This document shows positions 1 to 64,000 of a DNA stretch of 64,000 nt, one piece after another. The translations under genes and the position numbers were made by a program. Below the pieces are notes generated by a model. That model did not search any database. It had not been told where the DNA came from and saw nothing but the letters and a program-made list of their open reading frames with translations. The stretch is taken from contig OZ253507.1 of assembly GCA_965262245.1 (NCBI GenBank), positions 5,319,728-5,383,727 on the forward strand. Reading direction: 5' to 3'. The stretch comes from Candidatus Marinacidobacterales bacterium. Lineage in GTDB: Bacteria > Acidobacteriota > Vicinamibacteria > Marinacidobacterales > SMYC01. Numbering within the stretch: position 1 is the stretch's first letter; each line of letters opens with the position of its first letter.

Positions 1-1
1 C

Positions 2-631
2 AAGGAAGCTCCCTCCATGCAGGGCCAGCGCTTCGTATACTCGAATATTCCCGGCGAGTACCGCGCCCGCGAGCTGGGGCCGGCGCTCGGCCTCCTCGAG
101 AAGGCTGGCGTTGTACATCGGGTGCTCCAATCGCCTGGGAGTGGATGTCCGCTGCGAGCCGGAGCCCGGCCGGATCGGTTCAAGATCCTGTTTCTCGACG
201 TCGGGCTCACGCAGGCACTCCTGGGACTCAACACCGCGGAGCTGATCATCGACGGGGCGACGGCTGTCACTCATCGAGGGGCCATCGCTGAGGCCTTCGT
301 CGGGCAGGAGATAATCGCCTACGGCTTCCCCTGGGCAGGCAGAGAGCTGTTCTATTGGCATCGTGAGGCCCGGGGCTCGAGCGCAGAGGTCGACTACCTC
401 CTCGAGGATAGGGGTAAGGTCATTCCCATCGAAGTGAAGAGCGGGGTCCGTGGAAAGCTCAAGAGCATGCGTCTATTCCTCGAGAAGAACCGCGCGCTAA
501 GCCCGTTCGGGATTCGGTTCTCCTTACACCCCTTCTCCGTCGTGAACGACCTTCAGTCCTGGCCGCTCTACGCGGTTGCCGGACTGTTCCCTGAAAGTGC
601 CCCGCCGAACCTCGACCGGAACCCGAGCTAG
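2..631 (+). CDS. C-terminal part of an AAA-ATPase with a DUF4143-like domain, 5'-truncated by the window edge
   Basis: The ORF is open to the window start. The tail ELFYWHREARGSSAEVDYLLEDRGKVIPIEVKSG matches the EVDF..iEvK signature of DUF4143 ATPases. Confidence 0.5.
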   Translation, partial: KEAPSMQGQRFVYSNIPGEYRARELGPALGLLEKAGVVHRVLQSPGSGCPLRAGARPDRFKILFLDVGLTQALLGLNTAELIIDGATAVTHRGAIAEAFVGQEIIAYGFPWAGRELFYWHREARGSSAEVDYLLEDRGKVIPIEVKSGVRGKLKSMRLFLEKNRALSPFGIRFSLHPFSVVNDLQSWPLYAVAGLFPESAPPNLDRNPS

Positions 632-851
632 CTCCGTTCGGACATCTTCACCCCCGTCGGCTGCTGGCTGGCTCGCGGAACGCCAACTTGACAGTACCCC
701 ACTGGCTCCCCGAGCAAATGATGATGAATCGCGATGCTGATAAATGGCACCGAACAACCTCAGGTGCCTCAGAAGCTGCTACAACCGGGTCTTCTGGCGA
801 GAGCCAAGACGAGGCGGGATCGGAAACCCCTTATGCACCGAGAGAAAGAAA

Positions 852-906
852 TGGAGCCGGCGAGAAGATTTGAACTTCCGACCTGCTGATTACGAATCAG
901 CAGCTA
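852..906 (-). pseudogene. tRNA 3' fragment (anticodon arm, T-arm, acceptor 3' strand, CCA); anticodon CGU (Thr)
   Basis: The minus strand reads TAGC-T-GCTGA-TTCGTAA-TCAGC-AGGTC-GGAAG-TTCAAAT-CTTCT-CGCCGGC-T-CCA. Upstream there is no proper D-arm and no matching 5' acceptor strand. Confidence 0.4.
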
Positions 907-1113
907 TGCTTTTCGCCCGCGCGCTTTTCGGTCGCCGCTCGAACATCCGTCGACGCAAAACAGGCGTCGCCTCCGTCACCCTCGAGGCAGCTTCCGACCT
1001 CGAAGGGCCTCTTTGTGAACGCTCGCGAACGCGAGAGCCTCTTCGGCTTCGTCGCCGAATCGCACGACTCGGCTAGACATCTTCTGCTCGCGGACGATGA
1101 TCGAAGTCGTGAC

Positions 1114-2847
1114 TCAGCCCTTGATGATTCTAGGAAGAACCATCTGGTGCTGCGGGCAAACCGATTTCGGGTTCTGATAAGCCGCGCCTGCAAACGCCGC
1201 CAGATAGCCGCGCAAGCTCGAGAGCTTCACCACTTCGTCGACAAAACCGTAATGCGCGCAATATTCCGGCCGTGACGTTTCGTAGTAGCGCTTCACGAGC
1301 TCGTTCATCTTCTCGATCACGGGCTCGAGAGGCCGCCCCGCGTCCTTTTCTTTGACCGCGCGGCGCGCATAAGTGGCAACGGCCGCCGTCTCGCCATGCA
1401 TCACTTCGATCTCGGTCGCGGCCGTCCCCAACGTGAACGCGTTGTGGCGGTTGGCTGTCGGTCCCCCGAGCACGTAATGCGACGCGGCCGTGCCCTTTCT
1501 CAAGACGACGAGCATCATCGGAACGTCGGTTTGCTGAATGGAATAGATCAGCGACTGCCCGAGACCGAGGAGCTCGGCCCGCTCCGCGACGTCGCCAACA
1601 TCGATACCCGACGTGTCTTGGAACCAGATGACGGGAAGGCGGTCGCGCCCGCACAAGGTGACGAACTCGTTCATCTTGATGAGGCCTTGGCGATATAACT
1701 TGCCCCCCATCCCCGGGTAGTCCGCGTATTCGGGATAACCCTTCCCAAGATAGCCTTGCCGGTTGCCGATGCAGCCGATGAGCTTGCCGTCGATCTTGCA
1801 AAGACCCGTGTACATCTCGGGGCCGTAATCCGGACGAAACTCCATCCCTTCGCTGCCATCCACGAGACGCGCCAGGACCTCGTCGAAATCGTAAACCTCT
1901 TTCTGATTGAACGGGAGCAAGTGGTAGAGATCGTCACCGGAAAATTCCGGCTCGGCCGGCTTCGCCGCCTGAAAGAACTCGGGCCCATAAGCCGGGACCC
2001 CCGACATGTAATCTTTGAGGCCGTCCAGAACGCCGGTCTCTTCTTCATAAACGCGGGAGAAAAAACCCGTATGCTCGTAATGCGTTTCGACATCGCCCGG
2101 AGGCCGCGCGGTGAACTCGCGCGTCTTGGCGATGAGCTCTTCGAGCATCTCCGCGTCGAACCCGCCTTTCGGCGCCATGCCCGAGACGATCCCGACGCCG
2201 CCCACGGCGATGTTCGCGTCTTTATGCGCGATCAAGATGGTCGGGCTGATGCCTTGATAGCCGCCTCCGGCGGGGTTGGTGCCGTAAATCCCAGCGAGCA
2301 CGGGGATGCCCGCTTGCTGGAGTTCGGCGTGACGATAGAACGGTGTGCCCGCGCCGCGACGATTCGCGTAGAACTTCTCTTGCTCGGGAAGCTTCGCGCC
2401 GCTGCAGTTCACGAGCCAGACGAGCGGGATGTTGAGCCGCTTGGCCAGATCCGTAACGCGGAGAATATTCTCCGACTGCCCGGGAAGCCAGGCTCCCGCC
2501 ATGACTTTGTTGTCGAAGCCAATCACCACGGCCCAGCGCCCCGAAATTTTCGCGAGACCGTCGATGACGTTGGTCGTGCCCTCGACGTTGTCGAGCGGGT
2601 TGTAGAGCGTGTGGAGCGGATGCCAAGTGCCCGGGTCGACGAGATATTCGAGCCGTTGCCAAATCGTCATCCAGCCGCGCTTGTTGATCTTCTCCGTCGG
2701 AAAGCCGGCCTCCTGGACTTTCTGACTCGCGGCCTCGATCTCGGCCTCGACCTTGCGCAATTCCTCGGCGCTTTGCGCGGCGCGCTTGATGCGTCCCGCT
2801 TTCAGCTCCTTGCCGAAGCTGTCCATTTTCTCGAAATAAGGTTTCAT
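1114..2847 (-). CDS. Carboxyltransferase alpha subunit of a Na+-translocating biotin decarboxylase (glutaconyl-CoA / methylmalonyl-CoA decarboxylase family)
   Basis: The start is chosen at MKPYFEKMD (ATG 2845-2847), 7 nt after the upstream stop. The carboxyltransferase fold shows in VIGFDNKVMAGAW, NCSGAKLPEQ and GTNPAGGGY. It sits in an operon with beta, biotin-carrier and gamma subunits. Confidence 0.8.
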   Translation of the reverse strand: MKPYFEKMDSFGKELKAGRIKRAAQSAEELRKVEAEIEAASQKVQEAGFPTEKINKRGWMTIWQRLEYLVDPGTWHPLHTLYNPLDNVEGTTNVIDGLAKISGRWAVVIGFDNKVMAGAWLPGQSENILRVTDLAKRLNIPLVWLVNCSGAKLPEQEKFYANRRGAGTPFYRHAELQQAGIPVLAGIYGTNPAGGGYQGISPTILIAHKDANIAVGGVGIVSGMAPKGGFDAEMLEELIAKTREFTARPPGDVETHYEHTGFFSRVYEEETGVLDGLKDYMSGVPAYGPEFFQAAKPAEPEFSGDDLYHLLPFNQKEVYDFDEVLARLVDGSEGMEFRPDYGPEMYTGLCKIDGKLIGCIGNRQGYLGKGYPEYADYPGMGGKLYRQGLIKMNEFVTLCGRDRLPVIWFQDTSGIDVGDVAERAELLGLGQSLIYSIQQTDVPMMLVVLRKGTAASHYVLGGPTANRHNAFTLGTAATEIEVMHGETAAVATYARRAVKEKDAGRPLEPVIEKMNELVKRYYETSRPEYCAHYGFVDEVVKLSSLRGYLAAFAGAAYQNPKSVCPQHQMVLPRIIKG

Positions 2848-2854
2848 ACGAGCC

Positions 2855-4012
2855 TCAACGATTGGGCGTGTGCCCGCAGGCAATCCCCGAGATGATGAGC
2901 TTTTGCACGTTCGACGTCCCTTCGACGATCTGCAGCGACTTCGCATCGCGATAAAAACGCTCGGCGGGATATTCCGACGAGAAGCCGTAGGAGCCGAAGA
3001 TCTTCATGCACTCGTTGGCCGCATGCACCGCGGTCTCGGAAGCGTGGTACTTGGCGATGGACGTTTCGTACTGATTGGGCTTGCCGTTATCCTTCAACCA
3101 CGCTGCCCGGTAGACGAGAAGGCGCGCCGCTTCGTGCTCGACCGTCATCTCCGCAATCTGAGCCTGGATCATCTGATGCTTCGATATAGGCTTGCCGAAC
3201 TGAATACGCTCGTTGGCGTAGTTGATCGCCAACTCGAGCGCGCCTCCGGCCACACCCAAAGCCCCCGCCGCGCAGCCGAGACGGGTGTTGTTCAGCTGCC
3301 ACATACAGATCTTGAAGCCCTGACCCGGCTCACCGAGAACGGCGTCCTTGGGAATCTTCGTACCGCTGAAGACGAGCTCCCCGGTCGGTGCGCAATGGAG
3401 CCCGAGCTTTGTCTCGATGTTCCGGGCGCTGAAATTCTCGAGCTTCTTCGGCTCGAGGATGAAAGCCGTCATGCCCTTGTGCTTCTTCTCCGGGTCCGTC
3501 GAGACATAGAGCAACCCAGCATCGCCCTGCGCTGCATTGGATGCCCAGATCTTGGTTCCGTGGAGCTCGTAGTGATCGCCGCGATCATGCGCAACGGTCT
3601 TCATGCTCGCCACATCGGAGCCGCTATCGGGCTCCGTCATGGCAAAAAAACCAATCTGCGTGCCGTCGACCCAGCCGGGAATGTACTTTTTCTTCTGCTC
3701 CTCGGTGCCGAACTTCGCAACGGTCACCGCGGGGCCTAGATTCTGCATGTTGAACGGCAAACGCCACGACGCGGAAACCTTCGCGATCTGCTCGGCCATC
3801 AAAACGGACTCGAAGAAGCCCATCCCGCTGCCGCCGAGCTCCTCGGGAAGCGCGCAGGAGAAAAAGCCCAGCTCACCCATCTTGCGGACGCGCTCGGTCC
3901 GAAATTCCTGATTCTTTTCCTCTTCCTCGAGCGTTGGCGCAATGTCGTCCGCCGCAAATTGTCTGGCCGTATCCTGAACCAGCTTCTGTTCTTCGTTGAG
4001 CTCAAAAATCAT
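2855..4012 (-). CDS. Acyl-CoA dehydrogenase (candidate glutaryl-CoA dehydrogenase by context)
   Basis: A 385-aa ORF with ACAD motifs (FAMTEPDSGSD, IWASNA, and a C-terminal YRDAKSLQIVEGTSNVQ). It is embedded in the decarboxylase operon. Confidence 0.85.
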   Translation of the reverse strand: MIFELNEEQKLVQDTARQFAADDIAPTLEEEEKNQEFRTERVRKMGELGFFSCALPEELGGSGMGFFESVLMAEQIAKVSASWRLPFNMQNLGPAVTVAKFGTEEQKKKYIPGWVDGTQIGFFAMTEPDSGSDVASMKTVAHDRGDHYELHGTKIWASNAAQGDAGLLYVSTDPEKKHKGMTAFILEPKKLENFSARNIETKLGLHCAPTGELVFSGTKIPKDAVLGEPGQGFKICMWQLNNTRLGCAAGALGVAGGALELAINYANERIQFGKPISKHQMIQAQIAEMTVEHEAARLLVYRAAWLKDNGKPNQYETSIAKYHASETAVHAANECMKIFGSYGFSSEYPAERFYRDAKSLQIVEGTSNVQKLIISGIACGHTPNR

Positions 4013-4045
4013 GTTCGCCTCACTGAAAATTGCCGATGCAATCGG

Positions 4046-4261
4046 CTACTCGATCACGGCGAGCACATCATCTTCTTCGACCTGATCACCCACCTTGACC
4101 TTGAATTCCTTCAAACGACCATCGCAAGGTGCATAGACGACCGTCTCCATCTTGAGAGCCTCGAGAACCAATATTTCGTCGTCTTCTTCCACCGATGAGC
4201 CGACCTCCGCCGCGAGGGACAAAACCTTCCCGGAAAGCGGTGCGCAAACTTCTTCTGCCAT
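4046..4261 (-). CDS. Biotin carboxyl carrier subunit (biotinyl domain)
   Basis: A 71-aa ORF with the biotinylation motif variant LEALKMET and a lipoyl/biotinyl hammerhead pattern. Confidence 0.8.
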   Translation of the reverse strand: MAEEVCAPLSGKVLSLAAEVGSSVEEDDEILVLEALKMETVVYAPCDGRLKEFKVKVGDQVEEDDVLAVIE

Positions 4262-4282
4262 GCTGAAACCTCCAAGAACCTG

Positions 4283-5386
4283 CTACTTGAATATGGTTAG
4301 AAAAATCCCCGCCGCAATCACGGTGCCGATCACGCCGGCAAGATTGGGCCCCATGGCGAACATTAATAAGTAATTCTTCTTGTCCGCCTCGGCCCCCATC
4401 TTATGCACGACGCGAGCCGCCATCGGGACCGCCGAAACCCCGGCGGCCCCCACGAGGGGATTGATTTTGTCCTCGGTGAACAGATTCATGAGCTTCGCCA
4501 GGAGGATGCCCGTGGCGGTGCCGATCATGAAAGCGAACAAGCCGAGAAAAAAGATGAAAATGACATCGCTCCGCAAGAAAGTCTCCGCGCTCATCGTCGC
4601 GCCCACGCTGATGCCGAGAAAAATAGTAACGATGTTCATGAGCGAGTTCTGAACCGTGTCCGTCAATCGATCAACCACCTTGGACTCCCGAAAGAGATTC
4701 CCCAGCATGAACATGGAGATGAGCGCGGCCGACTGGGGCACGAGCAGCACGATGACGATGGTAGCGACGATCGGAAACAAGAGCTTTTCCAGCTGCGGCA
4801 CCTTGCGGGACTTCTTCATCCGGATCTTTCGCTCTTTTTCCGTGGTCAAAGCACGCATGATAGGCGGCTGAATGATCGGAACGAGCGCCATATACGAATA
4901 CGCCGCCACCGCGCAGGCGCCGAGGAGCTGAGGCGCTATCTGCGCCGCGAGAAAAATGGTCGTGGGACCATCCGCGCCCCCGATGATCCCGATCGTCGCC
5001 GCTTCTTTCAACGAAAAACCCATGGCGTGCGCGACAAAAAACGTCACGTAAACACCGCCCTGCGCCGCCGCCCCCAAAAAGATGAGACGAGGCTGCGAAA
5101 GAAGCGGCCCAAAATCCGTATGGGCACCAAGCCCGAGAAAGATCAGAGGCGGGATCACCTCCCACTCGATGCCGTAATGATAGAACCGCCAGAGAAGACC
5201 CTCCCCAGGCTCCATCAGATGCGTGAGCGGAAGATTCGCGACGAGGATACCAAAGCCAATGGGGAGCAAAAGGAGCGGCTCGTACTGCTTACGGATGGCC
5301 AGATAGATGAGCACCAGCCCGATGAAGCCCGTAAACACCATCCCGGGCGTTAGAGACGAAAATCCGAGCTGGTCGAGAAAAGCCAC
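4283..5386 (-). CDS. Na+-pumping decarboxylase beta subunit (integral membrane)
   Basis: A 367-aa polytopic membrane ORF of the OadB/GcdB/MmdB type (GADGPT, AMGPNLAGVIG). The start codon is GTG. Confidence 0.85.
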   Translation of the reverse strand: MAFLDQLGFSSLTPGMVFTGFIGLVLIYLAIRKQYEPLLLLPIGFGILVANLPLTHLMEPGEGLLWRFYHYGIEWEVIPPLIFLGLGAHTDFGPLLSQPRLIFLGAAAQGGVYVTFFVAHAMGFSLKEAATIGIIGGADGPTTIFLAAQIAPQLLGACAVAAYSYMALVPIIQPPIMRALTTEKERKIRMKKSRKVPQLEKLLFPIVATIVIVLLVPQSAALISMFMLGNLFRESKVVDRLTDTVQNSLMNIVTIFLGISVGATMSAETFLRSDVIFIFFLGLFAFMIGTATGILLAKLMNLFTEDKINPLVGAAGVSAVPMAARVVHKMGAEADKKNYLLMFAMGPNLAGVIGTVIAAGIFLTIFK

Positions 5387-5388
5387 GG

Positions 5389-5532
5389 TCAGTCAGACTT
5401 CTCAGTCTTGGCGGCCTTCCGGCCGACCCAATCGACCACCAAAGCATTGACCTTCATGGTGACGTAAAGGGCCGCCATGCCGGCAAAAACGCCCACCATC
5501 CCGCTGACGAACACACTGAATGCAGATTCCAC
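5389..5532 (-). CDS. Small membrane-anchor (gamma/delta, OadG/GcdD-like) subunit; missing from the ORF track because it is under 60 aa
   Basis: Hand translation gives V-ESAFSVFVSGMVGVFAGMAALYVTMKVNALVVDWVGRKAAKTEKSD-stop. The GTG start at 5530-5532 is preceded by GAGGTGAGGG. The stop lies 2 nt before the beta-subunit start. Confidence 0.55.
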   Translation of the reverse strand: MESAFSVFVSGMVGVFAGMAALYVTMKVNALVVDWVGRKAAKTEKSD

Positions 5533-5985
5533 TCGGCTGATTCCCTCACCTCGGACCAGGCCTCAACGGCCCGCGCAACCGCTTATCATGTCAGATCGGC
5601 CTGACCCCTTCAACGAGGCCGCGCACGGATCCAGGCCAGTCGCTCAGTGTCCTCGAATCGGGACGAAAATCCAAGCGAAAGCACCGATCAACCACGGAGC
5701 TTCTTTCCCCGAAGCAACCCGGATTAGTTCCTCCGTATCTGAGAAGGTGGTACTGTCTGCGCGTTCTTCTCCAACATAGACGTGCGGACTCCCAGGTGCA
5801 CCTGTATGGGTGCGATGGGAATTGGATCGTTTTTTTCGACCGCCAAAGATCCGCTTTCAGTGATGGAATGATCGTCGCGCGACGACGTAGCACCTGTCCT
5901 GTAGTAGAAGGCGAGTCACATTCATCGAACTCCGAACGGTGCACACGCTCCCCATCGGTGAACTCCCCCGGCACGCTGAGCTGTT

Positions 5986-6417
5986 ATGATTTCGCCGCTG
6001 ATGCTTCCGCCGAAGGAAAGGACGCCAATGCCTCTTACCGATCGAGTGCTTTCCTCGATTGCGAAAAGCCGCGACCTCGACCGACCCGCGATGCGCGCCC
6101 TGATGAAGGCCACCGAACTTCTTGGCTTGGCGTCCGGGCTCGAGCTCGTGAGGCTCCGCGATTCCACGGAACCCCTCCACCAAGCCTACGCACAGGCAAA
6201 GCTCGAAGCGATCCGCACATCCGGATACGTGCAGCTCTGCCAGCTCCTTTCCGAGCGTTGGGAGAAGCTCCCCGAGCATCGGCGCCCTCACTATACGCCG
6301 CACTAGCGGTTCCGTATTCTGGAGCTCAAAAAACTCCTCGGTTGGTCGCGCAAGGAGACTGCCACACGTTGTTGCGTTTCGGTGGGAACCGTCACTCGCT
6401 GGGAGCGGGAGGTGAAT
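5986..6417 (+). pseudogene. N-terminal transposase/HTH fragment with an in-frame TAG, cut off by the IS3-family left end
   Basis: The ORF 5986-6306 continues in frame after the TAG as RFRILELKKLLGWSRKETATRCCVSVGTVTRWEREVN (HTH-like). It ends exactly where the IS end TGAAGTGGGCCCC begins. Confidence 0.35.
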
Positions 6418-6495
6418 TGAAGTGGGCCCCATTTTTTAGACCAGGGGTTAAGGTGGTAAAACAAGCCTGCTCAATAAAAAAAGGAGCAGAGAAAA

Positions 6496-6783
6496 GTGAA
6501 GAAAAATCGTACGAAGCACAGCCCTGTTTTCAAGGCGAAAGTTGCATTGGCGGTACTACGCGAGCAGGAGACAGTGGCGGAACTATCCCGCCGGCACAAG
6601 GTTCACGCGAACCAGATCTACAAATGGAAGCGGCAGCTTTTGGAGAACGTCACGCGTGCTTTCGAGACCGAAGAGGTGGGCGGAGGCGATGCCTCGATGC
6701 GCGAGGCCGAACTGCTTCAGAAAATCGGGGAGCTGACGATGGAGCGCGATTTTTTATCACACGGGCTCGGTCGATTGCGATGA
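6496..6783 (+). CDS. IS3-family transposase OrfA (HTH)
   Basis: [47 protein letters not shown] is a classic IS3 OrfA. Confidence 0.85.
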
Positions 6784-7345
6784 CGCCCCGGCGGGAGTTG
6801 GTCGAACCCAACGCTCCGCTGTCGATGCGCTGGCAGTGCGAGCTGCTCGGCGTGAATCGGTCGAGCCTGTACTACGAACCTGTCGAGCCGGATGGCGAGC
6901 AACTCGCATTGATGCGTCGGATGGACGAGCTACATCTGAAGCATCCATTTTTCGGCAGCCGCATGATGACACAGACACTCAAAGCGGAGGGGTCGGCCGT
7001 CAACCGCAAGCGCGTGCAGCGTCTTATGCGCTTGATGGGGCTCGAGAGCACTGCGCCCAAGCCGAACACAAGCAAGCCAGCGCCGGAACACGCCGTATAC
7101 CCCTATCTACTGAGGAATCTGACGGTTTCTCGGATCAATCAGGTGTGGGCCGCCGACATCACATACATCCCGATGGCGCGAGGCTTCGTATACCTGGTGG
7201 CGGTCATCGATTGGTATTCGCGGCGGGTGCTCGCCTGGCGCTTGTCCAACACGTTGGAGACGACCTTCTGCGTGGAGGCTCTGAACGAAGCTGTGGCACG
7301 CTACGGTTGCCCAGAGATATTCAACACGGACCAGGGCTCTCAGTA
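6780..7345 (+). pseudogene. IS3-family transposase OrfB (rve integrase core), C-terminally truncated
   Basis: The frame reads [59 protein letters not shown]. It is embedded in the composite 601-aa track ORF. Confidence 0.8.
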
Positions 7346-7563
7346 TCGTCGAGATCACGCTCGTGCCGACGCGTCTCGGCGCGCGCCTTCTCGGTGCGTT
7401 TGGCGGCCTCGCACTGCTTCTTGCCGCGGTCGGCCTCTACGGCGTCATCGCTTATGCGGTCAGCCGCCGCACCCACGAAGTCGGCCTTCGCATGGCGCTC
7501 GGGGCCGACGCCTCGGACGTGCTGGCCATGATTCTCCGCCAAGGCATGACGCTTGCGGGCGGC
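7346..7563 (+). pseudogene. Fragment of an FtsX-type ABC permease C-terminal region
   Basis: The fragment reads [73 protein letters not shown]. It has no start and no natural end. Confidence 0.7.
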
Positions 7564-8382
7564 TTTCATGTCTTCGTTCGTGTCCGGATATTCCTGCGTG
7601 AGGCGCGCGAACACGGTGCTGACTTGCGCTTGCGCTTCCTCGACGCTCGCGCCCGGAGCGAGACGCCCTTTGACGAAGAGCCAACGTGTACCACGCCGCT
7701 CACGGCGCGTCTTGCCCGGCTCGTCAAAACTGTTCGACTGAATGCCGTTGAAGGTGAGATTCTCCACCATCGCGGTCGGCACCCAGTACTCGGGACGGAT
7801 TCCAGGAATGGTGCCCGTATAGGTTTCGGGCGCGACGCCGATGATGTTGTAGTCCACGCCGCTCAGCCGCAGCGACTTTCCGACCACATCGGGGTCCCCG
7901 CCGAGGCGGCGCTGCCAGAGGCCGTGGCTCAAGACCATCACGGGATGCGTGCCTTCGGTCGCGTCTTCCTCTGAATGGAAGCCGCGTCCGAGGACAGGCC
8001 GCACCCCGAGCACCTCGAAATAGTTCGCGGTGACCACCTCGCCCGTGACGACGTCAGAGCGGCCTTCGGTCGTCACGATGCCGCGGACCATGGCATGCGC
8101 GGTGAGCCCTTCGAAGGCCTCGGTCTCCTTTCGGATATCGAGAAAGTCCGGATAGGACGACGTCAGATGCGGGAATTCTTCGCTGGGGCTCGAGTAGATC
8201 TCGACGAGGCGGCCCGGGTCTTCGATGGGAAGCTTCTTGAGAAGGATCGCGTTCACGACGCTGAAGATGGTCGTATTCAGACCGATCCCGAGGGCGAGCG
8301 AAAGCGCCGCCACGAGGGTAAATCCCGGCTGACGCACGAGAGTCCGGAACGCGTATCGAATATCGCCTGCGAGATCTTGCAC
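7564..8382 (-). pseudogene. N-terminal ~273 aa of an ADOP-type (MacB/FtsX-like) permease, truncated
   Basis: The fragment runs MQDLAGDIRYAFRTLVRQPGFTLVAALSLALGIGLNTTIFSVVNAILL.. through ..[15 protein letters not shown]. The rest of the track ORF is read-through of the plus-strand fragment. Confidence 0.7.
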
Positions 8383-8487
8383 TTTTTCTCCGTGTTTCGT
8401 TGGGTTACCTGCGAACGGCTGCCCGGGGCGTATCTCGACGCCTCTTCAGTGTTTTACGGATTTGCGGCGCCGATGGTTCCCGGAAAC

Positions 8488-8889
8488 TCAATCGGCGGCG
8501 TCGGCTTGGATCTCCACTTTTAGCTCGGGGTAAGCCAGGCGGGCCACGCCGATCAACGTGTTGGGAGGCATGACGTTCGCGGCGGCGAGCGGTCCCGCGA
8601 AGGCGTCCCAGTTCTCGATCATCTCGTCCACGTCGGTCGTATATACCGTGACGCGAGTGAGGTTCTCGTAGCCCATCCCCGCGGCCTTCAACACGGCTTC
8701 GAGATTATTCATGGCCGCCGTAATCTGGCCTCTCAAATCGTCCGGATGTTGGACCTTGCCGTCGGCGTCAATTGAGGTCTGGCCGGCGCAGACGAGTTGG
8801 CGGCTCACGCCTTCGAGCACTTCGCCTTGATTGAATTGATACTGTTTGGACCACTCCCAGCGATTCACAGCCATACGTTTCATCGACAC
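8488..8889 (-). CDS. RidA/YjgF-family protein
   Basis: A 133-aa ORF with a YjgF-like pattern (QTSIDADGKV.., NLEAVLKAAG, TVYTTDV, ELKVEI). Confidence 0.7.
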   Translation of the reverse strand: MSMKRMAVNRWEWSKQYQFNQGEVLEGVSRQLVCAGQTSIDADGKVQHPDDLRGQITAAMNNLEAVLKAAGMGYENLTRVTVYTTDVDEMIENWDAFAGPLAAANVMPPNTLIGVARLAYPELKVEIQADAAD

Positions 8890-8952
8890 AACCTCCTTTG
8901 TTCAGACGGCAAGGCTGGCATATGATCCCACGGTAGGACTTGGGAGGCCAGC

Positions 8953-9693
8953 ATGCTCGTCAGAGCGCTCGCAATCATAGCGCTGATTTCGCTCGTGGCC
9001 GAGGGAGGACAATGGGAGCGCCGCCGCCGGCGCGAACCGCCACCGGTCGAGCTCACACCCACCATCGTGCCGAATTTCTCCTTCGCACGTGTGAGGTTTC
9101 ATTCCTTTCGTGAAGGCAGACGCCCCGGCTGGTCTCACGATTATCCGCGCGCCGAGCGCAACCTCCTGCGCATTCTGTCCGAGGTCACCGATGTCTACAC
9201 GGAGCCCGCGGCGCACACGATCGTCCCGCTCGACAGCCCGGATCTCATGCTCCATCCGCTGGCCTATTTCAGCGAGCCCGGCACTTGGGCGATCACGCCC
9301 GACGAAACCACGAATTTTCGCAACTATCTCGCGAAAGGCGGATTTGCCATCTTCGACGACTTCGACGGACCTTGGGATTGGGAGAACTTCGAAGCGTGCA
9401 TGGCAAGCGTCTTACCCGGACGCCACTTCGAGAGGCTCGAGCTCGAGGACCCTGTGTTCCAGAGCTTCTTCCATATCAAGACCCTCGAAATGCCGGCCGG
9501 CTATGGCTCCTATGAAGCGCCCTCGTTCTGGGGACTTCGAGACGATGACGGCCGGCTAATGGTCGTCGCCAATTTCAATAATGATATCGGGGAGTACTGG
9601 GAGTGGTCCGAGCACGGCTACTACCCAATCGAGCTCACAAACGAAGGGTACAAACTCGGAGTCAATTACGTCATCTATTCCCTGACCCACTGA
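8953..9693 (+). CDS. DUF4159-like secreted/membrane protein
   Basis: An N-terminal hydrophobic segment is followed by ERNLLRILSEVT, LHPLAYFSEPG and GGFAIFDDFDGPWDWENF, which recalls DUF4159. Confidence 0.55.
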   Translation: MLVRALAIIALISLVAEGGQWERRRRREPPPVELTPTIVPNFSFARVRFHSFREGRRPGWSHDYPRAERNLLRILSEVTDVYTEPAAHTIVPLDSPDLMLHPLAYFSEPGTWAITPDETTNFRNYLAKGGFAIFDDFDGPWDWENFEACMASVLPGRHFERLELEDPVFQSFFHIKTLEMPAGYGSYEAPSFWGLRDDDGRLMVVANFNNDIGEYWEWSEHGYYPIELTNEGYKLGVNYVIYSLTH

Positions 9694-9723
9694 CCCATTG
9701 AGACCATTCAGAAACACCGCGGG

Positions 9724-10380
9724 ATGTTCCAGCGCGATTACATACTCAGGCTCGTCGAGCAGCTCGCCAAAACCTTGGGCGCCGTCCTCACGCTCCGAAA
9801 AGCCAAGCGCTACAACGAGGCCGAAGAGGCCATCACCGACGCCGCCAAGAACCTCGTGGGGCTCGACGTCCGCACGTTGCACGCGCTACCGCTCGACCAG
9901 ATCGTCGCGCTCTTCAGCCCGGGCGGAGTCCTAGATCCAGGGAAGAGTCTCGTCGTCGCCGAGCTTCTCTACGAACATGGCGAGCTCAAAACGCTCGAGG
10001 GGGAGGACGGTGTCGCCTACCAATCGAGGGTGCGCGCGCTCGGGCTCTATCTCGAAGTCTCTGGGCGTGAAAGCCTCGAGCGCATTCCCGACGCGGACCG
10101 CTATCTCGAGAAGATCGAGACGTTGCTCGGCGAGCTGGCCCCCTACGGGCCCGCGTCGGAGATCCAAAAACGGCTCATCTGGCACTATGAGCGCGAAGGC
10201 GCCTACGCGGATGCCGAGGACACGTTGTTCGAGCTCATCGACGCGGGACACGCCGAGCTCGTCCCCGAGGGGATCGAGCTCTACGAGCGGTTGCTCGCGA
10301 AGCCCGACGATGCACTCGACCGCGGCAAGCTGCCCCGCGAAGAAGTGGAGGAGGGGCTGGCTCAGTTGAGAGCACGGTAG
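9724..10380 (+). CDS. Hypothetical helical-repeat protein
   Basis: A clean 218-aa ORF with host-like codon usage. No motif was recognised. Confidence 0.5.
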   Translation: MFQRDYILRLVEQLAKTLGAVLTLRKAKRYNEAEEAITDAAKNLVGLDVRTLHALPLDQIVALFSPGGVLDPGKSLVVAELLYEHGELKTLEGEDGVAYQSRVRALGLYLEVSGRESLERIPDADRYLEKIETLLGELAPYGPASEIQKRLIWHYEREGAYADAEDTLFELIDAGHAELVPEGIELYERLLAKPDDALDRGKLPREEVEEGLAQLRAR

Positions 10381-10441
10381 CGGCGAAAAAACCAAAGCAC
10401 GACCGGATCGAGGAGCAACGCACCCGACCGGGGAGTGGACC

Positions 10442-10740
10442 TTGCCGCAGTTCCGAGAAGCGATACCCTGCGAGCACGATTACCGCTTCGTGATCGTCGA
10501 CCGAGATACCAAGTTCCCCGAAGATTTACAGAAGTCCGTGCGAGCGATGGGCGTCAGGGTGTTGAGGACGCCCCCATTCGCGCCGCAAGCGAATTCTTAT
10601 TGCGAGAAACTGATCGGCAGCACCCACCGAGAGTATTTGGACTTCCTCATCCCGCTCTCGGAAAATTACCTTCGTCGAGTTTTGGCCGATTGGCGTGACT
10701 ACTACAATCAAGCGAGGACGCATTCCGCATTCATCATTCA
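10442..10740 (+). pseudogene. C-terminal fragment of an rve-type (integrase core) transposase
   Basis: DRDTKFPEDL..TPPFAPQANSYCEKLIGSTHREYLDFLIPLSENYLRRVLADWRDYYNQARTHS matches the DDE-integrase C-terminus. No N-terminal part is present. Confidence 0.65.
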
Positions 10741-10748
10741 TCATTCAT
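10728..10748 (+). repeat. Three tandem copies of the heptamer CATTCAT inside the transposase fragment
   Basis: cattcatcattcatcattcat is read directly. It lies within the conserved RTHS..SLG motif and expands it in frame. Confidence 0.8.
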
Positions 10749-11051
10749 CACTGGGACCCAATGTCCCTGCGCCGGCGAGCGATCTTCCCGTCGATCTTGC
10801 TTCGCCGAGGCACTCTATTCCAACTGGATTCCGCATCGTTTCCTTGCCGATTCTCGGCGCGCTCCATCACGATTATCGGTTGGCACGCGCTGCCTGACCG
10901 AGCGAAGACCTCAGACGCAAGGGCTTTCACCGTCGTTGGAGGCGTCTGCTCTCGCGCTCGCTTTCCACGGTCTCAACGCCGTGCAAGCTTCGCGAACTCG
11001 ACACGTGCGTGCTGACGGATTTCGTCGGAGCGGCCCCATCAGCGAACTCCG

Positions 11052-11426
11052 TTGCCGGTTCGACCGGCCGACTTTGTTTTTTTGCGGACCACACCCCTAT
11101 CGGCTGCGTCAACTGCGCCGCAAGCCGCTCTGCCACCACATCCAGGCATTAGCCGAAAAACTGCTTCGGCTTGGTTTCACTACGCCGGTCTCATTTGGGA
11201 ACGCCGCGCAAAGTGCCAGTATGAGAAAGGGATACCAGGCTGCGGGGAGCTCGCCTACGAAGGACTCCGTAGGGCCATGGAGCACTACGAGAGAGCGCAA
11301 GCGCTGAGCCCCGAGGACAACGACGACGCGGTGCTGCGCTGGAACACGTGCGTCCGCATCATCGACGACCATCCCGACATCGTTCCCTCGCCTGCCTCGC
11401 AAAGCGAGCCGGTCGAGCTCGAGTAA
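11052..11426 (+). CDS. Hypothetical protein (boundaries uncertain, possibly a fragment)
   Basis: Only the C-terminal ~90 codons (WFHYAGLIWERRAKCQYEKG..RIIDDHPDIV) look coding. No convincing start was found. Confidence 0.25.
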   Translation: MPVRPADFVFLRTTPLSAASTAPQAALPPHPGISRKTASAWFHYAGLIWERRAKCQYEKGIPGCGELAYEGLRRAMEHYERAQALSPEDNDDAVLRWNTCVRIIDDHPDIVPSPASQSEPVELE

Positions 11427-11493
11427 CCGCGCCGCGGCCGACGGCTAGGAAGCGCCACAGGCTTCGGGTCGCGACCAAGAAGGTCACGAGCCA

Positions 11494-12134
11494 TCATTTC
11501 GCCCAGAGAAAACCGTCCTTGTTCCAACCCTCGAGGTCCACGTAGCACCCGCTTCCTTCGCCAAATCCTCCCACCGCGGCGTAGTTGGAATGTCCCGCGG
11601 CGCAAACGGGATAATCGGCAAACGTGTAGCCGGACCGGTTGGCCGGGCACTCGAAAGCCAGATTCTTGTCATTGTCCATGGACCAGTTGAAGCTGTTCGT
11701 CTTGGCGGAGGTCCAAGTGTTTTCGGCGTTCTTCACAAACGATCTCTTCGCGACGCCGCATTCGTAGCGCCAGTAACCCACCGTGTTCAGCAAATTGATC
11801 ACCGCATCGCTCAACTTCGCCGCGGCGCTAACGTCGGAAACGTCTCCAACGGCGGCCGGCTGGTCCGCGTGAAAGATCGACCCGTTTTTGATGTTGATCA
11901 CCCTAGTCCAGCCGCCCGCGTCATTGGTCATATCGCAGAAGACCGAAATAAGCCCGAGCGGACCGGCCGCACCGTCGGGATCAATCTGATAAACCCCGTC
12001 GGGAGTAGTGGGTTTCGAGACCAGGAGAGCCGCGCAACTGATGGGAGTCGACGGTGTGGCCGTCCCTTTGGGGGCATCGCTCGAGGGCGTGACCGTGACG
12101 CGCCTCACGGTGGCGCAGTTGCCCGTTTTCCCTT
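11494..12134 (-). pseudogene. C-terminal part (about 210 codons) of a fibrinogen-related-domain (FReD-like) protein split by the IS1595-family transposon
   Basis: ISCAALLVSKPTTPDGVYQIDPDG..ISVFCDMTNDAGGWTRV resembles the FReD signature C..L....G.Y.I.P...VYCDM..DGGGWTV. The upstream end runs into IR-L. Confidence 0.6.
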
Positions 12135-12158
12135 GGGGATTATATACAATAGTAGCGA
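12135..12158. repeat. IR-L of the IS1595-family transposon
   Basis: It is an exact reverse complement of 15862-15885. Confidence 0.95.
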
Positions 12159-12168
12159 GATCCGGCAC

Positions 12169-12363
12169 TCAGCGCCGGCCCCTCGGCTTGTCAACCCACC
12201 GGATGTTGACGGGCCGAAGGAGTGCTCGAGCGAGCTGCTCTAGCGTTGTGCCCTTGGGAACGTCTGGGAGAATCGCTTCCGTCCCTTCAAGCTCGGCTCG
12301 CGTCGGCTGGTAGGTCGAGCGGACTAGCTCCACTGTTTTTGGCTTGGTTTTTTTGCTGCTCAT
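12169..12363 (-). CDS. Small basic hypothetical protein (64 aa) inside the transposon
   Basis: The ORF reads MSSKKTKPKTVELVRSTYQPTRAELEGTEAILPDVPKGTTLEQLARALLRPVNIRWVDKPRGRR. It is co-directional with the RM gene and lies between it and IR-L. By eye it is GC-rich, unlike the RM gene. Confidence 0.45.
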   Translation of the reverse strand: MSSKKTKPKTVELVRSTYQPTRAELEGTEAILPDVPKGTTLEQLARALLRPVNIRWVDKPRGRR

Positions 12364-12389
12364 TTGTTTATCAGACCCCCTGCTCTTCT

Positions 12390-14852
12390 CTATTTTCCTC
12401 CTTCAACCACTTCTAACTGTTCTTCATAAGACGGAAGAGACAATCTGGCGTGTTTGAGGAATCCACTCTTATTCCACGTTGCGTTATCTGAGTTAGACGC
12501 ATACTCTCGGAACATTCCCTCTTGAGTTTTGGCAACCCATTTCAGAGAAACTTGGTAGCCGTTGTCCTTCTTCCTAGTCAGGACATACGCATCGTCTGTC
12601 ATGGCATAATTTCCGTCCGGGAGATGATTGATACAGCCTGCTTTTCCCTTTCTCACAATGTGAATGCCTTCGTCTGAAATAACTTTGATCTTACGGTCGG
12701 CATTTTTAGGATCTTGGCAACGGTGGATACAAGTTGTGTTGCCGAGGTCTACGCTTCCTGTAAGCAGACGGTATCTTTTCTCTCCCTTGTGGAAGAGCAG
12801 CGAGTACAAATACTCCTCCGTCAGCCCGGAATTGCCTCCAGAAATCTCAAACAATTTTGATACCGGGAGATCCTTTACCTGGTATTCCTTGTAGTCGTAT
12901 AGCTTGGAATCTCTGTGGAGGTTCCAAGCTCGCAAATAGTACTCTGGGAGTAAAGTCAGGTATTTGTCAGAAAGAACCTTATCGATTGGTAGGTGGCACC
13001 CCTTCCTCATCTTCACCCTAGATCCCTTTTCATCTATCCATTCTGTCCCGCCGGATTCAGAGTCATCAAACTTGAGCCATCTTTCTTCTAGAATTCCAGG
13101 CATTTCCTCGCCGTCGGTGGTAACCCAACCAGAGATCTCGTCGTGAAGCCATCCATTGCGGTTGTTTCTGAGCTTGGTTGGAAAACGCTTATCGGAATTT
13201 GCTAGTCCATCATTGTCAATGATGTACATCCACACAGTGTTCTTCTGTGTGCGGGCAGGATTATCGCTACGCTTAGTCAAGAAGAGAGCGTATGTCTTCT
13301 CTTTCGTATAGGGGGCGAAAGCAAACTTCGGTAAAGAAATGACAGCAGTTATGTTGCACGTTTCGAGTAGTTCCTTTCGGAACGCCGCAAACGACGGGTT
13401 TTCAAGCACTCCGTCCGGCTGTATCACGCACGCTTGCCCTCCAACCTTAAGCAACTTACGAATCCTACAAAGAAAAGCGATCTCAGTTCTTATGGTAGAC
13501 ACCGCTGAGGTGTCCGCACGTATCGTGCCTGTTCCATACGGAGGATTGGTGATGACGTAATCAAATGTATTGATCGGGAACGGATGCTTCTTCGCGTGCA
13601 GAGAATTCGCGTCTTTCATGTTGGTGTGCCCGTCGCCAACAAGAAACATGTTCAGCCGTGTTCGTGAGATATTATCTTCTCTTACGTCAACACCATAAAA
13701 ACAACGGTGCTCCAGGAATGCGCGAGCCTCATTTTCATTGGCTTTGTTTCTATCGTAGTAATTCTTCAGAACCTTGTAGCCTTCAGTGAGAAAGCCCCCA
13801 GTCCCACACGCGGGGTCCAAGACCGTGAATTCCCTGTTGGGATTCCAGAACTGCTCCTTCAGAAGAAGCAGCTTGGCAAAAAGGTGAGCATAATGCCTAC
13901 GTGTGAAGTACTCTCCGAACTCCTTCTTTTCCTTGGAGGATGCAAACATTTCATAGACGGACCCGAAGAGGTCAAACCCGGCTCCATGAAGTGGCCTCAT
14001 TGAATTGGTGATTGCGTAAATGCGTCGAACGTCCTCTTTGGGAACTAGGGGATTCAGGCTTCCGATAATTGCACTTCTCAGAGTGTCAATGAGATTCTTG
14101 AACTCCTTAAAGTCTGTTTCTTCTGACAGTCGGCGCACATACGCTTCTATGTTTGCAACAAGCTTCTCGTCACTCTCATCTTCGCATTCTGACCAGTAGA
14201 TCTTACGTTTGTCCTTTCGGCTTTCCAAGATGGCTTTTTCTTCGTAAAACTCCAGCGATATGAAGCCGATAGTGAAATCTATCTTCTGCTGATTGTTTTT
14301 GAAATTGATTCCCCTGTATACGGCAGCTAATTCCCACAGTTTTTTGTTGAAGATCGCTTCGGATACCGTAGATATCGAATCCACATTGGTGTAGATGTTC
14401 GTAAGCTGCGGACTCTTCGTAAGGCGATGCTTGATCAACCTCAGAATGTCGATAGTCTGAAACTCACGAATCGGGTTCTTATTAAGTTTTATTTCCTTCA
14501 GCGTCTTGGCGTTATAGAACACAGACATCTTGCAGTTCGTGACGATAAAATATGGAAGCTTCAGCTTCGGTGCTTTCTGTTTTCCCTGCTTGAGCGCATC
14601 CTTCCAGTCTCTATCGTCAAACGAACAATCATCTTTGACTTCTGCGTAAGCAACTAGGTTTTCGATGAACTGTCCGTCATTGGAACCGTCGAATTCGAAT
14701 TCTGATATCAGGAGGTCTGGACGCGTCGATCCTGTATAATTATAAAATGTTGCATCATTAACGATCTGGCGAAAGGGAATGCTCAACTGTCCGACAAGAA
14801 CCTCATGTATCAGCCTAGAGACAGTTAGAGCTTCGTGCTTGCGTGACCTCAC
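12390..14852 (-). CDS. Fused restriction endonuclease / N6-adenine DNA methyltransferase / specificity polypeptide (Type IIG-like RM enzyme)
   Basis: The N-terminus has a PD-(D/E)XK motif (RPDLLISEFEF ... AYAEVKD). MTase motif I is VLDPACGTGGFL and motif IV is NPPYG (gamma order). The C-terminal ~250 aa resembles an HsdS-like TRD. The gene is visibly AT-richer than its flanks. Confidence 0.8.
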   Translation of the reverse strand: MRSRKHEALTVSRLIHEVLVGQLSIPFRQIVNDATFYNYTGSTRPDLLISEFEFDGSNDGQFIENLVAYAEVKDDCSFDDRDWKDALKQGKQKAPKLKLPYFIVTNCKMSVFYNAKTLKEIKLNKNPIREFQTIDILRLIKHRLTKSPQLTNIYTNVDSISTVSEAIFNKKLWELAAVYRGINFKNNQQKIDFTIGFISLEFYEEKAILESRKDKRKIYWSECEDESDEKLVANIEAYVRRLSEETDFKEFKNLIDTLRSAIIGSLNPLVPKEDVRRIYAITNSMRPLHGAGFDLFGSVYEMFASSKEKKEFGEYFTRRHYAHLFAKLLLLKEQFWNPNREFTVLDPACGTGGFLTEGYKVLKNYYDRNKANENEARAFLEHRCFYGVDVREDNISRTRLNMFLVGDGHTNMKDANSLHAKKHPFPINTFDYVITNPPYGTGTIRADTSAVSTIRTEIAFLCRIRKLLKVGGQACVIQPDGVLENPSFAAFRKELLETCNITAVISLPKFAFAPYTKEKTYALFLTKRSDNPARTQKNTVWMYIIDNDGLANSDKRFPTKLRNNRNGWLHDEISGWVTTDGEEMPGILEERWLKFDDSESGGTEWIDEKGSRVKMRKGCHLPIDKVLSDKYLTLLPEYYLRAWNLHRDSKLYDYKEYQVKDLPVSKLFEISGGNSGLTEEYLYSLLFHKGEKRYRLLTGSVDLGNTTCIHRCQDPKNADRKIKVISDEGIHIVRKGKAGCINHLPDGNYAMTDDAYVLTRKKDNGYQVSLKWVAKTQEGMFREYASNSDNATWNKSGFLKHARLSLPSYEEQLEVVEGGK

Positions 14853-15820
14853 CCCACGAGATCCTTGTAGCGAAGCTGCGCGCCTTCCATTTGGCTTGCG
14901 ACCGCCACCATTTGGTCGAGCGTATCGAGCTCTCGGATATTGTGGCGGGCGACAAACTCATCGACATATCTCTGTAAGTGCTTCGCGCTCATCTTGTGGA
15001 ACGTGCCTTTGTGCGCCCGCTTCAACATGCTCCAAAAGCTCTCGATCCCGTTCGTGTGCGCCATGCCGTTGACGTACTCCTTCACGGAGTGGCGGACGGT
15101 CTCGTGGTTCGGCAGCCCGACGTAGCCTCCGTGGTCGTCAGTATACACCTTCGCGCCAGGCTCGACGTTCTCGGCGACGAAGCCGTGTAGGGTGAGCTGG
15201 CCGGTGTCCTTGATGACCCTCGCGCTCACGCGGTTCGTCTTGCGGTCCTTCGCGCCGATTACCGCCGTCTTACCGACTGGGCCGCGCCCGGCGTTCAGCT
15301 TCTTGCAAGCGTGTTTGTTCCGCTCTTTGCCGCCGAAAAAAGTCTCGTCGATTTCGACCGGGCCACCGAACGGACCATCATCAGTGTCGAACGCCTTGCG
15401 GATGCGGTGAGCCATGAACCATGCAGATTTCTGAGTTATCGCGAGTTCGCGGTGCAACTTCATGCTCGCAACGCTTTTCAGGTTGGTCACAACTAAGTAG
15501 AGCGCAAAGAGCCAGTCCTGATAGCCGATGTTGGCCGAGTCCATGAACGTCTCGGTTTTCGCGCTGAAGTACTTACCGCAGCTACCACGCTTTACACTTT
15601 TTCGGCACCGAAACGGCATAGTCGGATGCTTGGCATCGACTTGCACGTTCTCAGAGCCGCAGCGTGGGCAGCTGATACCGTCCGGCCACCGCTGAGCGAT
15701 GAACCAGCGTTCGGCGGTTTCATCGTCGGGGAACATCCGGTAAAACTGTTTGGCCGTTATGCCTTTGCGGTGCGCTTTTCCTGGTGCGTTGCAAGCCATT
15801 GCGTTATCTCCTATGTACAA
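14849..15820 (-). CDS. IS1595-family transposase (N-terminal zinc ribbon plus ISXO2-like DDE domain)
   Basis: Motifs are CPRCGS..FRCR..CGKYFS, then DETFFGG, VYTDDHGGY and NGIESFWSMLKR. Its stop overlaps the RM gene's GTG start (GTGA at 14849-14852). Confidence 0.85.
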   Translation of the reverse strand: MYIGDNAMACNAPGKAHRKGITAKQFYRMFPDDETAERWFIAQRWPDGISCPRCGSENVQVDAKHPTMPFRCRKSVKRGSCGKYFSAKTETFMDSANIGYQDWLFALYLVVTNLKSVASMKLHRELAITQKSAWFMAHRIRKAFDTDDGPFGGPVEIDETFFGGKERNKHACKKLNAGRGPVGKTAVIGAKDRKTNRVSARVIKDTGQLTLHGFVAENVEPGAKVYTDDHGGYVGLPNHETVRHSVKEYVNGMAHTNGIESFWSMLKRAHKGTFHKMSAKHLQRYVDEFVARHNIRELDTLDQMVAVASQMEGAQLRYKDLVG

Positions 15821-15861
15821 CGCAATCTTACCAAATAGTAGCGTCTATGTCAACCTGTTTT

Positions 15862-15885
15862 TCGCTACTATTGTATATAATCCCC
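15862..15885. repeat. IR-R of the IS1595-family transposon
   Basis: It is an exact reverse complement of 12135-12158. Confidence 0.95.
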
Positions 15886-16182
15886 TTTCCCTTCGTAGAT
15901 GAAGTTCGCACGGACCACTTTCTTGGTGCGCTCGGTGATGTCCCTATAGACGTGCTGGACGACGCCGGTGTGTTTCGTCAGACCGTCGGAGCTCGCTTCG
16001 CCGGAGCCGAGGCTCATGGTCTCGTACTCCATGGGTTCGCCCTCCTCATCCCAGAAGATCTGGAGCCTCTGCGTTCCGCCAGGGACGCCGACGTAGCTGT
16101 AGAAAAGCCCAACGGCGTTCCCATTCACGTAGCCCGACTTCAGTCCCTCAATATTGACGTTCCGCTCCATCCGCAACACCAT
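15886..16182 (-). pseudogene. N-terminal part (99 codons) of the gene split by the IS1595-family transposon
   Basis: The ORF ..VVRANFIYEGK runs into IR-R. It joins in frame to 12126-11494 once the element and one TSD copy are removed. Confidence 0.6.
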
Positions 16183-16279
16183 CCCCGACCACCCCGGCGC
16201 AACTATGCATAACGATCAACCAACTTATGATATACTCTAACATCAGTTATAGATATTTATTTAATGGGATTAAGTATAT

Positions 16280-16495
16280 ATGTCTAGCAGAAAAACCAGC
16301 GTAGTGATAGATGAAGATCTTCTGGCTGACGTGCAGACCGTGCTAGAGACCAAGACGGTAAAGGACACGATCGAGCACGCATTCCTGGAGATCCTTCGGG
16401 CCAAGGCGAGGGAGGAAGAGGTGAAAGCGTTGTCGACCTTGAGCGGGATGGACCTCGATGACGACGACGTCATGGCCGGGGCCTGGCGGAAGTGA
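16280..16495 (+). CDS. vapB: VapB-type antitoxin
   Basis: A 71-aa ORF (MSSRKTSVVIDEDLLADVQTVLETKTVKDTIEHAFLEIL) that overlaps the downstream PIN gene by 4 nt. Confidence 0.8.
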   Translation: MSSRKTSVVIDEDLLADVQTVLETKTVKDTIEHAFLEILRAKAREEEVKALSTLSGMDLDDDDVMAGAWRK

Positions 16496-16908
16496 CGGCG
16501 CGATATCTCATCGACAAAAGCGCTCTCGCTCGGATGACTCACGAGTCGGTGAAGCAGCGGTTGGCCCCAATTATCGAGGCCGGAGAGGCAGCGACTTGCG
16601 CCTTTGTCGATCTGGAGGTGCTGTTCAGCGCGCGAAACCACGACGAGCACGTCAAGATACGACGGCGGCGGGAGTTAGCCTACGAGCGGGTCCCGTTAGC
16701 GGAGGACGTCTTCGCACGAGCTGTCGACGTTCAAGCCGAGCTCGCCCGATCCGGTCGCCACCGCGTACCCATCGCCGATCTACTCATCGCCGCCGCATCC
16801 GAGTCAGCGTCTTTGACCATCCTTCACTACGATAGTGACTTCGACACCATTGTCAGCGTGACAGGCCAATCGGCGCAGTGGGTCGTTCCGCAAGGAAGCG
16901 TCCCGTGA
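16492..16908 (+). CDS. vapC: VapC PIN-domain toxin
   Basis: A 138-aa ORF with PIN acidic residues (LIDKS.., DLEVL.., IADLLIAA.., HYDSDFD). Confidence 0.85.
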   Translation: MTARYLIDKSALARMTHESVKQRLAPIIEAGEAATCAFVDLEVLFSARNHDEHVKIRRRRELAYERVPLAEDVFARAVDVQAELARSGRHRVPIADLLIAAASESASLTILHYDSDFDTIVSVTGQSAQWVVPQGSVP

Positions 16909-16965
16909 CCAAAAAGCCAACCACGCAGATGATGAGGACCCGCATGCGTCTCGCGCCCACTCGTC

Positions 16966-17205
16966 TCACTTCTTGGTGTATTTCTTGAGCGCCCGCGACC
17001 CGACTTCAGCCCCGTAAATGTTGCCGTCGGCGTCCACCGCGACGCCTTCCGCCGCCGTCGTTCCGGGCACGTCAGTCTTCCACTCAGGGTCGGGAATGAA
17101 CGCGAAGACCATGCCGTCTTTGGCGCTTCCAATCCGAATGCCGCGTTTCCAGCCGGCATTGCTTCCGAAATTCGACTCCGAGTCCGCCGAGTACAGTAGC
17201 GCCTG
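16966..17205 (-). pseudogene. C-terminal fragment of an NHL/beta-propeller-type protein
   Basis: Hand translation gives QALLYSADSESNFGSNAGWKRGIRIGSAKDGMVFAFIPDPEWKTDVPGTTAAEGVAVDADGNIYGAEVGSRALKKYTKK-stop. It is bounded upstream by TAG and has no start. Confidence 0.35.
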
Positions 17206-17399
17206 CTAAAACGAGGCCCAACCCGAACGCCCAGGTCGATTCGTCCGGGAATGTTCTCTTCGCCTGCGCGAACGACGAGCTGTGCGCATCTCGTCGAGTC
17301 CTATGGGGGCCGGATGGACCTTTCGCACTATGTGGAGCTCAACGACGTAGAGGCTTCACACGTCGGCTCGAAGAGGATCCCTCACGCGCGAACGAGGCC

Positions 17400-17836
17400 T
17401 TGTACGTCGGGAGCGCTTCTGAGGGGCGCGAGGAGAATTGTATGAAGATGCTCGGGCTTGCGTTCTCCCACGGAGCGGATCCAACGCGCCTGCCGCTCTA
17501 CGCTTTAGAGAGAGCCGTGTCCCAAATGCCACGCCTCGCGGAGTTTCTGCTCGAGCGTGGGGTGCCCGCGGATCTAGCGGCACGACGATCCTCCACCGTT
17601 TCGCCGGCAAAGGAAAAGCCGACTTCGCTCGCTGGCTCCTGGACCGGGGCGCCGACCCGAACCGCCTCGACGGTCAGTACTTGGCGACACCGCTCGCGGC
17701 CGCAGCCCGAGCCGGACACAAGGCGATGGTCGAGCTTCTACTCGAGCGCGGCGTCGAAGGCGAGCTCGCCGACGGGCCAGTCCCGCGAGGCGCACGAAAG
17801 CTAGCTGCATCACGCTTGCATATCAAGGCTCGGTGA
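17400..17836 (+). pseudogene. Ankyrin-repeat protein with one frameshift (about 17575)
   Basis: Frame A reads ..FSHGADPTR..FLLERGVPADL. Frame B reads GTTILHRFAGKGKADFARWLLDRGADPNR..TPLAAAARAGHKAMVELLLERGV. Adding one A to ctagc repairs the frame. Confidence 0.6.
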
Positions 17837-19496
17837 CGGTGAACGACGTCATCATCCCCGCGTGAAGGTGCTCGGCGATGTGGCAATGCGCCATCCATTC
17901 GCCGGGGTTCGTGATGTCGACGAGGATGTCCATCGTCGTGCCGACGGGAACGATAGCGGTATCTTTCCAAACGAGATTCTCGTTCGGGACGCCGTCGAGT
18001 GCTATGACGAGGAAGCGTTGGCCATGCACGTGGAACGGATGATTCATCGGGTGGATCGTTTTCGGGTTGTTGTAGATCCGAATCTTGACGACGTCTCCGA
18101 CCTCGAAGCTCCACTCGATATCCATGTTCTCTTTGCCCGTGTCGGGGTCGCGGAGCTTCCAGTGGATCTGCTCTGCGCTCGATAGCCAGTTCATCATCGG
18201 CATCGCGTCGTTCCATTCGATGGGCGGCGCGTAGAGCCCCGCTTCGAACTGCATGGCCTGAACGAGTTGCATCGGCAAGTTCTCGATCTCGAGCGTGAGC
18301 TCGAGGCTGTGGTCGACGGGCTTGTCGAAATATTGCCGGAAAGCGTCGATATCGGCCTTCACGTCTTCGTGCTCGCGGAGCTCGCCAAAGACTTCCGCGT
18401 GGCTCGCGGCGACACGCGTCTCGGCGACGTGCACCGTCCCCAGCAAATCCGTATGCGGGTGGAACTCGCCCATGAAGTCGTCGATGGCCTGGATGGAGTT
18501 CACGATCTCGCTATCGCCGGGCTCGTCGAAGAGAACTTCGACGATGTAGCGCTCTGCGGGTCCGAGAACGACGCTCTCCACCCACTCTTCGCGCTCGTAC
18601 TTGCTCACGTCCGAGCCGACGACCTTGACGCTCGCGCCGCCGAAGACGACGTTAAACGTGCGCGCGTTCGCGACGTTCGTCAGATAGAAGCGGACGACTT
18701 CGCCGCGCTCGACCGAGAGCTCGTATCCGGGTGCACCGTTGACGAGCATGACGTTTCCGAATCGTCCCATCAGCGCATGGGTCGCCGCGCGGTCCCCCCA
18801 CGGGAACGGCCCGAGATCATCCATCAAGATGTCGTCGAGGATGAGCGCTCGTTCCTTGTTGACCGGGTTGTAATAGTCGGCCTCGGGCGGTGTGACGAGC
18901 ATGTTCCCGTAGAGGCCGAGGTCTTGCTGGATGTCCTCGCGCACGTGCGGGTGGTACCAGTAAATTCCAGTATCCGGAAAATGGACTTCGTAGGTGAAGC
19001 GCTCGCCTGGTTTCACCGCCGGCTGCGTCACGTCGGGGACCCCATCGAAGCGGTTATCGAGCCGGAGCCCATGCCAATGCACCGTCGTCGGCATCTCGAT
19101 CTCGTTGACGAGCTCGACGATGACGGTCGCGCCCCGCTCCGCTTTGATGAGTGGACCTGGATATTGGCCGTTATAGCCATACATCAGAAACGTCTTGTCG
19201 TTGATGGTGCGGCGCACGATGCTCGCGCTCATCACTAGCTTTTCGCCGTCGGCCATCTCCACGATCTCGCCCGGCTTCGCTTCGGGAAACTGCGAGAGAT
19301 CGTCGGCGTCCATCCGCGCGAGGAACGGGCCGACAATCGGTACCGCGTCCGCAATACCCGGAAGGGGCGGCATGGGGTAATCGTGCGGCGGCATGCGCCA
19401 CGCTTTCGGATCGCCGCCCGACATGTTGTGATGCTCGTGCTGCGCCCACACGGTCGCGCACAGAGCCAGCGAGACAACGCTGAGCACGATTTTCAC
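17823..19496 (-). CDS. Multicopper oxidase (secreted)
   Basis: Motifs are HWHGL, WYHPHV and a C-terminal HPFHVHG..WMAHCHIAEHLHAGM. The start is placed at GTG 19494-19496 (VKIVLSVVSLALCATVWA signal), 2 nt after the upstream stop. Confidence 0.85.
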   Translation of the reverse strand: MKIVLSVVSLALCATVWAQHEHHNMSGGDPKAWRMPPHDYPMPPLPGIADAVPIVGPFLARMDADDLSQFPEAKPGEIVEMADGEKLVMSASIVRRTINDKTFLMYGYNGQYPGPLIKAERGATVIVELVNEIEMPTTVHWHGLRLDNRFDGVPDVTQPAVKPGERFTYEVHFPDTGIYWYHPHVREDIQQDLGLYGNMLVTPPEADYYNPVNKERALILDDILMDDLGPFPWGDRAATHALMGRFGNVMLVNGAPGYELSVERGEVVRFYLTNVANARTFNVVFGGASVKVVGSDVSKYEREEWVESVVLGPAERYIVEVLFDEPGDSEIVNSIQAIDDFMGEFHPHTDLLGTVHVAETRVAASHAEVFGELREHEDVKADIDAFRQYFDKPVDHSLELTLEIENLPMQLVQAMQFEAGLYAPPIEWNDAMPMMNWLSSAEQIHWKLRDPDTGKENMDIEWSFEVGDVVKIRIYNNPKTIHPMNHPFHVHGQRFLVIALDGVPNENLVWKDTAIVPVGTTMDILVDITNPGEWMAHCHIAEHLHAGMMTSFTVTEP

Positions 19497-19498
19497 GA

Positions 19499-20089
19499 TC
19501 AGAAACCGTACTTCGCGCAGGGCTCCGCTTGGTATGGGCCGTGGCCGGCGAGGGTGTGCATCATGCCGCTTCGTGACATGCCGCGCATCACGATCGGCCC
19601 GCTCCATTTCCCGGTCGGCGCGTCCGTCGGCTCGAGTGAGACGACGAGAAGAAACTTGTTCCAAGCCGCCTTACCCGAGACGCGGAAGTCGTCATCGAGC
19701 ACACCTAGCCGCGTCGTCTCCGACAAGTCATCCTTGGTGGCCCATGCGATCAGAAAACCCTTCTTGGGTTTCTTGATCCGTCGGAGCGTCATCGTAATGT
19801 CGACCATGTAAGTGCCGGATGGTGCCACGGCCACGCCGTAAGGCGAGCTCGAAAAGGTAACTTTGCCGAACCCCACGCCGTTGCCGGTCCCCTGAACACG
19901 CTTCGTCGGCACCATCTCGATCCCGTAATAGTTCGACGGAAGATCGGGAAGAGCCGTGGAACCCGCGGAAAATGTTGTCCTGCTGCACACGGCGCCGCCG
20001 AAACCAAAGGGCACGCTCCATGGAGACGAGGGGCGCTCCACGGCGCTCGCCGAAGCCGCCACCACGAAAAGCGCCAGCAGAAGTCTCAT
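19499..20089 (-). CDS. Secreted hypothetical protein
   Basis: The signal peptide is MRLLLALFVVAASASA. The gene is translationally coupled on both sides (an ATGA overlap with the LVIVD gene). Confidence 0.6.
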   Translation of the reverse strand: MRLLLALFVVAASASAVERPSSPWSVPFGFGGAVCSRTTFSAGSTALPDLPSNYYGIEMVPTKRVQGTGNGVGFGKVTFSSSPYGVAVAPSGTYMVDITMTLRRIKKPKKGFLIAWATKDDLSETTRLGVLDDDFRVSGKAAWNKFLLVVSLEPTDAPTGKWSGPIVMRGMSRSGMMHTLAGHGPYQAEPCAKYGF

Positions 20090-21417
20090 TGATTTCCGTC
20101 TGAGCCTGGGGCGGTTTTCCAGTCCTGGGCGCTCGAGATGTTGGGCATCCCCCAGTCCTCGCCCTTCCAGCCCTGGAAGCCCTCCATTCGGAAGACCCAG
20201 AAGCCGGTGGTCATATCACTCACGACGATGAGACCATCTTCGTTGCGCACATCCACGCCGAACGCACCGTTGAACATCGCGTAGCGCTCCGTGTTGGGCG
20301 GGCCGGTATAAGTATCGTAGTACGCCACCGTCGTCGGGTTCGTCGGGTCCATCAAGCTGAAGACCTGGAGTCCATCGAGATATCCGGAGACGAACACGTA
20401 GGGCCAACGGATCTCGTGGTTGTGAGCGAGGTTCTTCCAATCGGCGGTCCAGGCGCCGATCGGCTTCGAGATCGTCTCGACTTCCTTGTCGAGCCCTGGC
20501 TTGAGGTCGAAAACGCGAAGCGGCGCGTATTGATACTCCGTTTCGGCGATGACATAGCGGCCGTCGGGCGTGGGCGTGAACGTGTGACCGTTTTTGACAC
20601 CCCTTATGCCGGTGAGCGAGACGAGAAGCTTGGGCTCTTCGAGATCGGTAACGTTATAGACGTAGTAGCCGCCCGTGCCGCCTCCGTAGAAACGATCTTC
20701 GGCGGAATCCGGATGATAGCCGGCGTAGAAGTCATGATAGCCGCGACGCTCGCTCTCGGAGTTCGGGACCGGCACTTTGGCGACGAGCGCGTTCTCCAGA
20801 TCACCTTCGACAACACGGCCGAGATCGTATACGTGCGAGAACGGCCCGGAAATCGTCGTAAAGAGCAAGACGGCTCCGTTGCTGTGCTTGTAGATAAAAA
20901 TATTGTGGAAGCCGCCGGGGTGGTCCGGTTCACGGATGCGAGCGACTTCTTTGACCGTCGTAGGATCCGGCAGGCCCGTCACGTCGAGCACGACGGCGCC
21001 CAGGTCGTTATCCGGTCCGCCCTGGCGAAACTGAAGCGACTGCACCACGTAGTAGCGATCCTTGTACTTGAAGTGCTTGACGTCCATGCCACCTGTTCCC
21101 AAGTGCAGGTCTTGGTCCTCGATACGCCAGGAATAGATGCGCTTCGCTTTCTGGGGGTCGCTGATATCAATGATGTCGAGGCCCTTGTCGCCTTCGGTGC
21201 CGTAAACCATGCGGCCCACATAGGCGAAAGGACGATCCATCTCCTGTTCGAGGTCGACGTCGGAGACGCTGAGGCGCGGGCCGAGCGGGAGGTGGGACAA
21301 GACTTCAATGTTGTCGCTTCCGGGCTTTTCAGCGGTCCACTGAGCGGAAGCCGCGGAAGCCGTACCCGCAAAGGACAAAACAACGACAAGAATTCCAACA
21401 ATTTGGCGGATGAACAT
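20086..21417 (-). CDS. Secreted LVIVD-repeat-like beta-propeller protein
   Basis: A signal peptide is followed by repeated motifs (LDIIDISDP, AVVLDVTGLPDP, YYVYNVTDLEEP, LRVFDLKPG, LQVFSLMDP). Confidence 0.6.
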   Translation of the reverse strand: MFIRQIVGILVVVLSFAGTASAASAQWTAEKPGSDNIEVLSHLPLGPRLSVSDVDLEQEMDRPFAYVGRMVYGTEGDKGLDIIDISDPQKAKRIYSWRIEDQDLHLGTGGMDVKHFKYKDRYYVVQSLQFRQGGPDNDLGAVVLDVTGLPDPTTVKEVARIREPDHPGGFHNIFIYKHSNGAVLLFTTISGPFSHVYDLGRVVEGDLENALVAKVPVPNSESERRGYHDFYAGYHPDSAEDRFYGGGTGGYYVYNVTDLEEPKLLVSLTGIRGVKNGHTFTPTPDGRYVIAETEYQYAPLRVFDLKPGLDKEVETISKPIGAWTADWKNLAHNHEIRWPYVFVSGYLDGLQVFSLMDPTNPTTVAYYDTYTGPPNTERYAMFNGAFGVDVRNEDGLIVVSDMTTGFWVFRMEGFQGWKGEDWGMPNISSAQDWKTAPGSDGNQ

Positions 21418-21496
21418 TTTGTAAACCTAGCCTCCAAAGGCGGATTGACGTTTTCGTCTACATTCTATAATAACGTGGTCCGAGAGAGGTAAAGCC

Positions 21497-23542
21497 ATGA
21501 TTAAGCTCTTGCTCCTGGCGTCGCTTGCCATCCGCACCGGCCTCGCCATCGACGGTCAGGGAAACGCACACCTTGACGCTATCATTATTATAGAGGGCGA
21601 CAAAATCACGTCTTTCGGCTCCGGCGAGCCTCCCGAGGGGACGGAGATCATCGACCTCCGTGGCTACACCGTGCTTCCGGGCCTCATCGACAGCCACGTT
21701 CACATCACCACCCATTTTGGCCGCGACGAGGCACGGCCCTCTCTCAGCTCGCTTTGGGGGGCCTATAGCGCGCGCACCTTGCTCGAGCACGGCTTCACCA
21801 CGGTGCGAACGCTGGGAAGCCCGCGCTACGAAGACATCGATCTTCGCGACGCCATCAACGAAGGACTCGTGCCAGGCCCAAGGCTTCTCGTCTCGGGGCG
21901 GTCCATCTCCGACCGCGAGGCCCCGGGAGCCGAAGGGGACGCTGTCCAAAAAGGCGCCGAGCCCGCCAACGAAGCGCTCTTGCGCGCGGCAGTACAAAAG
22001 CGCCTCGAGTCCCGCGTCGACTGGGTCAAAGTCTTCGCGACGCGCAGCAGCCGGGCAGGCGGGACGGCAACCCATTCGCGCGAACAGCTGGAATGGGCGA
22101 TGGACGAAGCAACAAAGGCCGGGATTCCGGTCTCCACCCACGCGCATGCGCCCGAAGGCGCGCGGCGCGCGATCCTCGCCGGCACGCGCACGCTCGAGCA
22201 CGGGGCGCTTCTGACCGATGACGTCCTCGACCTCATGGTGGAGCGCAACATCTACTACTCCCCCAACCTCTATCTCGGCGAGTACTACATCCTGCACGGC
22301 GCGAAATTCGGCTTTTCGGAGGAAGCGCTCGAATGGACGGCGAAGTTTCTCCCCGTGCGCACTGAGGTTTTCACGCACGCGGTCGAAAAAGGCGTCCCTA
22401 TCATCTTCAGCACCGACGCCAATGCCGGATGGGTGTGGTCGGGCGAGACGGCGAAAGAGTTCGAGCGGCGCTTGGCCGCGGGACAGTCGGAAAAAGACGC
22501 GATCGTGAGCACGACGTCGCGCGCCGCCGAAGCGCTCTTGCTGTCCGATCGCGTGGGTGACCTCAAAGCCGGGCTGCAAGCGGACATCGTCGCCGTCGCG
22601 GGCAATCCGCTCGAAGACATCACGGCACTCGGAAACGTCGTCTTCGTGATGAAAGCCGGCAAGGTGTTCCGCCCGGCGCCCGAGCTTCGAAACGGCTCGT
22701 TCAGCACCGAGCTCAACGGCTTCGACATCCATTACGAGGTGCGCGGCAAAGGTCCCGTGCTCATGACCGTTCCGAACTCGTGGGGGCTCTCGCTCGACGG
22801 ACTGCGCGCCACCTATCGGCCGCTCGAGCGATACGTCACGATGGTCTACTTCGACCCGCGCGGCATGGGCGCTTCGGGCGAGGCCAAAACAAGCGAGGAC
22901 CTAGGGGCCGCGGCCGTGCGCCTCGACTTTCACGCGCTCCGCGAGCATTTGGGACTTTCCAAAGTAAACGCGATCGGCTGGTCGAACGGCGCGTCGAATC
23001 TCATGCTGCTCGCCGCAGAGTATCCGGAAACGATCGACGCCGCGATTTTCCTCCATGGAAACGCCACGTTCACGCCCGAGGACGCTAAGACCATGAGCGA
23101 ACGCTTCCCAACGCTGATGCAAGAATTCGGGCGCTTTCAAAAAGAGATGGACGCCGCCGAGCTCACGGTGGTAGAGCAGGCGGCGCGTGTCCGCACGTTC
23201 GACACCGAAATCTGGTTTCCCTACATGCTCGCCGAGCCCGACAAGAACAGGAAGCTCTTGCGGGAGCTCTTTCGCAATACCGAGTTCAGCTGGGCGCACG
23301 CACAATATGCCAACGTGGAATGGCCCGCATTCGACGCCCGCGACGACCTCACCAAGATCACCGCCCGGAGCCTCGTCATCAGCGGTGCTCATGACATTTT
23401 GCCTCCGGAAAAAGGCCGTGAAGTCAGCGCCGGCATCGCCGACGCGCGTTTCGAGCTCTTTACCGCGAGCGGCCACTTCGCGCCGCTCGAAGAGCGCGAG
23501 AAGTTCGTGGACGTCGTCGTAGCGTTCCTGGAGGGCCGGTAG
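21497..23542 (+). CDS. Fusion protein: metal-dependent amidohydrolase (N) plus alpha/beta hydrolase (C)
   Basis: The N-terminal ~400 aa carry LPGLIDSHVH.. and ..ADIVAVAGNPLEDI. The C-terminal ~270 aa carry VLMTVPNSWG, IGWSNGA (GxSxG-like) and SGHFAPLEE. Confidence 0.75.
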   Translation: MIKLLLLASLAIRTGLAIDGQGNAHLDAIIIIEGDKITSFGSGEPPEGTEIIDLRGYTVLPGLIDSHVHITTHFGRDEARPSLSSLWGAYSARTLLEHGFTTVRTLGSPRYEDIDLRDAINEGLVPGPRLLVSGRSISDREAPGAEGDAVQKGAEPANEALLRAAVQKRLESRVDWVKVFATRSSRAGGTATHSREQLEWAMDEATKAGIPVSTHAHAPEGARRAILAGTRTLEHGALLTDDVLDLMVERNIYYSPNLYLGEYYILHGAKFGFSEEALEWTAKFLPVRTEVFTHAVEKGVPIIFSTDANAGWVWSGETAKEFERRLAAGQSEKDAIVSTTSRAAEALLLSDRVGDLKAGLQADIVAVAGNPLEDITALGNVVFVMKAGKVFRPAPELRNGSFSTELNGFDIHYEVRGKGPVLMTVPNSWGLSLDGLRATYRPLERYVTMVYFDPRGMGASGEAKTSEDLGAAAVRLDFHALREHLGLSKVNAIGWSNGASNLMLLAAEYPETIDAAIFLHGNATFTPEDAKTMSERFPTLMQEFGRFQKEMDAAELTVVEQAARVRTFDTEIWFPYMLAEPDKNRKLLRELFRNTEFSWAHAQYANVEWPAFDARDDLTKITARSLVISGAHDILPPEKGREVSAGIADARFELFTASGHFAPLEEREKFVDVVVAFLEGR

Positions 23543-23555
23543 ACCTTTTGCTCTA

Positions 23556-23699
23556 CTGACCAACGAACGCGGTATCCCTGTGTCTGTATCCGTCTTCGAG
23601 GGCAACTCGGGCGATCCCAAAACGCTCTTGCCTCAGATAGAAAAGGTGCAAGAGCGGTTCGGAATCGAGCAGTTTGTGATGGTGGGCGACCGCGGGATG
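23556..23699 (+). pseudogene. Internal fragment of an IS1634-like transposase
   Basis: LLTNERGIPVSVSVFEGNSGDPKTLLPQIEKVQERFGIEQFVMVGDRGM aligns with the second copy at 63500-63650 (GLVTDERGCPVAVSVFAGNESDSTTLMPQVEMVRNRFGIKTLVLVGDRGM). Confidence 0.75.
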
Positions 23700-24229
23700 A
23701 AGGTCATAGAGCGCGAGGCCGTCGTTTTGGAGATGGCGCGCCGCGAGTTTCTTTTCGATGACCTCCTGGCGTTCGAGAACCCAGTCCATGGCGGCATAGA
23801 GATCGTCTTCGTCGGCGTCGCTCACCCCAGGATTTCGGGCAGTGTGGTTGTGTGCCACCACAGGCTAGTCGCCAGCTTCGACTGCGGTTCGAGGATCCGC
23901 GCGGCTACCATGGCCATGACCAAATCCCGCTCTCGTGAGTGTCGAGAGCCAACGAGTTTTTCGAAACCGAGCTGTCTCATGGCGCTGAGCACCGCATCGA
24001 CGTGGCCATGGAGCCGGGAGCCGTTCTCGACGATTTCGAAGGCATCTTCGAGCGAAACGAGCTTCTCCCCTTTGAGAATGCGTTTAATGGCGTCGACTGC
24101 GTCCATGGGCAATTTGGACAAGTTAGCAAGCGTGCGCTTGCGGACGTTTCCACCCACCCGATAGGACTCACGCAGCAGGACGGCAGGCTTAGAGTTGCGA
24201 TTGGGGATGATGTGGATATGCATGCCCAC
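23700..24229 (-). pseudogene. N-terminal ~176 aa of an IS1634-like transposase
   Basis: MGMHIHIIPNRNSKPAVLLRESYRVGGNVRKRTLANLSKLP... through ..LALYDL parallels the copy at 61448. One frame break lies near 23830-23860. Confidence 0.75.
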
Positions 24230-24398
24230 TATAATAGCATTAACAATGTTAATAACCTACGGCTATTCTATTAATTACATGCCTATATATTGTCCGCCAA
24301 AATTAGCCCCCGACGTCCCTAAAGACGCGTAATCATTGGGGATTCAAACAGTCAGTGGTTCTTTCGACCAGGGAACTTCAGGCTAGTGGGTCGATTGG

Positions 24399-26215
24399 AT
24401 GACGGAGCTCAAATTTGGACGTTACGAGGTGGAGGCCGAGATCGGCCAGGGCGCGATGGGCAAGGTTTACCGGGCGCTCGACCCGCTCAGCGACCGTAAA
24501 GTCGCGATCAATACGCTCAAAGACGATATCGTAGCGCAGGACAAAACCGGCGAATGCGTCAAGCGCTTTCAACGTGAGGCGCGCGCGGCAGGCGGCTTGT
24601 CCCATCCCAACATCATCAAGGTCTTCGACGTGGGGGAGAACTACTACGTCATGGAATACCTGGAGGGTAAAGATCTCCTGACGCTCTTGCACGAAAAAGG
24701 TACTTTCACGCTCGACGAAACGCTCTCGATCGTGGCGCCCATCGCCGACGCCCTCGCCTATGCGCACGAACGCGGTGTGTACCATCGCGACGTCAAGCCG
24801 GCGAACATCATGGTTTTTCCCGACGGTCGTACGATCATCACCGATTTCGGTCTCGCGCATCTCGAATCCTCGGTGATGACGACCGCCGGTCAGTTTCTAG
24901 GCTCGCCGTCTTACATGTCGCCCGAGCAAGTCATCGGCGGCGAGCTCACTTCGCGCGCGGATCTCTATTCCCTCGCGGTCGTGACCTACGAAATGCTCAC
25001 CGGCGAAAAACCGTTTCCCGGAAAGAACATCACGACCGTTGTTTACAAAAGAGTAAACACTCCGCCGGTGCCGCCGCACCAACTGAACGCCCGACTCCCC
25101 TCGGAATACGAGCACATTTTCGCGAAAGCGCTCGCCAAAGAGCCCGAGCAACGATTCGCGAAGTTCTCGGAGCTCGTCTCGGCGTTGAACCTCGAGCAGT
25201 TCGACCGCCTGGAGATCGGAGCGACAGAGGACGAGCCAACCTTGGTGCAGCTCGATGACGACGAGGAGACGTTGCAGCTTCCAATTCCCGCGGCGGAGTC
25301 GCGGTCGAGCGTTACCGAGCGGAAGCCAAAGCACCGGGCACTAATGTTGCCGATGATGATGAGCCAACAACAAAAGCTCATCGCTGCAGGCGCCGCGGTG
25401 GCCCTGGCGGCTTTCATCGGGCTTTTTGCTCTCTTCGCGCCAGACCCCTTGGCGGAAGGCGTCGTGATCGAGACGGATCCTGTCGAGGCCAACGTCTTTC
25501 TCAATGGGGAGCTCCTGGGGATTTCGCCCATAGAGCTGCCGCCGATGGCGTTTGGCGCGCATGATGTGCGCGTCGAAAAAGAAGGCTTTCTTCCTCTCGA
25601 GGATCGATTCGAGCTCATCGCAGGCGCCGCCATCGAGCCTCTGATCTTCGCGCTTCAAAGCGCACGGATCAGCTTGTTCCTGGAATCGGTGCCCGCGGGC
25701 GCCGCGGTGACGATCGACGGGGAACACTCCGGCCAAACGCCTCTCGAGGATGTCGAGCTCGAGCCGGGACAACACGAGATCCAAGTCTCGCGCAGGGGCT
25801 ACAACTCCTGGCGCCGTGTGCTCGTGGCGGAAGCGGGAGAAAGTGTCAACCTCGTAGCTCGCCTGCGGGCGCGCGCCGTGCGCACCGCGAAGAAAGCAAG
25901 TGCGGCCTCGAGCACGCCAGCAGGGCTCGTCGAGCTCGGGCCGGACGACACGCCCGCGAAACACATCTCGGCAGGGCGCCGGGCTACCCGCCGATGGCGC
26001 GCAAGCTCAAGCAGCAAGGACGCGTCACTATCGAGTTCGTCGTCACCGAAGAGGGCGTTCCGAACGAGCTCGTCGTTATCGAATCCGCGGGCGCGATATT
26101 GGATAAGGCGGTGCTCGACTCGCTCCGCAAATGGCGCTACGAACCGGCCAAGAGGAACAACGAGCCGGTGCGCGTGAAGATACGCGTGCGCCAGCACTTC
26201 AAGCTAACCCGTTAA
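24399..26215 (+). CDS. Ser/Thr protein kinase with a TM segment, PEGA-like repeats and a TonB C-terminal domain; one frameshift near 25970
   Basis: Kinase motifs are GQGAMGKVY, HRDVKPANIM, DFGLA and SPEQ. PEGA-like motifs are VETDPVEANVFLNGELLG and ESVPAGAAVTIDGEHSG. The tail APGYPPMARKLKQQGRVTIEFVV..RKWRYEPA is TonB_C in the other frame. Confidence 0.75.
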
Positions 26216-26223
26216 CGCGTTCT

Positions 26224-27105
26224 TCAGCCTAATGGCAGTGAACCATCCACCGGATGGACGAGCTCCGGATGCAGTAGATGCGCGAGAAGCTCCACGCCGT
26301 TAGCCAAGCGCGGGCCCGGACGCGAGAAGTAGCTATTCGCATCGACCGCAAAGACGCGGGCGTTCAATCCCTTCGGAACCGACGTCTTCCGCCACTCCGA
26401 AGCTGCCTGCTCGAGGCCGTACCCACAAGGCATCACTACGACGACCTCGGGCTTGGCGTCGAGGAGGCCGTCCCAGTCGACGCGAAAGGACGGCTTCTCC
26501 GGAGACCCGAGAACATCGTCACCGCCGGCAAGCGCTACCATCTCGGGTACCCAATGGCCCGCCACCATGGGCGGGTCGGTCCACTCGAGACAAACAACGC
26601 GCGGGCGCCCGGGCGCTTTGGCGACGAACGCTTCGACGGCATCGATCCTGGCGCGCAATCCGTCGACGAGCTCGCGCGCCGTGTCCTGGCGCTCGGTCAC
26701 CTCCCCCACCGCGAGGATGTCCTTCCACACTTCTTCGATGCGATGCGGGTGCAGCGACAGAACCCGAGGCTGCACCGCGAGCCCACGAAGCGCCGACGCG
26801 AGATCACCCGGCGTAGCCGCACACACGTTGCAAAGCTCCTGCGTCACGATCAAGTCCGGCTCACCTTTGCGAAGCGCCTCGCTCTCGACTTTGTAGAGAC
26901 TTTCGCCCCGCGAGAGATATTCGCGCACGAGCTTGTCGATCTCGCCGGGATCCGCCGTTGCCGGAAGCCGTGAGTTCACGACGATAGGCTTCTCCTTGAC
27001 CGGCGGAGGAAAATCGCATTCGTAAGTGACGCCCACGAGCGCGTCGACGAGACCGAGCGCGGCGACGATTTCGGTGCCGGAAGGAAGGAGTGAGCAAATG
27101 CGCAT
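26224..27105 (-). CDS. Periplasmic-binding-protein type 2 (cobalamin / Fe-siderophore type) substrate-binding protein, no obvious signal peptide
   Basis: Motifs are SLLPSGTEIVAALGLVDALVGVTYECDFP, PDLIVTQELCNVC and DANSYFSRPGPR. Confidence 0.65.
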   Translation of the reverse strand: MRICSLLPSGTEIVAALGLVDALVGVTYECDFPPPVKEKPIVVNSRLPATADPGEIDKLVREYLSRGESLYKVESEALRKGEPDLIVTQELCNVCAATPGDLASALRGLAVQPRVLSLHPHRIEEVWKDILAVGEVTERQDTARELVDGLRARIDAVEAFVAKAPGRPRVVCLEWTDPPMVAGHWVPEMVALAGGDDVLGSPEKPSFRVDWDGLLDAKPEVVVVMPCGYGLEQAASEWRKTSVPKGLNARVFAVDANSYFSRPGPRLANGVELLAHLLHPELVHPVDGSLPLG

Positions 27106-27113
27106 GACGCAGT

Positions 27114-27682
27114 TTATCGCCGGGCGTCGACGCGTCGCAAAAGGTCCGCAAAGACGAAGCCGTCACGCTCGACGGTCTCGCCGACGGTGCAGGGCACCGG
27201 CTCCGAGAAACACGGCCCCGCCCAGGCGAACGTGTGAAACTCGCCTCTCTCGCCGCACGGGTCGCAATCATCTCGCGCGACAAGACGCGGGTATCGCGGC
27301 CCCACAGCGGAAAAAGAGGCTCGATGTCCGTCATGCGAAACAAATTTTCTCGGTAGCTCCGCACATCTTCCAGAAAAATATCTCCGAACGCCATGAGCTC
27401 GATGCCCTCCCGCACCGCAACGTCGATCGTGCGGTGGAAGGCGGCCTCGTACTCCTCGTTCGAGCAAGGATGCGGGATGGGCACGACGCGGAGCTCGAGC
27501 CCGGCTGCACGGGCCTGGTCTTCGAGGAGCTCGCGGCGGACGGCGTGCATGGCGACCCGATCGAAGCGCTCGTTCACCGTCGTGACGAGTGCTACGACCT
27601 CGACGTCCGCTCGCTGGCGCAGCTCGTGGAGCGTCCACGCGCTGTCCTTCCCGCTGCTCCACCAAAGCCACACGCGCTTCAT
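27114..27682 (-). pseudogene. Dph6/MJ0570-like ATP pyrophosphatase (adenine nucleotide alpha-hydrolase) with an internal out-of-frame deletion
   Basis: The N-part MKRVWLWWSSGKDSAW..LSREMI is in one frame and the C-part DPCGERGEFHTFAWAGPCF..RDGFVFADL is in another. About 40 expected residues between them are absent. Confidence 0.6.
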
Positions 27683-28392
27683 GAGCCGAGCGCCTCCGCG
27701 ACGTGTCGCAAATTCTCGCGGCCGCAACCGGCGCGGATGAGCCTCTCGACCATGCTCCACACGGCGGCGTCGCGATCCATCCTCGCATGGGGAATGCGAA
27801 ACAGGCGTTTCCAAAAAGGCACTCCTTCGAGCGAGATCTCGGAACCCGGTGCTTCGTTGTAGCGAAAGCGCCAGTTCCCCAGGATCGTGGTCGTGTCGGG
27901 ATCCACGGCGCGGATCGGGTGCTCGCCTCGGATGAACCAACCGTCGCTTTGATAGAGGTTGACCGCGTAAGCCACGTTGCGCGGGACCGCGGCGTCGCCT
28001 CTTCCAACGCTGTCGATCTGGATAGTCAGTAGAATCGGCACCCCGTGCGCTTCGAGCGTTCGCGCGAATTTGGGCACGGCCGCACCGCCGAAGCTCTGTC
28101 CGTAGATCACGAGCCGCGCGGGAGACGCGGCAACGACGAAGCTCTCCGCAACTTCCCGGCGCTGATTCTCGAACGTCTCGGCGAAGACGCGTTGTTCGGG
28201 TTTCCTGAGGCTGAGCGCGAGCTTGCGTACACCTTTATCGGCATCGTCCCAATGGTCCCGCCCGCCTAGAAAGCCGACAACGAGACAGGCATCTTCCGGA
28301 ATGGGTTGCGGCGTGACGATGTCGTGAAGGGCAATGCCGCCGCACGCACCAAGCGTGCAAGACAGGCTGAAGACGACAGCAGAGCGACGCAT
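27679..28392 (-). CDS. Lipoprotein, alpha/beta-hydrolase-like
   Basis: The lipobox is LSCTLGAC after MRRSAVVF. A GQSFGG nucleophile-elbow-like motif is present. The start could be as far upstream as 28443. Confidence 0.5.
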   Translation of the reverse strand: MRRSAVVFSLSCTLGACGGIALHDIVTPQPIPEDACLVVGFLGGRDHWDDADKGVRKLALSLRKPEQRVFAETFENQRREVAESFVVAASPARLVIYGQSFGGAAVPKFARTLEAHGVPILLTIQIDSVGRGDAAVPRNVAYAVNLYQSDGWFIRGEHPIRAVDPDTTTILGNWRFRYNEAPGSEISLEGVPFWKRLFRIPHARMDRDAAVWSMVERLIRAGCGRENLRHVAEALGS

Positions 28393-28564
28393 CGCCGAGA
28401 GTGTACCGCGATGATGGGTCTGTGACCGCTCTGTTCCTGGCACCTATTCCCCCATAGACTCGTCTTCGGCTTTACATTTCTTACACAATTTTTCGAAGGC
28501 CTAATGACTTGGCGGTTCTGACAGGCTAGAATTGCCAATAAGAGCATCGCGAGGAGGTTGGAAC

Positions 28565-30043
28565 ATGCTTCGAACGAGTTTTCTCGGTCTGGCTTTCTAT
28601 TTGGGAGCGTCAGCGCTGGGTCTCGCTCAGCCCGGCGCTCCGGAAAATGATTTTATGCAGGCGAGGAGTGAGCGGTTCGAGGCCAGGACTCCAGCTATCG
28701 GCGATCCCATGCCCGATCTCTCCGCCTACGACGAAAACGGCGGCAAGTTCGAGCTCAGCAGCTTGAAGGGAGGTTATTCGGTTCTCGTCTTCGGCTGCCT
28801 CACGTGACCACCGTTTCTGAGAAACGTCCCCGGTCTGGAGACGGTTTATGAAGACTACGTGCCGAAGGGCGTGAAGTTCTACTACATCTACAAAGCCCTC
28901 GCCCATCCCGGGCTCCATGGCTACGTGACGCCCTATACACTAGAAGAACGGCTCATGCAGGTTCAAGAGGCGAAGCGAACCCTGGGGTCTCGGATCCCTT
29001 GGCTTAGCGACACGATGTCGAACGACCTCAAGCACGCATTGGGGGATGCCTCGAACCCCGAGTTCATCATTGATCCGGAGGGAAAGCTTGCGAACAAACG
29101 CATGTGGAGCGACCCGGAAGGACTACGCGAGGACTTAGCCAGGCTGGTGGGACGGGTCGAGAATCCGACCCGGATCGCCGATCTGGATTTGGAAATTCCA
29201 CCGCCGCGCGAGCAGGCGGCGAAGGGCGTTGTGCCGCCCATCGAGCTGCCCCGGCAAATGCTGGCCCTCGAGGTGGACCCGGTTGCGACCGATGACAACG
29301 TACCGTTCTATGTGAAGCTGCGCGCCGAGGCGGATCGAGACCTTCTGCGCCAGGGGGCCGGCAAACTCTATCTCGGTTTCCATCTCGATCCGATCTACGC
29401 CGTGCACTGGAACAATCTCGTCGATCCGTTGCATTTCGAGCTGAAGCTTCCACGAGGAACGGCATCACCCCTTTCCGGCGCCGGTCCCAAAGTCGACGTC
29501 GAATCGGACAGTGATCCACGCGAGTTCCTCATCGACGTCGACGCTTGGCAGTCGGAGGCTCCGCTTCAAGCGACGATTAGCTACTTTGCTTGCGACGATG
29601 CCGAAACCTTCTGCATTCCCGTTACTCAGCAATTCCAGATTTCTCTGGAAAGAGATCCGGACGGGGGACGACGCGCGGGAACGTTTCCGGGGCGAGGCCG
29701 CGGCGGCATGGCCGCACGACTTCTCGACCGCGACGCGAACGGGGACGGCCGCATCAGCCGAGATGAGGTTCCCGAGCGGATGGAGAGGATCTTCGGGAGA
29801 CTCGATGCGAACGGCGACGGATTCATCGACGAGGACGAGCTCGAAGGGATGGCGAGTAGACCGCGTATGCAGCGGTTCCTCGAGAGCGATGAAGACGGTG
29901 ACGGTCGCCTCAGTCGAGACGAGCTTCCCGAACGGATGAGACAACGTTTCGAGCGGATGGACGCAAACGGCGACGGTTATGTCGACAGAGAAGAGCTCGA
30001 GGTCATGTTCGAGCGGATCCGGGGTCGCGAGAACAACCGCTGA
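28565..30043 (+). CDS. Selenoprotein candidate: secreted deiodinase-like thioredoxin-fold domain (Sec at TGA 28805-28807) fused to C-terminal EF-hand repeats
   Basis: Track ORFs 28532-28807 and 28859-30043 share one frame with no other stop between them. The site reads VLVFGCLT-TGA-PPFLRNV and resembles the deiodinase motif FGSxT-U-PPF. The RBS GAGGAGG precedes ATG 28565. Four DxNGDG EF-hand loops follow at the C-terminus. Confidence 0.7.
28822..28847 (+). promoter_or_regulatory. Candidate bacterial SECIS hairpin
   Basis: AAACGTC(C)CC-GGTCT-GG(A)GACG(G)TTT forms a ~9-bp interrupted stem with an apical GGUCU loop. It starts 15 nt after the TGA and resembles the fdhF-type GGUC apical loop. Confidence 0.55.
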
Positions 30044-30079
30044 GAGAGCTTCGTTGGGCGTTCGGGCCGCAGCGAGGAT

Positions 30080-32742
30080 TCAGGGCGCGGTCGGCACCAA
30101 ACGTTTCAGTTCCTCGAACCAGTTGAGGACGACGACGAGGCGTGACGCTGAGAGCTCCTCGTCACTTCGGACCATGATGAAGCCGTCGTTCTCGCGAGTG
30201 ACGTCGTAATTAGCGTAGGGCGCTCCCGCCTCATCGAAAGGGGCCTCGAACAAGCGCCGGGGCGCGCCGGCATCGAAATCCTGAACCGTCGCAACGCTTA
30301 CCGCCATGAGCCACTCCTCGTCGCGGTAGTAAAGCTCGGAACCGTCAGGGCTCCATCGGGGCTCGCGTCCGCCACCGCTCGAGATGGTCGTCTTGCCGCC
30401 GGGGCCAGGAAAAGCACTGACGTAGACCTCGTCCTCGCCCGCCTCGTCCGAGACATAGGCGAGCCACTTGCCATCCGGCGAGAAAGCCGCCGCGCTCTCG
30501 TTGAACGCGGTCTGAAGCCACGGCTGTGTGCGCTGACTCGGCGTCGACAAGAGCCAGATATCGAGCGAGGTCTCAAGGTTCAACTCAGTGTAAGCGAGCA
30601 CCGTCCCGTCCGGAGACCATGAGCTCAGAAATGAGTGCTGGCGCTGACGGTGAGTCGCCTCACCGGTTCCGATCCGTCGACCGCCTTCGAATAGAGATTC
30701 AACGCCTCGCCGTCGCGGTCCGAGCTGAAGACAGCTCGCCCGTCTGGGGACCATATCGCCGCGCCGTTATTACCTTCGAACGTAACGCGGCCCAACGTGC
30801 CGCGCGCAAGCTCGGTTACGTACACATCCGTCTTTTCTCCCACCGTCAGCGTGAACATCAAGCGTTGCTCCGTTGGTGAGACACGAGGAACCTGGTAGCT
30901 TCTCGGCGTCGGCAAGGCGACGCGGTAGCTCCCGTCGCGGTCGACGTGCAGCAGCTGACCCGAGACTTCGCCCGACACATCCTCGGCGCGCGGCACGTAT
31001 ACGAGTGTGCCGTCTTCGGAGATGTCATAGAAGGCCGCTCCCGTCAGCGGATCGCGGTGAAGGTTCTCCAGCAACAGCGACGGCTCCCCGATCCGATCGG
31101 GCTCCTCCGGGTCGAATGCCGCTGCCATCAAAGTTTCCTCTCGAACGAAAACGAGATGTCCCGATGCGGCGAAACGCGGATAGGAACCGTCTTCAACCAG
31201 AAGTAGGCGCTCGCCCGAGTCCAGGGACACCCATTCGATATCGAATCGGCTTCCCGTCCAACTCGTGAAGAGCGCGCTTCGCCCATCGGGAAGAACGCTC
31301 GGCCATCGATGGCTCTTCTCGTCGCGACCGGTCTCGAGGCTCGTGGCGGCGCGGGTCGCGGTGGAGTCAGCGATCACGGATTCGAGGCCGCACACGGTGC
31401 AGCGGGAGAAGACGATCTCGCCTCCCCTGCCCCAGCTAGCCCCGCGGGGGCTCGGCCCGTCTGCAAGCGCGCGTACGCGGAGCCCGCCAAGAGAAAGAGC
31501 CTGCAGCTTCCCGCCCGCGAAAAACCCGATCTCATCTCCCGTGGGTGCGAAGAACGGCGCCGTCGCACCCTCGGTGCCGGGCAATGCTGTCGGCACGAGC
31601 TGATCCATCGCGCGCAGACGAAGCTCGGTGGAGCTCCCGCGACGCGACGTGTACACGATGTGCGTTCCGTCCGGGGCCAGAGCCAATGCCGGCCCGCTCC
31701 CGAGTGCCATGGCCTCGGTCGTCGGGAGCTCGATCGCGAAACGGCGCACGGGTTGGCTCTCGACGTCGGCTCGGCCCGAGTAGCGCCCGAGGGCCCAGCC
31801 CACGGCAATCGTCACGGCCATCCCCGCGACGATCCACGCGCTCGAAACCCGCGGTCTGTCTTCCTCCTCCACAAGATCGAGATCGTCACGCTCGAGCATC
31901 GCTTCGATCTCGATGCGGGCGTCGCTGATGTCGTGGAGGCGTCGATCTACATCCTTTTCGAGGCATCGACGCAGCAGATGGCAGATACTTCTCGGAACGA
32001 CTCTTGGGAGCGCGCCGAAATCGGGCTGAGCCGTCAGGACGGCGGCCAGCGTCTCGGAGATGCTGTTTCCCTTGAAGGGACGCCGGCCGGTGAGCGCTTC
32101 GTACAGGCAGCATCCGAACGACCAAATGTCGGTGCGCCTGTCGAGCGCTTCCCCTCGCGTCTGCTCCGGGCTCATGTAAGCCGGTGTTCCGAGAATATGT
32201 CCCGCATTCGTCACGTGCGACGGTACGGTTTTGGTCTTGGACGCACCATCGGACCGCTCTTCTACAAAAGGCTTCGCGAGCCCGAAGTCGAGCACTTTGA
32301 CGAGCCCCTCGGGCGTGATCTTGACGTTGTCCGGCTTGAGATCCCGATGGACGATTTCTTTCGCGTGAGCGGCCTCGAGCGCGTTCGCGATCTGCTTGAA
32401 GATCGTCAGGACCTCTCTGAGCGTCATCGCTCCCGCGTCGAAACGTTCGGCCAGCGTGTCACTCCGAACGAGCTCGAGGACGAGAAAGAGACGATCGTCG
32501 CGGCGCTCGACTCCGAAGATGGTCCCGATATTCGGATGGTTCATCGAGGCGAGAACGCGCGCCTCGCGCTCGAACCGCGCGACTCTCTGAGGATCACTCG
32601 CCACCTCTTCGGGCAGGGCTTTGATAGCAACTTCACGCTCGAGCTCCGTGTCGCGGGCAAGGTAGACCTCGCCCATACCCCCCGAACCAAGAGGAGAAAG
32701 AACTTCGAAAACGCCAAGTCGTGTCTTGGGTGCCAAACCCAT
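30080..32742 (-). CDS. Ser/Thr protein kinase fused to a TolB-like beta-propeller; one frameshift near 30640
   Basis: The start is at MGLAPKTRLGVFEV. Kinase motifs are GSGGMGEVY, HRDLKPDNV, DFGLA and SPEQ. Repeated WSPDG/FSPDG propeller motifs continue in ORF 30080-30754 after a 1-nt shift. Confidence 0.8.
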
Positions 32743-33021
32743 CGTTTCTGTCTCGTAGCCTCCGCTGCAAAAAGCGTAGCACCGCACCGCGTTGAATCCA
32801 ACGGAAAAGTGCAGGATACACTGCTCGTTCTCTTCCAACCCCCGGTGAACGGCGTGAAATTCCTCGAAGCAGGCGAAGTGGGTGCTTTGTTGGCGACAAG
32901 GTGACTTCGAAGTCTCCCAGTTGGCGACCGAATACCATGCGAGTTCGATCGCGGAACGCTGCACTGGCCTCTGCTGGGGCCAAGGCTTACAACCCGCTTG
33001 CGTTCCGGCCGAAGAAGGCGT

Positions 33022-34485
33022 CTATCGCCGGGCCCCCGGCAGCCGGTAATCCAACGGGGGATCCCGGTCGCCCAACAATGCCTCATATGCGAAGTCTGGA
33101 CCACGACGCTCATCGAACTCGGACCGCGCTTTCGCGATAACGCCCTGATTCTGGAAGAGGTCGATGGCGGTCAAGGCCAAGGTCTTGGCGGCCACCATCA
33201 TGCCTTTCGCACCGATGCTCGTGCCGCCGGCCGCAATGGCCTGCCAGCTGTGGGCCGAGGTACCGGGTACCCATGTGGCTGTCGAGAGGTTGGCCGATGG
33301 CACCAGCCATGTGATGTCGCCGGTGTCGGCGGAGGCGTAAGTCTGGCGGAACGCGTTGGGTTGGATCAGCCAGGCCTGATCCAGGTCGGGTGGGTTTTCG
33401 AAGGACTGTTGGAGGGTTTGTGCGAAGGCGAGCTCCGTTTCGTCGTATTCGACGCCGCCTACCGCCTCGAGGTGGCGATGCATCACCTCTTGTAGGGCTG
33501 AGTTGGGAAGACGGTTGTAGGAGCCACCGATCACCTCGTACTCCATCGAGGTTTGCGTTCCCGTAGCTGCGCCTTCGGCGCTCAGCACCATCCGCTCGAA
33601 GACCTCCTTGGCGATCACCGGATCGGGATGGCGCACGTAGTAGTACACCTCGGCGAAATCCGGAACGACGTTGGGCGCGCTGCCCCCGGCCGTGATCACG
33701 TAGTGGATGCGCGTCTGCTGGGGCACGTGCTCGCGCATCATGTTGACCATGTAGTTCATCGCCTCGACGCCGTCGAGCGCCGACCGGCCTCGCTCGGGGG
33801 CCCCCGCCGCGTGGGCGGAAACGCCGGAGAAACGAAACTTGGCCGACTTCACGGCCAGGTTGGTGTTGGGCCCGGCATAGTTCCGGTCACCGGCGTGCCA
33901 CGAAAGCACCGCGTCCACATCCTCGAACAGTCCCGCGCGGGCCATGTAAACTTTTCCGGAGCCGCCTTCCTCGGCCGGCGTGCCATAGAGGTGAATCGTG
34001 CCGGAGGCGCCGGTCGCCTCGAGCCACTCTTTCGCCGCGATGGCCGCGTGGGTAGACGCCGTGCCGAACAGATGGTGCCCGCAGGCGTGACCCGCAGTCT
34101 TGCCGTCGATGCCCTGCCGGGTGGGAACCGCGTCCTGGTTGATGCCGGGAAGGGCGTCGAATTCTGCAAGAACGCCGATGACCGGGCTTCCGCTACCCCA
34201 GCTTGCGACGAAGGCGGTGGGAATCCCGGCTACCCCGGCTTCCACCCGAAACCCGGCCTCGCGCAGCTCAGACTGAAGGAGCCCGGAGCTCTCGGTCTCC
34301 TGGTAGCCGAGCTCGGCCAGGTTCCAGATCTTCATAGCCACCTCGGCCATATGATCGGAACGGGCGTCCAAAGCCGCGACGACTGCTGCGGGAGATTCTT
34401 GAGCGGCCGCAGATGAAGAAATTGCCGCAACCGAGGCGGCGAACAGAACGTATGGCCGTGAGAAGTTCATGGGTGTTTCCTCCAA
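33022..34485 (-). CDS. M20-family amidohydrolase/peptidase (AbgB-like), secreted
   Basis: A signal peptide is followed by HACGHH, GTPAEEGGSGK and a pattern typical of M20D amidohydrolases. Confidence 0.75.
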   Translation of the reverse strand: MEETPMNFSRPYVLFAASVAAISSSAAAQESPAAVVAALDARSDHMAEVAMKIWNLAELGYQETESSGLLQSELREAGFRVEAGVAGIPTAFVASWGSGSPVIGVLAEFDALPGINQDAVPTRQGIDGKTAGHACGHHLFGTASTHAAIAAKEWLEATGASGTIHLYGTPAEEGGSGKVYMARAGLFEDVDAVLSWHAGDRNYAGPNTNLAVKSAKFRFSGVSAHAAGAPERGRSALDGVEAMNYMVNMMREHVPQQTRIHYVITAGGSAPNVVPDFAEVYYYVRHPDPVIAKEVFERMVLSAEGAATGTQTSMEYEVIGGSYNRLPNSALQEVMHRHLEAVGGVEYDETELAFAQTLQQSFENPPDLDQAWLIQPNAFRQTYASADTGDITWLVPSANLSTATWVPGTSAHSWQAIAAGGTSIGAKGMMVAAKTLALTAIDLFQNQGVIAKARSEFDERRGPDFAYEALLGDRDPPLDYRLPGARR

Positions 34486-34570
34486 GGGATGGGATCGTTC
34501 GACAAGCTTGCTTGTCCTGAACTATGGAGCATTCTACCGCTTGAAGGAGTGATTCTCGGGAATCACGGCT

Positions 34571-36922
34571 CTATTCCTCGAGTCCGACGCGGCGCAGCAG
34601 CTCGGCGAATCGCGGGTCTTGTTCGACATCCTCGCCCCACGGAGACACGCGCAGAAACGGCATGTCGCTCGCTCGCCCTTCGTACGCGCGCTCCAGCCAC
34701 TCGAAGAACTTGTCCAGGTCTCCAAGGCCCGCGTAGACGGCCGCTCTCTCGAGCGGCGAGACGTATCGCGTCTCGGCCAGTTCGTCCAGACGCGCGAGCA
34801 CGCCGTGTGCTTCGGCGACGCGTCCTGACTCGGCATAGGCCTGTCCGAGCAACCCCGTCCGGTATGGCGAGTCGTCGAGCATCACTGCTTGCTCGTAGTG
34901 AGGAACGGCTTCGGAGTACAAGCCTTGGCGCGCGTAGTTTTGGCCAACAATCCGGTGAGCGTACGCCCAAGCCGGGTCCAGCTCCAAGGTCTTCCTGAGT
35001 TGCTCGTGGGCTTCCTCGTACCGACCTGCATCACTGAGCCACTGCCCGTAGATCACGTTGATGATCCGCGACAGCGGCTCGAGCTCGAGCGCCATGCCGA
35101 ATGCGTTCGATCGCCTCGTCGTATCGCCCAGTGACCACCGAATATATGGAATACCAAAAATGACCGTTTGCGTAGGTTGGGTTGAGCTCGAGGCCTCGCA
35201 CGAACTCCCGCTCCGCCTCGTCGAAATCCCAATCGTAGAATAACTTGATATATGCCAGTGATACGTGCGCTTCGCCGAGGCTGTCATCGAGCTCGAGGGC
35301 GCGCTCGGCCGCCTGTTTCGCTCGCGGAAACGCTTCCCGCGGCGAGACGTAGTAGTAGCCGAGCAGACCAAAGCTGTCGGCCAAACCCGTATAGGCCGAC
35401 GCGTAATTCGGATCGTGGTCGATGGCTTCCTGGAAGTGCACGATCGCCTGGCGTAACCCTTCTTCCGACCTTCGGTTCAAGTGGTAGCGCCCTTCAGATA
35501 CGCTTCGTACGCGTCGGCGCTCCCCGTGTACTGCTTCGTCAAGAGCTCTTCCTGCTCGGCCGTGAGCTGAATCCGTAGAGCCTCGGAGATCTCACGCGCC
35601 ATGTCGTTCTGGATACTGAAAATGTCCGCGGCCTTTCGTTGATACCGCTCGCCCCACATTTGGCCGCTGTCATCCGTACGCACCAACTCGGCGCTTACCG
35701 TGAGGTCATCGCCTCGTTGAACGACCCGTCCGAGAACAAGGGCTTCGACCCCGAGCTCCTGCCCCACCGTCTCCGGATCGATGGCTTGGCCTTTGTAGCG
35801 GAACACGGACGTTCGCGAAATCACTCGGACGTCTGGAAGCTTGGAAAGACTATTGATGATCGACTCGGTGACACCATCGCTGAAATACTCGGCCTCGGGA
35901 TCGGCGCTTCCGTTCTCGAAAGGCAGTACCGCGAGCGAATCGATGCGCTCAGAATCACCCGGTAAGAGCAAGAAGCTGCCCACCAATGCGGCCAAGACGA
36001 TCGCTCCTAGCGCGAACGCGAGCCACGGATTGCGCTTGCCGCTACGGGGCGCGGGGGCAACGACGGCTCCCGACTCGGAATCCCGTTTCAGATGCTTCAG
36101 CTCGATCAGAAGATCCTTCGCCGTTTGGTAGCGCTCCTCGGGATCCTTCTCCAAGCACCGGCGGATGATGCGCTCGAGCTCCGCGGGCACGTCGTAGTTG
36201 AAGCGAGCGATCGCGTCGGGCTGCGCGTTCGCGATGCGCTCGATGGTCTCTGTCGGGTTTCCACCTAAAAAAGGCAAGCGGCCGGTGGTGAGCTCGTAGA
36301 GGACGACACCGAGGGAAAAATGTCCGAGCGTCCATCCACGTCGCGCCCCAGAGCCTGCTTGGGGCTCATGTAGTGGACGGTCCCCATCACCACCCCGGCC
36401 ACCGTCTTCGCTTCGGTGGCAGCTTCGGAATCTGGCGACGCAACGGCTCCGGCCATCGATTTCGCCACACCGAAGTCGAGAACTTTGATCTGATCGCGGT
36501 CGGTGAGCACCAGGTTGGCCGGTTTGATATCCCGATGAACGATACCCTTCGCATGAGCCGCGTCGAGAGCGTCCGCAACTTGGAGTCCTATATTAATAAT
36601 GTCGGCTCTGGCGAGAGGGTCACCTTTGACTCTGGCGGCAAGGTTTTTGCCATCCACGAACTGCATGGCGATGAAATGGATGCCGTCCGCCTCGCCAATC
36701 TCGTAGATGTGAGCGACGTTCGGGTGGTCGATGGCCGAGGCGGCTTTCGCTTCGCGCACGAAACGCGCACGGCGTTCTTGGTTCTCGGCGAACTCAGGCG
36801 GAAGGACCTTGAGAGCGACCTTGCGGCCGAGCTTCGTATCCTCGGCCAGATAGACATCGCCCATCCCGCCTGAGCCAATCTTCTCCAGGATTTTGTAGTG
36901 GGTTGAGGCTTTGGCCGATCAT
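34571..36922 (-). CDS. Ser/Thr protein kinase, TM segment, periplasmic-type domain and TPR repeats; four frame breaks
   Basis: The pieces are MIGQSLN / HYKILEKIGSGGMGDVY..HRDIKPANL..DFGVA / FSLGVVLYELTTGRLPF.. / NRRSEEGLRQAI..TPR / ALELEPLS..TPR. They lie in successive frames of one strand. Two breaks sit in a T5 run and a G3 run. Confidence 0.75.
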
Positions 36923-37098
36923 CAAGGGAAACCTCGGAGATAGTATCCGGTCGGGGTGTTGTGGGCAATAGGGGAGGAACGGCTGCGAAAAGAAACGAAA
37001 GACCGCGAAGAAGAGCGGCTAGCGTCTTCGTGGCTCGTCCGGTCGTTCCGAGATGCCCCTCTCCTGCTCAGGCCTTTGGCTCGAACACCCGGAGAGCT

Positions 37099-38268
37099 CT
37101 ATTTACCGCCGATCGCGGGCTCAAGTTTTTGTCGGAGCGGAAGGCGCACGATGAAGCTCGTGCCCTGACCGACCACGCTCCGGGCTTCAATCGTCCCCCG
37201 GTGATCACGGACGATTTGATAGCAGGCGGCAAGGCCGAATCCGGCCCCAACTCGGGATCCTTTGGTTACGCCGACGTGGACGTCGAAGATGCGTGCGAGC
37301 TGATCGGGAGAAAGCCCGCAGCCCGAGTCCTGGATCTCGATCGCGACCCCTCCATTCTCGTTCCTCGTCGTCACCCGGACGGCGCCGTCGTCCTCGATCG
37401 CATCGAACGCATTCGTTAGGAGGGTGATGAAAACCTGGTTGAGACGTCTCGGAAAACACTCGATCCGAGGCAGCTCACCGTAGTCTCGTTCGACTCGCGT
37501 CCGACCGATAGTCTCCCGTGGTATGAGCTCCAAAACGCCATCGAGGTCGGCGGAAAGGTCGGAGTGTCCAAGCTCGGCGTTGTCGAGCCGTGCAAAGCTT
37601 CGAAGGGTCTGGAGCGTGGCGTCGACCCGTTCGCTCGCCTCGATGCTTCCTTTGCTCCCCTTGTCGAGGCCGTCCAAAACACGTTCCATCTTGGGATCCG
37701 TTTTCGGGAGGGCGCCCCGAATTAGTTTGAGTGCGGTTCCGATCGTGGTGGCGTTGCTTCTTGAGGACGGCGACCGGGGTGTTAATCTCATGGGAGAGGC
37801 CCGCCACGAGCTTTCCTAGCGCGACGAGCCTTCCCTCCATCACTATCTCTCCCTGCTCTCGGAGGAGCCGCGCTTGCTCAACTTCGAGCTCCACCGCGTC
37901 CCGAAACGTTCGTCTCGCCCCGCGCGTCATGAACGCAAGCGCTCCGCCACAATCCCGAGATAGATGGCATGTGCGATGAACAAGCCAACACTGGAGGCAG
38001 CCCCGGCAAAGACCAAGGCCGGATCTTCGACCCAGACGACGGTCGGATCCGCCCGCGCCAGCACCAAGATCCCACCCTCGACCAAGATACCCACAGCCGT
38101 CAGGATCAGCGGATACAGCGGGCGTAGGGCAAGGCTGTTGATCACGATAAGCGTGATCTGAGCCAAGATGAACGGTGTCTTCACTAGCTCGGCTACGGGG
38201 AGGTTTCCCTGAGCCAAGATTTGGTACCAGATGACGGGCCCCGCGATCATATTCAGAGCGTCAAGCAT
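37099..38268 (-). CDS. Sensor histidine kinase (membrane N-terminus, HisKA, HATPase_c) with frame disruptions near 37930 and 37760
   Basis: The H-box is LVAGLSHEINTPV, the N-box is ITLLTNAFDAI and the G-boxes are DSGCGL and GFGLA. The N-terminal 113-aa membrane ORF ends in an ATGA overlap. Confidence 0.7.
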
Positions 38269-38327
38269 GACACCGCCGATACCAACGAGCTCTAGCCGAC
38301 GGACCTTGCGCAGCAGGCACCAGCAAG

Positions 38328-39101
38328 ATGTTGCTCGGAATTCTCGGTGATGAACGGGCCGTGGAATCCGAACGGCTTCTCGCCGTGGAGCTGGCCGGCG
38401 ATTTCATCGTGATTGGCGATGATATCGTCGATGCCTTGCTGTCCATCCTGCGCAATGGCGAGGAGCCGGAGAATCTGCGCGCCAAGGCGGCTCTCTCTCT
38501 GGGGCCCGCCCTCGATCACGCGGACACGGAAATGTACGGTTTCGATGACGACTCCGTGCTTATTTCCGAAGAGGTGTTCGTCGGGATCCAGGAGACACTC
38601 CGCAAGCTCTACACGAGCGCCGACGTTCCAAAGGAGGTGCGTCGGAGAATCCTCGAGGCATCGGTGCGCGCTATGCAGGACTGGCACCAGGATGCGATCC
38701 AAACCGCCTATCGTAGCGACGACGAAGCCTGGAAGGCGACCGCGGTCTTCTCGATGTGCTGGGTTCGGGGTTTCGACGAAGAGATACTCGAAGCGTTGAA
38801 GAGTGCCGACCCTGAGATTCACTACCAGGCCGTTTGCGCGGCGGGCAACTGGGAGGTAGCCGCGGCCTGGCCGCACGTCGCTGCACTCGTCACTTCGAGG
38901 GCAACCGAAAAAAACCTGCGCTTGGCTGCCATCGACGCCGTGGCCAGCATCCACCCCCAGGAGGCCGGGATGATCCTCCATGACCTCACGGATTCCGACG
39001 ACGAGGACATCGTCGAGGCCGTCCACGAGGCGATGGCCGTGGCCGAGGGGCCATACCTTGACGATGAGCTCGATGACGACGAGGATGAGCTCATCCACTG
39101 A
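38328..39101 (+). CDS. HEAT-repeat protein with an acidic tail
   Basis: The ORF has repeated helical HEAT-like units (..EVRRRILEASVRAM.., ..EIHYQAVCAAGNW.., ..LRLAAIDAVASI..). Confidence 0.6.
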   Translation: MLLGILGDERAVESERLLAVELAGDFIVIGDDIVDALLSILRNGEEPENLRAKAALSLGPALDHADTEMYGFDDDSVLISEEVFVGIQETLRKLYTSADVPKEVRRRILEASVRAMQDWHQDAIQTAYRSDDEAWKATAVFSMCWVRGFDEEILEALKSADPEIHYQAVCAAGNWEVAAAWPHVAALVTSRATEKNLRLAAIDAVASIHPQEAGMILHDLTDSDDEDIVEAVHEAMAVAEGPYLDDELDDDEDELIH

Positions 39102-39183
39102 AGGCGTTCGTGGATGAGGTCCAACCTTCCGACATGGAAGATGTTGTATTCTCATAGCCGCGAACACCCCGAGGAGGTTCCGC

Positions 39184-39327
39184 ATGCGACTGTCTATGCC
39201 GTTATTAGTGACGCTTGCTGTCCTGTTACCGCTCGCGTCCATCGTGGCTCAGGACGTTGAGCCGCGTCCTTTCACGGCGGAGGACGTTCAGAGCACTAGC
39301 GCTCGAGTCGCGGATTGGTTCAGCTGA
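39184..39327 (+). pseudogene. Short signal-peptide ORF, possibly the N-terminal remnant of a secreted peptidase
   Basis: Hand-read MRLSMPLLVTLAVLLPLASIVAQDVEPRPFTAEDVQS.. follows a strong RBS (GAGGAGG). It stops after 47 codons. Confidence 0.25.
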
Positions 39328-39382
39328 GTTGCAGATCGAAATGGCACGGCCACCGCGACCGTAGCAGCGCCGATCAAGGCGC

Positions 39383-40612
39383 CTAGAGCTTCCAAGCCAC
39401 CGTGCCTTCCGGGTGGTCGTACCATCCAGGATCTTCGTAAGACGTGATGCCCTCCCGAATCTTGACCACGGTAAACATGCCACCCATTTCGATCGGACCG
39501 AAGGGTCCATCGCCCGTCATCATCGGAAGCGTATTGCGCACGCCTCTCATATGCGCGGCATGGCTCGCGTGCTCGGCCATTCCGGTCTCTCCCATGGCCA
39601 TGTAGCCGGGAACCAACTTGGAGATCTTTGGACCCACATCCGATTGGTCTACCCCGATGACATTGGGAATGTCATGCTCCATGACATTCATCGCGTGATG
39701 GTTCTTGTGACAGTGCAAAGGCCAGTCGCCGGGGTTGTCGGCTACGAATTCCACAACACGACAAGTTCCGGGAGCCACGTTCATGGTGGTCTCGGGCCAG
39801 TAAGCGGTGTCCGGCAGCTGTCCGCCATCGGTTTCCACGACTCGAAAAGAGTGTCCATGAATGTGGATGGGGTGGGAATCCATACTCAAATTCGCGAAAC
39901 GGATCCTCACCCTCTGGTCCTTTCGAACCACGAGCGGAGAGGTTCCAGGATAGGCTCTTGCATTGAACGTGAACGTGTTGAAATCGGTAATGATGTTCGG
40001 GTTTGGTGTGAACGAGCCCGGCTCCACGTACCATTCCGCAAGAAAGACGGCAAAGTCGCGATCGATGGGCTGCGCTCGCCGCTTCGGGTGAATCACTAGA
40101 AAGCCCATCATCCCCATTGCCATCTGGACCGTTTCATCGGCATGCGGGTGATACATGTAGGTTCCGTGCTGTCGCAGGGTGAACTCGTAGGCAAAGGTTT
40201 CCCCTGGCTTGATGTGCGGTTGCGTCAGACCTCCGACACCATCCATGCCGTTGGGCAGAATAATCCCGTGCCAGTGAATCGTGGTGTGCTCGGGAAGACG
40301 ATTGGTCACGAGAAGGCGAACGCGATCGCCCTCGACGGCCTCAATAGTCGGACCAGGGGTCATCCCGTTATAGCCCCAACAGTTCACCATCATGCCAGGG
40401 GCAAATTCGCGCTTGACCGGCTCGGCGATGAGATGAAACTCCTTGACGCCGTCCTTCATCACGTAAGGGAACGTGGCTCCGTCCGGAGTTTCGACCGGGG
40501 TGTAACCCAATGGGTCGGCGGCGGTGCCGCTGCTGGAGCCGGCGCGCGTTAGTCCGGCAAGTCCGGTTGCGGCTGCTGCACTCTGCCAAAAACCACGTCG
40601 GGTGAACTTCAT
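39383..40612 (-). CDS. Multicopper oxidase with a Tat signal (CopA/PcoA-like)
   Basis: The Tat signal is MKFTRRGFWQSAAAATGLAG. Copper-site motifs are HWHG, MYHPH, HPIHIHGH and HCHKNHH. Confidence 0.85.
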   Translation of the reverse strand: MKFTRRGFWQSAAAATGLAGLTRAGSSSGTAADPLGYTPVETPDGATFPYVMKDGVKEFHLIAEPVKREFAPGMMVNCWGYNGMTPGPTIEAVEGDRVRLLVTNRLPEHTTIHWHGIILPNGMDGVGGLTQPHIKPGETFAYEFTLRQHGTYMYHPHADETVQMAMGMMGFLVIHPKRRAQPIDRDFAVFLAEWYVEPGSFTPNPNIITDFNTFTFNARAYPGTSPLVVRKDQRVRIRFANLSMDSHPIHIHGHSFRVVETDGGQLPDTAYWPETTMNVAPGTCRVVEFVADNPGDWPLHCHKNHHAMNVMEHDIPNVIGVDQSDVGPKISKLVPGYMAMGETGMAEHASHAAHMRGVRNTLPMMTGDGPFGPIEMGGMFTVVKIREGITSYEDPGWYDHPEGTVAWKL

Positions 40613-40983
40613 GGTGTGACCTCCTTCTTCGGCTCGGGCCGTTCAGACGTTTTCTGAGTACTCGGTCCAAGGCGCCCACCGAGCGCTCTTTCGAGCTCTA
40701 CACGCGCAATCCAATAGTCACGCCACGCTTCGATATAAGCGCGCTCGGTCTCCACTTCGCGCTCCCGCGCCGCGAGCAGGTCGTAGGTGCCCTGCAGCAT
40801 CATGTTGTATTGCTCGAGCGTAAGCTCCACAATCTGTTGTCGCTGCGGGAGTAGCCGATCACGGTAATACTCGGTCAACTCACGCGACGCGATCATGAAG
40901 TCTCGCGCCAGACGGACTTCCGAGCGCGCGTGAATCGAAAGATTCTCCAAACGACGTTGCGACTGAAGAAGTTGGGACTCTAG
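40609..40983 (-). pseudogene. C-terminal part of a TolC/CusC-like outer-membrane efflux protein, separated by an IS5-family insertion
   Basis: The fragment reads ESQLLQSQRRLENLSIHARSEVRLARDF..YNMMLQGTYDLLAA..YWIARVELERALGG. The rest of the 352-aa track ORF is antisense IS sequence. Confidence 0.8.
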
Positions 40984-42484
40984 CAGCCCGTTGAAAAAGT
41001 CGTATCCGGTCGCGATATTTCTCTGAAGACTCATTCGATGACGATGTAAAATTGCATCGCATGTCGATGAAGAAGAAAAAGAAAAGTTGCCAAGAGACTT
41101 TATGGATTCCACACGATGCGGTTGCGTCGAGTCCTGGTCATCCTTTTTATGAGGAACTCGAGCGGGTACTTCGAGAGGAAGAGTTTGACTCGTTTGTGGA
41201 GTCGAAATGCTCGCCGTATTACGCGAAGAAGCAAGGTCGGCCGAGCATACCGCCGGGTGTGTATTTTCGAATGCTGTTGATCGGCTACTTTGAGCGCATC
41301 GATTCAGAGCGCGGGATCTGCTGGCGGTGTTCGGACTCACTGTCTTTGCGCCAGTTTCTTGGCCTTGGAATGGAAGAGCGAACGCCGGACCATTCGTCGC
41401 TGTCTCGGATACGGAATCGACTTCCGCTGGAAGTTCACGAATCTGTATTTGGATGGGTGCTAGAAGTTCTAGCGTCGAGAGGGATGATAGATGGCAAGAC
41501 ACTGGGTGTGGACGCGACGACGCTGGAAGCGAATGCGGCGCTTCGGTCAATCGTTCGTCGAGACACGGGGGAAAGCTACGAATCGTATTTGAAGGAGCTT
41601 GCGCGCAAGAGTGGTATCGAAGAGCCGAGCCGAGCGGACATTGCAAAGTTGGACAAGAAGCGGCCAAAGAAAGGGTCGAACAAGGAGTGGGTGAATCCGA
41701 ACGAGCCGGATGCGGAGATCATGAAAATGAAGAGCGGGGGCACGGATATGGCGCACAAAGCCGAGCATGCTGTGGACATGAGCGGGGAAGGTGCGGTAAT
41801 TGCCGTGACGCTTCACGGAGGCGCGAAGGGTGACACAAAGAGCCTACCGGATACGCTGGAAAAAGCGCAGTCAAATCTGCAAGAGCTCGCGAACAACGCG
41901 GAATGTTGTGAACGAATACATGAAGACGCGGGTCGCGAAGTGGTCGGGGACAAGGGCTATCACGGCAACGACATCCTGGTTGAGCTGGTCGAACAAGAAT
42001 ACCGGAGCTACATTTCGGAGCCAGAGCGAGGTGGCCGCAAATGGAAGGACAAACAGGCCGAGCAAGCCGCCACCTACGCGAACCGACGTCGCATTCGCGG
42101 GACTCGAGGTAAGCGATTAATACGCCGTCGCGGCGAGTTACTCGAACGACCTTTCGCGCACTACCTCGAAGCGGGAGGCATGCGACGAACGCATTTGCGA
42201 AGACACGAAAATATACTCAAGCGCCTCCTCACGCACGTGGCCGGATTCAATCTCGGGATTCTGATGCGCAATCTCATCGGCAAGGCCACGCCGAAGGAAT
42301 ACGCGGAGCTCAACGCCAGTCTGATCGCTGCTTTATTGCGCTTCGTCTCGACCATAGGCGCACGTTTTGCCCCGCTGCAATCCATCGGGCGTCTCAACTT
42401 GGCCGTTCCGCCGAATCACATCTTCCTTGAACTTGCCCACCAAACTTTCTCCGTGAGCAGAATCTGGACTTTTTCACCGGGCTG
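40984..42484 (+). mobile_element. IS5/IS1182-type insertion sequence
   Basis: The 18-bp IR CAGCCCG(T/G)TGAAAAAGTC sits at both ends and is flanked by the direct repeat CTAG (40980-40983 and 42485-42488). It carries a single DDE transposase. Confidence 0.85.
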
Positions 42485-42488
42485 CTAG
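41052..42488 (+). CDS. IS5/IS1182-type DDE transposase
   Basis: The N-terminal InsH-like region is GRPSIPPGVYFRMLLIGYF. DDE-region motifs are LGVDATTLEANA and VGDKGYH. The stop TAG overlaps the right CTAG. Confidence 0.8.
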   Translation: MHRMSMKKKKKSCQETLWIPHDAVASSPGHPFYEELERVLREEEFDSFVESKCSPYYAKKQGRPSIPPGVYFRMLLIGYFERIDSERGICWRCSDSLSLRQFLGLGMEERTPDHSSLSRIRNRLPLEVHESVFGWVLEVLASRGMIDGKTLGVDATTLEANAALRSIVRRDTGESYESYLKELARKSGIEEPSRADIAKLDKKRPKKGSNKEWVNPNEPDAEIMKMKSGGTDMAHKAEHAVDMSGEGAVIAVTLHGGAKGDTKSLPDTLEKAQSNLQELANNAECCERIHEDAGREVVGDKGYHGNDILVELVEQEYRSYISEPERGGRKWKDKQAEQAATYANRRRIRGTRGKRLIRRRGELLERPFAHYLEAGGMRRTHLRRHENILKRLLTHVAGFNLGILMRNLIGKATPKEYAELNASLIAALLRFVSTIGARFAPLQSIGRLNLAVPPNHIFLELAHQTFSVSRIWTFSPGC

Positions 42489-43520
42489 CCGCGCGACCGC
42501 GGCCTGCCCCTGATCAAAAATGGGGATCTGGATCCCGAGCGACGGCCCAGTCACACGCCGGCCATCCGGGTCTTTCTCGGATTCGACACCGATCTCGATG
42601 CCTACGGGAAAAAATCGAGTACCTTTGGTAAGCGCTAGCGCGCGTGCCAACTGCTCGACCCCCTTCCGCGCGGCGGCCACATCGAATCTCTGCTCGAGCG
42701 CGACGGCCTCGAAAGACTCCAGGTGCGGATCCGTGCGAGGGAGAGAGGGCAGCCCTCTTCCAGCGCGCCAACGAACCTCTTCGCCCCATAGTCCCATGTG
42801 ACGGTTCAGCGCCTCGCGTCGTCGACGTAGGTCGAGCTCGGCCTTCACGATATCGACGCGTATCTGATTGTAAACAGCCCGATGTTGCTCCAGATCGAGC
42901 TCGTTCAAGTTGCCAGCTTGCTCCTGAACTGCGGCGAACTCAGAAGCGGCCAGACGGATCTCCCCCATCAACTCGAGTCGCTCGAGCAACTCTTGGCTGG
43001 CGAGGAGCTCATAGAAGGCCGTTTTCACATCAGCTGCCAGCCGAATCACTTCGTCGGCGACGCGCAGCTTCGTGCGTTCGAGCTCAACGCTCGCAAGCTC
43101 CTTCTTGAGTGGCAGGATGAAGACATCCAGGAAGTCGAGTGCAAGACCCACCTCGGAACGGCTCCAGTGAAACGCCGGGTTGCTGATACGTGACGCCTGA
43201 GCCAGATCGGCTTGAGAGATGCCAATCTCCTCGAAACTTGCGAGAAGCGCGCGATTGTTCAAAAGGGCGATGCGCACGGCCGTGTCGACGTCAATCGACT
43301 CGGCCAGGAGATCGTGAACGACCTGTCGGGTCACTTCCGTCTGCTCGGCGTTCCGGGGCCATTCAGGTGCATGGCCCGAACGAGAGGCGACCTTCTGTCG
43401 CATGTCCTCGAACGCCGGTCGAGGATTGGTACTCGCGCATCCGCTCAGCCCGAGTAGCGCCACGCTCCCGAGAAGCGAGCCTCCGAGGAAGCGCGCGATG
43501 TAACGAAGAGCGTTACTCAC
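42485..43520 (-). pseudogene. N-terminal part of the TolC/CusC-like outer-membrane lipoprotein
   Basis: The lipobox is LLGLSGC, followed by typical OMF repeats. The GTG start at 43518-43520 overlaps the upstream stop (GTGA). The fragment ends ..IFDQGQAAVARL at the CTAG. Confidence 0.8.
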
Positions 43521-43888
43521 GGGACCGGATCCTCTCTCAGCACGAGCGTCATCCCGCAACGAGGGCAGCTGCTCCCCTCCTCGCCGGTAACGTCCGGGTG
43601 CATCGGACAGGCGTAAACCATCTCAGCCATCTCGTGGTGGTGCTGCGAATGGGAGCTCGCGGGCGATGGACTCTCCGATCCAGCCTCTGACTCCTCGTTG
43701 GAGTCCGCGGAAAGACCCGTGCTATATGGAGACTCCCCGCCAATCGCCGCACGGGGATCGCTGGGATCCGGCTGCGACAGCTGCGAAATCGTGACCGAGC
43801 ACCCGGAAGCGAGCACGGCCGCGACCCACACCAGACTCGCGCTGGATGGTAAATAACGAGACGACAACATTTTGCTAATGAGTGTCAT
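43517..43888 (-). CDS. Lipoprotein with a heavy-metal-binding domain (YxCPMHP...CPxCGM) and a His-rich segment
   Basis: The lipobox is VLASGC. Other motifs are HSQHHHE and VYACPMHPDVTGEEGSSCPRCGMTL. Confidence 0.75.
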   Translation of the reverse strand: MTLISKMLSSRYLPSSASLVWVAAVLASGCSVTISQLSQPDPSDPRAAIGGESPYSTGLSADSNEESEAGSESPSPASSHSQHHHEMAEMVYACPMHPDVTGEEGSSCPRCGMTLVLREDPVP

Positions 43889-43989
43889 TTCTCGACCTCA
43901 ACACTGGTAAGCCAAGCGAAAGGGATTCCCGCGAACTGGGAAAGTGATCGGATTGTGCGCTCGCGGGAGCGACTAGCGAGGTTGTCGCC

Positions 43990-44394
43990 TCAAATCAACA
44001 AGACGGTGCTGCGGACATAGGGAAGGAGAGGATTGGTCAGGCTGACGGACGCCTCGCGGAGCACGCCGTATGAAGGGATGTCCGTTTCAATCGGAAGACG
44101 TTCGAGTGGAGCAGCAAACTTCGAGGCTTTGGCGGCAACTTTCTCGAAGCGCGACGCCGAGACCATCCTCCAGCTCGCGTGGTTGCTGCAGCCCTCGTTC
44201 TCTGAAGGCTCGGGCGTTTCGTCGTGACAGTTCCCCGGGCTCCTAGGCACGGAAGAGCTGTGCTCCGCACTCTGGTGGATGGCATGTGTCTCCTCGCATG
44301 GGAGCGCGAGGCACTGGGCAAGGCATTGACCCTGAGCGACGATGGAAAAACACAGCATCAACAGCGTCGCTCGAAGCATCCGTGTTCCAGCCAT
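43990..44394 (-). CDS. Secreted Cys/His-containing hypothetical protein
   Basis: The ORF has a signal peptide and lies in the metal-resistance neighbourhood. No family was recognised. Confidence 0.4.
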   Translation of the reverse strand: MAGTRMLRATLLMLCFSIVAQGQCLAQCLALPCEETHAIHQSAEHSSSVPRSPGNCHDETPEPSENEGCSNHASWRMVSASRFEKVAAKASKFAAPLERLPIETDIPSYGVLREASVSLTNPLLPYVRSTVLLI

Positions 44395-44510
44395 CAGGCT
44401 CTAATTATAGGTCAATTGAAAGATACACCAAACTCACTCTCGAACAATCGGCTCGCTCGTATCGCCCACCGAAAGATGATACAAGAACTCTATTAGTTGG
44501 AGATAAAATC

Positions 44511-44930
44511 ATGAGGTCATTCGTCGCTATCGCAACGTTCACCGCGATCCTCTTCTCGTCTGCTTTCGCCTCTTCTCATGAACGGAAGGAGATCGCAGGC
44601 ATGCAGGTCGTGTTCGGTGGAGAGCCCGAGCCGGTGCTCGACGGGGAGATTTGCAACCTCACATGGCGTTTCGCCGATCTAGAAACCGAAGCACCCGTGG
44701 CGGACCTCGAAGCCGTGACCGCCAAGGTTCTGTTCGAAGGCGAGGCGTTCGGACCCTTCAACGCGCGAAGCTCTCGGCGTAACCCCGGCACGTACACGAC
44801 CGAGCACATATTCACGAAAGAAGGCGACGGCGAAGTGACGCTGAGCTTCAAGAAAGCCGGGAGCGACGAGGTCTTGACGGTCTCGATGCAATTTGCGGTT
44901 CGTCCGCGAAAATCGATCGAGATCCCGTAA
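44511..44930 (+). CDS. Secreted hypothetical protein (139 aa)
   Basis: The ATG at 44511 precedes the signal peptide MRSFVAIATFTAILFSSAFA. The upstream part of track ORF 44286-44930 looks non-coding. Confidence 0.5.
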   Translation: MRSFVAIATFTAILFSSAFASSHERKEIAGMQVVFGGEPEPVLDGEICNLTWRFADLETEAPVADLEAVTAKVLFEGEAFGPFNARSSRRNPGTYTTEHIFTKEGDGEVTLSFKKAGSDEVLTVSMQFAVRPRKSIEIP

Positions 44931-44944
44931 AGAGCCTCGGGCCC

Positions 44945-46898
44945 TTAGTTCGACGTCGCTGTACCCGATATCCGCTTCTCGAACGGAGGAGGGCCGGGGA
45001 AGCTCGGAGGATCCAGCTCGATCAGCCGCAGCACTTCCTCGATCGCCGCCTCGAGCTGTGGGTCTCCGCCCTTCGCCATCAGTCCAGGGTCGTCGACGAC
45101 CGGGATGTCCGGATCGACGCCGTGCCCCTCCGCGAACCAGACTCCATCGGGGCTGAAGATGCGCCCCGGTGGTGCGGTGAAGGTGCCACCGTCGATAGTG
45201 CGGTGACCCACGGCGGGGCCAATGAGTCCGCCCCAAGTACGCTCGCCGATGAGCGGCCCGACTTTCATCTGCTTGAAGAGATGGGACGTCCCGGCGCAAA
45301 GAAACCGCGACGATGTTCGTCGTGTTCGGGTAGACCCAGGTGGCGTCGATGTCCGAATAGATGGGGCGAAAGGTTCGGCCGGAGAAGTAATAAAGATAGC
45401 GGCCGTCAGGATCGAATACCGGATCGCTGTCCCGATAGTAACCCGATGTCACCTGGTGGCTCCGTCCCTCGTTTGTGTCGAAAAGAAAGATCGCCTGAGT
45501 GCCCGTCTCGAGCCCACGTGCATAGGTGAGCCATCGACTGTCGCGCGACCAGGCCACCTCGAACCCGGCGAGGCCGGGGTGTAACATAAAGAGCGCCTCG
45601 TCGACCTTCGTGATTTGTTCCGTCTCACGATCGTAGATCTGGATGCTCTGCGTATGATCGATGAAGACCAGCTTGTTGCTGTCCGGCGACCAGAAGAGGC
45701 GGTAACGATAGCCGGGGCCGAAGGTGGTGAGTTTCTGCTCGTCACTCGAGCCATCGGCGCTGCGCAAGGTGAGCTCGTACTCCCCGCTCTGGTCACTCCA
45801 GTAGGCAATGAACTTGCCATCCGGAGACCAGCCTGGATAGCGCTCGGCCGCTCCAGAGCTGTGGGTGAGGTTGCGAAGCACACCTTCTTTGGCCGGGAGG
45901 GTGAAGACCTCTCCTCTCGCCGATACGACGGCGCGCTTGCCGGTGGGCGAGATATTGGCGGTCTCGATCCGCTCGCTGACATTCTGAAGACGCGGCTTCA
46001 CACTCGCGAGGTCGGTCACGAGATCGACGTCGACTTCCTCGGGCGTCTCCGTCTCGAGCGGCATACGGTAGAGTCGGCCGCCTGCCTGGAAAACCAAATC
46101 GCTGGGCCGATGGCGGGAAAAGTCACATCGAAATCGGCGAACCGCGTGATTTGCCGCATATCATTATCAGTGTCATTGCTCGCGACGTCCAGAGCCCATA
46201 TGTTGGAGCGCTCGCCCAATCCGCGGTCGGAGAGGAAGTACAGAGTCGAGCCGTGCCACATCGGCTGGGCATCGTTCGCGTCGCTGTTGGTGAGGTTGCG
46301 CGCGTCGAGGCTTTCGAGATCAAACAGCCAAATTTCCGGCGCCATGCCCCCGCGATATCGCTTCCAATTGCGGAAGCCTCGGCTCTTGGGCGTGAAGGCG
46401 AGCGAGCCTCCGTCGGTGGACAACGCTCCAAACTCCCCGTAGGGAACGGGGAGCTTCTCGGGTAGCCCGCCGGCCGTGGCTACCGTGTAGAGCTGACTGA
46501 ATCGCTGTGAGCCACTTTTGCGACGTGAGGCGAAGAGCAGCCGTGTCCCATCCGGGGTCCAGTCGAGCATGCGGTCGGGGAGAGGGTGATGCGTGATCCT
46601 GCGTGGCTCACCGCCGGTCGTGGCGACGACGTCTCGTCCGTGTTGCCGTCGTGTTTCCGCTGAAAGCGATCTCGGAGCCGTCCGGAGAGAACCGCGGAAA
46701 CGTCTCCTCACCGGGAGGCGAGCTCAGCCGCCTCGCTGTACCTCCCTGTTTTTCGACGACCCAGATATCCCCGGCATAGACGAAAGTGATACGCGACTCC
46801 GAGACGTCGGGAAATCGGAACATGCGCGCATCGACTTCAGCGAAAGCGAGCGTCGACGACGCAAACAGTCCGAGTAGCAGGGCAATTAGAGTTTTCAT
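44945..46898 (-). pseudogene. Tricorn-protease-like (S41, beta-propeller) gene with frameshifts and a large internal deletion
   Basis: The N-part reads MFRFPDVSESRITFVYAGDIWVV..FSPDGSEIAF and propeller repeats lie in two further frames. The C-part FLCAGTSHLFKQMKVGPLIGERTWGG joins directly after ..TNIVAV. About 650 codons remain, against roughly 1000-plus typical for the family. Confidence 0.65.
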
Positions 46899-46911
46899 GG
46901 CAAGCTTCCTC

Positions 46912-48249
46912 CTAATCGACGTGCATCCGATAGGCGATCATGCCGCCCATGGCGATTGGCACCGCGAAGAAATAGAAGTTGGCGGACATATCGAATCCGG
47001 CAGCGATCAAGTAACCCGCGACAGCCGGACCGACTACCGCACCGGTCCGGCCGAGTCCGATGGCCCAGCCTATGCCGGTGCTGCGAATCTCTGTCGGATA
47101 GACTTTGGCAGCGGTGCCATAGAGCCCCGTGAATCCCCCTTGCTGCAGAATACCGATCACCAATATCAATGTCATGAGCAGCGTCAGCTGGTTCGGAGCC
47201 ATGGCAAATACGACCATGCCAACAGCGGAAGCCGTCAACAAGTAGAAGACGAGGTTGGTCAGCTTCCATCGCGTCGACATCCAGCCCATCAGATAGATGC
47301 CGAGAACGCCCCCGAGATTGAACATGAAGAAGGCGTCTCGGCCCACGGAGGCCTCGTAGCCCGAGTCTTCCATTAGCTTCGGAATCCAGCTCATGAGCAC
47401 GTAGAGCGTGCTGAAGCAAAGGAAGAACGATACCCACAGCGTCAGAGTCGCGACACGATGCTCTTCGGAAAGCAAAGTGAATCGATACTTTCCCGGCGCA
47501 GCTTTCCCGCCTTCCGTTTGTGCGGCTACGGCTGGCAGCTCATCCAGCGGGTTCTTCTTCAGTTTTACGAGGATTTGGTTGATACGCTCGAGTGCTCCGT
47601 CCGGGCGTCGCTCGAACAGGTACTTCAGCGACTCCGGAATCAGTAACCACGCCACGAGCACCATGACGAGCGTCAATCCCCCGCCGAACCAGAACATGCC
47701 GCGCCAACCGTAATCCGGCATGATGAAGCCGGCCACGACAGAGGTCATCATCGCTCCAAGCGGGTAGCCCGAGGTAACGAGAGCCACGGAGGCCGCCCGA
47801 TACTTGTCGGGACTGTATTCCGCGGCAAGGGTCGCCTGACTGGCAAGCATGGCGCCGGCACCCAAACCGCTGATGAATCGCAAGACGATAAACTCGACCA
47901 GCGTCGTCGAGTTTGCCGTGAGCAAAATAGAGACACCGACCAATACGATGCTGACGATGATCAGCTTCCGGCGACCGATGATGTCGGAGATAGGCGCGAG
48001 GAACATCGCGCCGACTACCATACCGGCAAGCGCAAAACTGAATATCCAGCCGAGCCTGTCCGGCGTCAGTTGCAATTCACTCGATACGGCGCCGGCGACC
48101 ACGGCCATCGCCGTAATATCAAAGCCATCGAGGATGTTGAAGAACATACACAGGCCAACGACCAGCACCTGTTGCCCGCTGACTCGGCCTTTGTCGATGA
48201 CCTCGGCAACAAGGTCGTTGCTGGACTCGGGATTTGCGGATTTCGACAC
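46912..48249 (-). CDS. MFS transporter, aromatic acid:H+ symporter (AAHS)-like
   Basis: A 445-aa ORF with about 12 TM segments. Motifs are GFDITAMAVV and ISDIIGRRK (a D-R/K-x-G-R-R/K motif). Confidence 0.75.
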   Translation of the reverse strand: MSKSANPESSNDLVAEVIDKGRVSGQQVLVVGLCMFFNILDGFDITAMAVVAGAVSSELQLTPDRLGWIFSFALAGMVVGAMFLAPISDIIGRRKLIIVSIVLVGVSILLTANSTTLVEFIVLRFISGLGAGAMLASQATLAAEYSPDKYRAASVALVTSGYPLGAMMTSVVAGFIMPDYGWRGMFWFGGGLTLVMVLVAWLLIPESLKYLFERRPDGALERINQILVKLKKNPLDELPAVAAQTEGGKAAPGKYRFTLLSEEHRVATLTLWVSFFLCFSTLYVLMSWIPKLMEDSGYEASVGRDAFFMFNLGGVLGIYLMGWMSTRWKLTNLVFYLLTASAVGMVVFAMAPNQLTLLMTLILVIGILQQGGFTGLYGTAAKVYPTEIRSTGIGWAIGLGRTGAVVGPAVAGYLIAAGFDMSANFYFFAVPIAMGGMIAYRMHVD

Positions 48250-48282
48250 GGTTCTCCGAATTCTTGTTCGACTTCGTCTTCC

Positions 48283-49109
<827 letters not shown>

Positions 49110-49120
<11 letters not shown>

Positions 49121-49517
49121 GGCTCTCCAAAACGTTGGGCCCGCCGCGAGGATTTCCTTCTTGGTCCTTGCCGCCCGTCAGCATGATTTGTTTGAATTCA
49201 TCCTCGGTCACGCCGGACATCGCTGCGCCGACATATTGCATAGACCGTCGATCGTGCCTCACGATCTTGAACGTGTAATAGATGTTTCCGCCGAGTCGCA
49301 ACATTTCGAGCCAGTTCCGGTCGAGGACCGCCTGTCGTTGCTCGTCCGTCATGGGATGCTTTCGGAGATATGCGGCTTCATCGGACCGGAACTCATCGCG
49401 GTTCGCCTCCACGTTGAGCGACATACAGAACATGTTCAGGTGATAGCCCTTGCGGGCATACTCCTTCGTGAAGACGTAGGTACCTGGAACATCATCGAAT
49501 TTGGGCTGCTCATTCAC
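49110..49517 (-). CDS. LigA-type alpha subunit of the extradiol dioxygenase
   Basis: The ORF reads VPGTYVFTKEYARKGYHLNMFCMSLN..NRDEF..RNWLEMLRLGGNIYY. The start is proposed at GTG 49515-49517 after GGAG, but the track ORF extends to 49610. Confidence 0.65.
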
Positions 49518-49631
49518 GGTGCTTCGCTCCGCGGTTTTTTTATCACGATTGCCGGCACGGTGCTCGACGAGAAAAACCAGCGATTGTTCATCTCGGACCG
49601 CGACAATCATCGCGTCATGGTGTGGGACGTC

Positions 49632-51083
49632 CTAGCTCTTCAAGGCGTCCGCGACCTTCGCGAGCAGAATGTGTCTCTGCGAGGGCTTTTGCACGACCCC
49701 TGCGAGGCCGGCACCCTCGAAGCGGTTCAACATCTCCTGCTCCGTGAATCCGCTGCAGAGGATCACGCGGATGTCGCTACGGATCTCGCGAAGCTCGGCG
49801 AAAACCTCTTCTCCGTCCAGCTTCGGCATGCTGAGATCCAGCAGCACGCTCCCGCCAATCGCCTCGGAGGCATTGGTGATCAAGTTCATGACCACTTGAC
49901 GCAACTGACTGCGATCCGCCAAGACGCCCAGCGGCGCTTCGTCTAGTTCGTAGACGAGGCTCACCTTCTTCGACAGTGCCACCTTCAGCAACTCGCCGAG
50001 CTCCCTTACGAGGGCGTTGCAGTCGACGATCTCGATCGAACTGGCGCCCCGTCCCGCATAGGTCAACATCTGATTGCAGAGGTCGGTGGCGGTGACGCTC
50101 GCGGTCACGATCCGCTGCAGCATTTGTCGAGCCTTGGCGTCGTCGGGGAGCTTCGTCATCGCGAGCTCCGCGTTGCCCATGACGGTCGTCAACAGGTTGT
50201 TGAAGTCATGTGCCACACCGCCGGCTAGGACGCCGATGGCCTCCATCTTCGTCGCCTGCCGCAGTTGTTCTTCCAAACGATCACGCTCGACGGCGAGACC
50301 CACCATGCGGGCGGCGATTTCGAGCACGTCCATCTCGTGTTGCGTCGGTGCGTTGGGTTTGGTGTCGTAAAGGGCCATCGCGCCAAGGACATCACCGCCG
50401 CTCGTTCCGGTGATCGGAACCGACCAGCACGACATAACCCCGGCGATTGCGGCCGCTTCGCGCAGGTCTTTCCAGAGCGGGTCCTGACTGATGTCCTCGA
50501 CGACAATCGGCACGTTCCAGTACGAAGCGGTTCCGCAGGAGCCTACCGCAGGTCCGATGCGCAACCCTTCGACGGCAGCGTTGTAGTCGGCCGGCAAGCT
50601 AGGGCCGGCACCAACGGTGACGTATTCGTGCTCTGGGTCGACGAGCAGGATCGAACATCTCAGCCCGTCGGTCTTCGCCTCAACGATGTGCACCATCGCC
50701 TCCAGCGTCTCCGAGAGCGTCGTACGCTGAGAGGGGACATCGGAGCCGTCCGCTTTGGTCGCGGCGTCGGACTCATCTTCGAGCAAGCCGAGCGCTACAG
50801 CGTTCCCGCTATTTCTCATCACCCTCCACTCGAGAAACGTCCACTCGTCTTGCTTGGTTCTATGCCGCGCTCGCAGGGAGCCGTCTCCGGCGTTCAGCTC
50901 TTGCTCCATGGTTTTCCTGTCGTCGGGATGAATCCAATCTAGGAACGGCCGCGCGGCGAGCTCTTCGCTCGTGAGGCCGAACTGTTCCGTGAACGCCCCG
51001 TTGACTCGCAGGATCTCACCAGGATCTGCCGAGCGCAGAATCATGGGACGACTTGATTGGGAAGTCATGTGCGTCATTCTCAC
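49632..51083 (-). CDS. PAS-GAF-HisKA sensor protein with a truncated ATPase domain fused to the distal half of a receiver domain
   Basis: The H-box is GGVAHDFNNLL. The N-box NLITNASEAIGG runs straight into SVLLDLSMPKLDGEEVF..KPSQ. No G1/G2 boxes are present. Confidence 0.7.
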   Translation of the reverse strand: MRMTHMTSQSSRPMILRSADPGEILRVNGAFTEQFGLTSEELAARPFLDWIHPDDRKTMEQELNAGDGSLRARHRTKQDEWTFLEWRVMRNSGNAVALGLLEDESDAATKADGSDVPSQRTTLSETLEAMVHIVEAKTDGLRCSILLVDPEHEYVTVGAGPSLPADYNAAVEGLRIGPAVGSCGTASYWNVPIVVEDISQDPLWKDLREAAAIAGVMSCWSVPITGTSGGDVLGAMALYDTKPNAPTQHEMDVLEIAARMVGLAVERDRLEEQLRQATKMEAIGVLAGGVAHDFNNLLTTVMGNAELAMTKLPDDAKARQMLQRIVTASVTATDLCNQMLTYAGRGASSIEIVDCNALVRELGELLKVALSKKVSLVYELDEAPLGVLADRSQLRQVVMNLITNASEAIGGSVLLDLSMPKLDGEEVFAELREIRSDIRVILCSGFTEQEMLNRFEGAGLAGVVQKPSQRHILLAKVADALKS

Positions 51084-51265
51084 CGCTCACGCGGACATCG
51101 CGAGCGGAGATCTGATGCTGATGCTCGGCACAACAGCCGGCGAGCACATCAAAAACATTCGGCGTGGCGTGGCCCGCCGCCACCTCCAGGTGGTGCTCCG
51201 TCGCGGTGAGGTATCCCTACTTTATAGATCTCAAATTTAGGTCTATTTCATAGTACCATCGATGG

Positions 51266-51508
51266 GTGAAAGTCACCCAAAAGATCCAGCTCGAAGAAAA
51301 GGACCTCGACTTCATCGAAGCGGTCTTCTCTATCCTGGATTACAAGACCAAAAGCGAGTACATGCGGGAAGCGATTCTGGCCAAGATCCGTGATGACAAA
51401 AAAAAACTGCGCGAGATGAAGTGCCGGGAGGCGATGGAAGCCTACGGCGAGGAGACGACGGACAACGTCTTCGAATCCATCGAGGCGGACGATTTTGAAG
51501 ACCGGTGA
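51266..51508 (+). CDS. Antitoxin partner of the MazF-like toxin
   Basis: An 80-aa acidic-tailed ORF that overlaps the toxin gene by 14 nt. Confidence 0.6.
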   Translation: MKVTQKIQLEEKDLDFIEAVFSILDYKTKSEYMREAILAKIRDDKKKLREMKCREAMEAYGEETTDNVFESIEADDFEDR

Positions 51509-51854
51509 CGTTTACCTCGTGAATCTCGATCCCACCGTAGGTGACGAGATCCGCAAGCGGCGCCCGGTCGTGGTGCTCAACCCCGGGCACGATGAAAAGC
51601 TGCGCCTTTCGATCATCGTTCCGATTACGGCGTGGAACGCCCGTTGGGAGACCAATCCGTTCTTCTTGACCATCCACCCCGAGGGCCGCCACGGCTTAGA
51701 AAAGAAATCTGCCGTCGACTGTTTTCAATTGAGGGCCCTGAGTCACGGTCGTTTCGTGAAGAAACTCGGATCTTTGAATCGGTACGAGATCGATCACATC
51801 AAATCTTCGGTCGCGCTCATCCTCGGCATCGAACCGGAACACTGCGAGCTATAG
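51495..51854 (+). CDS. mazF: MazF/PemK-family endoribonuclease toxin
   Basis: The ORF reads GDVYLVNLDPTVGDEIRKRRPVVVLN..IIVPIT..AVDCFQLRALS. Confidence 0.8.
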   Translation: MKTGDVYLVNLDPTVGDEIRKRRPVVVLNPGHDEKLRLSIIVPITAWNARWETNPFFLTIHPEGRHGLEKKSAVDCFQLRALSHGRFVKKLGSLNRYEIDHIKSSVALILGIEPEHCEL

Positions 51855-51866
51855 ACAGGTCACCGG

Positions 51867-53618
51867 CTAATACCGCCAGCTGGTCAGGTCCGCTCCCGGC
51901 GGCGCGGACTCACGGATGCGCTCCAGTATTCTCGGGATGTACATCACGTTGTATCTGAGGCGCGAAAGCCCGTTCGGTCTCGTGTGGTCGCCGTTCCAGC
52001 AATGCCCGGCGCGCGGCTCGTAGTCCACCACGCCCGCGTAGTAGGGATCCGTCGTGTTCTCGAGAAACTCTTCCATGAGGTAAACGGCGTTGTTGAGATA
52101 GGAGTTGTCCATCTCCCCGACGTAGATGTGGATCTTGCCGACGAGCTTTGGTCCCAAGCTCGCCCAGTCTCGCTCGAGAATGTAGCGTAGGTCGTAGTTC
52201 TCTCTCATGTACTCGGCCACTTCCCTGTCGATAACGCCGGTCTTCTTGTCCCACAGGTGGCGCGGGTAGCCATCCTCACCCGCCGGGCCGAAGAGCGTGA
52301 GCCATACGTCGCGCTGGCCGTTCGAACGACCTTTGGTGCCGATCACGAGCTCTTTGTGGTTCACATCTTCGAGTGTCGTCGTGACCTGACCGAGCGTCGT
52401 GCGGCTTCGCGGGCGGGTGGTGCGCTTCCACGGACCCTCGACGAAGTAGGCGTTGTCGTCTTCGTAGATGTTCACCAAAGTGTAGGCGCGAAAGTCGATC
52501 GGATCGGGACACCCGGCGAATGCGCCGTTGTACTCTTCGGGGTAGAAGATCTGAACGGCAAGCGCTTCCCAACCTCCGGTGGAGCCTCCGTAGAGGAATC
52601 GAGCCCAGCCTTCGCCGATCCCCCGGAACTTCTCTTCGATGTGTGGGATGAGCTCGTAGGTAATAGCGTCTCCGTACGGGCCCATATTCACCGAGTTCAC
52701 CGCGTAGGAGTCGTCGAAATAGGGAGTCGGGTGTTGGACTTGGACGATCAGCACGCGGGGGAAATCAGGTCCCGTCCATCGCTGATAGAACTCATAGGCG
52801 TGCTCCTGAACGACGACGTTGTAGCCTTCGATGTCGAAGCGCGCGCTGTATTCCGGCTCGAGATCCGGATCGGGGGGCGTCTCGCGGAAGCCCCCGAAGT
52901 CGGAGGGAAAATGACCGTGGAAGATCGCGAGCGGGTATCTCGCCTCGGGATGCTCGTCGAAGCCTTTGGGCAAGAGAACGTGCGCGCCGAGCTCGGTCGG
53001 TCGCCCCCAGAACTCAGTCAGGAGCTTGCTCTCGAGCTGAATGTGCTTGACGTATTTCGTGTCCGTGGGCCGCTCGATTTCTGGGATCTCCTGGTCCATG
53101 GAGGTCCGAATCGTGTCATTGCTTTCCGGGTCGATGGTGACCTTTCGAGGCAGGGAGTAGAGATTGCCCGGCTTGCGCTCCCAGTGCTGCCCCTCTCCCT
53201 TGTCCGGCGGAAGCTCGAGCACGCGCCCGTCACCGAGATGGAACGTTTCGTATCGGTTGAGGACGGCCTGCACCCAATACTCTCCTTTTGGTATCTCGGC
53301 AAGACTTGCTCGCGGATAGCCGAATACTTCCGCGTCGATCACGGCGATCTCGCCGGGAGAGAGCCCGTCCGCGTCGATACCAAAAAGGAGCTGGGTGTCG
53401 GGACCATTTCCGATCTGAAACCGCGGCTCGCGCTCGTCGTTGTCCGAGATCGCCAGTAGCACGCGGCCATCGAGAGGCTCCGAGCTGAGCTCTTCGGGAA
53501 AGGAAATCGCAAAGGAAAGATTTGAGGACTCGTTATTGGCCGGGCCGCCGCTCTCGCATGAAACGAGAAGCCCCGCGGTAAGCACGGCGCTCGAAACAAT
53601 CTCTATCGCGTTTCGCAT
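51867..53618 (-). CDS. Lipoprotein, putative esterase (alpha/beta fold)
   Basis: The lipobox is LLVSC. A GGSTGG nucleophile motif sits within FLYGGSTGGWEAL. Confidence 0.55.
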   Translation of the reverse strand: MRNAIEIVSSAVLTAGLLVSCESGGPANNESSNLSFAISFPEELSSEPLDGRVLLAISDNDEREPRFQIGNGPDTQLLFGIDADGLSPGEIAVIDAEVFGYPRASLAEIPKGEYWVQAVLNRYETFHLGDGRVLELPPDKGEGQHWERKPGNLYSLPRKVTIDPESNDTIRTSMDQEIPEIERPTDTKYVKHIQLESKLLTEFWGRPTELGAHVLLPKGFDEHPEARYPLAIFHGHFPSDFGGFRETPPDPDLEPEYSARFDIEGYNVVVQEHAYEFYQRWTGPDFPRVLIVQVQHPTPYFDDSYAVNSVNMGPYGDAITYELIPHIEEKFRGIGEGWARFLYGGSTGGWEALAVQIFYPEEYNGAFAGCPDPIDFRAYTLVNIYEDDNAYFVEGPWKRTTRPRSRTTLGQVTTTLEDVNHKELVIGTKGRSNGQRDVWLTLFGPAGEDGYPRHLWDKKTGVIDREVAEYMRENYDLRYILERDWASLGPKLVGKIHIYVGEMDNSYLNNAVYLMEEFLENTTDPYYAGVVDYEPRAGHCWNGDHTRPNGLSRLRYNVMYIPRILERIRESAPPGADLTSWRY

Positions 53619-53717
53619 AACGCGCGCAGTCTATCTTAGTAGACCCGGCAGGAGGTACTCAGGAACTTGACACGCACACCTCGCATGCGGTACCAACGAG
53701 CCAGCAGAGGAGGCGCC

Positions 53718-55088
53718 ATGCACGCGATTCTAGTCTTCGTCGCGCTCACTTTTGTTCTCTCGATTCCTGGCGAAGCCCAGCCGCAATCCTCCGCGGACGC
53801 TCACGTCATTCTAATTTCTCTGGACGGATTCGCGGCCTCCCGCCTGGAGGGCGAGGAGCTCGAGCTGCCCAACTTGAGGGCGGTAGCGCGATCCGGCGCG
53901 TGGGCTAAGAGCAGTGAGACCGTTTTTCCCAGCACCGATCTTCCCGCGCATACTTCGATTCTGACCGGTGTTCCTCCGCGACTTCACCGAGTGCTCGGCA
54001 ACCGCATGCACAATCGTGAGACCGGGGAGTACTTTCAAGTCACGAACAAGCCCCGCTCGGAGACTGTCAAGGTACTGACCCTTTTCGACGCGGCGAAGAG
54101 CAAAGGGTACCGCACCGCCTCATTTTTCTGGCCGGCGAGTCGAGAGGACCCCGCGGTGGATCACAACATCCCCTTCGTGCTCACCGGGGACCTGAGAGCG
54201 GACATCAACGCATCCGACCCCGCCTTTCTCGAGGAGCTTCGTGAGAACGAAGTGTTTATCGACTTTTTCTTTTCCTGGTACAGCGACCTTCCTCTACAAG
54301 TCACGTCGGATCGAATTTTGACGCGGGCCGCGGTTCACGTCATCGAGAAATACAAACCGCAGTTGCTCGCGATCCGACTGCCCGCGATGGACCGCTATCA
54401 ACACGAATATGGGCCGGACCACTATCTCGCGAAGGCCGCCTTTACCGCAGCGGACTACAACGTCGGGCTGATTCGCCGCGCGACCGAACGCGCCGGGATC
54501 GCTAACGAGACGACTTTGGTCATCGTCTCCGACCATGGGTTCCATACGATCGAGCATTCCGTCAACGTCCACCCGTTGTTCGAACAGGCAGGTCTTCTCG
54601 AAGAAGTCAATCTGCACCCTTACTACTTGTCCGTTGTCGTCGAGCTGACGGAGCAGTTCGATGCGCAAAAGCATCAGAAATCTCTCGACCGCGTCTTCGA
54701 GAAGGCGCTGGCACTCGAGGGGATTTCCCGCGTGGTTCGCCCCTACGAGTTCGCAGAGCTCGGCCTACCGAGTTATGACGAAGACCCCCATGTGTTGGGA
54801 CACTACATCTTCTTAGGGGACTCGGACACGCGCGTCGTCATCGACGAGGCTAGCGAATCGACCCGAAGAACGGTCTTGAGCGCCCCGATTCACGCTCATG
54901 ACTATATTCCGGACGACGATCACATCGACCCCCTTTTTCTCATCGCAGGGAATGGGATCCGCTCGGGAGTCCGGCTCGGCAGAGTTCACAACCTCGACGT
55001 GGCACCGACGATCGCCTATTTGCTAGACCTGCAGATGAGTAACTTGAGCGGCAAGATTCTTTCGGAGGCCTTGATAGACCCACCGTAG
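53718..55088 (+). CDS. Type I phosphodiesterase / nucleotide pyrophosphatase (alkaline-phosphatase superfamily), secreted
   Basis: The start is at MHAILVFVALTFVLS. Motifs are VILISLDGFAASRL, FPSTDLPAHTSILTG and IVSDHGF. Confidence 0.75.
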   Translation: MHAILVFVALTFVLSIPGEAQPQSSADAHVILISLDGFAASRLEGEELELPNLRAVARSGAWAKSSETVFPSTDLPAHTSILTGVPPRLHRVLGNRMHNRETGEYFQVTNKPRSETVKVLTLFDAAKSKGYRTASFFWPASREDPAVDHNIPFVLTGDLRADINASDPAFLEELRENEVFIDFFFSWYSDLPLQVTSDRILTRAAVHVIEKYKPQLLAIRLPAMDRYQHEYGPDHYLAKAAFTAADYNVGLIRRATERAGIANETTLVIVSDHGFHTIEHSVNVHPLFEQAGLLEEVNLHPYYLSVVVELTEQFDAQKHQKSLDRVFEKALALEGISRVVRPYEFAELGLPSYDEDPHVLGHYIFLGDSDTRVVIDEASESTRRTVLSAPIHAHDYIPDDDHIDPLFLIAGNGIRSGVRLGRVHNLDVAPTIAYLLDLQMSNLSGKILSEALIDPP

Positions 55089-55091
55089 GCA

Positions 55092-55400
55092 CGTTCGACT
55101 GTTGGATTGGAATGTCTACGAAACAGAAAGGGCAATTCGTCGCTCTCGACCCGGATACGGGCGAGCTCCTGTGGAGCTCGAAAGGCCGCATGGGCGACAA
55201 CGCCGCCTTCGTGGTCGCGGGCGATACCTCCTCATTCTCGACAACAGCGCCGAGCTAGCTATCCTTCCGCAAGACGCGAAGGCGTTCGAGCCGCATCGGC
55301 GCTACCGTGTGGCGGACACGGAGACTTGGGCACATCCCGTTCCCACGAAAGTAGGCATTCTTATCAAAGAGCTCGATAGCCTGGCCCTTGGAGGTAAGAA
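55092..55400 (+). pseudogene. C-terminal fragment of a PQQ-like beta-propeller protein, one frameshift
   Basis: GQFVALDPDTGELLWSSKGRMGDNAAFVVAGD is followed, in another frame, by LLILDNSAELAILPQDAKAFEPHRRYRVADTETWAHPVPTKVGILIKE. It starts directly after the preceding gene's stop. Confidence 0.55.
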
Positions 55401-55644
55401 GCAAAAAACTCTTTACAAAACGGCAACTACAGTGTATACTCAATTCGGACGTGAAATGAAACGCACCGCAAAGCAACTCTCGCATCTGACCCGGGCCGGT
55501 AAAGGCCGGAGGACGGCGGAGCTGTCTATGTCATCGACCATTGAATCCTCCTCGACGTGGCAAATAAAGCTTCGAGGGATTTATTTGAGTTTCGTCGAGA
55601 GAAGGGGCTTCATGAACTAGGACCCAAGGCGACCTAGCCAATGA

Positions 55645-55676
55645 AGCCCGACGCCGAAAGGCAGTCGGGCTTTTTC
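55645..55676 (+). terminator. Rho-independent terminator-like hairpin
   Basis: The hairpin is AGCCCGAC-GCCGAAAGGCA-GTCGGGCT followed by TTTTT. Confidence 0.6.
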
Positions 55677-55705
55677 AGTTTCAGGGGGAAGGCAGGCCAG
55701 TTAAG

Positions 55706-55780
55706 GCTCCTGTGGTGTAGGGGTTAGCATGCGAGACTTTCAATCTTGTGATCCGGGTTCGAGTCCCGGCAGGAGTACCA
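55706..55780 (+). tRNA. tRNA-Glu (UUC)
   Basis: Hand-folded cloverleaf: acceptor GCTCCTG/CAGGAGT, anticodon arm CGAGA-CTTTCAA-TCTTG, T-arm CCGGG-TTCGAGT-CCCGG, A73, encoded CCA. Confidence 0.85.
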
Positions 55781-55789
55781 AAGTGAAGA

Positions 55790-55876
55790 GGAAGGGTACC
55801 CAAGTGGTAAGGGGCCGGTTTGCTAAACCGGTAGGTCGTTCGCGGCGCGAGGGTTCAAATCCCTCTCCTTCCTCCA
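55790..55876 (+). tRNA. tRNA-Ser (GCU), class II
   Basis: Hand fold: acceptor GGAAGGG/TCCTTCC, anticodon arm CCGGT-TTGCTAA-ACCGG, long variable arm, T-arm GAGGG-TTCAAAT-CCCTC, encoded CCA. Confidence 0.85.
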
Positions 55877-55881
55877 TTCGT

Positions 55882-55958
55882 AGGCGATTAGCTCAGTTGC
55901 GAAGAGCGCCTGTTTTACACGCAGGAGGCCGAAGGTTCGACTCCTTCATCGCCTACCA
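55882..55958 (+). tRNA. tRNA-Val (UAC)
   Basis: Hand fold: acceptor AGGCGAT/ATCGCCT, anticodon arm CCTGT-TTTACAC-GCAGG, T-arm GAAGG-TTCGACT-CCTTC, A73, CCA. The D-loop reads AGTTGCGAA, so GG is not in its usual place. Confidence 0.8.
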
Positions 55959-55966
55959 CTTTCTTT

Positions 55967-56042
55967 CCGGCATGGGGTGGCTGGTTGTGACCGCACGTCT
56001 GATAAGCGTGTAAGCATCGTTCGATTCGATGATGCCGGACCA
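55967..56042 (+). tRNA. tRNA-Ile (GAU)
   Basis: Hand fold: acceptor CCGGCAT/ATGCCGG (C1-G72), anticodon arm CACGT-CTGATAA-GCGTG, T-arm CATCG-TTCGATT-CGATG, A73, CCA. Confidence 0.8.
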
Positions 56043-56064
56043 GATTGACGGGCGTTGGTGTAGT

Positions 56065-56139
56065 AGCGGAGTGGCGCAATGGTAGCGCGTCGGGCTCATA
56101 ACTCGAAGGCCGAGAGTTCGAATCTCTCCTCCGCCACCA
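56065..56139 (+). tRNA. tRNA-Met (CAU) with an A1xC72 mismatch
   Basis: Hand fold: acceptor AGCGGAG/CTCCGCC, D-arm GCGC-AATGGTA-GCGC, anticodon arm TCGGG-CTCATAA-CTCGA, T-arm GAGAG-TTCGAAT-CTCTC, A73, CCA. Confidence 0.8.
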
Positions 56140-56205
56140 AACTTGAAGAGAGAAAAAGAAGGAGTAGGCAGATGGAATCCGAAGACGGTTCGTCATCCTC
56201 GATGA

Positions 56206-56292
56206 GGAGGGTGCCGCTGAATGGCCGGCAACCGGTCTCGAAAACCGGGGTGGCTCGCAAGGCCAAGGGTTCGATTCCTTCACCCTCCTCCA
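56206..56292 (+). tRNA. tRNA-Ser (CGA), class II
   Basis: Hand fold: acceptor GGAGGGT/ACCCTCC, anticodon arm CCGGT-CTCGAAA-ACCGG, long variable arm, T-loop TTCGATT, CCA. Confidence 0.8.
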
Positions 56293-56359
56293 GCCTTCAC
56301 CCGATGCAGTTCACGTGGGCTTCGGCTAGGTAAACCCTGGTAGTTGCGCTGCGAAGGCT

Positions 56360-56396
56360 GTCCGCCGTAGCGCGAAGCGCGAAGGCGGACTTTATT
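56360..56396 (+). terminator. Terminator-like hairpin inside the tRNA array
   Basis: The hairpin is GTCCGCC-GTAGCGCGAAGCGCGAA-GGCGGAC followed by TTTATT. Confidence 0.4.
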
Positions 56397-56487
56397 GTAG
56401 CGGCTGCGGAGACGGTGGACCGCGCCGGGTTGTAGCCCGGGATTCGCGAGAGCGGCGTTGGGGGTTCGAATCCTCCCCGCTACACCA
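56397..56487 (+). tRNA. tRNA-Tyr (GUA), class II, irregular anticodon arm
   Basis: Hand fold: acceptor GTAGCGG/CCGCTAC, D-arm GCGG-AGACGGTGGA-CCGC, anticodon region CCGGG-TTGTAG(C)-CC(C)GG, 18-nt variable arm, T-arm GGGGG-TTCGAAT-CCTCC, A73, CCA. Confidence 0.7.
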
Positions 56488-56493
56488 GATCGT

Positions 56494-56568
56494 GCCGGCG
56501 TGATTGCAACTGGCAGACACACTCGGCTCAAACCCGAGTTGGTGGTGGTTCGAGTCCACCCGCCGGTA
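56494..56568 (+). tRNA. tRNA-like gene with anticodon CAA (Leu by anticodon) but a short variable arm; poor D-stem, no encoded CCA
   Basis: Hand fold: acceptor GCCGGCG/CGCCGGT, anticodon arm CTCGG-CTCAAAC-CCGAG, 5-nt variable loop TTGGT, T-arm GGTGG-TTCGAGT-CCACC, A73, followed by TCA. Confidence 0.5.
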
Positions 56569-56587
56569 TCAAGTTTTAGTTTCAAGT

Positions 56588-56663
56588 GCTTCGGTAGCTC
56601 AGCAGGTAGAGCGTCCCGTTGAAGCCGGGAAGGGCGTTCGTTCGATTCGGACTCGGAGCACCA
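56588..56663 (+). tRNA. tRNA-Phe (GAA)
   Basis: Hand fold: acceptor GCTTCGG/TCGGAGC, D-arm GCTC-AGCAGGTA-GAGC, anticodon arm TCCCG-TTGAAGC-CGGGA, T-arm GTTCG-TTCGATT-CGGAC, A73, CCA. Confidence 0.85.
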
Positions 56664-56669
56664 ATTAGC

Positions 56670-56745
56670 GCGACCGTGGTGTTCAACGGCAGCATGCGAG
56701 CCTTCCAAGCTTGGGGTGCGGGTTCGAGTCCCGCCGGTCGCTCCA
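56670..56745 (+). tRNA. tRNA-Gly (UCC)
   Basis: Hand fold: acceptor GCGACCG/CGGTCGC, anticodon arm CGAGC-CTTCCAA-GCTTG, T-arm GCGGG-TTCGAGT-CCCGC, U73, CCA. Confidence 0.85.
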
Positions 56746-56755
56746 AATAGTACGT

Positions 56756-56832
56756 AGCTCCGTAGCCCAACTGGCAGAGGCAACGGACCGAGATTCCGTC
56801 CAGTGGGAGTTCGAATCTCCCCGGAGCTACCA
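56756..56832 (+). tRNA. Class-I tRNA with anticodon GAG (Leu by anticodon), C33, A73
   Basis: Hand fold: acceptor AGCTCCG/CGGAGCT, D-arm GCCC-AACTGGCAG-AGGC, anticodon arm ACGGA-CCGAGAT-TCCGT, 5-nt variable loop CCAGT, T-arm GGGAG-TTCGAAT-CTCCC, CCA. Confidence 0.7.
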
Positions 56833-56856
56833 GTTCGAGGAGAACGAAGATGATTT

Positions 56857-56931
56857 ACGCCCGTAGTTCAACGGCAGAATGGCTGGCTTTTAACCAGTTC
56901 GATGGAGGTTCGAATCCTCCCGGGCGTACCA
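56857..56931 (+). tRNA. tRNA-Lys (UUU)
   Basis: Hand fold: acceptor ACGCCCG/CGGGCGT, D-arm GTTC-AACGGCA-GAAT, anticodon arm GCTGG-CTTTTAA-CCAGT, T-arm GGAGG-TTCGAAT-CCTCC, A73, CCA. Confidence 0.85.
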
Positions 56932-56944
56932 ACGGCTTCTCGCT

Positions 56945-57014
56945 TCCGGGAGTTCTGGGACGGCAGGGTGTCCAAAGCCCAAGCAGCAGGGTTCGATTCC
57001 TTGTCCCGGTGCCA
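56945..57014 (+). tRNA. Short (70 nt) tRNA-Trp (CCA)-like gene with a reduced D-arm
   Basis: Hand fold: acceptor TCCGGGA/TCCCGGT (U1xU72), only ~11 nt where the D-arm should be, anticodon region (A)GGGT-GTCCAAA-GCCC(A), T-arm CAGGG-TTCGATT-CCTTG, G73, CCA. Confidence 0.45.
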
Positions 57015-57020
57015 ATCATC

Positions 57021-57096
57021 AGCTCGGTAGTCCAACGGCAGAGACAGCGGGCTTAGACCCCGTCTAGTGAGAGTTCGAATCTCTCCCGAGCTACCA
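57021..57096 (+). tRNA. Canonical class-I cloverleaf with anticodon UAG (Leu by anticodon), A73
   Basis: Hand fold: acceptor AGCTCGG/CCGAGCT, D-arm GTCC-AACGGCAG-AGAC, anticodon arm GCGGG-CTTAGAC-CCCGT, 5-nt variable loop CTAGT, T-arm GAGAG-TTCGAAT-CTCTC, CCA. Confidence 0.8.
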
Positions 57097-57114
57097 AATC
57101 AAGATCTCATTTGA

Positions 57115-57190
57115 GCGTCAGTGGTCTAACCGATAAGGCACTTGGCTTCGAACCAAGGCGTTGCGGGTTCAACTCCTGCCTGGCGCTCCA
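57115..57190 (+). tRNA. tRNA-Arg (UCG)
   Basis: Hand fold: acceptor GCGTCAG/CTGGCGC, D-arm GTCT-AACCGATA-AGGC (no GG in the D-loop), anticodon arm CTTGG-CTTCGAA-CCAAG, T-arm GCGGG-TTCAACT-CCTGC, U73, CCA. Confidence 0.8.
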
Positions 57191-57191
57191 T

Positions 57192-57247
57192 GGCCCTGTG
57201 GCTGAAGGGAGTAGGCGCTCGATTCCTAATCGAGATCATGCGCGTTC
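57192..57247 (+). tRNA. tRNA-Arg (CCU), 5' portion (interrupted in the T-loop by the IS3-family element)
   Basis: Hand fold: acceptor GGCCCTG, D-arm GCTG-AAGGGAGT-AGGC, anticodon arm CTCGA-TTCCTAA-TCGAG, variable loop ATCAT, T-stem GCGCG, then TTC. Confidence 0.75.
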
Positions 57248-57317
57248 CCTCTGTGCCAACATCGCTGAGACACTTCGCCCCTTGAAATTAGTGTAGAGGG
57301 TGGAGGAGGATCAACGC

Positions 57318-57758
57318 ATGAGTATTTTGATTGAGAGAGAGACCTCGGCGGGATCGGCAGGAGCCCGTAGGGCGACTAGAGATCCCGCCGGCCGCGATGC
57401 GGCGGGGGTCGAGGATCCCGAAGTGCGCGAGCAAGCGAAGCGTCGACGCTTTAGCGCGGAGTACAAGCTGCGGATAGTGCGTGAGGCCGATGCCTTCGGC
57501 AAGGGTGACGGTGACGTTGCTGCTCTTCTGCGTCGAGAGGGCTTGTACTCGTCGCAATTATCGAGTTGGCGTCGCCAACGTGACGAGATCGCCAAGGTTG
57601 GGATGACGTCGAGAAAGCGAGGCCGGAAGGCGAAGGCAGAGGATCCACGGGTCAAGGAGCTCGAGCGCGAGAACGCCCGGCTCCAACGTCGCCTGGCTCG
57701 GGTGGAGACGATGCTGGAGATCCAAAAAAAACCTCCGAACTACTGGGGATCCCCCTGA
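57318..57758 (+). CDS. IS3-family transposase OrfA
   Basis: The ORF carries an HTH/leucine-zipper OrfA (RRRFSAEYKLRIVREA.., ..LERENARLQRRLARVETMLEIQKK). It ends just after the A8 run. Confidence 0.8.
   Translation: MSILIERETSAGSAGARRATRDPAGRDAAGVEDPEVREQAKRRRFSAEYKLRIVREADAFGKGDGDVAALLRREGLYSSQLSSWRRQRDEIAKVGMTSRKRGRKAKAEDPRVKELERENARLQRRLARVETMLEIQKKPPNYWGSP
57724..57731 (+). promoter_or_regulatory. A8 slippery run, candidate -1 programmed frameshift site for OrfAB
   Basis: The sequence is CCAAAAAAAACC. The -1 frame continues as KKTSELLGIPLNPLESDEND. Confidence 0.55.
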
Positions 57759-57789
57759 ATCCACTCGAGAGCGACGAGAACGACTGATC

Positions 57790-58920
57790 GTGGCGGCCGA
57801 GGAGCTGGCGGGGCGGATTGGGCAAACGGCGGAAGCCTGCGAGGCTCTGGGTGTGGCTCGTTCCACGTTGTATCGCAGGCGCCAGCCGGTGACGCCCAAA
57901 CCGAAGCGTCGTCCTCGGCCGCACCGAGCTCTCGACGAAACTGAGCGCGAGGAAGTCCTCGGGGCCTTGCACTGTGAGCGGTTCGTCGACAAGGCGCCCG
58001 CTCAGGTGTGGGCTACGCTTCTGGACGAGGGAACCTACCTCTGCTCGATTCGCACGATGTATCGGATTTTGGAGGAGCACGGCGAGGTCCGAGAGCGCCG
58101 GAACCAACGGCGCCATCCGAACTACACCAAGCCGGAGCTGTTGGCCGAAGCGCCGAACCAGGTTTGGTCGTGGGATATCACGAAGCTTCGTGGCCCCCTC
58201 AAGTGGACCTACTACCTCTACGTCATCCTCGACATCTTCTCCCGCTACGTGGTTGGCTGGATGCTGGCTCACCGAGAAAGTGCCGCGCTCGCCCAACGCC
58301 TCATCGCCGAGAGCTGTCGCAAGCAGGACATTGAACCCGACCAGCTCACCCTTCACGCGGACCGTGGCAGCTCGATGAGGAGCAAGCCCGTGGGTCTGCT
58401 CCTGGCTGACCTCGGAGTTACCAAGACCCACTCCAGGCCTTACGTCTCGAACGACAATCCCTACTCCGAGTCTCAGTTCAAGACGATGAAGTACTGTCCT
58501 CAGTTTCCGAGCCGCTTTGGTTCCGCCGAAGACGGCCGGCTATTCTGCTGCGGTTTCTTCGACTACTACAATTTTCACCCCCGGCACTCGGGAATCGGCC
58601 TTATGACACCGGCCGACGTTCACTATGGTCGAGCCGAACAGCTCACCACCGCTCGGCGCCAGATCCTTCTCGAAGCTCAACAGGCTCATCCCGAACGCTT
58701 CGTTCGCGGAACGCCGCAACCGCCCGTTTTGCCTCCGCAGGCCTGGATCAACCCGCCGCTGGAAAAAACGACGCTCCACGATGCCGCACAAGCCCCTCTC
58801 GCGGCGGCGTCCATACCTGGGGTACCTCCTTTTTCTGCTTCACGCAACGAGATCTTGATCGATGTTGACGTCGATCGCGCCGACCTCACGAGTCTCCCCA
58901 CCATAATCGAGGCTCACTAA
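57790..58920 (+). CDS. IS3-family transposase OrfB (rve integrase core)
   Basis: The ORF reads VWSWDITKL..YLYVILDIFSRYVVGWM..LTLHADRGSSM..SNDNPYSESQFKTMKY..HSGIGLMTPADVHYG. Confidence 0.85.
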   Translation: MAAEELAGRIGQTAEACEALGVARSTLYRRRQPVTPKPKRRPRPHRALDETEREEVLGALHCERFVDKAPAQVWATLLDEGTYLCSIRTMYRILEEHGEVRERRNQRRHPNYTKPELLAEAPNQVWSWDITKLRGPLKWTYYLYVILDIFSRYVVGWMLAHRESAALAQRLIAESCRKQDIEPDQLTLHADRGSSMRSKPVGLLLADLGVTKTHSRPYVSNDNPYSESQFKTMKYCPQFPSRFGSAEDGRLFCCGFFDYYNFHPRHSGIGLMTPADVHYGRAEQLTTARRQILLEAQQAHPERFVRGTPQPPVLPPQAWINPPLEKTTLHDAAQAPLAAASIPGVPPFSASRNEILIDVDVDRADLTSLPTIIEAH

Positions 58921-58961
58921 ATGCAGCTCGCGAGTGTCCCAAAGTTGTTGACATGTTCCGG

Positions 58962-58984
58962 TTCGAGTCGCGCCAGGGCCTCCA
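58962..58984 (+). tRNA. tRNA-Arg (CCU), 3' portion
   Basis: TTCGAGT-CGCGC-CAGGGCC-T-CCA complements the GCGCG T-stem and the GGCCCTG acceptor strand found 1.7 kb upstream. Confidence 0.75.
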
Positions 58985-59122
58985 GTTTCCCGCTCTGTCG
59001 CGGGGAGGCCTCGGGATAGCGGCATCTCGTACAGCAACAGCTCCGTCCGGGCGGAGCTCGCGGTCGTGGCGATGAGCGAGGTCCAGTGAACCTCACCGGA
59101 GGAGATTTTCGTCGTTTTGCGA

Positions 59123-60343
59123 CTAGACCGGTATCCTCGGCAAGTACGTGCGCGTGCGCGTCGCCATCCGGTAGGCGTTGGTCGCCCGCGGGGCAAGCAG
59201 TTCCAGCTCCACCTTGGTAATCCTCTGCTCACCCTGCTGTCCCCACAAAACGACTTCATCGCCGATGGCAACGTTCGGAGAGCCGGTGACGTCGACCATC
59301 ATGTGATTCGCGGTAATCGGCGCTACGACGCGATGACGCCGGCCGCGAATGAGCACGTCGGCCATGTTGGTGACAATGGGCGGATAGCCGTCGGAGTAGC
59401 CGCACGGGAGCGTCGCGATGCGCGTTTCCTTTCTTATCTGGTAGGTTCGATGATACGAAAGGGCGTCCCCCTCCTGCAGGGTCTTCACGTAGACGACACG
59501 AGTCTTGAAAGACATGACGGGCCGGATGCTCATGTTTTTCTGCCGTTCGGGCTCTAGTCCGACGAGACAGTTGCCCGGTCGCACCATATCGAGCCACGCG
59601 TAGGGAAACCGATCGACTTCGGCGGTCGATGCCGCGTGCCGGATGCCCGTCGCAATGCCTCGGCTCGTGGCCGCATCACAGATTTCCTCGATGCGTTCGA
59701 TCTGGACGGGATTGTAGTCATCGTCCTAGGTCATTGCGGTAAAGGTGGCCTCGATCTCGATGTTCGGCAGAGCTGCGACTCTTTCGATGAAGGCAAGGAC
59801 CTCGCCATGGGGAACGCCGACGCGCCCCATCCCAGTGTCGACGCATATGTGTACTTTCGCGGTCTTACCGAGTTTGCCAGCCTCTTCGGAAAGCACATCA
59901 ACGGCACCGGAATACACCGATTGGGAGATGTCGTGCTCGAGCAGTTCGGGGATTTCGCGGCGGGAGAACGGTCCCGCGTTCAAGATCATGCCTTCGATAC
60001 CACTCTGCCTCAACGTGGTAGCTTCACGCGTTTTCACAACCATGAAATGGCGGACTTCGCTATCCCTCTGCAACGCCGTCGCGATCTCGACGTCTCCGTG
60101 ACCATAGGCGTTGCATTTCACCACCGCCATGATGGGTCTATCGCCTATTCTTCTCCGGACTTCACGGACGTTGGACGCAAGGGCATCCATATCGAGCTCG
60201 ATCCATGGATCGATTTGCTCGTCCACGTCGAAATTTTCCGAGGACGGTCGCTGGCTCGACCCACGGGCGAGCTTGCCCGTGAGAAGCACTGCCATCGAAG
60301 CGCCTGCAACTCCCAGAAACTCTCTGCGTTTGGTATCGCCCAT
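59123..60343 (-). pseudogene. Alanine/amino-acid racemase with a Tat-type signal peptide, interrupted by one in-frame TAG (59726-59728)
   Basis: The signal is MGDTKRREFLGVAGASMAVLL. The PLP-Lys motif is AVVKCNAYGHG. Track ORFs 59726-60343 and 59123-59587 share one frame. The C-domain carries LPCGYSDGYP. Confidence 0.7.
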
Positions 60344-60368
60344 GATCCACTCCTTCCAAAACTAGATA

Positions 60369-60587
60369 TCAGGTGTCGCTCCACACGATGTCGAAGACGG
60401 CCGTGCGAAGCTCAGCGAACCCGCCGCCCACTATGCTGGTCAGCAAGATGATGGTGGTGTCGTTTTCTTCCGTGGGAAACGAAAACTCCCGGTGGAGGCG
60501 TACGTCCTTGTCAGCTTCCCACGCCACAACGGAGTGGCACAACGACACCCACGTGAGAAGCAGAGTAAGTGCCAAGCGAGTCATCAT
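60369..60587 (-). CDS. Small secreted hypothetical protein
   Basis: A 72-aa ORF with the signal peptide MMTRLALTLLLTWVSLCHS. Confidence 0.35.
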   Translation of the reverse strand: MMTRLALTLLLTWVSLCHSVVAWEADKDVRLHREFSFPTEENDTTIILLTSIVGGGFAELRTAVFDIVWSDT

Positions 60588-60694
60588 TGATAGAGGAAAA
60601 ACGGGCGTGATTTTACGATACCATACGGAGCGGCGAGTGCCTGTGCTCGTGCCCGGTTGAGGCTATCGTGGCGCCACTATTGGAGAAATGTGTG

Positions 60695-60900
60695 ATGACG
60701 ACTCGAACCCTCGCGCGGATCGCGGTTCTGGCTGGGCTCTTAGGACTCGGTACCACCGCGGCCTCACAAGATTGGCCGCAGTGGCGTGGCCCGAACCGCG
60801 ACGGAGCCGTGATGTCTTTCAAAGCGCCCACCGCGTGGACAGAAACGCTGGTCGAACAATGGAAACTGGACGTAGGGCTGGGCTACGCAACGCCCGTAGA
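60695..60900 (+). pseudogene. N-terminal fragment of a PQQ-like beta-propeller protein
   Basis: The fragment reads MTTRTLARIAVLAGLLGLGTTAASQDWPQWRGPNRDGAV..WKLDVGLGYATPV and then loses similarity. Confidence 0.55.
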
Positions 60901-60937
60901 ACACAAGGGTTGTTTCGGCCACGGCTCCAAGGTACTG

Positions 60938-61273
60938 CTAATAGGCCAGGATGTCGCGGATTCGAGGACCTCGCACGGGGGATGCGTCGGCAAGTAACGC
61001 CGCGAAGTCGAAAAATCGTGAGCCTGCGAGCGCAAGAGCGAGTTGTTCGCGCTCCTCGGGGCTCGACGCCTCTCCGCTCCGCTGCGGAAGCAGTCGTTCG
61101 AGAACCTCGGCTGGCGCCGTCAGCAAGCCGCGCGCGGGGAACTGCTCGGAAATCCGATAGTACGAGCGCCAGGCTTCGAGCGCTTTGGGGGCTTCGCCAA
61201 GCAGCAGAGACAATCCGAGAAGTATCTCGGATGGCACGATTTGCCCTGGCTCTTCCGCCGCCACGCGCTCCAT
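60938..61273 (-). pseudogene. Unassigned protein fragment
   Basis: A 111-aa ORF with coding-like composition but no recognisable family. It is flanked by rearranged DNA. Confidence 0.2.
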
Positions 61274-61447
61274 CTTTAGCCTGAAGTTCCCTGCTTCAAA
61301 CCCCTGTTAATTGATGTAAATGCCTGTTTACGCAGGACATATGATTAATTTGGTTTCGCCATATGTTCCCATGTAACTAGGCTGTAACTCTCTTTGTCAT
61401 GGCTTTATTGATTGCATTCATGGCCAGAATAGCGTATATATGTTCCC

Positions 61448-61886
61448 ATGTACATCGAGACCGTGCGCAATCGAAACTCTCCGCCCGCAATCCTCTTACG
61501 CGAGGGCTGGCGGGAAGGGAAGAAGGTCCGAAAGCGTACCCTCGCCAACCTTTCACACCTGCCCAAAAATATCATCGAGCTCATACGCCGCGCTCTCAAA
61601 GGTGAGGCCTTCGTCGCTGTCAGCGAAGCATTTGAGGTCATCAAGTCCTCGCTTCACGGCCACGTCAACGCCTGTCGTACGACGATGAGACGCCTTCGTT
61701 TCGACAAATTGCTCGCTTCGATGCCATGCCGTGAGCGCAACCTGGTCGAGGCGATGGTTGCCGCACGCATCCTCGAACCTGACAGCAAACTCGCGACGAC
61801 ACGGTGGTGGCACACCACCACACTGCCCGAAAGCCTCGGTGTGGCCGATGCCAACGAGGATGATCTCTATGCCGCCATGGATTGGT
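61448..61886 (+). pseudogene. IS1634-like transposase, segment 1 (N-terminus), cut by IS256-family copy 1
   Basis: MYIETVRNRNSPPAILLREGWREGKKVRKRTLANLSHLP....DDLYAAMDW continues at 63324 as (D)WLLERQERIEKK. Confidence 0.8.
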
Positions 61887-63323
61887 GAGAGTGTGCCATT
61901 CTTAGTTGGAAATTGAAACGGCTCCCAACCCCGTGGTTTGATGACGTTGGCAAAAACAACATCAAGCCGCAAGAGAAAGGAGCCGAGATGGGAAGTCTGC
62001 TACGTACAGCCAAGAAACACAAGAAGTCACGTCGTTTGGGTAAGCCCGAGGTAATGGCGCGCGAGGAGTACGGGGAGCTCGAGGTGGACGTCAAAATAGA
62101 GATGATCCGTTCGCTAATCCCGCTTGGGTTAATGCACGTTCACGAGCTGCTCGACGACGAAGTGAAGGAGTTGGCGGGAGAGCGATACGCTCGTAAGGAC
62201 GAACTGGAGCGTGGCCGCCGCCACGGAACCAACCCTGGCACGGTAGGGCTTGCCGGCCAGCGGGTACCGATCCGTGTGCCACGGGTTCGGAGCCAAGAGG
62301 GAGTAGAGATACCGCTTCGCTCCTACGAAGCACTGAACGACGGCGGAGAGGTGAATGATCTGCTGCTGAAACGAGTGCTCTACGGAATCTCGTGTCGCAA
62401 CTACGAGGCTGCAGCGGAAGCGATACCGGGCGCTATCGGGCTGTCGAGCTCGACGGTGTCCCGAGGTTTCGTACAAGCGAGCGCAGCGAAACTTCGGGAG
62501 ATGCAGGAACGGGATCTGTCCGGCGAAGATGTGGTGGCGCTGTTCCTGGACGGGAAATCATTCGCCGACGCAATGATGGTCATCGCGCTGGGCATCACAC
62601 TTTCCGGGGAAAAACGCTTTTTGGGCTTCGTGGAGACGGACACGGAGAACGAGAAGGTGTTGACGCCGTTCCTGCGTTCACTGCTCGCGCGGGGACTCGA
62701 CAGCTCCCAGGGTCTACTGGTGATCATCGATGGCGGCAAGGGTCTGAAAGCGGCCGTAAAGAAGGCGTTCCGAAAGCGGGTCCTGATACAACGGTGCCAG
62801 TGGCACAAACGTGAAAACGTCGTGAGCTATCTGTCCAAGGGCGAGCAGGCGTCGTTGCGCAAGCGGTTGCAGTCGGCCTACAACAGGCCGGAATATAAAG
62901 AGGCCCTCGCGGCCCTCGATCAACTGCACGATGAATTGGAGGAGCGGAACCAATCCGCAGCTGGGAGCTTGGAGGAAGGAATCGAGGAGACGCTCACATT
63001 GCATCGTCTCGGCGTGTACGGGGCGCTGGGCCGTTCGTTCAAGACGACGAACTGCCTTGAATCCGTCAATGCTCTCGTCGAGGAACGCTGCGCGAAGGTC
63101 GACCACTGGAAGAACTCCAGCCAACGCCAGCGGTGGCTGGCGACAGCCCTCGTGGACATCGAACCCCGCTTGAGGAGGGTGATCGGCTACCGCCATCTTC
63201 CGAAGCTTCGCGAAGCTCTCAAGCGGGAACTGAAGATCGAGACGAAGACATCAACGGTGTCGAAGAAGAAGGCCGCCTAATTTATGAGCCGTGGAGAGTT
63301 TCAACTAAGAATAGGCTTGACTC
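61887..63323 (+). mobile_element. IS256-family (Mutator-type) element, copy 1
   Basis: The imperfect IRs are GAGAGTGTGCCATTCTTAGTTGGAAA.. and the reverse complement of ..TTTCAACTAAGAATAGGCTTGACTC. The 8-bp TSD GGATTGGT lies at 61879-61886 and 63324-63331. Confidence 0.9.
61988..63280 (+). CDS. IS256-family transposase
   Basis: The ORF reads MGSLLRTAKK.. with MULE-type motifs (VALFLDGKSF, LVIIDGGKGL, QRCQWHKREN, NCLESVN). Confidence 0.85.
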   Translation: MGSLLRTAKKHKKSRRLGKPEVMAREEYGELEVDVKIEMIRSLIPLGLMHVHELLDDEVKELAGERYARKDELERGRRHGTNPGTVGLAGQRVPIRVPRVRSQEGVEIPLRSYEALNDGGEVNDLLLKRVLYGISCRNYEAAAEAIPGAIGLSSSTVSRGFVQASAAKLREMQERDLSGEDVVALFLDGKSFADAMMVIALGITLSGEKRFLGFVETDTENEKVLTPFLRSLLARGLDSSQGLLVIIDGGKGLKAAVKKAFRKRVLIQRCQWHKRENVVSYLSKGEQASLRKRLQSAYNRPEYKEALAALDQLHDELEERNQSAAGSLEEGIEETLTLHRLGVYGALGRSFKTTNCLESVNALVEERCAKVDHWKNSSQRQRWLATALVDIEPRLRRVIGYRHLPKLREALKRELKIETKTSTVSKKKAA

Positions 63324-63687
63324 GGATTGGTTGCTCGAGCGGCAAGAACGTATCGAGAAAAAACTGGCTGGACGACACCTCAAAAAAGGAGGCTTGGTGC
63401 TCTACGATCTCAGCTCCAGCTACTTTGAGGGTGTCACCTGCCCTCTGGCCGCCATGGGATATAGCCGTGATGGCAAAAGAGACAGACTGCAAGTCAACTA
63501 CGGTCTAGTCACTGACGAGCGGGGTTGCCCGGTCGCCGTGTCGGTCTTTGCGGGCAATGAGTCGGATAGCACGACGTTGATGCCCCAAGTCGAGATGGTG
63601 AGAAACAGGTTTGGCATCAAGACCCTAGTGCTCGTCGGTGACCGAGGCATGATTTCTCAGAAGCGGATCGACGATGACCTCCGCAAC
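63324..63687 (+). pseudogene. IS1634-like transposase, segment 2, cut again by IS256-family copy 2
   Basis: The segment runs WLLERQERIEKKLAGRHLKKGGLVLYDLSSSYFEG..VLVGDRGMISQKRIDDDLRNE and then the IS256 left end follows. Confidence 0.8.
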
Positions 63688-64000
63688 GAGAGTGTGCCAT
63701 TCTTAGTTGGAAATTGAAACGGCTCCCAACCCCGTGGTTTGATGACGTTGGCAAAAACAACATCAAGCCGCAAGAGAAAGGAGCCGAGATGGGAAGTCTG
63801 CTACGTACAGCCAAGAAACACAAGAAGTCACGTCGTTTGGGTGAGCCCGAGGTAATGGCGCGCGAGGAGTACGGGGAGCTCGAGGTGGACGTCAAAATAG
63901 AGATGATCCGTTCGTTAATCCCGCTTGGGTTGATGCACGTTCACGAGCTGCTCGACGACGAAGTGAAGGAGTTGGCGGGAGAGCGATACGCTCGTAAGGA
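63688..64000 (+). mobile_element. IS256-family element, copy 2 (runs off the window)
   Basis: It matches copy 1 from the first base of the left IR apart from a few single-base differences (for example ggtaagccc versus ggtgagccc). The transposase ATG is at 63789. Confidence 0.9.

Follow-up and report, generated by a model that had tools for sequence, protein, structure and literature searches.

A 64-kb window, the whole stretch of DNA analysed here, contains a transposase gene and a restriction-modification-like gene side by side between two inverted repeats, inside a gene that has been interrupted. Is the restriction-modification gene the passenger of a functional insertion sequence (IS), and is such an arrangement exceptional among related elements? 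The interval 12135-15885 is best explained as an autonomous and recently transposed transporter IS of the IS1595 family, with GGnnATTAT ends and a restriction-modification gene as its passenger (probability approximately 0.85). A preliminary description of the locus had proposed a complete IS1595-family transposon of this kind, caught at a rebuildable insertion site.

Structure of the element and its insertion site

An intact IS1595-family element of 3,751 bp (3.75 kb) occupies positions 12135-15885 of the window. The features of the locus are as follows.

11494-12134, minus strand: 3' part of the target gene, for a fibrinogen-like domain protein; in frame with 15894-16182 as a 309-aa ORF
12127-12134: target-site duplication, copy on the ORF64 side, TTTCCCTT; the same 8-mer lies at 15886-15893
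12135-12158: terminal inverted repeat IRR, transposase-distal end; 24/24 complementary to 15862-15885; starts GGGGATTATATAC
12169-12363, minus strand: ORF64, a small conserved backbone protein of 64 aa; homologs at the same end of relatives
12390-14852, minus strand: cargo, an 820-aa single-chain restriction-modification-like enzyme (PD-ExK and N6-adenine methylase); GTG start
14849-15799, minus strand: IS1595-family transposase, 316 aa from ATG; alternative TTG start at 15820; TGA overlaps the cargo GTG
15825-15853, minus strand: candidate promoter-like site from a consensus scan, TTGACA-17-TAAGAT with TG, between IRL and the transposase start
15862-15885: terminal inverted repeat IRL, transposase-proximal end; exact reverse complement of GGGGATTATATACAATAGTAGCGA
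15886-15893: second copy of the target-site duplication, TTTCCCTT; single in the empty site of contig L086
15894-16182, minus strand: 5' part of the target gene; ATG at 16182

The perfect 24-bp inverted repeats and the 8-bp direct repeat of the preliminary description were both recovered, the duplication lying directly outside the two ends with 8/8 identity. With three mismatches allowed, GGGGATTATATACAATAGTAGCGA matched at only two places in the window, where 100 shuffles gave an expectation of 0. The ends of the element read GGGGATTAT, and the start of the repeat, GGGGATTATATAC, is common to approximately 45 related elements. As had been described, three co-directional genes lie inside the repeats, all on the minus strand (the transposase, the 820-aa ORF and the 64-aa ORF), and the GTG start of the cargo overlaps the TGA of the transposase as GTGA. 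The backbone accounts for approximately 1.3 kb and the cargo for two thirds of the element. A single copy of the element was present in the 64-kb window, with one transposase gene, one pair of inverted repeats and no second IS copy. A composite (IS-flanked) transposon was ruled out because no two IS copies bracket the cargo in the window.

The promoter-like site upstream of the transposase is only a candidate, because the number of such sites in the scan did not exceed that in shuffled sequence. No internal promoter for the passenger gene was found within the element and, given also the 4-bp gene overlap, the passenger would be expressed by read-through from the transposase promoter.

Removal of positions 12135-15893 joins ...FIYEGK to TGNCATV... 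and restores a 309-codon ORF from ATG, in agreement with the earlier reconstruction. The rebuilt protein is 99% identical to an intact protein (P0121), and the target gene gives weak Pfam matches to Fibrinogen_C and COLFI. The empty site, for which a search had been suggested, was found in a near-identical strain: a metagenomic contig of 126 kb (L086; ENA ERZ25071132) carries an uninterrupted 309-aa target gene and is 99.7% identical to window positions 23551-15886 and 99.6% identical to 12134-7558. The eight bases 10290-10297 of this contig, which reads ...gttgcccgTTTTCCCTTcgtagatg..., align to both copies of the duplication. With its uninterrupted target gene and single 8-mer, the contig represents a genuine empty site. 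Strains only 0.3-0.4% apart are polymorphic for the insertion. Intact target-gene alleles of 305-309 aa occur on many long contigs, whereas the record for the 10.2-Mb source contig shows just a 224-aa fragment. The 3,751-bp unit was inserted as one piece in the fibrinogen-like gene, with an 8-bp staggered-cut duplication.

The GC content of the cargo (46%) is sharply off that of the transposase and flanks (58-61%), as might be expected if an IS contig and a restriction-gene contig had been joined by chimeric assembly inside the host gene. Such an artefact is scarcely credible, however, since the inverted repeat and the 8-bp duplication are found at both junctions in exact symmetry; removal of the element restores a sequence that exists base for base in another assembly (L086); the transposase and cargo meet in a 4-bp gene overlap; and the same gene order with the same GC step was independently assembled in at least five other samples.

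The transposase

The transposase matched the Pfam models DDE_Tnp_IS1595 (8e-40; 136.7 bits, cut-off 27) and Zn_ribbon_IS1595 (1.6e-6; 28.4 bits, cut-off 25.4) and the NCBIfam model transpos_IS1595 (182.6 bits, cut-off 75). The DDE triad, on which the preliminary description had made its claim depend, was found on alignment with relatives: D151 (EIDET), D221 (YTDD) and E253 (NGIESFW), together with K260, are at least 95% conserved in 64 relatives and present here, as are the zinc-ribbon residues C44, C47, C65 and C74. The protein thus shows the family pattern of D, D, E (or N/H) with K or R seven residues further on, and the locus combines the DDE model, zinc ribbon, catalytic triad, short inverted repeats and 8-bp duplication by which IS1595 elements are recognised. 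As judged from these alignments, the transposase has the full set of conserved catalytic and zinc-binding residues.

Exact look-up of the transposase, as 323 or 316 aa, returned no contig on record. The best match in a scan of a genome collection was 62% identical, among representatives only, the source genome not being one of them. Plasmid transposases in PLSDB were at most 40% identical and annotated just as 'IS1595 family transposase'.

The ISNwi1 subgroup of ISfinder, 'with passenger genes', reportedly goes back to Siguier, Gagnevin and Chandler in 2009. ISNwi1-type elements have GGnnATTAT ends and the signature DDEK, and their passenger-bearing members measure 1.75-4.75 kb. The present element, with its GGGGATTAT ends, D151/D221/E253/K260 and length of 3,751 bp, fits these features and is probably of this type.

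The passenger enzyme

Three parts can be distinguished in the 820-aa protein: a PD-ExK region at the N-terminus, an m6A methylase of the HsdM type, and a C-terminal region that varies and has a putative role in specificity. The methylase was matched by Pfam N6_Mtase over residues 294-549 (1.2e-34), and sequence matches in the PDB were to HsdM proteins and RM.BsaXI. Across 38 homologs with identities as low as 58%, motif I (DPACGTGG) is invariant at D346 and A348-G353; so are N436-P437-P438 and G440 in motif IV (NPPYG), where Y439 is nearly invariant. An AF2 model (pLDDT 80) gave Foldseek matches to HsdM, BsaXI, DrdV and BpuSI.

The element could be a genuine transporter IS whose passenger is only a DNA methyltransferase, orphan/epigenetic or anti-restriction in role and contributing no restriction or defence, with a DNA binder or a dead nuclease at its N-terminus. 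In keeping with this, the significant family and structure matches are all to methylases (HsdM, CamA, M.BseCI); at source the homologs carry the annotations 'HsdM family methyltransferase' or 'N-6 DNA methylase'; no PDB relative was recovered by sequence with a profile of the first 165 residues; and a separate model of the domain (pLDDT 63) gave no significant fold match, the best being a weak one to an HsdR nuclease fragment (E = 0.14). Three relatives of the element (L022, L057 and L053) also seem to bear a methylase alone. We nevertheless regard a methyltransferase without nuclease as unlikely. R44-P45-D46 and E71-x-K73 are invariant in the same 38 homologs, and P45-D46 and E71-x-K73 lie on consecutive beta strands of the AF2 model, as in PD-(D/E)xK nucleases; PD-(D/E)xK nucleases (HsdR, BpuSI, VRR-NUC, Hjc and RecU) account for all the top fold matches of the N-terminal domain, weak as these are; and BpuSI, DrdV and BsaXI, which are single-chain enzymes, are matched in full-length structural alignments, with at most 22% identity to any solved enzyme. 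We infer that the passenger is a single-chain Type IIG-like enzyme, predicted to cut incoming DNA that is unmethylated and, in the host genome, to methylate adenine within its recognition site.

The predicted enzyme is organised like Type IIG/IIB enzymes (BpuSI, the DrdV/MmeI family, RM.BsaXI): within one polypeptide, a putative PD-(D/E)xK region at the N-terminus is linked by a helical connector to a gamma-class N6-adenine methylase (DPACGTGG, NPPYG), and the C-terminal part is variable. The methylase core resembles Type I HsdM most closely (E 3.5e-22), and not the MmeI or Eco57I families. Residues 561-820 are the least conserved, at 63-74% identity compared with approximately 80% elsewhere in the protein, and a Pfam scan found no specificity-domain match in this C-terminal region. 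Homologs of approximately 670 aa are without some 180 C-terminal residues, and some homologs of approximately 880 aa have Pfam Methylase_S there; the shorter proteins may depend, like BsaXI, on a separate S subunit.

Three other assignments were rejected. The protein scored 94.9 bits with MADS MAD2 (Mad2; cut-off 720) and 50.2 bits with BREX-1 PglX (cut-off 500), and a Type I system was ruled out as neither hsdS nor hsdR occurs in the element or beside the homologs.

Exact look-up of the 820-aa protein returned no contig on record, and a metagenome scan with it returned one locus. No close relative was found on PLSDB plasmids, where identity was at most 33% and confined to the methylase core. 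Viral contigs yielded two distant homologs, with no transposase adjoining.

Other elements carrying the same enzyme

The same enzyme, at 70-80% identity, was found in five further elements, where it follows transposases just 41-60% identical to each other. Four loci (L005, L088, L089 and L090) have the transposase, the enzyme and a small ORF, and L003 has a transposase remnant upstream of the enzyme gene. The preliminary description would have been weakened had related copies shown the repeats elsewhere, with the restriction-modification gene merely adjacent. In L005, L088, L090 and L092, perfect or near-perfect repeats of 22-23 bp, particular to each element, and 8-bp duplications surround both transposase and enzyme, so that the repeats do enclose the cargo. 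The exact 24-bp repeat of the window was absent from the five loci first fetched, and a degenerate 19-mer of it matched just L006 and L040 among 96 loci.

L090 and L092 are 3,747-bp elements with 0 mismatches between them, unrelated flanks and different duplications (AAACCAAT and CTTTGTAG, respectively). Because an identical relative sits at two different sites, it is the whole transposase and enzyme unit that moves. L005 has the most divergent transposase, yet the closest enzyme, and in every element compared the GC content of the enzyme gene is 7-18 points below that of transposase and flanks. Passenger modules thus appear to have been exchanged between diverged IS backbones.

The small ORF and the passenger slot

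The 64-aa ORF noted within the repeats is indeed present, but it belongs to the conserved IS backbone, being found also in relatives without cargo, and does not count as cargo. Its homologs, with the motif YQP[TS][KR]AELE...RPV.[VI]R, are found at the same end of cargo-less (L021/L023, L012-14) and cargo-bearing (L008, L042, L052, L007) elements, and its GC content of 58% is like that of the transposase and unlike that of the cargo. Assignment to DUF2497 or PopZ was rejected, as the scores of 17.7 and 18.3 bits fall short of the respective cut-offs, 27 and 125.

L094 is the closest backbone: its transposase is 90% identical to that in the window, DNA identities over the two ends are 88% and 82%, its ORF64 copy is approximately 80% identical by eye, and it has its own duplication, CAACATAT, and no 820-aa enzyme. 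It is damaged by a nested IS256-type element, and the ORF behind this element showed no similarity to the enzyme by blastp, tblastn or Pfam. The passenger slot extends from the transposase stop codon to ORF64, and in related ISs is filled by other restriction systems or by nothing.

Cargo across the clade

Among 80 transposase relatives, approximately 45 elements have GGG(G/A)ATTAT ends and 8-bp duplications, and their lengths range from 1.1 to 5.4 kb; 36 distinct 8-bp duplications were counted among the relatives. The cargo, in most elements that have any, consists of DNA methylases, alone or accompanied by restriction nucleases (at least eight kinds), or of toxin-antitoxin genes. The combinations include an N6_N4 methylase with a BglII-, Eco47II- or EcoO109I-type nuclease, an MT-A70 methylase with a BglII-type nuclease, a C5 methylase with a nuclease (in one case also Vsr), methylase-HNH and methylase-Mrr fusions, and YafQ-like and Panacea toxin-antitoxin genes. 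In about ten relatives the cargo genes have no recognisable restriction function. Restriction-system cargo is common in this clade, not exceptional, and, since the relatives hold many different restriction systems in one slot, the IS group looks like a regular vehicle for them.

The copy in the window might still be a stranded fossil, immobile after one insertion, its link to a restriction gene a one-off capture of no significance for either. A single copy in 64 kb, the absence of an identical transposase on record elsewhere and the damage to the closest backbone relative (L094) could be read in this way. Such a history is nonetheless improbable, for the repeats (24/24), the duplication (8/8) and all three ORFs are intact, the insertion is polymorphic at a strain difference of 0.3-0.4%, a sister element with the same cargo is found at two sites with zero mismatches, the same cargo occurs in five diverged backbones, and the cargo of the clade is mostly restriction-related.

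Discussion

The type of element described here is already known: the IS1595 family includes a recognised category of transporter ISs (tIS) that bear passenger genes (bioRxiv 10.1101/2021.05.26.445724; PMC3129680). In common with these, the present element has one Zn-ribbon/DDE transposase, short inverted repeats and an 8-bp duplication, with a passenger unrelated to transposition downstream of the transposase and within the repeats. Neither a dominance of restriction systems among the passengers of a clade nor a conserved small ORF at the far end is described in those two papers. In the literature covered, no description of an IS1595 clade with restriction cargo was found, and a paper on the thaumarchaeal mobilome (PMC6563490) had no bearing on it.

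Transposon-like restriction-modification units were reported by Furuta, Abe and Kobayashi (2010; NAR 38:2428, PMC2853133), including one in Neisseria gonorrhoeae NCCP11945 with 26-bp perfect inverted repeats and an 8-bp duplication, verified by the empty site of a related genome. That unit holds a Type IIG gene homolog and a gene with the transposase motif COG3677; the Type IIG gene is truncated, with a separate S gene, the transposase-like gene was judged probably inactive, and the authors left open what had moved the unit (PMC2853133). Here, by contrast, transposase and enzyme are intact, the family is identified and the unit is found at multiple sites. Defence genes are also carried by larger transposons (e.g. 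Tn7-like) and as composite, IS-flanked restriction systems, from which this minimal one-transposase IS differs in having neither targeting machinery nor a flanking IS pair. The statement that such movement of restriction-modification systems is rarely documented therefore holds in part: passenger-bearing IS1595 elements and the Neisseria unit were known, and restriction cargo is common in the present clade. The clade-wide cargo is a more interesting result than the single element.

In the mechanism that we propose for the transporter IS and its passenger, the Zn-ribbon/DDE transposase would bind the 24-bp ends and insert the element at AT-rich 8-mers (nWWnnWWn). The two would form a mutually selfish partnership, in which the IS lends the restriction gene mobility within and between genomes, and the restriction gene would bring the host a defence benefit as well as a penalty for loss of the element (post-segregational killing). 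With loss penalised and defence gained, the insertion would therefore be retained.

More tentatively, and at somewhat less than even odds as a whole, this ISNwi1-like IS1595 lineage may be a so far undescribed, specialised shuttle for 'addiction' modules with a cassette-like slot. The slot would lie between the transposase and the small ORF, and in a few members also between the left end and the transposase. At least eight kinds of restriction-modification systems, as well as toxin-antitoxin pairs, would have entered it on repeated occasions, the modules being swapped between backbones whose transposases are just 40-60% identical. The persistence of the ISs would stem from cargo that punishes its own loss, above all in uncultivated marine and sponge-associated bacteria with large genomes, the source of most of these elements.

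Restriction-modification genes are known to move between genomes, and their vehicle is seldom seen. At this locus the vehicle, its ends, the duplication, the empty site and the second insertion of a sister copy are all visible, which makes it a clean natural example of a one-transposase IS that mobilises a complete putative defence gene. If the pattern is borne out by a full census of the transposase relatives, at least 589 of which are present in GTDB, the ISs of this clade would add to the turnover of restriction systems and thereby affect barriers to gene flow and phage infection. They would also be a simple system in which to ask whether transposable elements are stabilised by addiction modules. 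With 2,325 relatives in metagenomes, none on plasmids of cultured bacteria and no characterised member, the family of the 820-aa enzyme may also yield new specificities.

Structure of the element and of the gene that it interrupts

A preliminary description, made from the sequence alone, placed three co-directional genes between perfect inverted repeats, with an 8-bp direct repeat outside them, in a target gene that could be rebuilt in frame. Each of these observations was confirmed, and the interpretation of an IS1595-family insertion sequence (IS) carrying a restriction-modification-like gene is supported. The element (12135-15885, 3,751 bp) has the following features:

12135-12158, terminal inverted repeat GGGGATTATATACAATAGTAGCGA, with its exact reverse complement at 15862-15885
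Directly outside both element ends, target duplication TTTCCCTT
14849-15820, minus strand, transposase ORF, ATG at 15799
12390-14852, minus strand, ORF of the 820-aa enzyme
12169-12363, minus strand, ORF64 (64 aa)
15853-15825, candidate promoter by consensus match only, TTGACA-17-TAAGAT, between inverted repeat and start codon

With up to three mismatches permitted, GGGGATTATATACAATAGTAGCGA matched only twice in the 64-kb window, against zero matches expected by chance (100 dinucleotide-preserving shuffles of the window). The three minus-strand ORFs fill the interval between the repeats, and the GTG start of the enzyme gene overlaps the TGA stop of the transposase ORF, as first read. Deletion of 12135-15893 joined ...FIYEGK to TGNCATV... 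and gave a 309-codon ORF with its ATG at 16182, which belongs to a fibrinogen-like gene.

An empty site in a near-identical strain

The search for an empty site proposed in the preliminary description was successful. A protein search identified P0121, an uninterrupted 309-aa protein 99% identical to the rebuilt target protein, on a 126-kb contig (L086, ENA sample ERZ25071132). This contig was collinear with window 23551-15886 (99.7%) and window 12134-7558 (99.6%), and the eight bases at L086 10290-10297, within the empty site gttgcccgTTTTCCCTTcgtagatg, align to both copies of TTTCCCTT. The element and one 8-mer are thus the exact difference between strains that otherwise differ by 0.3-0.4%, and the insertion is real and recent. 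The target protein formed a 90%-identity cluster of 21 members, with intact 305-309-aa forms on many long contigs; the 10.2-Mb contig that also bears the window's enzyme carried just a 224-aa fragment. That the window structure is an assembly chimera is very unlikely, because the empty site in the near-identical strain is exact and intact target alleles occur on many contigs.

An antitoxin and PIN-domain toxin pair (VapBC-like; 16280-16908, plus strand) adjoins the disrupted gene, and is also found in the empty-site strain (L086 9275-9903). Synteny with L086 ends at window 7558, where a 224-bp segment (window about 7335-7558) is inverted in L086 (14874-16345), another strain-specific rearrangement. 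A 151-aa ORF at 10442-10897 (plus strand) resembles by eye the C-terminal part of an rve-type integrase/transposase (...YCEKLIGSTHREYLD...YYNQARTHS), and is probably an IS remnant, approximately 1.2 kb from the IS1595 element. Eleven tRNA genes lie within 1.5 kb at 55706-57187 (plus strand), with one more, weak, tRNA match at the left window edge (855-920, minus strand).

The transposase and the passenger slot

The 316-aa transposase matched Pfam DDE_Tnp_IS1595 (136.7 bits, cut-off 27), Pfam Zn_ribbon_IS1595 (28.4 bits, cut-off 25.4) and NCBIfam transpos_IS1595 (182.6 bits, cut-off 75). When the window copy was aligned with 63 non-identical relatives, the positions that at least 95% of the sequences share included C44, C47, C65, C74, D151, D221, E253, K260 and R261, all present in the window transposase. 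By alignment, these residues represent the zinc ribbon and the DDE triad (D151, D221 and E253), on which the preliminary interpretation depended, and the basic residue typically found seven positions past the glutamate; judged on these grounds the window transposase is intact. In the ISfinder table, members of the ISNwi1 subgroup have GGnnATTAT ends, a DDEK signature and, where they bear passengers, lengths of 1.75-4.75 kb. In these three features, ends, DDEK and length, the window element is like this subgroup. At least two further IS1595 transposases of the clade, P0158 (66% identical to that of the window) and P0203 (65%), lie on the same 10.2-Mb contig, and the P0203 cluster occurs on several long contigs.

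The nearest transposase recorded, P0143, was 90% identical and lies in an element on contig L094 (6916-9730) with its own duplication, CAACATAT. Between the two elements, DNA identity was 87.7% over the stretch that begins at the left repeat and takes in most of the transposase gene, and 82.3% over the stretch from ORF64 to the right repeat, both included. No restriction gene was found in the L094 element, in which the transposase loses its tail to a nested IS256-type element (7895-9282). The missing part does not reappear beyond the nested element, which indicates that an adjacent deletion removed the former contents. The sequence there ends ...LIPLPPLRVQEKLILAMD..., which looks like the conserved end of an HsdS-type specificity domain, a reading that no search supports.

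Homologs of ORF64 share the motif YQP[TS][KR]AELE...RPV.[VI]R. They adjoin the same element end whether the element is cargo-less (L021/L023, 1,342 bp; L012-14, 1,536 bp, in three copies, each with its own duplication) or bears other cargo (L008, L042, L052 and L007). ORF64 therefore belongs to the IS and not to the passenger, and the passenger slot extends from the stop codon of the transposase gene to ORF64.

The cargo is a predicted single-chain Type IIG-like enzyme

Residues 294-549 of the enzyme form an HsdM-type N6-adenine methylase core (Pfam N6_Mtase, 1.2e-34), and the solved proteins closest to it in sequence were Type I M subunits (3.5e-22), followed by RM.BsaXI (1.8e-12). The protein collection held 2,325 relatives at E <= 1e-5, nearly all metagenomic. 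In an alignment of 38 relatives, with identity down to 58%, R44-P45-D46 and E71-x-K73 (a PD-ExK nuclease motif), D346 and A348-G353 of methylase motif I (DPACGTGG), and N436-P437-P438 and G440 of motif IV (NPPYG) were invariant, and Y439 nearly so. In an AlphaFold model (pLDDT 80) the strands that hold D46 and E71/K73 are neighbours within an alpha/beta domain. Foldseek matched the enzyme to HsdM proteins and, over its whole length, to single-chain BsaXI, DrdV and BpuSI. The best fold matches of the N-terminal domain modelled alone (pLDDT 63) were all PD-(D/E)xK nucleases (an HsdR fragment, BpuSI, VRR-NUC, Hjc and RecU), none of them significant (best E = 0.14).

The C-terminal region was the least conserved (residues 561-820, 63-74% identical, versus about 80% elsewhere). 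A large group of homologs of approximately 670 aa (among P0042-P0120) shared approximately 70% identity with the first 78% of the enzyme and lacked the C-terminal ~180 residues, and some homologs of approximately 880 aa have a Pfam Methylase_S domain in this region. The family thus exists with fused, and probably also with separate, specificity modules. No hsdS or hsdR was found beside the enzyme gene in the window element or at the homologs' loci examined. We read the enzyme as a predicted single-chain Type IIG-like protein in which the methylase assignment is firm, the predicted nuclease probable and the predicted specificity part plausible. Identity with a BREX or MADS methylase was rejected, since scores were far under the cut-offs.

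The same enzyme in other IS1595 backbones

Besides the window, four distinct elements (L005; L088; L089; and one represented by L090/L091/L092) have an IS1595 transposase directly upstream of the enzyme gene and a 43-63-aa ORF downstream. Inverted repeats of 22-23 bp, perfect or nearly so and starting GGGA/GGGG, enclose transposase and enzyme in L005, L088, L090 and L092, with 8-bp duplications AAATAAAT, CAATATTT, AAACCAAT and CTTTGTAG, respectively; the cargo is internal and not merely adjacent. The 3,747-bp elements of L090 and L092 (both 3941-7687) showed 0 mismatches, in unrelated flanks with different duplications, and transposase and enzyme were thus transposed or transferred as one unit. 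This is direct evidence for recent movement of a sister element.

Transposases of the enzyme-bearing elements were 41-60% identical and the enzymes 70-80%. The L005 transposase was the most divergent (41-45% to all others), yet its enzyme was the closest to that of the window (80%). The enzyme gene had a GC content 7-18 points under that of transposase and flanks in every enzyme-bearing element.

At L003/L004 only the last ~80 transposase codons remain before the enzyme gene. There, a called 77-aa ORF (L003 5691-5924, also in L004) combines a HicA-toxin match with the IS1595 transposase C-terminal end, directly upstream of an 80% identical enzyme copy; most of the transposase gene seems to have given way to a HicAB pair. 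No transposase was found beside the enzyme at L001, where it adjoins a RepA_C gene, or at L093. A restriction gene of the GmrSD type (DUF262/DUF1524), directed at modified DNA (L088 1938-3725), lies directly upstream of the L088 insertion site, so this copy sits in a defence-gene neighbourhood.

Target sites and cargo across the clade

A genome collection was scanned with the window transposase, and 80 loci were kept of 589 relatives, the best 62% identical. Many came from marine or sponge-associated metagenome-assembled genomes, and two were archaeal. A scripted search for GGG-initiated inverted repeats bounded about 45 elements (1,117-5,424 bp, ends GGG(G/A)ATTAT), most with perfect 8-bp duplications. 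The 36 distinct duplications (L005-L094 and the window) were 80% A+T, with A/T almost always at positions 2, 3, 6 and 7, despite mostly GC-rich hosts (50-69% GC). This suggests that nWWnnWWn is the target preference of the lineage. Cargo was identified by Pfam and PADLOC.

Cargo of elements in the clade sample
L008, L065: N6_N4 methylase and BglII-type nuclease
L006 (4882-8667): N6_N4 methylase and Eco47II-type nuclease after the transposase; second cargo, Panacea/SocA toxin-antitoxin pair (antitoxin and 119-aa ORF) between left repeat and transposase
L076: N6_N4 methylase, its gene split by a nested IS, and EcoO109I-type nuclease
L042: N6_N4 methylase and PADLOC Type II nuclease
L017: MT-A70 methylase and BglII-type nuclease
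L075: C5 methylase and Type II nuclease
L071: C5 methylase, unknown ORF and Vsr
L037: methylase-HNH fusion
L084, L085: methylase-Mrr fusion
L022, L057: methylase alone
L053: methylase and YafQ-like toxin
L020, L025: nested IS66 copies

Cargo in L006 flanks the transposase on both sides; its inverted repeats match at 22/22 positions and its flanking 8-mers are unmatched. About ten distinct elements carried solely unrecognisable ORFs. A DNA methylase, with or without nuclease, was present in ~18 of ~28 distinct cargo-bearing elements, including the five backbones with the 820-aa enzyme (a hand count in the 80-locus sample, not a census), a share far above that of a random gene sample.

Discussion

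The unit inserted as one piece, it is mobile, and its slot is used by different modules. The transposase would act as other DDE transposases and IS1595 members do, binding the terminal repeats and making 8-bp-staggered cuts in AT-rich targets. Transcription of the passenger may start at the transposase promoter, given that the two genes share 4 bp and that no promoter of the passenger's own was found inside the element. The enzyme would methylate the host genome and restrict unmethylated DNA. Restriction systems and toxin-antitoxin pairs may make favoured passengers since the loss of either is penalised; such cargo could stabilise an otherwise dispensable IS, which would in turn make the module mobile. 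Modules may be exchanged between backbones, a hypothesis suggested by three observations: transposase and cargo have diverged unequally, the sister backbone is free of cargo, and the GC step is constant. No mechanism for such exchange was visible in the elements compared.

Transporter ISs of the IS1595 family that bear passenger genes form an accepted category (bioRxiv 10.1101/2021.05.26.445724; PMC3129680, citing Siguier et al. 2009). Furuta, Abe and Kobayashi (PMC2853133) count Siguier et al. 2009 among the reports of IS-flanked restriction systems and IS-flanked solitary methylase genes. In a Neisseria gonorrhoeae unit described by the same authors, 26-bp inverted repeats and an 8-bp duplication accompany a Type IIG gene that is truncated, an S gene and a gene resembling a transposase (COG3677); how the unit moved was left open (PMC2853133). 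A literature search whose coverage excluded the primary IS1595 paper found no description of restriction systems as the cargo of a whole IS1595 clade. The window element is unusually well documented among passenger-bearing IS1595 elements; it is the family-level cargo pattern and the uncharacterised enzyme family, more than the single instance, that would justify follow-up.

Follow-up and report, generated by a model that had tools for sequence, protein, structure and literature searches.

A supernumerary tRNA array in an acidobacterial chromosome and the conserved leader, a probable attenuator, in front of it

Long arrays of supernumerary tRNA genes have been described in several bacterial lineages. 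For instance, the trn operon ("L-array") on plasmid delta of Anabaena PCC 7120 contains 26 tRNA genes, is silent unless translation is stressed, and 23 of its 26 tRNAs are charged (Santamaria-Gomez et al. 2021, PMC8421152). Its regulation is achieved through 9-nt promoter repeats over the -10 box, and long arrays in both Anabaena and Acidithiobacillus are poorly transcribed under standard conditions (PMC8421152). Additionally, tRNA array units, whose published definition asks for at least 20 tRNA genes, are known from Acidithiobacillus, Firmicutes and Mycobacteriaceae (Tran et al. 2016, PMC4758250; Morgado and Vicente 2018, PMC5966550), and mycobacterial arrays are discussed as anti-defence (PMC12803027). 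Ribosome-mediated transcription attenuation, in turn, has been reported for leaders such as trpL, hisL, ilv and thr and for antibiotic-responsive leaders such as bmrB-bmrCD (PMC4191407; PMC1183508). Here, a 16-gene array in the 10.2-Mb genome of a Candidatus Marinacidobacterales bacterium (GCA_965262245.1, contig OZ253507.1) is compared with these systems. The window refers to the whole stretch analysed, 64,000 nucleotides at positions 5,319,728 to 5,383,727 of the contig.

Composition, redundancy and spread of the array

The array of sixteen tRNA or tRNA-like genes, as given in the preliminary description, was confirmed, including the anticodons and the spacers of 1-104 nt (Table 1). ARAGORN called 14 head-to-tail tRNA genes at 55706-57190, of which 11 scored above the gathering score of Rfam RF00005 and tRNA-Tyr was recovered in the E-value scan, while Ser-CGA was taken by the clan relative tRNA-Sec and only Ile-GAU received no Rfam match. 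The 15th gene, Arg-CCU, is real but split in its T-loop by an IS3-family element, and the intact gene exists in the syntenic contig L025 (G and L numbers designate the sources of related copies). The 16th, Trp-like, is degenerate and was seen by neither program. Fifteen of the 16 genes encode CCA, although this is not a mark of the array since an encoded CCA is also the rule for housekeeping tRNAs in this genome (52 of 57). The D-loop AAC(T)GGCAG is shared by the Gly, Lys and Leu genes.

The flanks hold the IS3-family element, a Mutator-family transposase, an alanine racemase split into two ORFs, a MazF/PemK gene and a PIN gene. However, the upstream flank also holds ordinary genes (esterase, phosphodiesterase) that are syntenic in L025.

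The 57 other tRNAs of the genome form a complete dispersed set covering all 20 amino acids and all 16 array anticodons, demonstrating that the array is supernumerary. Related arrays in the same gene order occur in G001, G003, G009, G012 and G031 and on metagenome contigs, in different neighbourhoods; the family is patchy and present in a few of 55 genomes of the order. The tRNA bodies are far better conserved than the spacers, with 88% versus 63% identity to L028 and 88% versus 54% to L026. The acceptor and T-arm sequences shared between the genes at 56756 and 57021, which the preliminary description took as duplication within the array, do show duplication within the family, whereas the gene order is inherited from a common ancestral array and was not made in this genome.

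Table 1. Coordinates of the array, its leader and neighbouring elements within the window
Position	Strand	Feature	Support
16504-16848		PIN gene	
51495-51854		MazF/PemK gene	
55412-55440	+	Sigma-70-type promoter, TTTACA-17 nt-TATACT, preceded by an A-tract	10 of 12 consensus matches; both hexamers and spacing conserved in all 15 leader copies
55456-55620	+	Leader ORF of 54 codons (MKR...RRGFMN, stop TAG)	Open with the same length, start and stop in 15 loci; 0 stops in frame 0 against 1-5 in nearly every other frame; no indels; pN/pS 0.70; no Pfam match
55533-55599	+	Hairpin inside the leader ORF (AUCGAC...GUCGAG)	Predicted by RNAalifold; 14 pairs 86-97% paired; 3 pairs with changes on both sides
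55604-55649	+	Antiterminator: GGGCUUCAU (55605-55613, last codons of the ORF) pairs with AUGAAGCCC (55641-55649), enclosing the hairpin CUAGG/CCUAG, which holds the stop codon	-22.9 kcal/mol, z -5.0; MFE form of the whole leader in 4 of 10 copies; pairs invariant
55643-55675	+	Intrinsic terminator: 13-pair G+C-rich stem with one bulge, then UUUUU; 5' arm overlaps the antiterminator	-23.3 kcal/mol, z -5.7; nearly invariant in 15 copies; 30 nt before the first tRNA
55706-55780	+	tRNA-Glu(UUC)	ARAGORN; Rfam 63.5 bits
55790-55876	+	tRNA-Ser(GCU), discriminator U73	ARAGORN; Rfam 59.2 bits
55882-55958	+	tRNA-Val(UAC), A1-U72; CAC in L025	ARAGORN; Rfam 66.3 bits
55967-56042	+	tRNA-Ile(GAU) with G8 and an atypical D-arm	ARAGORN only; conserved in at least 6 related arrays, with a compensatory 7:66 change in G031
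56065-56139	+	tRNA-Met(CAU) with initiator-like features (A1xC72)	68.8 bits; relatives keep three G-C pairs in the anticodon stem, this copy has one G-U
56159-56205	+	Strong Shine-Dalgarno (AAGGAG), ATG 56172 and Ser-codon-rich mini-ORF running into tRNA-Ser(CGA)	Present in all 12 arrays that hold this tRNA; L027 has extra in-frame Ser codons
56206-56292	+	tRNA-Ser(CGA), discriminator U73	ARAGORN; best Rfam clan hit tRNA-Sec, 43.1 bits; about 80% identical to a tRNA of the Anabaena trn operon
56397-56487	+	tRNA-Tyr(GUA), damaged: G-G mismatch in the anticodon stem and 1 nt missing in the variable arm relative to L025	ARAGORN, called ambiguous; Rfam 36.6 bits
56493-56570	+	tRNA-Leu(CAA), short variable arm; 3' end TCA where relatives have CCA	ARAGORN; Rfam 40.2 bits
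56588-56663	+	tRNA-Phe(GAA)	ARAGORN; Rfam 58.4 bits
56670-56745	+	tRNA-Gly(UCC)	ARAGORN; Rfam 37.4 bits
56756-56832	+	tRNA-Leu(GAG), short variable arm, A73 and C33	ARAGORN; Rfam 51.6 bits
56857-56931	+	tRNA-Lys(UUU), A1-U72	ARAGORN; Rfam 67.2 bits
56945-57014	+	Trp(CCA)-like element lacking the 3' half of the D-arm; probable pseudogene	No ARAGORN or Rfam tRNA call; conserved in L025, G001 and G003; window copy has lost 7 nt at its 5' edge, giving U1xU72
57021-57096	+	tRNA-Leu(UAG), short variable arm and A73; CAG in L025	ARAGORN; Rfam 57.4 bits
57115-57190	+	tRNA-Arg(UCG), discriminator U73	ARAGORN; Rfam 54.7 bits
57192-57247	+	tRNA-Arg(CCU), 5' part up to T54-C56	Sequence; intact orthologue in L025
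57248-58960	+	IS3-family insertion sequence: OrfA with HTH_Tnp_1, OrfB with rve; target duplication GTTC	Pfam; about 30 near-full copies, 95-99.5% identical, in the genome, with ends at 57247/8 and 58960/1
58961-58984	+	tRNA-Arg(CCU), 3' part (T-loop, acceptor 3' strand, CCA)	Sequence; comparison with L025
61913-63280		Mutator-family transposase	

A conserved leader ORF, antiterminator and terminator

Notably, every array of the family starts with a near-consensus promoter, a 54-codon ORF and an intrinsic terminator, with no room for another promoter, and no promoter-like site lies between the terminator and the first tRNA. All 15 full leader copies found lie directly upstream of tRNA genes, and the leader occurs in 4 of 55 genomes of the order and in none of 400 other genomes sampled from the phylum. 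The 3' end of the ORF pairs with the 5' arm of the terminator; antiterminator and terminator are mutually exclusive and about isoenergetic, and the whole-leader MFE flips between the two forms among homologues. The 3' 90 nt of the leader is almost invariant, thus the antiterminator and terminator pairings have no covariation support, and the Shine-Dalgarno before the leader ATG is weak (GGA).

The leader ORF in the window samples 15 of the 16 array anticodons, against a null of 11.3 +/- 1.7 (P about 0.017) and 11 in each other frame, and across the family frame 0 averages 17.8 of 21, against 14.2 and 13.5 in the other frames. In spite of this breadth, the fraction of leader codons read by array tRNAs is not raised (57-69% against a 59% baseline); the test of breadth was post hoc, and the 15 leaders are related to each other.

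An independent second case was found in the same genome, where a five-tRNA array (Asp, Pro, Asn, Gln, Arg-GCG) is preceded by a leader of unrelated sequence but the same layout, with a 35-codon ORF, an antiterminator of -25.6 kcal/mol and a terminator of -19.5 kcal/mol. The G003 homologue has only in-frame indels, and each of the five tRNAs is hit by exactly two leader codons (P 0.0025).

The region is best explained, with moderate confidence and in the absence of expression data, as an accessory tRNA operon of the L-array kind, acquired by horizontal transfer and redundant with the tRNA set of the cell, whose leader probably acts as a ribosome-mediated attenuator. In the proposed mechanism, the array has no promoter of its own, and transcription starts at the strong promoter, runs through the leader ORF and meets the terminator before the first tRNA. 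It is inferred that ribosomes which follow the polymerase closely and reach the stop codon cover GGGCUUCAU, followed by formation of the terminator, and the tRNAs stay off. It is also inferred that when decoding is slow (antibiotics, tRNA shortage or damage), this segment is free to pair with the terminator arm, the polymerase reads on, and the spare tRNAs are made and cut out. As the leader touches codons for nearly all tRNAs of the array, it may test the supply of just these tRNAs. Translation of the ORF, the switching and the benefit all remain inferences, and Anabaena regulates its array without such a leader.

Other explanations of the array and its leader

The possibility raised in the preliminary description, a backup tRNA set that buffers against anticodon-nuclease toxins or defence systems, is partly supported. 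A backup role as such fits the conserved leader, a design that would release the tRNAs when translation is slow, whereas a specific tie to anticodon nucleases (VapC, MazF, PrrC-like enzymes, colicins, phage-defence systems) is not shown and remains tentative. This reading concerns the selective benefit rather than the switch, and is compatible with the attenuator model. The genome holds 31 PIN and 18 PemK/MazF genes, one MazF lies 3.6 kb upstream of the leader promoter, and toxin-antitoxin-like genes sit next to the leader elsewhere, namely BrnT in L040 and HTH_3/YdaS-like genes in L041 and L043. In addition, the array carries an initiator-like tRNA-Met, a type of tRNA that some VapC toxins may cleave, and the anticodon stems differ from those of the housekeeping copies. 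However, toxin genes are so common here that one PIN and one PemK gene in a 64-kb window is weak evidence, no nuclease gene is conserved next to the arrays, and the anticodon loops are mostly the same as in the housekeeping isoacceptors, those of Lys, Glu, Arg, Gly, Met and Val being the same or nearly the same.

It is less likely that the array is a cryptic relic, namely a decaying and effectively silent remnant of a past transfer behind an unrelated small gene with its own terminator, in which the alternative pairing is incidental. The window copy is indeed partly decayed, with the IS in Arg-CCU, the damaged Tyr, the lost CCA of Leu-CAA, the degenerate Trp-like element, changed G18/G19 in Arg-UCG and the loss of Ile-UAU and Thr-CGU, and G001 and G003 hold only fragments, hence a partly relic status cannot be excluded. 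In contrast, the better conservation of tRNA bodies than spacers across the family, the kept cloverleaves with 9 tRNAs above 50 bits in Rfam, the constant association of leader and array under a single promoter, and the same design with a different sequence at the second locus argue against this reading.

A functional small protein (a regulator or a toxin-like peptide of the mobile unit) encoded by the leader ORF, with an insulating terminator and tRNAs made by constitutive leakage, is not excluded, since 54 codons is long for a classical leader peptide, the length is constant, the C-terminus (V-D/E-R-R-G-F-M) and the central AELSMLST motif are conserved and gene callers predict the ORF in several assemblies, but it is improbable given the weak protein constraint with nearly equal change at all three codon positions, the C-terminal codons that are invariant even at third positions and coincide with the RNA pairing segment, the lack of a Pfam family, and the unrelated peptide with the same RNA layout at the second locus.

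Comparison with described systems

Phage tRNA clusters are likewise dense tRNA blocks, and single members of the array match tRNAs of cluster C1-type mycobacteriophages, but no phage genes lie nearby and the leader pattern was not found in the viral contig collection.

The leader shares with the trpL, hisL, ilv, thr and bmrB-bmrCD leaders a promoter, a short ORF, a terminator and an antiterminator whose 5' strand lies in or next to the ORF and would be masked by a ribosome at the stop codon. Different from these leaders, the genes controlled are tRNAs instead of enzymes or pumps, the ORF is longer than the classical ones, and many codons are sampled rather than a run of one regulatory codon; no description of such control of tRNA arrays was found in the literature searched.

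The array units of Acidithiobacillus, Firmicutes and Mycobacteriaceae are also high-density clusters tied to mobile DNA that add isoacceptor redundancy. The present array, with 16 genes and at most 17 in the relatives seen, falls below the published threshold, and no integrative element, plasmid or phage frame was found around it.

The Anabaena trn operon is the best plasmid hit, and both arrays consist of one-strand, densely packed, non-periodic, supernumerary tRNA genes with some pseudogenes among the members, a patchy distribution that points to horizontal transfer, and leucine tRNAs with a short variable arm. The present array is smaller, it belongs to Acidobacteriota, which the survey of Santamaria-Gomez et al. 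listed among phyla with accretive arrays only, and it lacks an HNH endonuclease upstream, the ORF at the equivalent place being unrelated. Control would be exerted by a leader ORF and terminator instead of promoter repeats. Overall tRNA identity to the Anabaena genes (0.57-0.78) is no higher than to the host's own, and common descent therefore rests mainly on the odd Leu tRNAs, while the proposed response to impaired translation matches the induction seen in Anabaena.

The tRNA genes and their genomic setting

ARAGORN identified 14 tRNA genes arranged head to tail, of which 11 were scored above the gathering score by the Rfam tRNA model and Tyr reached 36.6 bits in the E-value scan, while Ser-CGA was captured by the related tRNA-Sec model and only Ile-GAU was missed. 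Inspection of the sequence revealed a further gene, Arg-CCU, which begins 1 nt after Arg-UCG, is cut after T54-C56 by an insertion, and resumes beyond it with its T-loop, acceptor 3' strand and CCA. The uninterrupted gene is present in a syntenic environmental contig, L025. The insertion belongs to the IS3 family, featuring an OrfA with HTH_Tnp_1 and an OrfB with rve/rve_3 domains, a GTTC duplication at both ends and about 30 copies of 95-99.5% identity in the genome. Notably, an element with the same left end is inserted in another array of the family, on L028, at a different place after Leu-GAG. The sixteenth, Trp-like element was recognized by neither program, lacks the 3' half of the D-arm and is conserved as such in three relatives.

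In agreement with the preliminary description, 15 of the 16 genes encode CCA and the spacers are 1-104 nt, although an encoded CCA is also the norm for the other tRNAs of this genome (52 of 57). The flanks were likewise correctly described, with the IS, a Mutator-family transposase and an alanine racemase split into two ORFs, a disrupted gene just downstream of the array; a PemK/MazF gene and a PIN gene are encoded in the same window. The window lies in a single 10.2-Mb contig of 60% G+C, in which ARAGORN found 57 tRNAs outside the array, mostly as single genes or small groups, covering all 20 amino acids plus selenocysteine and every one of the 16 array anticodons. The array is therefore supernumerary.

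Individual members show unusual features. The tRNA-Met has an unpaired 1:72 position (A x C) and, in most relatives, three consecutive G-C pairs at the foot of the anticodon stem, so it looks like an initiator tRNA, although one of these pairs is G-U in the window copy. A strong Shine-Dalgarno (AAGGAG) and an ATG open a mini-ORF rich in Ser codons (MESEDGSSSS...) that runs straight into tRNA-Ser(CGA). The Shine-Dalgarno, ATG and Ser codons are present in all 12 arrays with this tRNA, even where the upstream sequence differs, and the related array L027 has extra in-frame Ser codons, raising the possibility of a ribosome-dependent control of the maturation of this tRNA. In addition, a G+C-rich hairpin followed by CUUUAUU lies in the 104-nt spacer before tRNA-Tyr (-28.4 kcal/mol and z -2.4 for the folded 66-nt stretch), and this spacer, which is shared with L025 only, may hold an internal weak terminator.

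A DNA search of 40 relatives uncovered pieces of the array at 80-93% identity in five genomes of two families. ARAGORN analysis of these loci and of metagenome, ENA and Logan contigs revealed one underlying gene order, namely (Asn, Asp), Glu, Ser-GCU, Val, Ile-GAU, Ile-UAU, Thr-CGU, Met, Ser-CGA, Tyr, Leu, (Leu-UAA), Phe, Gly, Leu-GAG, Lys, (Trp-like), Leu, Arg-UCG, Arg-CCU, on which lineage-specific losses, gains and anticodon changes are superimposed. L025 shares the upstream genes of the window (phosphodiesterase, esterase) and has 17 intact genes. Relative to L025, the window copy has lost Ile-UAU and Thr-CGU, which are carried by the related arrays L025, L028, L022, L027, L031 and L043, and it has a G-G mismatch and a 1-nt deletion in Tyr, TCA for CCA in Leu-CAA, a changed G18/G19 in Arg-UCG, and the IS. 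Across deeper comparisons the tRNA bodies are much better kept than the spacers, with 88% vs 63% identity to L028 and 88% vs 54% to the related locus L026, which argues for selection on the tRNAs in the family as a whole.

Neighbouring protein genes differ from locus to locus, and no conserved neighbouring protein that might define a mobile element was found. A 105-aa HTH_3 (XRE-type) gene lies directly upstream of the leader promoter in the related loci L041 and L043 and a 105-aa ORF sits at the same place in L028, whereas a BrnT-like toxin gene and two small ORFs precede the leader in L040.

Coordinates of the array, its leader and associated features (window positions unless a genome or contig is named)
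Feature	Position	Strand	Remark
Isolated weak tRNA match	855-920	-	Rfam 32.7 bits, not called by ARAGORN; may be a tRNA fragment
PIN gene	16504-16848		
PemK/MazF gene	51495-51854		
172-aa frame upstream of the array	55102-55620		Probably not a gene
Hairpin inside the leader ORF	55533-55599		
5' partner of the antiterminator	55605-55613		Codons 50-53
Leader stop codon	55618-55620		
3' partner of the antiterminator	55641-55649		
Terminator 5' arm	starts at 55643		
14 tRNA genes called by ARAGORN	55706-57190	+	
tRNA-Met	56065-56139		
Shine-Dalgarno and Ser-codon mini-ORF	56159-56333		ATG at 56172
Hairpin in the spacer before tRNA-Tyr	56360-56396		
Leu tRNAs with a 5-nt variable loop	56493-56570, 56756-56832, 57021-57096; L015:2802-3338		
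Trp-like element	56945-57014		
IS3-family element	57248-58960; L028 about 180-265		L028: element with the same left end
tRNA-Arg(CCU), resumed 3' part	58961-58984		
Alanine racemase, disrupted	59123-60343	-	C-terminal-domain ORF 59123-59587, N-terminal-domain ORF 59726-60343
Second array, five-gene cluster	genome 3852366-3852831		
Second array with its leader	L034:3040-3832 (genome C1:3852039-3852831)		Outside the window
Partial and complete leader in tandem	L038:3136-3470 and 3419-3750		
Genes upstream of other leaders	L041:3110-3427, L043:340-657, L040:2542-3504		

The conserved leader module

Alignment of the DNA in front of four arrays revealed a conserved block. A pattern taken from this block recovered three of these genomes and six metagenome contigs on which it directly precedes tRNA genes, while two of the eight metagenome hits (L029 and L030) have no tRNAs. 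A profile of the encoded peptide resulted in five more loci on ENA and Logan contigs, again all followed by tRNA genes. The leader sequence occurs in 4 of 55 genomes of the order and in none of 400 other genomes sampled from the phylum; the distribution is patchy. Nothing was found in viral contigs, and one hit in a Hyphomicrobiaceae MAG is a chance match inside a coding region without tRNAs. In one environmental genome (L038), the promoter plus the first two thirds of the leader ORF (49-aa product) are duplicated in tandem directly upstream of the complete leader.

In 15 copies the block consists of an A-tract and TTTACA-17-TATACT (10 of 12 consensus matches), an ATG-to-TAG frame of exactly 54 codons, a small hairpin containing the stop codon, and a 13-pair terminator followed by UUUUU. 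The first tRNA starts 25-35 nt later in most copies and no promoter-like site lies between, so the array can only be transcribed by reading through the terminator. Frame 0 has no stop in any copy, whereas nearly every other frame has 1-5, and no indels were observed. Change is nearly equal at the three codon positions with a pN/pS of 0.70, and no Pfam family matches, which is the signature of a frame kept open for translation rather than for its product, although the Shine-Dalgarno of the leader is weak and the conserved C-terminus of the peptide could have a role of its own. No Rfam family (riboswitch, T-box) matched the leader even at E up to 10. The longer frame just upstream of the array showed neither similarity to the HNH homing endonuclease that precedes cyanobacterial arrays nor a Pfam domain; the conserved unit is the 54-codon ORF in another frame.

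The last 90 nt of the leader are almost invariant, including third codon positions. In this stretch GGGCUUCAU is complementary to AUGAAGCCC, which is part of the 5' arm of the terminator. The two mutually exclusive predicted structures, antiterminator and terminator, are about equally stable (-22.9 and -23.3 kcal/mol, z about -5 and -5.7), and the predicted MFE of the whole leader flips between them among homologues. A ribosome with the stop codon in its A site would cover the 5' partner and leave the terminator free to form, while a ribosome held up earlier than about codon 44 would leave the 5' partner free to pair first. Covariation was uninformative for these pairs because the columns do not vary, whereas the hairpin inside the ORF does show three compensatory pairs.

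The share of leader codons read by array tRNAs was not raised, at 57-69% against a 59% baseline. Breadth of sampling, in contrast, was raised. The window leader touches 15 of its 16 array anticodons, against 11.3 +/- 1.7 in a null from host genes (P 0.017) and 11 in each of the other two frames. Across the family, frame 0 touches 17.8 of 21 on average, against 14.2 and 13.5 in the other frames and 15.3 in shuffles. Rare codons are also over-represented, with 3 to 11 per leader against a null mean of 2.9. These results are suggestive, but the tests on codon sampling were designed after seeing the data and the sequences are related to each other.

A second array and the proposed attenuation

A five-gene cluster (Asp, Pro, Asn, Gln, Arg-GCG) elsewhere in the same genome again duplicates housekeeping genes. 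It is preceded by TTGACA-17-TACCAT, a 35-codon ORF and a terminator, after which comes the same GTTTAGGGGA...TTTTTTTGAG tail as in the first family. The ORF and stems are unrelated in sequence to the first leader, yet the layout is the same, as CUCGAGGGGG near the end of the ORF pairs with the terminator's 5' arm CCCACCUCGAG around a hairpin that holds the stop codon (antiterminator -25.6, terminator -19.5 kcal/mol). The homologue in the related genome G003 differs by indels of 9 and 3 nt, so the frame is kept. Notably, this leader contains exactly two codons for each of the five tRNAs, and the probability that all five are hit at least twice in random 35-codon stretches of host genes is 0.0025.

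It is well supported that the array is a horizontally spread, supernumerary tRNA operon, partly decayed in this genome. It is more likely than not that its transcription is gated by a ribosome-mediated attenuator that opens when decoding is slow. If so, leader-peptide attenuation, known for amino-acid and resistance genes, would extend to tRNA supply, giving a mechanistic basis for the backup tRNA idea and a compact sensor of decoding capacity; no description of leader-peptide control of tRNA arrays was found in the incomplete literature searched.

More tentatively, the leader ORF of a family of mobile bacterial tRNA arrays might act as a decoding-capacity meter, sampling codons for nearly every tRNA behind it and opening the terminator when any of them is decoded slowly. 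The spare tRNAs would then be made on demand, for example after tRNA cleavage by toxins or defence nucleases or under ribosome-targeting antibiotics, the design would have evolved at least twice in this one genome, and the nested Ser-codon mini-ORF may in addition tune maturation of tRNA-Ser(CGA). The preliminary description had proposed a backup against anticodon-nuclease toxins or defence systems. Toxin genes are indeed abundant in this genome (31 PIN, 18 PemK) and toxin-antitoxin-like genes abut some arrays, but no specific link was found and most anticodon loops equal the housekeeping ones.

Relation to known tRNA arrays

The tRNA array unit of Tran et al. 2016 requires at least 20 tRNA genes, a number not reached by the 16 genes here, which include one split and one degenerate gene, although the density of about 10 per kb exceeds the required 2 per kb. 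Santamaria-Gomez et al. 2021 (PMC8421152) defined long, horizontally spread, supernumerary arrays as L-arrays, and the present array conforms in its same-direction genes at operon-like spacing (16 genes in 1.55 kb), its redundancy and its patchy distribution. That survey listed Acidobacteria among phyla with only accretive arrays; the finding places L-array-like elements in Acidobacteriota.

The best match among 72,556 plasmids is the trn operon of Anabaena/Nostoc PCC 7120 plasmid delta, followed by Tolypothrix and Nostoc plasmids, and among phages the best matches are tRNAs of large mycobacteriophages. Whole-gene identity to Anabaena tRNAs is no higher than to host tRNAs. The Anabaena operon, which has four such genes, carries, like the three Leu-anticodon genes of this array, Leu tRNAs of 75-78 nt with a 5-nt variable loop, whereas the host's own five Leu tRNAs are 84-88 nt. 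The short Leu-UAA of related arrays keeps over 20 nt of a typical Leu D-arm, so these are Leu tRNAs that lost the long arm. It has been stated that tRNA-Leu carries the long arm everywhere except animal mitochondria, and that E. coli LeuRS needs A73 and the D/T-loop tertiary contacts rather than the arm (PMC9976931). The array Leu tRNAs have A73, and leucine tRNAs without the long variable arm recur in such arrays in two phyla.

Anabaena is the only case in which a long array has been dissected. Its array is silent until translation is stressed, 23 of its 26 tRNAs are charged, and control is exerted at the promoter (PMC8421152). The attenuator proposed here would parallel this translational-stress induction by a different device, a switch suggested by the sequence itself that couples array transcription to ribosome speed, conserved in 15 loci and mirrored by an independent second locus whose leader codons match its five tRNAs.

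Follow-up and report, generated by a model that had tools for sequence, protein, structure and literature searches.

Three class I leucine tRNA genes in a tRNA array

The 64,000-nt stretch of DNA analysed here (the window) carries a tRNA array whose 14 intact genes run Glu, Ser, Val, Ile, Met, Ser, Tyr, Leu-CAA, Phe, Gly, Leu-GAG, Lys, Leu-UAG and Arg-UCG, separated by spacers of 5-104 nt. Together with one split tRNA-Arg(CCU) gene they occupy 1.55 kb (Table 1). The three genes with leucine anticodons were detected by both ARAGORN, with lengths of 76-78 nt, and the Rfam tRNA model, and all three align end to end with a model of the leucine family described below (R1), adopting a standard 7/5 cloverleaf with no variable stem. 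In each gene the leucine anticodon occupies positions 34-36 of a 7-nt loop (CUCAAAC for CAA, CCGAGAU with C33 for GAG and CUUAGAC for UAG), the variable loop comprises 5 nt (UUGGU, CCAGU and CUAGU, respectively) and the discriminator base is A73. ARAGORN, Rfam and R1 thus bear out the coordinates, anticodon loops, variable loops and discriminators of an earlier sequence-only reading of this DNA. A shifted anticodon register that would restore U33 in the GAG gene was rejected, as CCGAGAU has a U at neither position 32 nor position 33. The same reading had found no long-arm tRNA-Leu in the array, and indeed no leucine gene reaches 80 nt, while the two Ser genes (87 nt) and the Tyr gene (91 nt) have kept their long arms.

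Table 1. Features of the tRNA array and of the insertion sequence at its 3' side (positions in the window).
Feature	Positions	Strand	Support
tRNA array, 14 intact genes	55706-57190	+	ARAGORN finds all 14; Rfam supports
Class I tRNA-Leu(CAA)	56494-56568	+	Rfam 40.2 bits; R1 65.9 bits
Class I tRNA-Leu(GAG)	56756-56832	+	Rfam 51.6 bits; R1 86.9 bits
Class I tRNA-Leu(UAG)	57021-57096	+	Rfam 57.4 bits; R1 85.3 bits
tRNA-Arg(CCU), 5' fragment, interrupted in its T loop by the IS element	57192-57247	+	Gene intact in L245 at 9475-9550
IS3-type insertion sequence	57248-58960	+	Pfam: ORFs 57300-57758 (HTH_Tnp_1) and 57790-58920 (rve integrase core)
tRNA-Arg(CCU), 3' fragment GTTCGAGTCGCGCCAGGGCCTCCA	58961-58984	+	Comparison with the intact L245 gene

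The GAG and UAG genes both form perfect cloverleaves, with scores that top the range of the family. Both start with an A1-U72 pair, end with A73 and an encoded CCA, and carry a leucine-type D arm (GCCC AACUGGCAGA GGC in GAG and GUCC AACGGCAGA GAC in UAG), defined by U8, A14, A15, G18G19, N20-A20a-G21 and a 3-bp D stem with a 13.22 mismatch; in these two genes, position 20 is a C. They fit the D-arm consensus UAGCCCAAYNGGCAGAGGCA, either exactly or with a compensated U11-A24 pair. U48, which can form an A15:U48 Levitt pair, is present in all three genes. In the CAA gene, only the loop part of the leucine-type D arm is retained, next to A73. This gene has a G1-U72 pair, a D stem altered by a bulged U and an A10.C25 mismatch, and UCA in place of CCA after A73. 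From their sequences, GAG and UAG both appear to be fully functional genes.

A family of short-arm leucine tRNAs in phages and Actinomycetota

From the window genes we built a scaffold pattern that leaves every position of the anticodon arm as N and fixes U48. In the window it matches exactly the three leucine sites, whereas shuffled sequences give an expectation of 0.00. Elsewhere it matches at least 120 IMG/VR viral contigs and at least 120 contigs of species-representative genomes. All of the 243 matches listed carry a leucine anticodon: UAA (n = 155), CAA (n = 41), UAG (n = 38), GAG (n = 6), CAG (n = 2) or AAG (n = 1). Of the 240 members parsed, 238 have A73, 226 have A14-A15 and 219 have U8-A9; the frequency of U48 is not independent evidence, because the pattern fixed this position. 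Across 81 non-redundant members, 98.6% of the cells pair and 17 out of 20 pairs show compensatory change, with a covariation score of 0.862 compared to 0.207 for shuffles and 0.11-0.15 for slid controls.

On R1, the three window genes obtain E-values of 1e-24 to 2e-18 and rank above the other array members (at most 58.5 bits), with the restriction that, because the scaffold pattern stems from the window genes, about 23 of the 74 positions of R1 make its scores partly circular. The CAA gene is borderline, its score falling at the low end for the family. Across eight further arrays, class I leucine genes score 63-85 bits and non-leucine genes at most 57 bits, while class II leucine genes obtain 32-51 bits (most 44-51) despite their arm insertion. 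Class II leucine genes in the same loci share the D-arm loop with the class I genes. A simple D-loop motif was dropped as a leucine marker, as phage arrays have it in some Lys, Asn, Ile, Trp and His genes as well.

In 110 of the 120 genome loci listed, the match is a lone chromosomal tRNA gene, mostly from Actinomycetota. Homologs also occur in 367 cultured-phage records, most of those listed being annotated as tRNA-Leu, with hosts including E. coli, Erwinia, Bacillus, Streptomyces and Mycobacterium. Examples are Erwinia phiEa21-4, Escherichia vB_EcoM_D4, EscoHU1, Bacillus PBC2, Lactobacillus LP65, Streptomyces Coruscant and cluster C mycobacteriophages, in which the genes are annotated just as 'tRNA-Leu'. 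These phage genes (73-77 nt) share the scaffold, A73 and the leucine anticodons with the window genes, and they often lie in tRNA arrays with several class I leucine isoacceptors. The UAG gene is 76-85% identical to the cultured-phage homologs listed, and the GAG gene is 88% identical to a tRNA-Leu(CAG) of a Planctomycetota metagenome-assembled genome (L124). Unlike the phage arrays, the window array is located in a bacterial chromosome without surrounding phage genes: the genes around it are ordinary chromosomal ones by Pfam, and a megablast of positions 40000-64000 against cultured phages gave no match. The host is uncultured and only tentatively placed in Acidobacteriota, from named hits to Vicinamibacteria/Acidobacteriota MAGs. 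Going by these comparisons, tRNA-Leu with a 5-nt variable loop in place of the long arm is a large and conserved family. The premise of the sequence-only reading that bacterial tRNA-Leu is class II was too general, since the class I form is widespread in Actinomycetota chromosomes and phages and has been biochemically characterised in S. coelicolor (PMC6614811).

The type I tRNALeu(CAA) of S. coelicolor, with variable loop ACAGC, is leucylated by the S. coelicolor enzyme (ScoLeuRS) at about half the efficiency of type II tRNA (Fan 2019, NAR 47:6369, PMC6614811). It resembles the window family in being bacterial and cytoplasmic, in its 5-nt variable loop (ACAGC compared to NNAGU) and in A73, U8-A14 and G18G19, a likeness by description rather than by sequence alignment; the charging by a normal bacterial-type LeuRS is a feature of the S. 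coelicolor tRNA. The scaffold pattern misses this gene because it has C48 rather than U48. It is also a single housekeeping CAA gene beside four class II isoacceptors, whereas the three window isoacceptors are all class I and lie on a mobile array in a non-actinobacterial host. The same S. coelicolor tRNA is charged by human mitochondrial LeuRS but was not charged by E. coli LeuRS in vitro, and ScoLeuRS does not charge human mitochondrial tRNALeu (PMC6614811). The A15:U48 Levitt pair is an identity element for E. coli LeuRS (PMC6614811). The sequence-only reading had named A73 as the main LeuRS identity element in E. coli. That is right for the E. coli enzyme, but A73 is not a key element for ScoLeuRS, the one bacterial enzyme known to leucylate a bacterial type I tRNALeu (PMC6614811). 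Animal mitochondrial tRNALeu(UUR/CUN) are likewise class I with A73 and are charged by a bacterial-type LeuRS, but they have a degenerate core and a separate evolutionary origin. In the literature searched for phage or 'class I' tRNALeu, the bacterial type I form is treated only in Fan 2019, and short-arm leucine tRNAs are not mentioned in the long-array, allo-tRNA, phage-tRNA-evasion and Schlafen papers searched.

An alternative raised by the sequence-only reading is that the genes are anticodon-remoulded copies that misread or recode UUG and CUN codons; they would descend from another class I tRNA, such as Val, Ile, Met, Phe or Lys, and still be charged by the synthetase of the parent. Missense-suppressor tRNAs with leucine anticodons, the allo-tRNAs, do exist in Acidobacteria (Mukai 2017, PMC5389517), and these unusual tRNAs of soil bacteria, with mobile elements or toxin-antitoxin genes often close by, recall the window genes. 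However, allo-tRNAs are of serine identity and combine a long variable arm with 8/4 or 9/3 acceptor/T stems, compared to the 7/5 layout, short loop and leucine core found here; neither an 8/4 or 9/3 layout nor a long arm is present in the three genes. Each of the three anticodons is one substitution away from a Met, Phe, Ile or Val anticodon, and the Lys and Met genes of the array share D-loop and T-arm motifs with the leucine genes, with Lys being the member that reaches 58.5 bits on R1 and Met having a T arm identical to that of the UAG gene. Nonetheless, the scaffold is never accompanied by a non-leucine anticodon among the matches listed, and the orthologs described below switch anticodons within the leucine set only. 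ValRS, IleRS, MetRS and PheRS are anticodon-dependent and would therefore reject CAA, GAG and UAG. A direct read of the sequences also shows neither G3:U70 nor G-1 which, like a long arm, could confer an anticodon-independent non-leucine identity. Whereas identity-mismatched tRNAs such as allo-tRNA and tRNAProX join one amino acid's elements to the anticodon of another, core and anticodon of the window genes both point to leucine. We therefore regard remoulding as highly improbable.

Conservation and erosion of the array

The same array, with differing 3' ends, is present in four strain-level contigs (L242-L245), and syntenic but more diverged arrays occur in three others (L292, L282 and L380). 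The ortholog of the CAA gene has CAG in L292 and CAA in L282 and L380, and that of the UAG gene has CAG in L292 (U34-to-C) and UAG in L380, so that all anticodon changes between syntenic orthologs stay within the leucine codon family. The window and L292 do not differ in the GAG gene, despite a divergence of 7% over the arrays as a whole, and the pattern-matched core of this gene (the 3' half of the D-loop through the T arm) is unchanged in L243-L245 and L292. We counted 22 substitutions over 1157 nt of tRNA and 19 over 401 nt of spacer when comparing the window with L292 (Fisher p = 0.0036). This slower change of the tRNA bodies is the sequence signature of purifying selection.

The CAA gene deviates from this picture in two positions. 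Its D stem, described as poor in the sequence-only reading, is for the most part a conserved variant, as a 3-bp D stem with a bulged U is common to the orthologs in L292, L282 and L380; what is particular to the window copy is the extra mismatch caused by U25-to-C. The missing CCA noted in the same reading is confirmed and results from C74-to-U. All three orthologs examined keep both U25 and CCA. With two deleterious-looking changes that are absent from its orthologs, the CAA gene may be decaying or losing function.

The 3' side of the array has been disrupted by the IS3-type element. Alignment to the L245-type array stops at 57247 and restarts at 58961, with GTTC duplicated at both ends, and the element is strain-specific, being absent from this point in L243 and L245. 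The tRNA-Arg(CCU) gene that it splits marks the original 3' continuation of the array. A Mutator transposase also adjoins the array according to Pfam. Compared to L292, the window array has no Ile-UAU and Thr-CGU genes, and two strain variants are truncated inside leucine genes (Leu-CAA and Leu-GAG). The homologous array L282 comprises 22 genes in 2.2 kb, which makes the window copy a reduced derivative. tRNA-like remnants are found at 56932-57020. Pfam searches on either side of the window array and of L282 returned nothing informative.

In these respects the locus resembles the long tRNA arrays, which are reported as dense, single-strand, supernumerary clusters with a patchy distribution, syntenic copies in other metagenomes and associated transposases (Santamaria-Gomez 2021, PMC8421152; Tran 2016, PMC4758250; Morgado 2018, PMC5966550). 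An array unit is defined as having 20 or more tRNA genes, with no fewer than two per kb (PMC4758250); the window array has this density, but its 14 intact genes and one split gene stay under the 20-gene number. Based on the patchy distribution, the synteny across unrelated contigs and the association with mobile elements, the array is one that spreads horizontally. In this lineage, the insertion, the strain-specific truncations and the lost members indicate that it is being eroded.

Erosion may suggest that the leucine genes are non-functional relics, i.e., pseudogenes or never expressed, in a silent and decaying remnant of horizontal acquisition. The insertion in tRNA-Arg(CCU), the truncated strain variants, the tRNA-like remnants and the two changes in the CAA copy fit such a scenario. 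So does a scan for sigma-70 promoters and terminators over 55000-57400, which returned no clear promoter, only two weak promoter-like sites inside an upstream ORF, and no intrinsic terminator; long arrays are reportedly poorly transcribed in normal conditions (PMC8421152). Yet a relic is not expected to show tRNA bodies that change more slowly than spacers, two perfect cloverleaves and a GAG gene that is unchanged in a diverged array, and the long array of Anabaena is reported to be induced, and useful, under translational stress (PMC8421152). On balance, we consider a relic unlikely.

Probable leucine decoding and the unusual anticodon loop

Given the large and conserved family of short-arm leucine tRNAs in Actinomycetota and phages, the three genes are most likely ordinary leucine tRNAs rather than recoding devices. 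The explanation that we favour, with good though not full confidence, is that they are genuine class I ('type I') leucine isoacceptors carried by a horizontally spread array. The suggestion of the sequence-only reading that they might still be leucylated has become the best supported option, in view of A73, the leucine-type core and the leucine-only anticodons of the family. The array would be transcribed as a polycistron and then processed, after which LeuRS would charge the three tRNAs via the acceptor end and the tertiary core, without reading the anticodon. Since the S. coelicolor type I tRNALeu was not a substrate for E. coli LeuRS, charging depends on the enzyme of the host. The charged tRNAs would read UUG (CAA), CUC and CUU (GAG), and CUA and CUG or all CUN codons (UAG) as leucine, thereby adding leucine-decoding capacity without recoding.

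U33 is near-universal in tRNAs. Within the family, 37 of 99 distinct GAG-type cores have C33, compared to 4 of 234 other members, and C33 in the GAG copy is, on this distribution, a lineage trait. In the GAG and UAG genes, moreover, most ortholog differences are found at loop positions 32, 33, 37 and 38, which change faster than the tRNA body. One possibility is that the genes are functional leucine tRNAs in which the short arm, C33 and the fast positions 32, 37 and 38 serve as an escape from tRNA-targeting nucleases. The short arm and the loop may then hide mobile or phage tRNA-Leu from nucleases that recognise the long arm or U33, and the arrays would be resistant back-up sets of decoders. 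Phage tRNAs reportedly evade anticodon nucleases by loop mutations (PMC10264068), and a PemK/MazF-family toxin gene is located about 4 kb upstream of the array. On the other hand, no nuclease specific for tRNA-Leu or long-arm tRNAs was found in the window, and PADLOC found nothing on seven neighbouring ORFs. The loop variation could just reflect an isoacceptor-specific or relaxed constraint, and the short arm itself needs no defence explanation, as class I is the housekeeping form in Actinomycetota. Nuclease escape is a rather improbable account. It is compatible with genuine leucine decoding, for which it would supply a selective reason. In a narrower form, C33 may be a signature of class I tRNALeu(GAG) that is functional and had not been described before.

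To the extent that sequence comparison can tell, the three genes are additions to an already known kind of tRNA-Leu and not remoulded, misreading tRNAs. It is hence not warranted to infer recoding from a bacterial or phage tRNA that combines a short arm with a leucine anticodon. Class I tRNA-Leu forms a large conserved family, whereas textbooks and the sole biochemical paper that we found call it a rarity. It is very common on phages and mobile arrays, which enter hosts whose LeuRS may not charge it; indeed, phages of E. coli carry class I tRNA-Leu even though the E. coli enzyme did not charge the type I tRNA of Streptomyces. Both this and the strong enrichment of C33 in the GAG isoacceptor may merit specialist attention.

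The tRNA array and its setting

ARAGORN places 14 tRNA genes between 55706 and 57190 on the + strand, in agreement with the Rfam tRNA model. The three with leucine anticodons are merely 76-78 nt long and have variable loops of five nucleotides each, i.e., UUGGU in the CAA gene (gene #1), CCAGU in the GAG gene (gene #2) and CUAGU in the UAG gene (gene #3). Their anticodon loops read CUCAAAC, CCGAGAU (with C33) and CUUAGAC, respectively, and all three carry A73. ARAGORN, Rfam and direct reading of the sequence thus bear out the sequence-only reading, which had described three short-arm leucine tRNAs with A73 and no class II tRNA-Leu in the array. No long-arm tRNA-Leu is present among the 14 tRNAs, while both Ser genes and the Tyr gene retain their long arms. 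CCA is encoded in the GAG and UAG genes; its reported absence from the CAA gene is correct, with UCA in its place.

Coordinates of the features discussed and related arrays
Feature	Position	Strand	Remarks
tRNA-Leu(CAA), gene #1	56494-56568	+	Rfam tRNA model 40.2 bits
tRNA-Leu(GAG), gene #2	56756-56832	+	Rfam tRNA model 51.6 bits
tRNA-Leu(UAG), gene #3	57021-57096	+	Rfam tRNA model 57.4 bits
tRNA-Ser	55790-55876	+	
tRNA-Ser(CGA)	56206-56292	+	
tRNA-like remnant	56932-57020	+	89-nt spacer
tRNA-Arg(CCU), split	57192-57247 and 58961-58984		
IS3-type element	57248-58960		
PemK/MazF-family toxin gene	51495-51854	+	Pfam PF02452
Low-GC island	12001-16000		
C33-bearing Leu(GAG) loci	window position 56788		viral and metagenome loci L059, L216, L248-L382
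Leu(GAG) of L282	1356-1434		closest ortholog of gene #2
Leu(GAG) of L380	523-599		closest ortholog of gene #2
Array L292			same phosphodiesterase upstream; 93-96% DNA identity; 17 tRNAs
Array L282			syntenic array; 22 tRNAs
Array L380			syntenic array; short contig

Read by hand at their acceptor ends, both Ser tRNAs apparently carry U73 rather than the G73 that is usual in bacterial tRNA-Ser. The tRNA-Ser(CGA) gene, conserved in L282 and L292, scores highest with the Rfam tRNA-Sec model (43.1 bits, under the gathering score of 47). A fold with an 8-bp acceptor stem, a 4-bp T stem, a long D stem and a 4-nt D loop is possible, which resembles the 8/4 allo-tRNA/tRNASer layout (Mukai 2017). The remnant comprises a T arm, an acceptor 3' strand and CCA (..CAGGGTTCGATTCCTTGTCCCGGTGCCA). 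No anticodon arm is recognisable in it, neither ARAGORN nor Rfam calls it, and R1, a covariance model of the class I tRNA-Leu family, gives it 8.5 bits; the part from 56946 on is kept in L380.

The window comes from a bacterial chromosome rather than a phage, and a megablast of 40000-64000 against cultured phages gave no match. Close by are genes for Ser/Thr kinases with PEGA and PD40 domains, multicopper oxidases, an MFS transporter, a GAF/PAS histidine kinase and a phosphodiesterase. The phosphodiesterase recurs with 100% identity on four ENA metagenome contigs (L242-L245), whose DNA is 99.4-99.7% identical to the window. Among named relatives, Vicinamibacteria/Acidobacteriota MAGs match best; the phylum assignment is weak. 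The toxin gene, called on the identical stretch of L242/L244, lies around 4 kb upstream of the array. In strain variants L242-L244, the array is bordered by genes with a DruA domain (PF14236). The low-GC island (GC 0.50-0.51 versus around 0.60 elsewhere) encodes an N6-adenine methyltransferase (820 aa, Eco57I/MmeI type); it is probably a restriction-modification module gained by horizontal transfer.

The array is eroding. An IS3-type element directly 3' of it, with a Mutator-family transposase beyond, splits tRNA-Arg(CCU) in the T-loop and has a GTTC target duplication at both ends; this element is strain-specific, the gene being intact in L245. The Ile-UAU and Thr-CGU genes of L292 are absent from the window array. 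The L242 array ends inside Leu-CAA (around 8826; window 56543) at the junction of variable loop and T stem, and that of L244 inside Leu-GAG (around 9106; window 56823) in the 3' acceptor strand. These rearrangement breakpoints suggest that both genes are recombination or integration sites.

Orthologs and gene-level variants

A GAG-specific scan of metagenomes brought in the related arrays L292, L282 and L380, in which the gene order of the window is kept. Between the window and L292, substitutions affect 22 of 1157 nt in tRNA bodies versus 19 of 401 nt in spacers (p = 0.0036), and gene #2 is identical. Orthologs of gene #1 read CAG in L292 and CAA in L282 and L380, those of gene #3 CAG in L292 and UAG in L380, and both L282 and L380 have an extra class I Leu(UAA). 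Anticodon switches are confined to the leucine set, as expected if charging is anticodon-independent.

The D stem of gene #1, previously described as poor, is indeed altered. Its bulged-U form (A10-U25, U11-A24, bulged U, G12-C23) is nonetheless common to all gene #1 orthologs, which are all 78 nt with CCA encoded, and therefore represents a conserved variant; only U25->C in this stem sets the window copy apart from these orthologs. This change and C74->U, both shared with strain-level relatives, look deleterious, although a CCA-adding enzyme might restore the 3' terminus. The window copy is possibly decaying, judging from these substitutions.

C33 occurs in 6/240 members of the anticodon-blind set described below. 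In GAG-specific scans with position 33 left free, it is found in 37 of 99 distinct Leu(GAG) cores, compared to just around 2% of the family's other isoacceptors. The stems vary, as do the loops (UCGAGAG 17, UCGAGGG 7, CCGAGAU 5, CCGAGGC 3, UCGAGAA 3, CCGAGGA 2), so C33 is a recurrent isoacceptor trait and not a lesion. No description of this enrichment in class I tRNALeu(GAG) was found in the literature searched. The closest gene #2 orthologs have U33 but an unusual U37 (CUGAGUU in L282, UUGAGUU in L380); position 37 of tRNAs is nearly always a purine.

An anticodon-blind census of class I tRNA-Leu

A scaffold pattern was built from the shared parts of the three window genes (3' half of the D loop plus D stem, end of the variable loop, T arm), with 20 free positions spanning the whole anticodon arm, which makes it blind to the anticodon. 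Within the window it hits just the three Leu sites (chance expectation 0.00); it matches at least 120 loci in IMG/VR and at least 120 in one-genome-per-species GTDB contigs. All 243 matches listed from both sources have a leucine anticodon at fixed positions 34-36 (UAA 155, CAA 41, UAG 38, GAG 6, CAG 2, AAG 1). The proposal that the window genes are anticodon-remoulded copies misreading CUN/UUG codons is rejected on this leucine-only census and the leucine-only switches among orthologs.

The GTDB matches listed are mostly Actinomycetota (among them Nocardia, Mycobacterium, Gordonia, Corynebacterium, Amycolatopsis, Arthrobacter, Nocardioides and Ilumatobacteraceae), with a minority in tRNA arrays from other phyla, namely those of Abditibacteriaceae, Chloroflexaceae, Myxococcota, Rhodocyclaceae and Planctomycetota. 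In 110/120 listed loci the Leu gene stands alone within 8 kb, a setting typical of housekeeping genes. Cultured-phage records are matched as well, 63 by gene #3 and 367 by the family consensus, and those listed are mostly annotated 'tRNA-Leu'. Their hosts include Mycobacterium, Streptomyces, Erwinia, Salmonella, Escherichia, Bacillus, Lactobacillus and Prochlorococcus; two E. coli phage genes, when read, are 77-nt class I Leu tRNAs.

Isotype-specific scoring, the check proposed earlier, places all three window genes above every other window tRNA. R1, partly circular at around 23 pattern positions, gives 86.9 bits for the GAG, 85.3 for the UAG and 65.9 for the CAA gene, followed by Lys (58.5), Met (47.7) and Phe (47.6). 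In eight further arrays, 63-85 bits are reached by class I Leu genes, at most 57 by other isotypes, and 32-51 (most 44-51) by class II Leu genes, although these contain the arm insertion. This makes genes #2 and #3 core family members and puts gene #1 at the lower edge; as an argument, the census carries more weight.

Probable leucine identity and the class I family

Of the 240 parsed members from the matches listed, 238 have A73, 219 have U8-A9 and 226 have A14-A15. The D arm (GCCC-AAY(N)GGCAGA-GGC) combines a 3-bp stem, mismatched at C13.A22, with the loop A14 A15 Y16 N17 G18 G19 C20 A20a G21; class II Leu genes at the same loci share this loop layout. The variable loop is NNAGU, its U48 able to pair with A15. 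In 81 non-redundant members, 98.6% of cells pair in a 7/5 cloverleaf with a 5-nt variable loop, compensatory change is seen at 17 of 20 pairs, and the covariation score is 0.862 versus 0.207 for shuffles and 0.11-0.15 for slid partners.

Recognition elements of E. coli LeuRS include A14, A15-U48, G18G19 and A73 (PMC6614811). Presented as a rare case, the type I tRNALeu(CAA) of Streptomyces coelicolor (variable loop ACAGC) is leucylated by its own LeuRS and by human mitochondrial LeuRS but not by E. coli LeuRS; A73 is dispensable for the S. coelicolor enzyme, and five nucleotides is the minimum variable-loop length (Fan et al. 2019, PMC6614811). No further discussion of class I tRNALeu of bacteria or phages was found in the literature searched. 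From the leucine-type core (A14, A15-U48, G18G19, A73) and the leucine-only family, we infer that the three window tRNAs are probably leucylated, which supports the earlier suggestion to that extent. They do not fit allo-tRNAs (missense suppressors) or other identity-mismatched tRNAs. The earlier suggestion of variants shaped for escape from nucleases is a less likely reading. As judged from sequence, the three genes add to the known class I tRNALeu and lie on a mobile array.

Based on the at least 120 genome loci (matches listed, L121-L240), class I tRNA-Leu, mainly UAA/CAA but also UAG, appears in many genera of Actinomycetota to be the normal chromosomal gene, standing alone, a breadth that far exceeds the single Streptomyces case of the literature.
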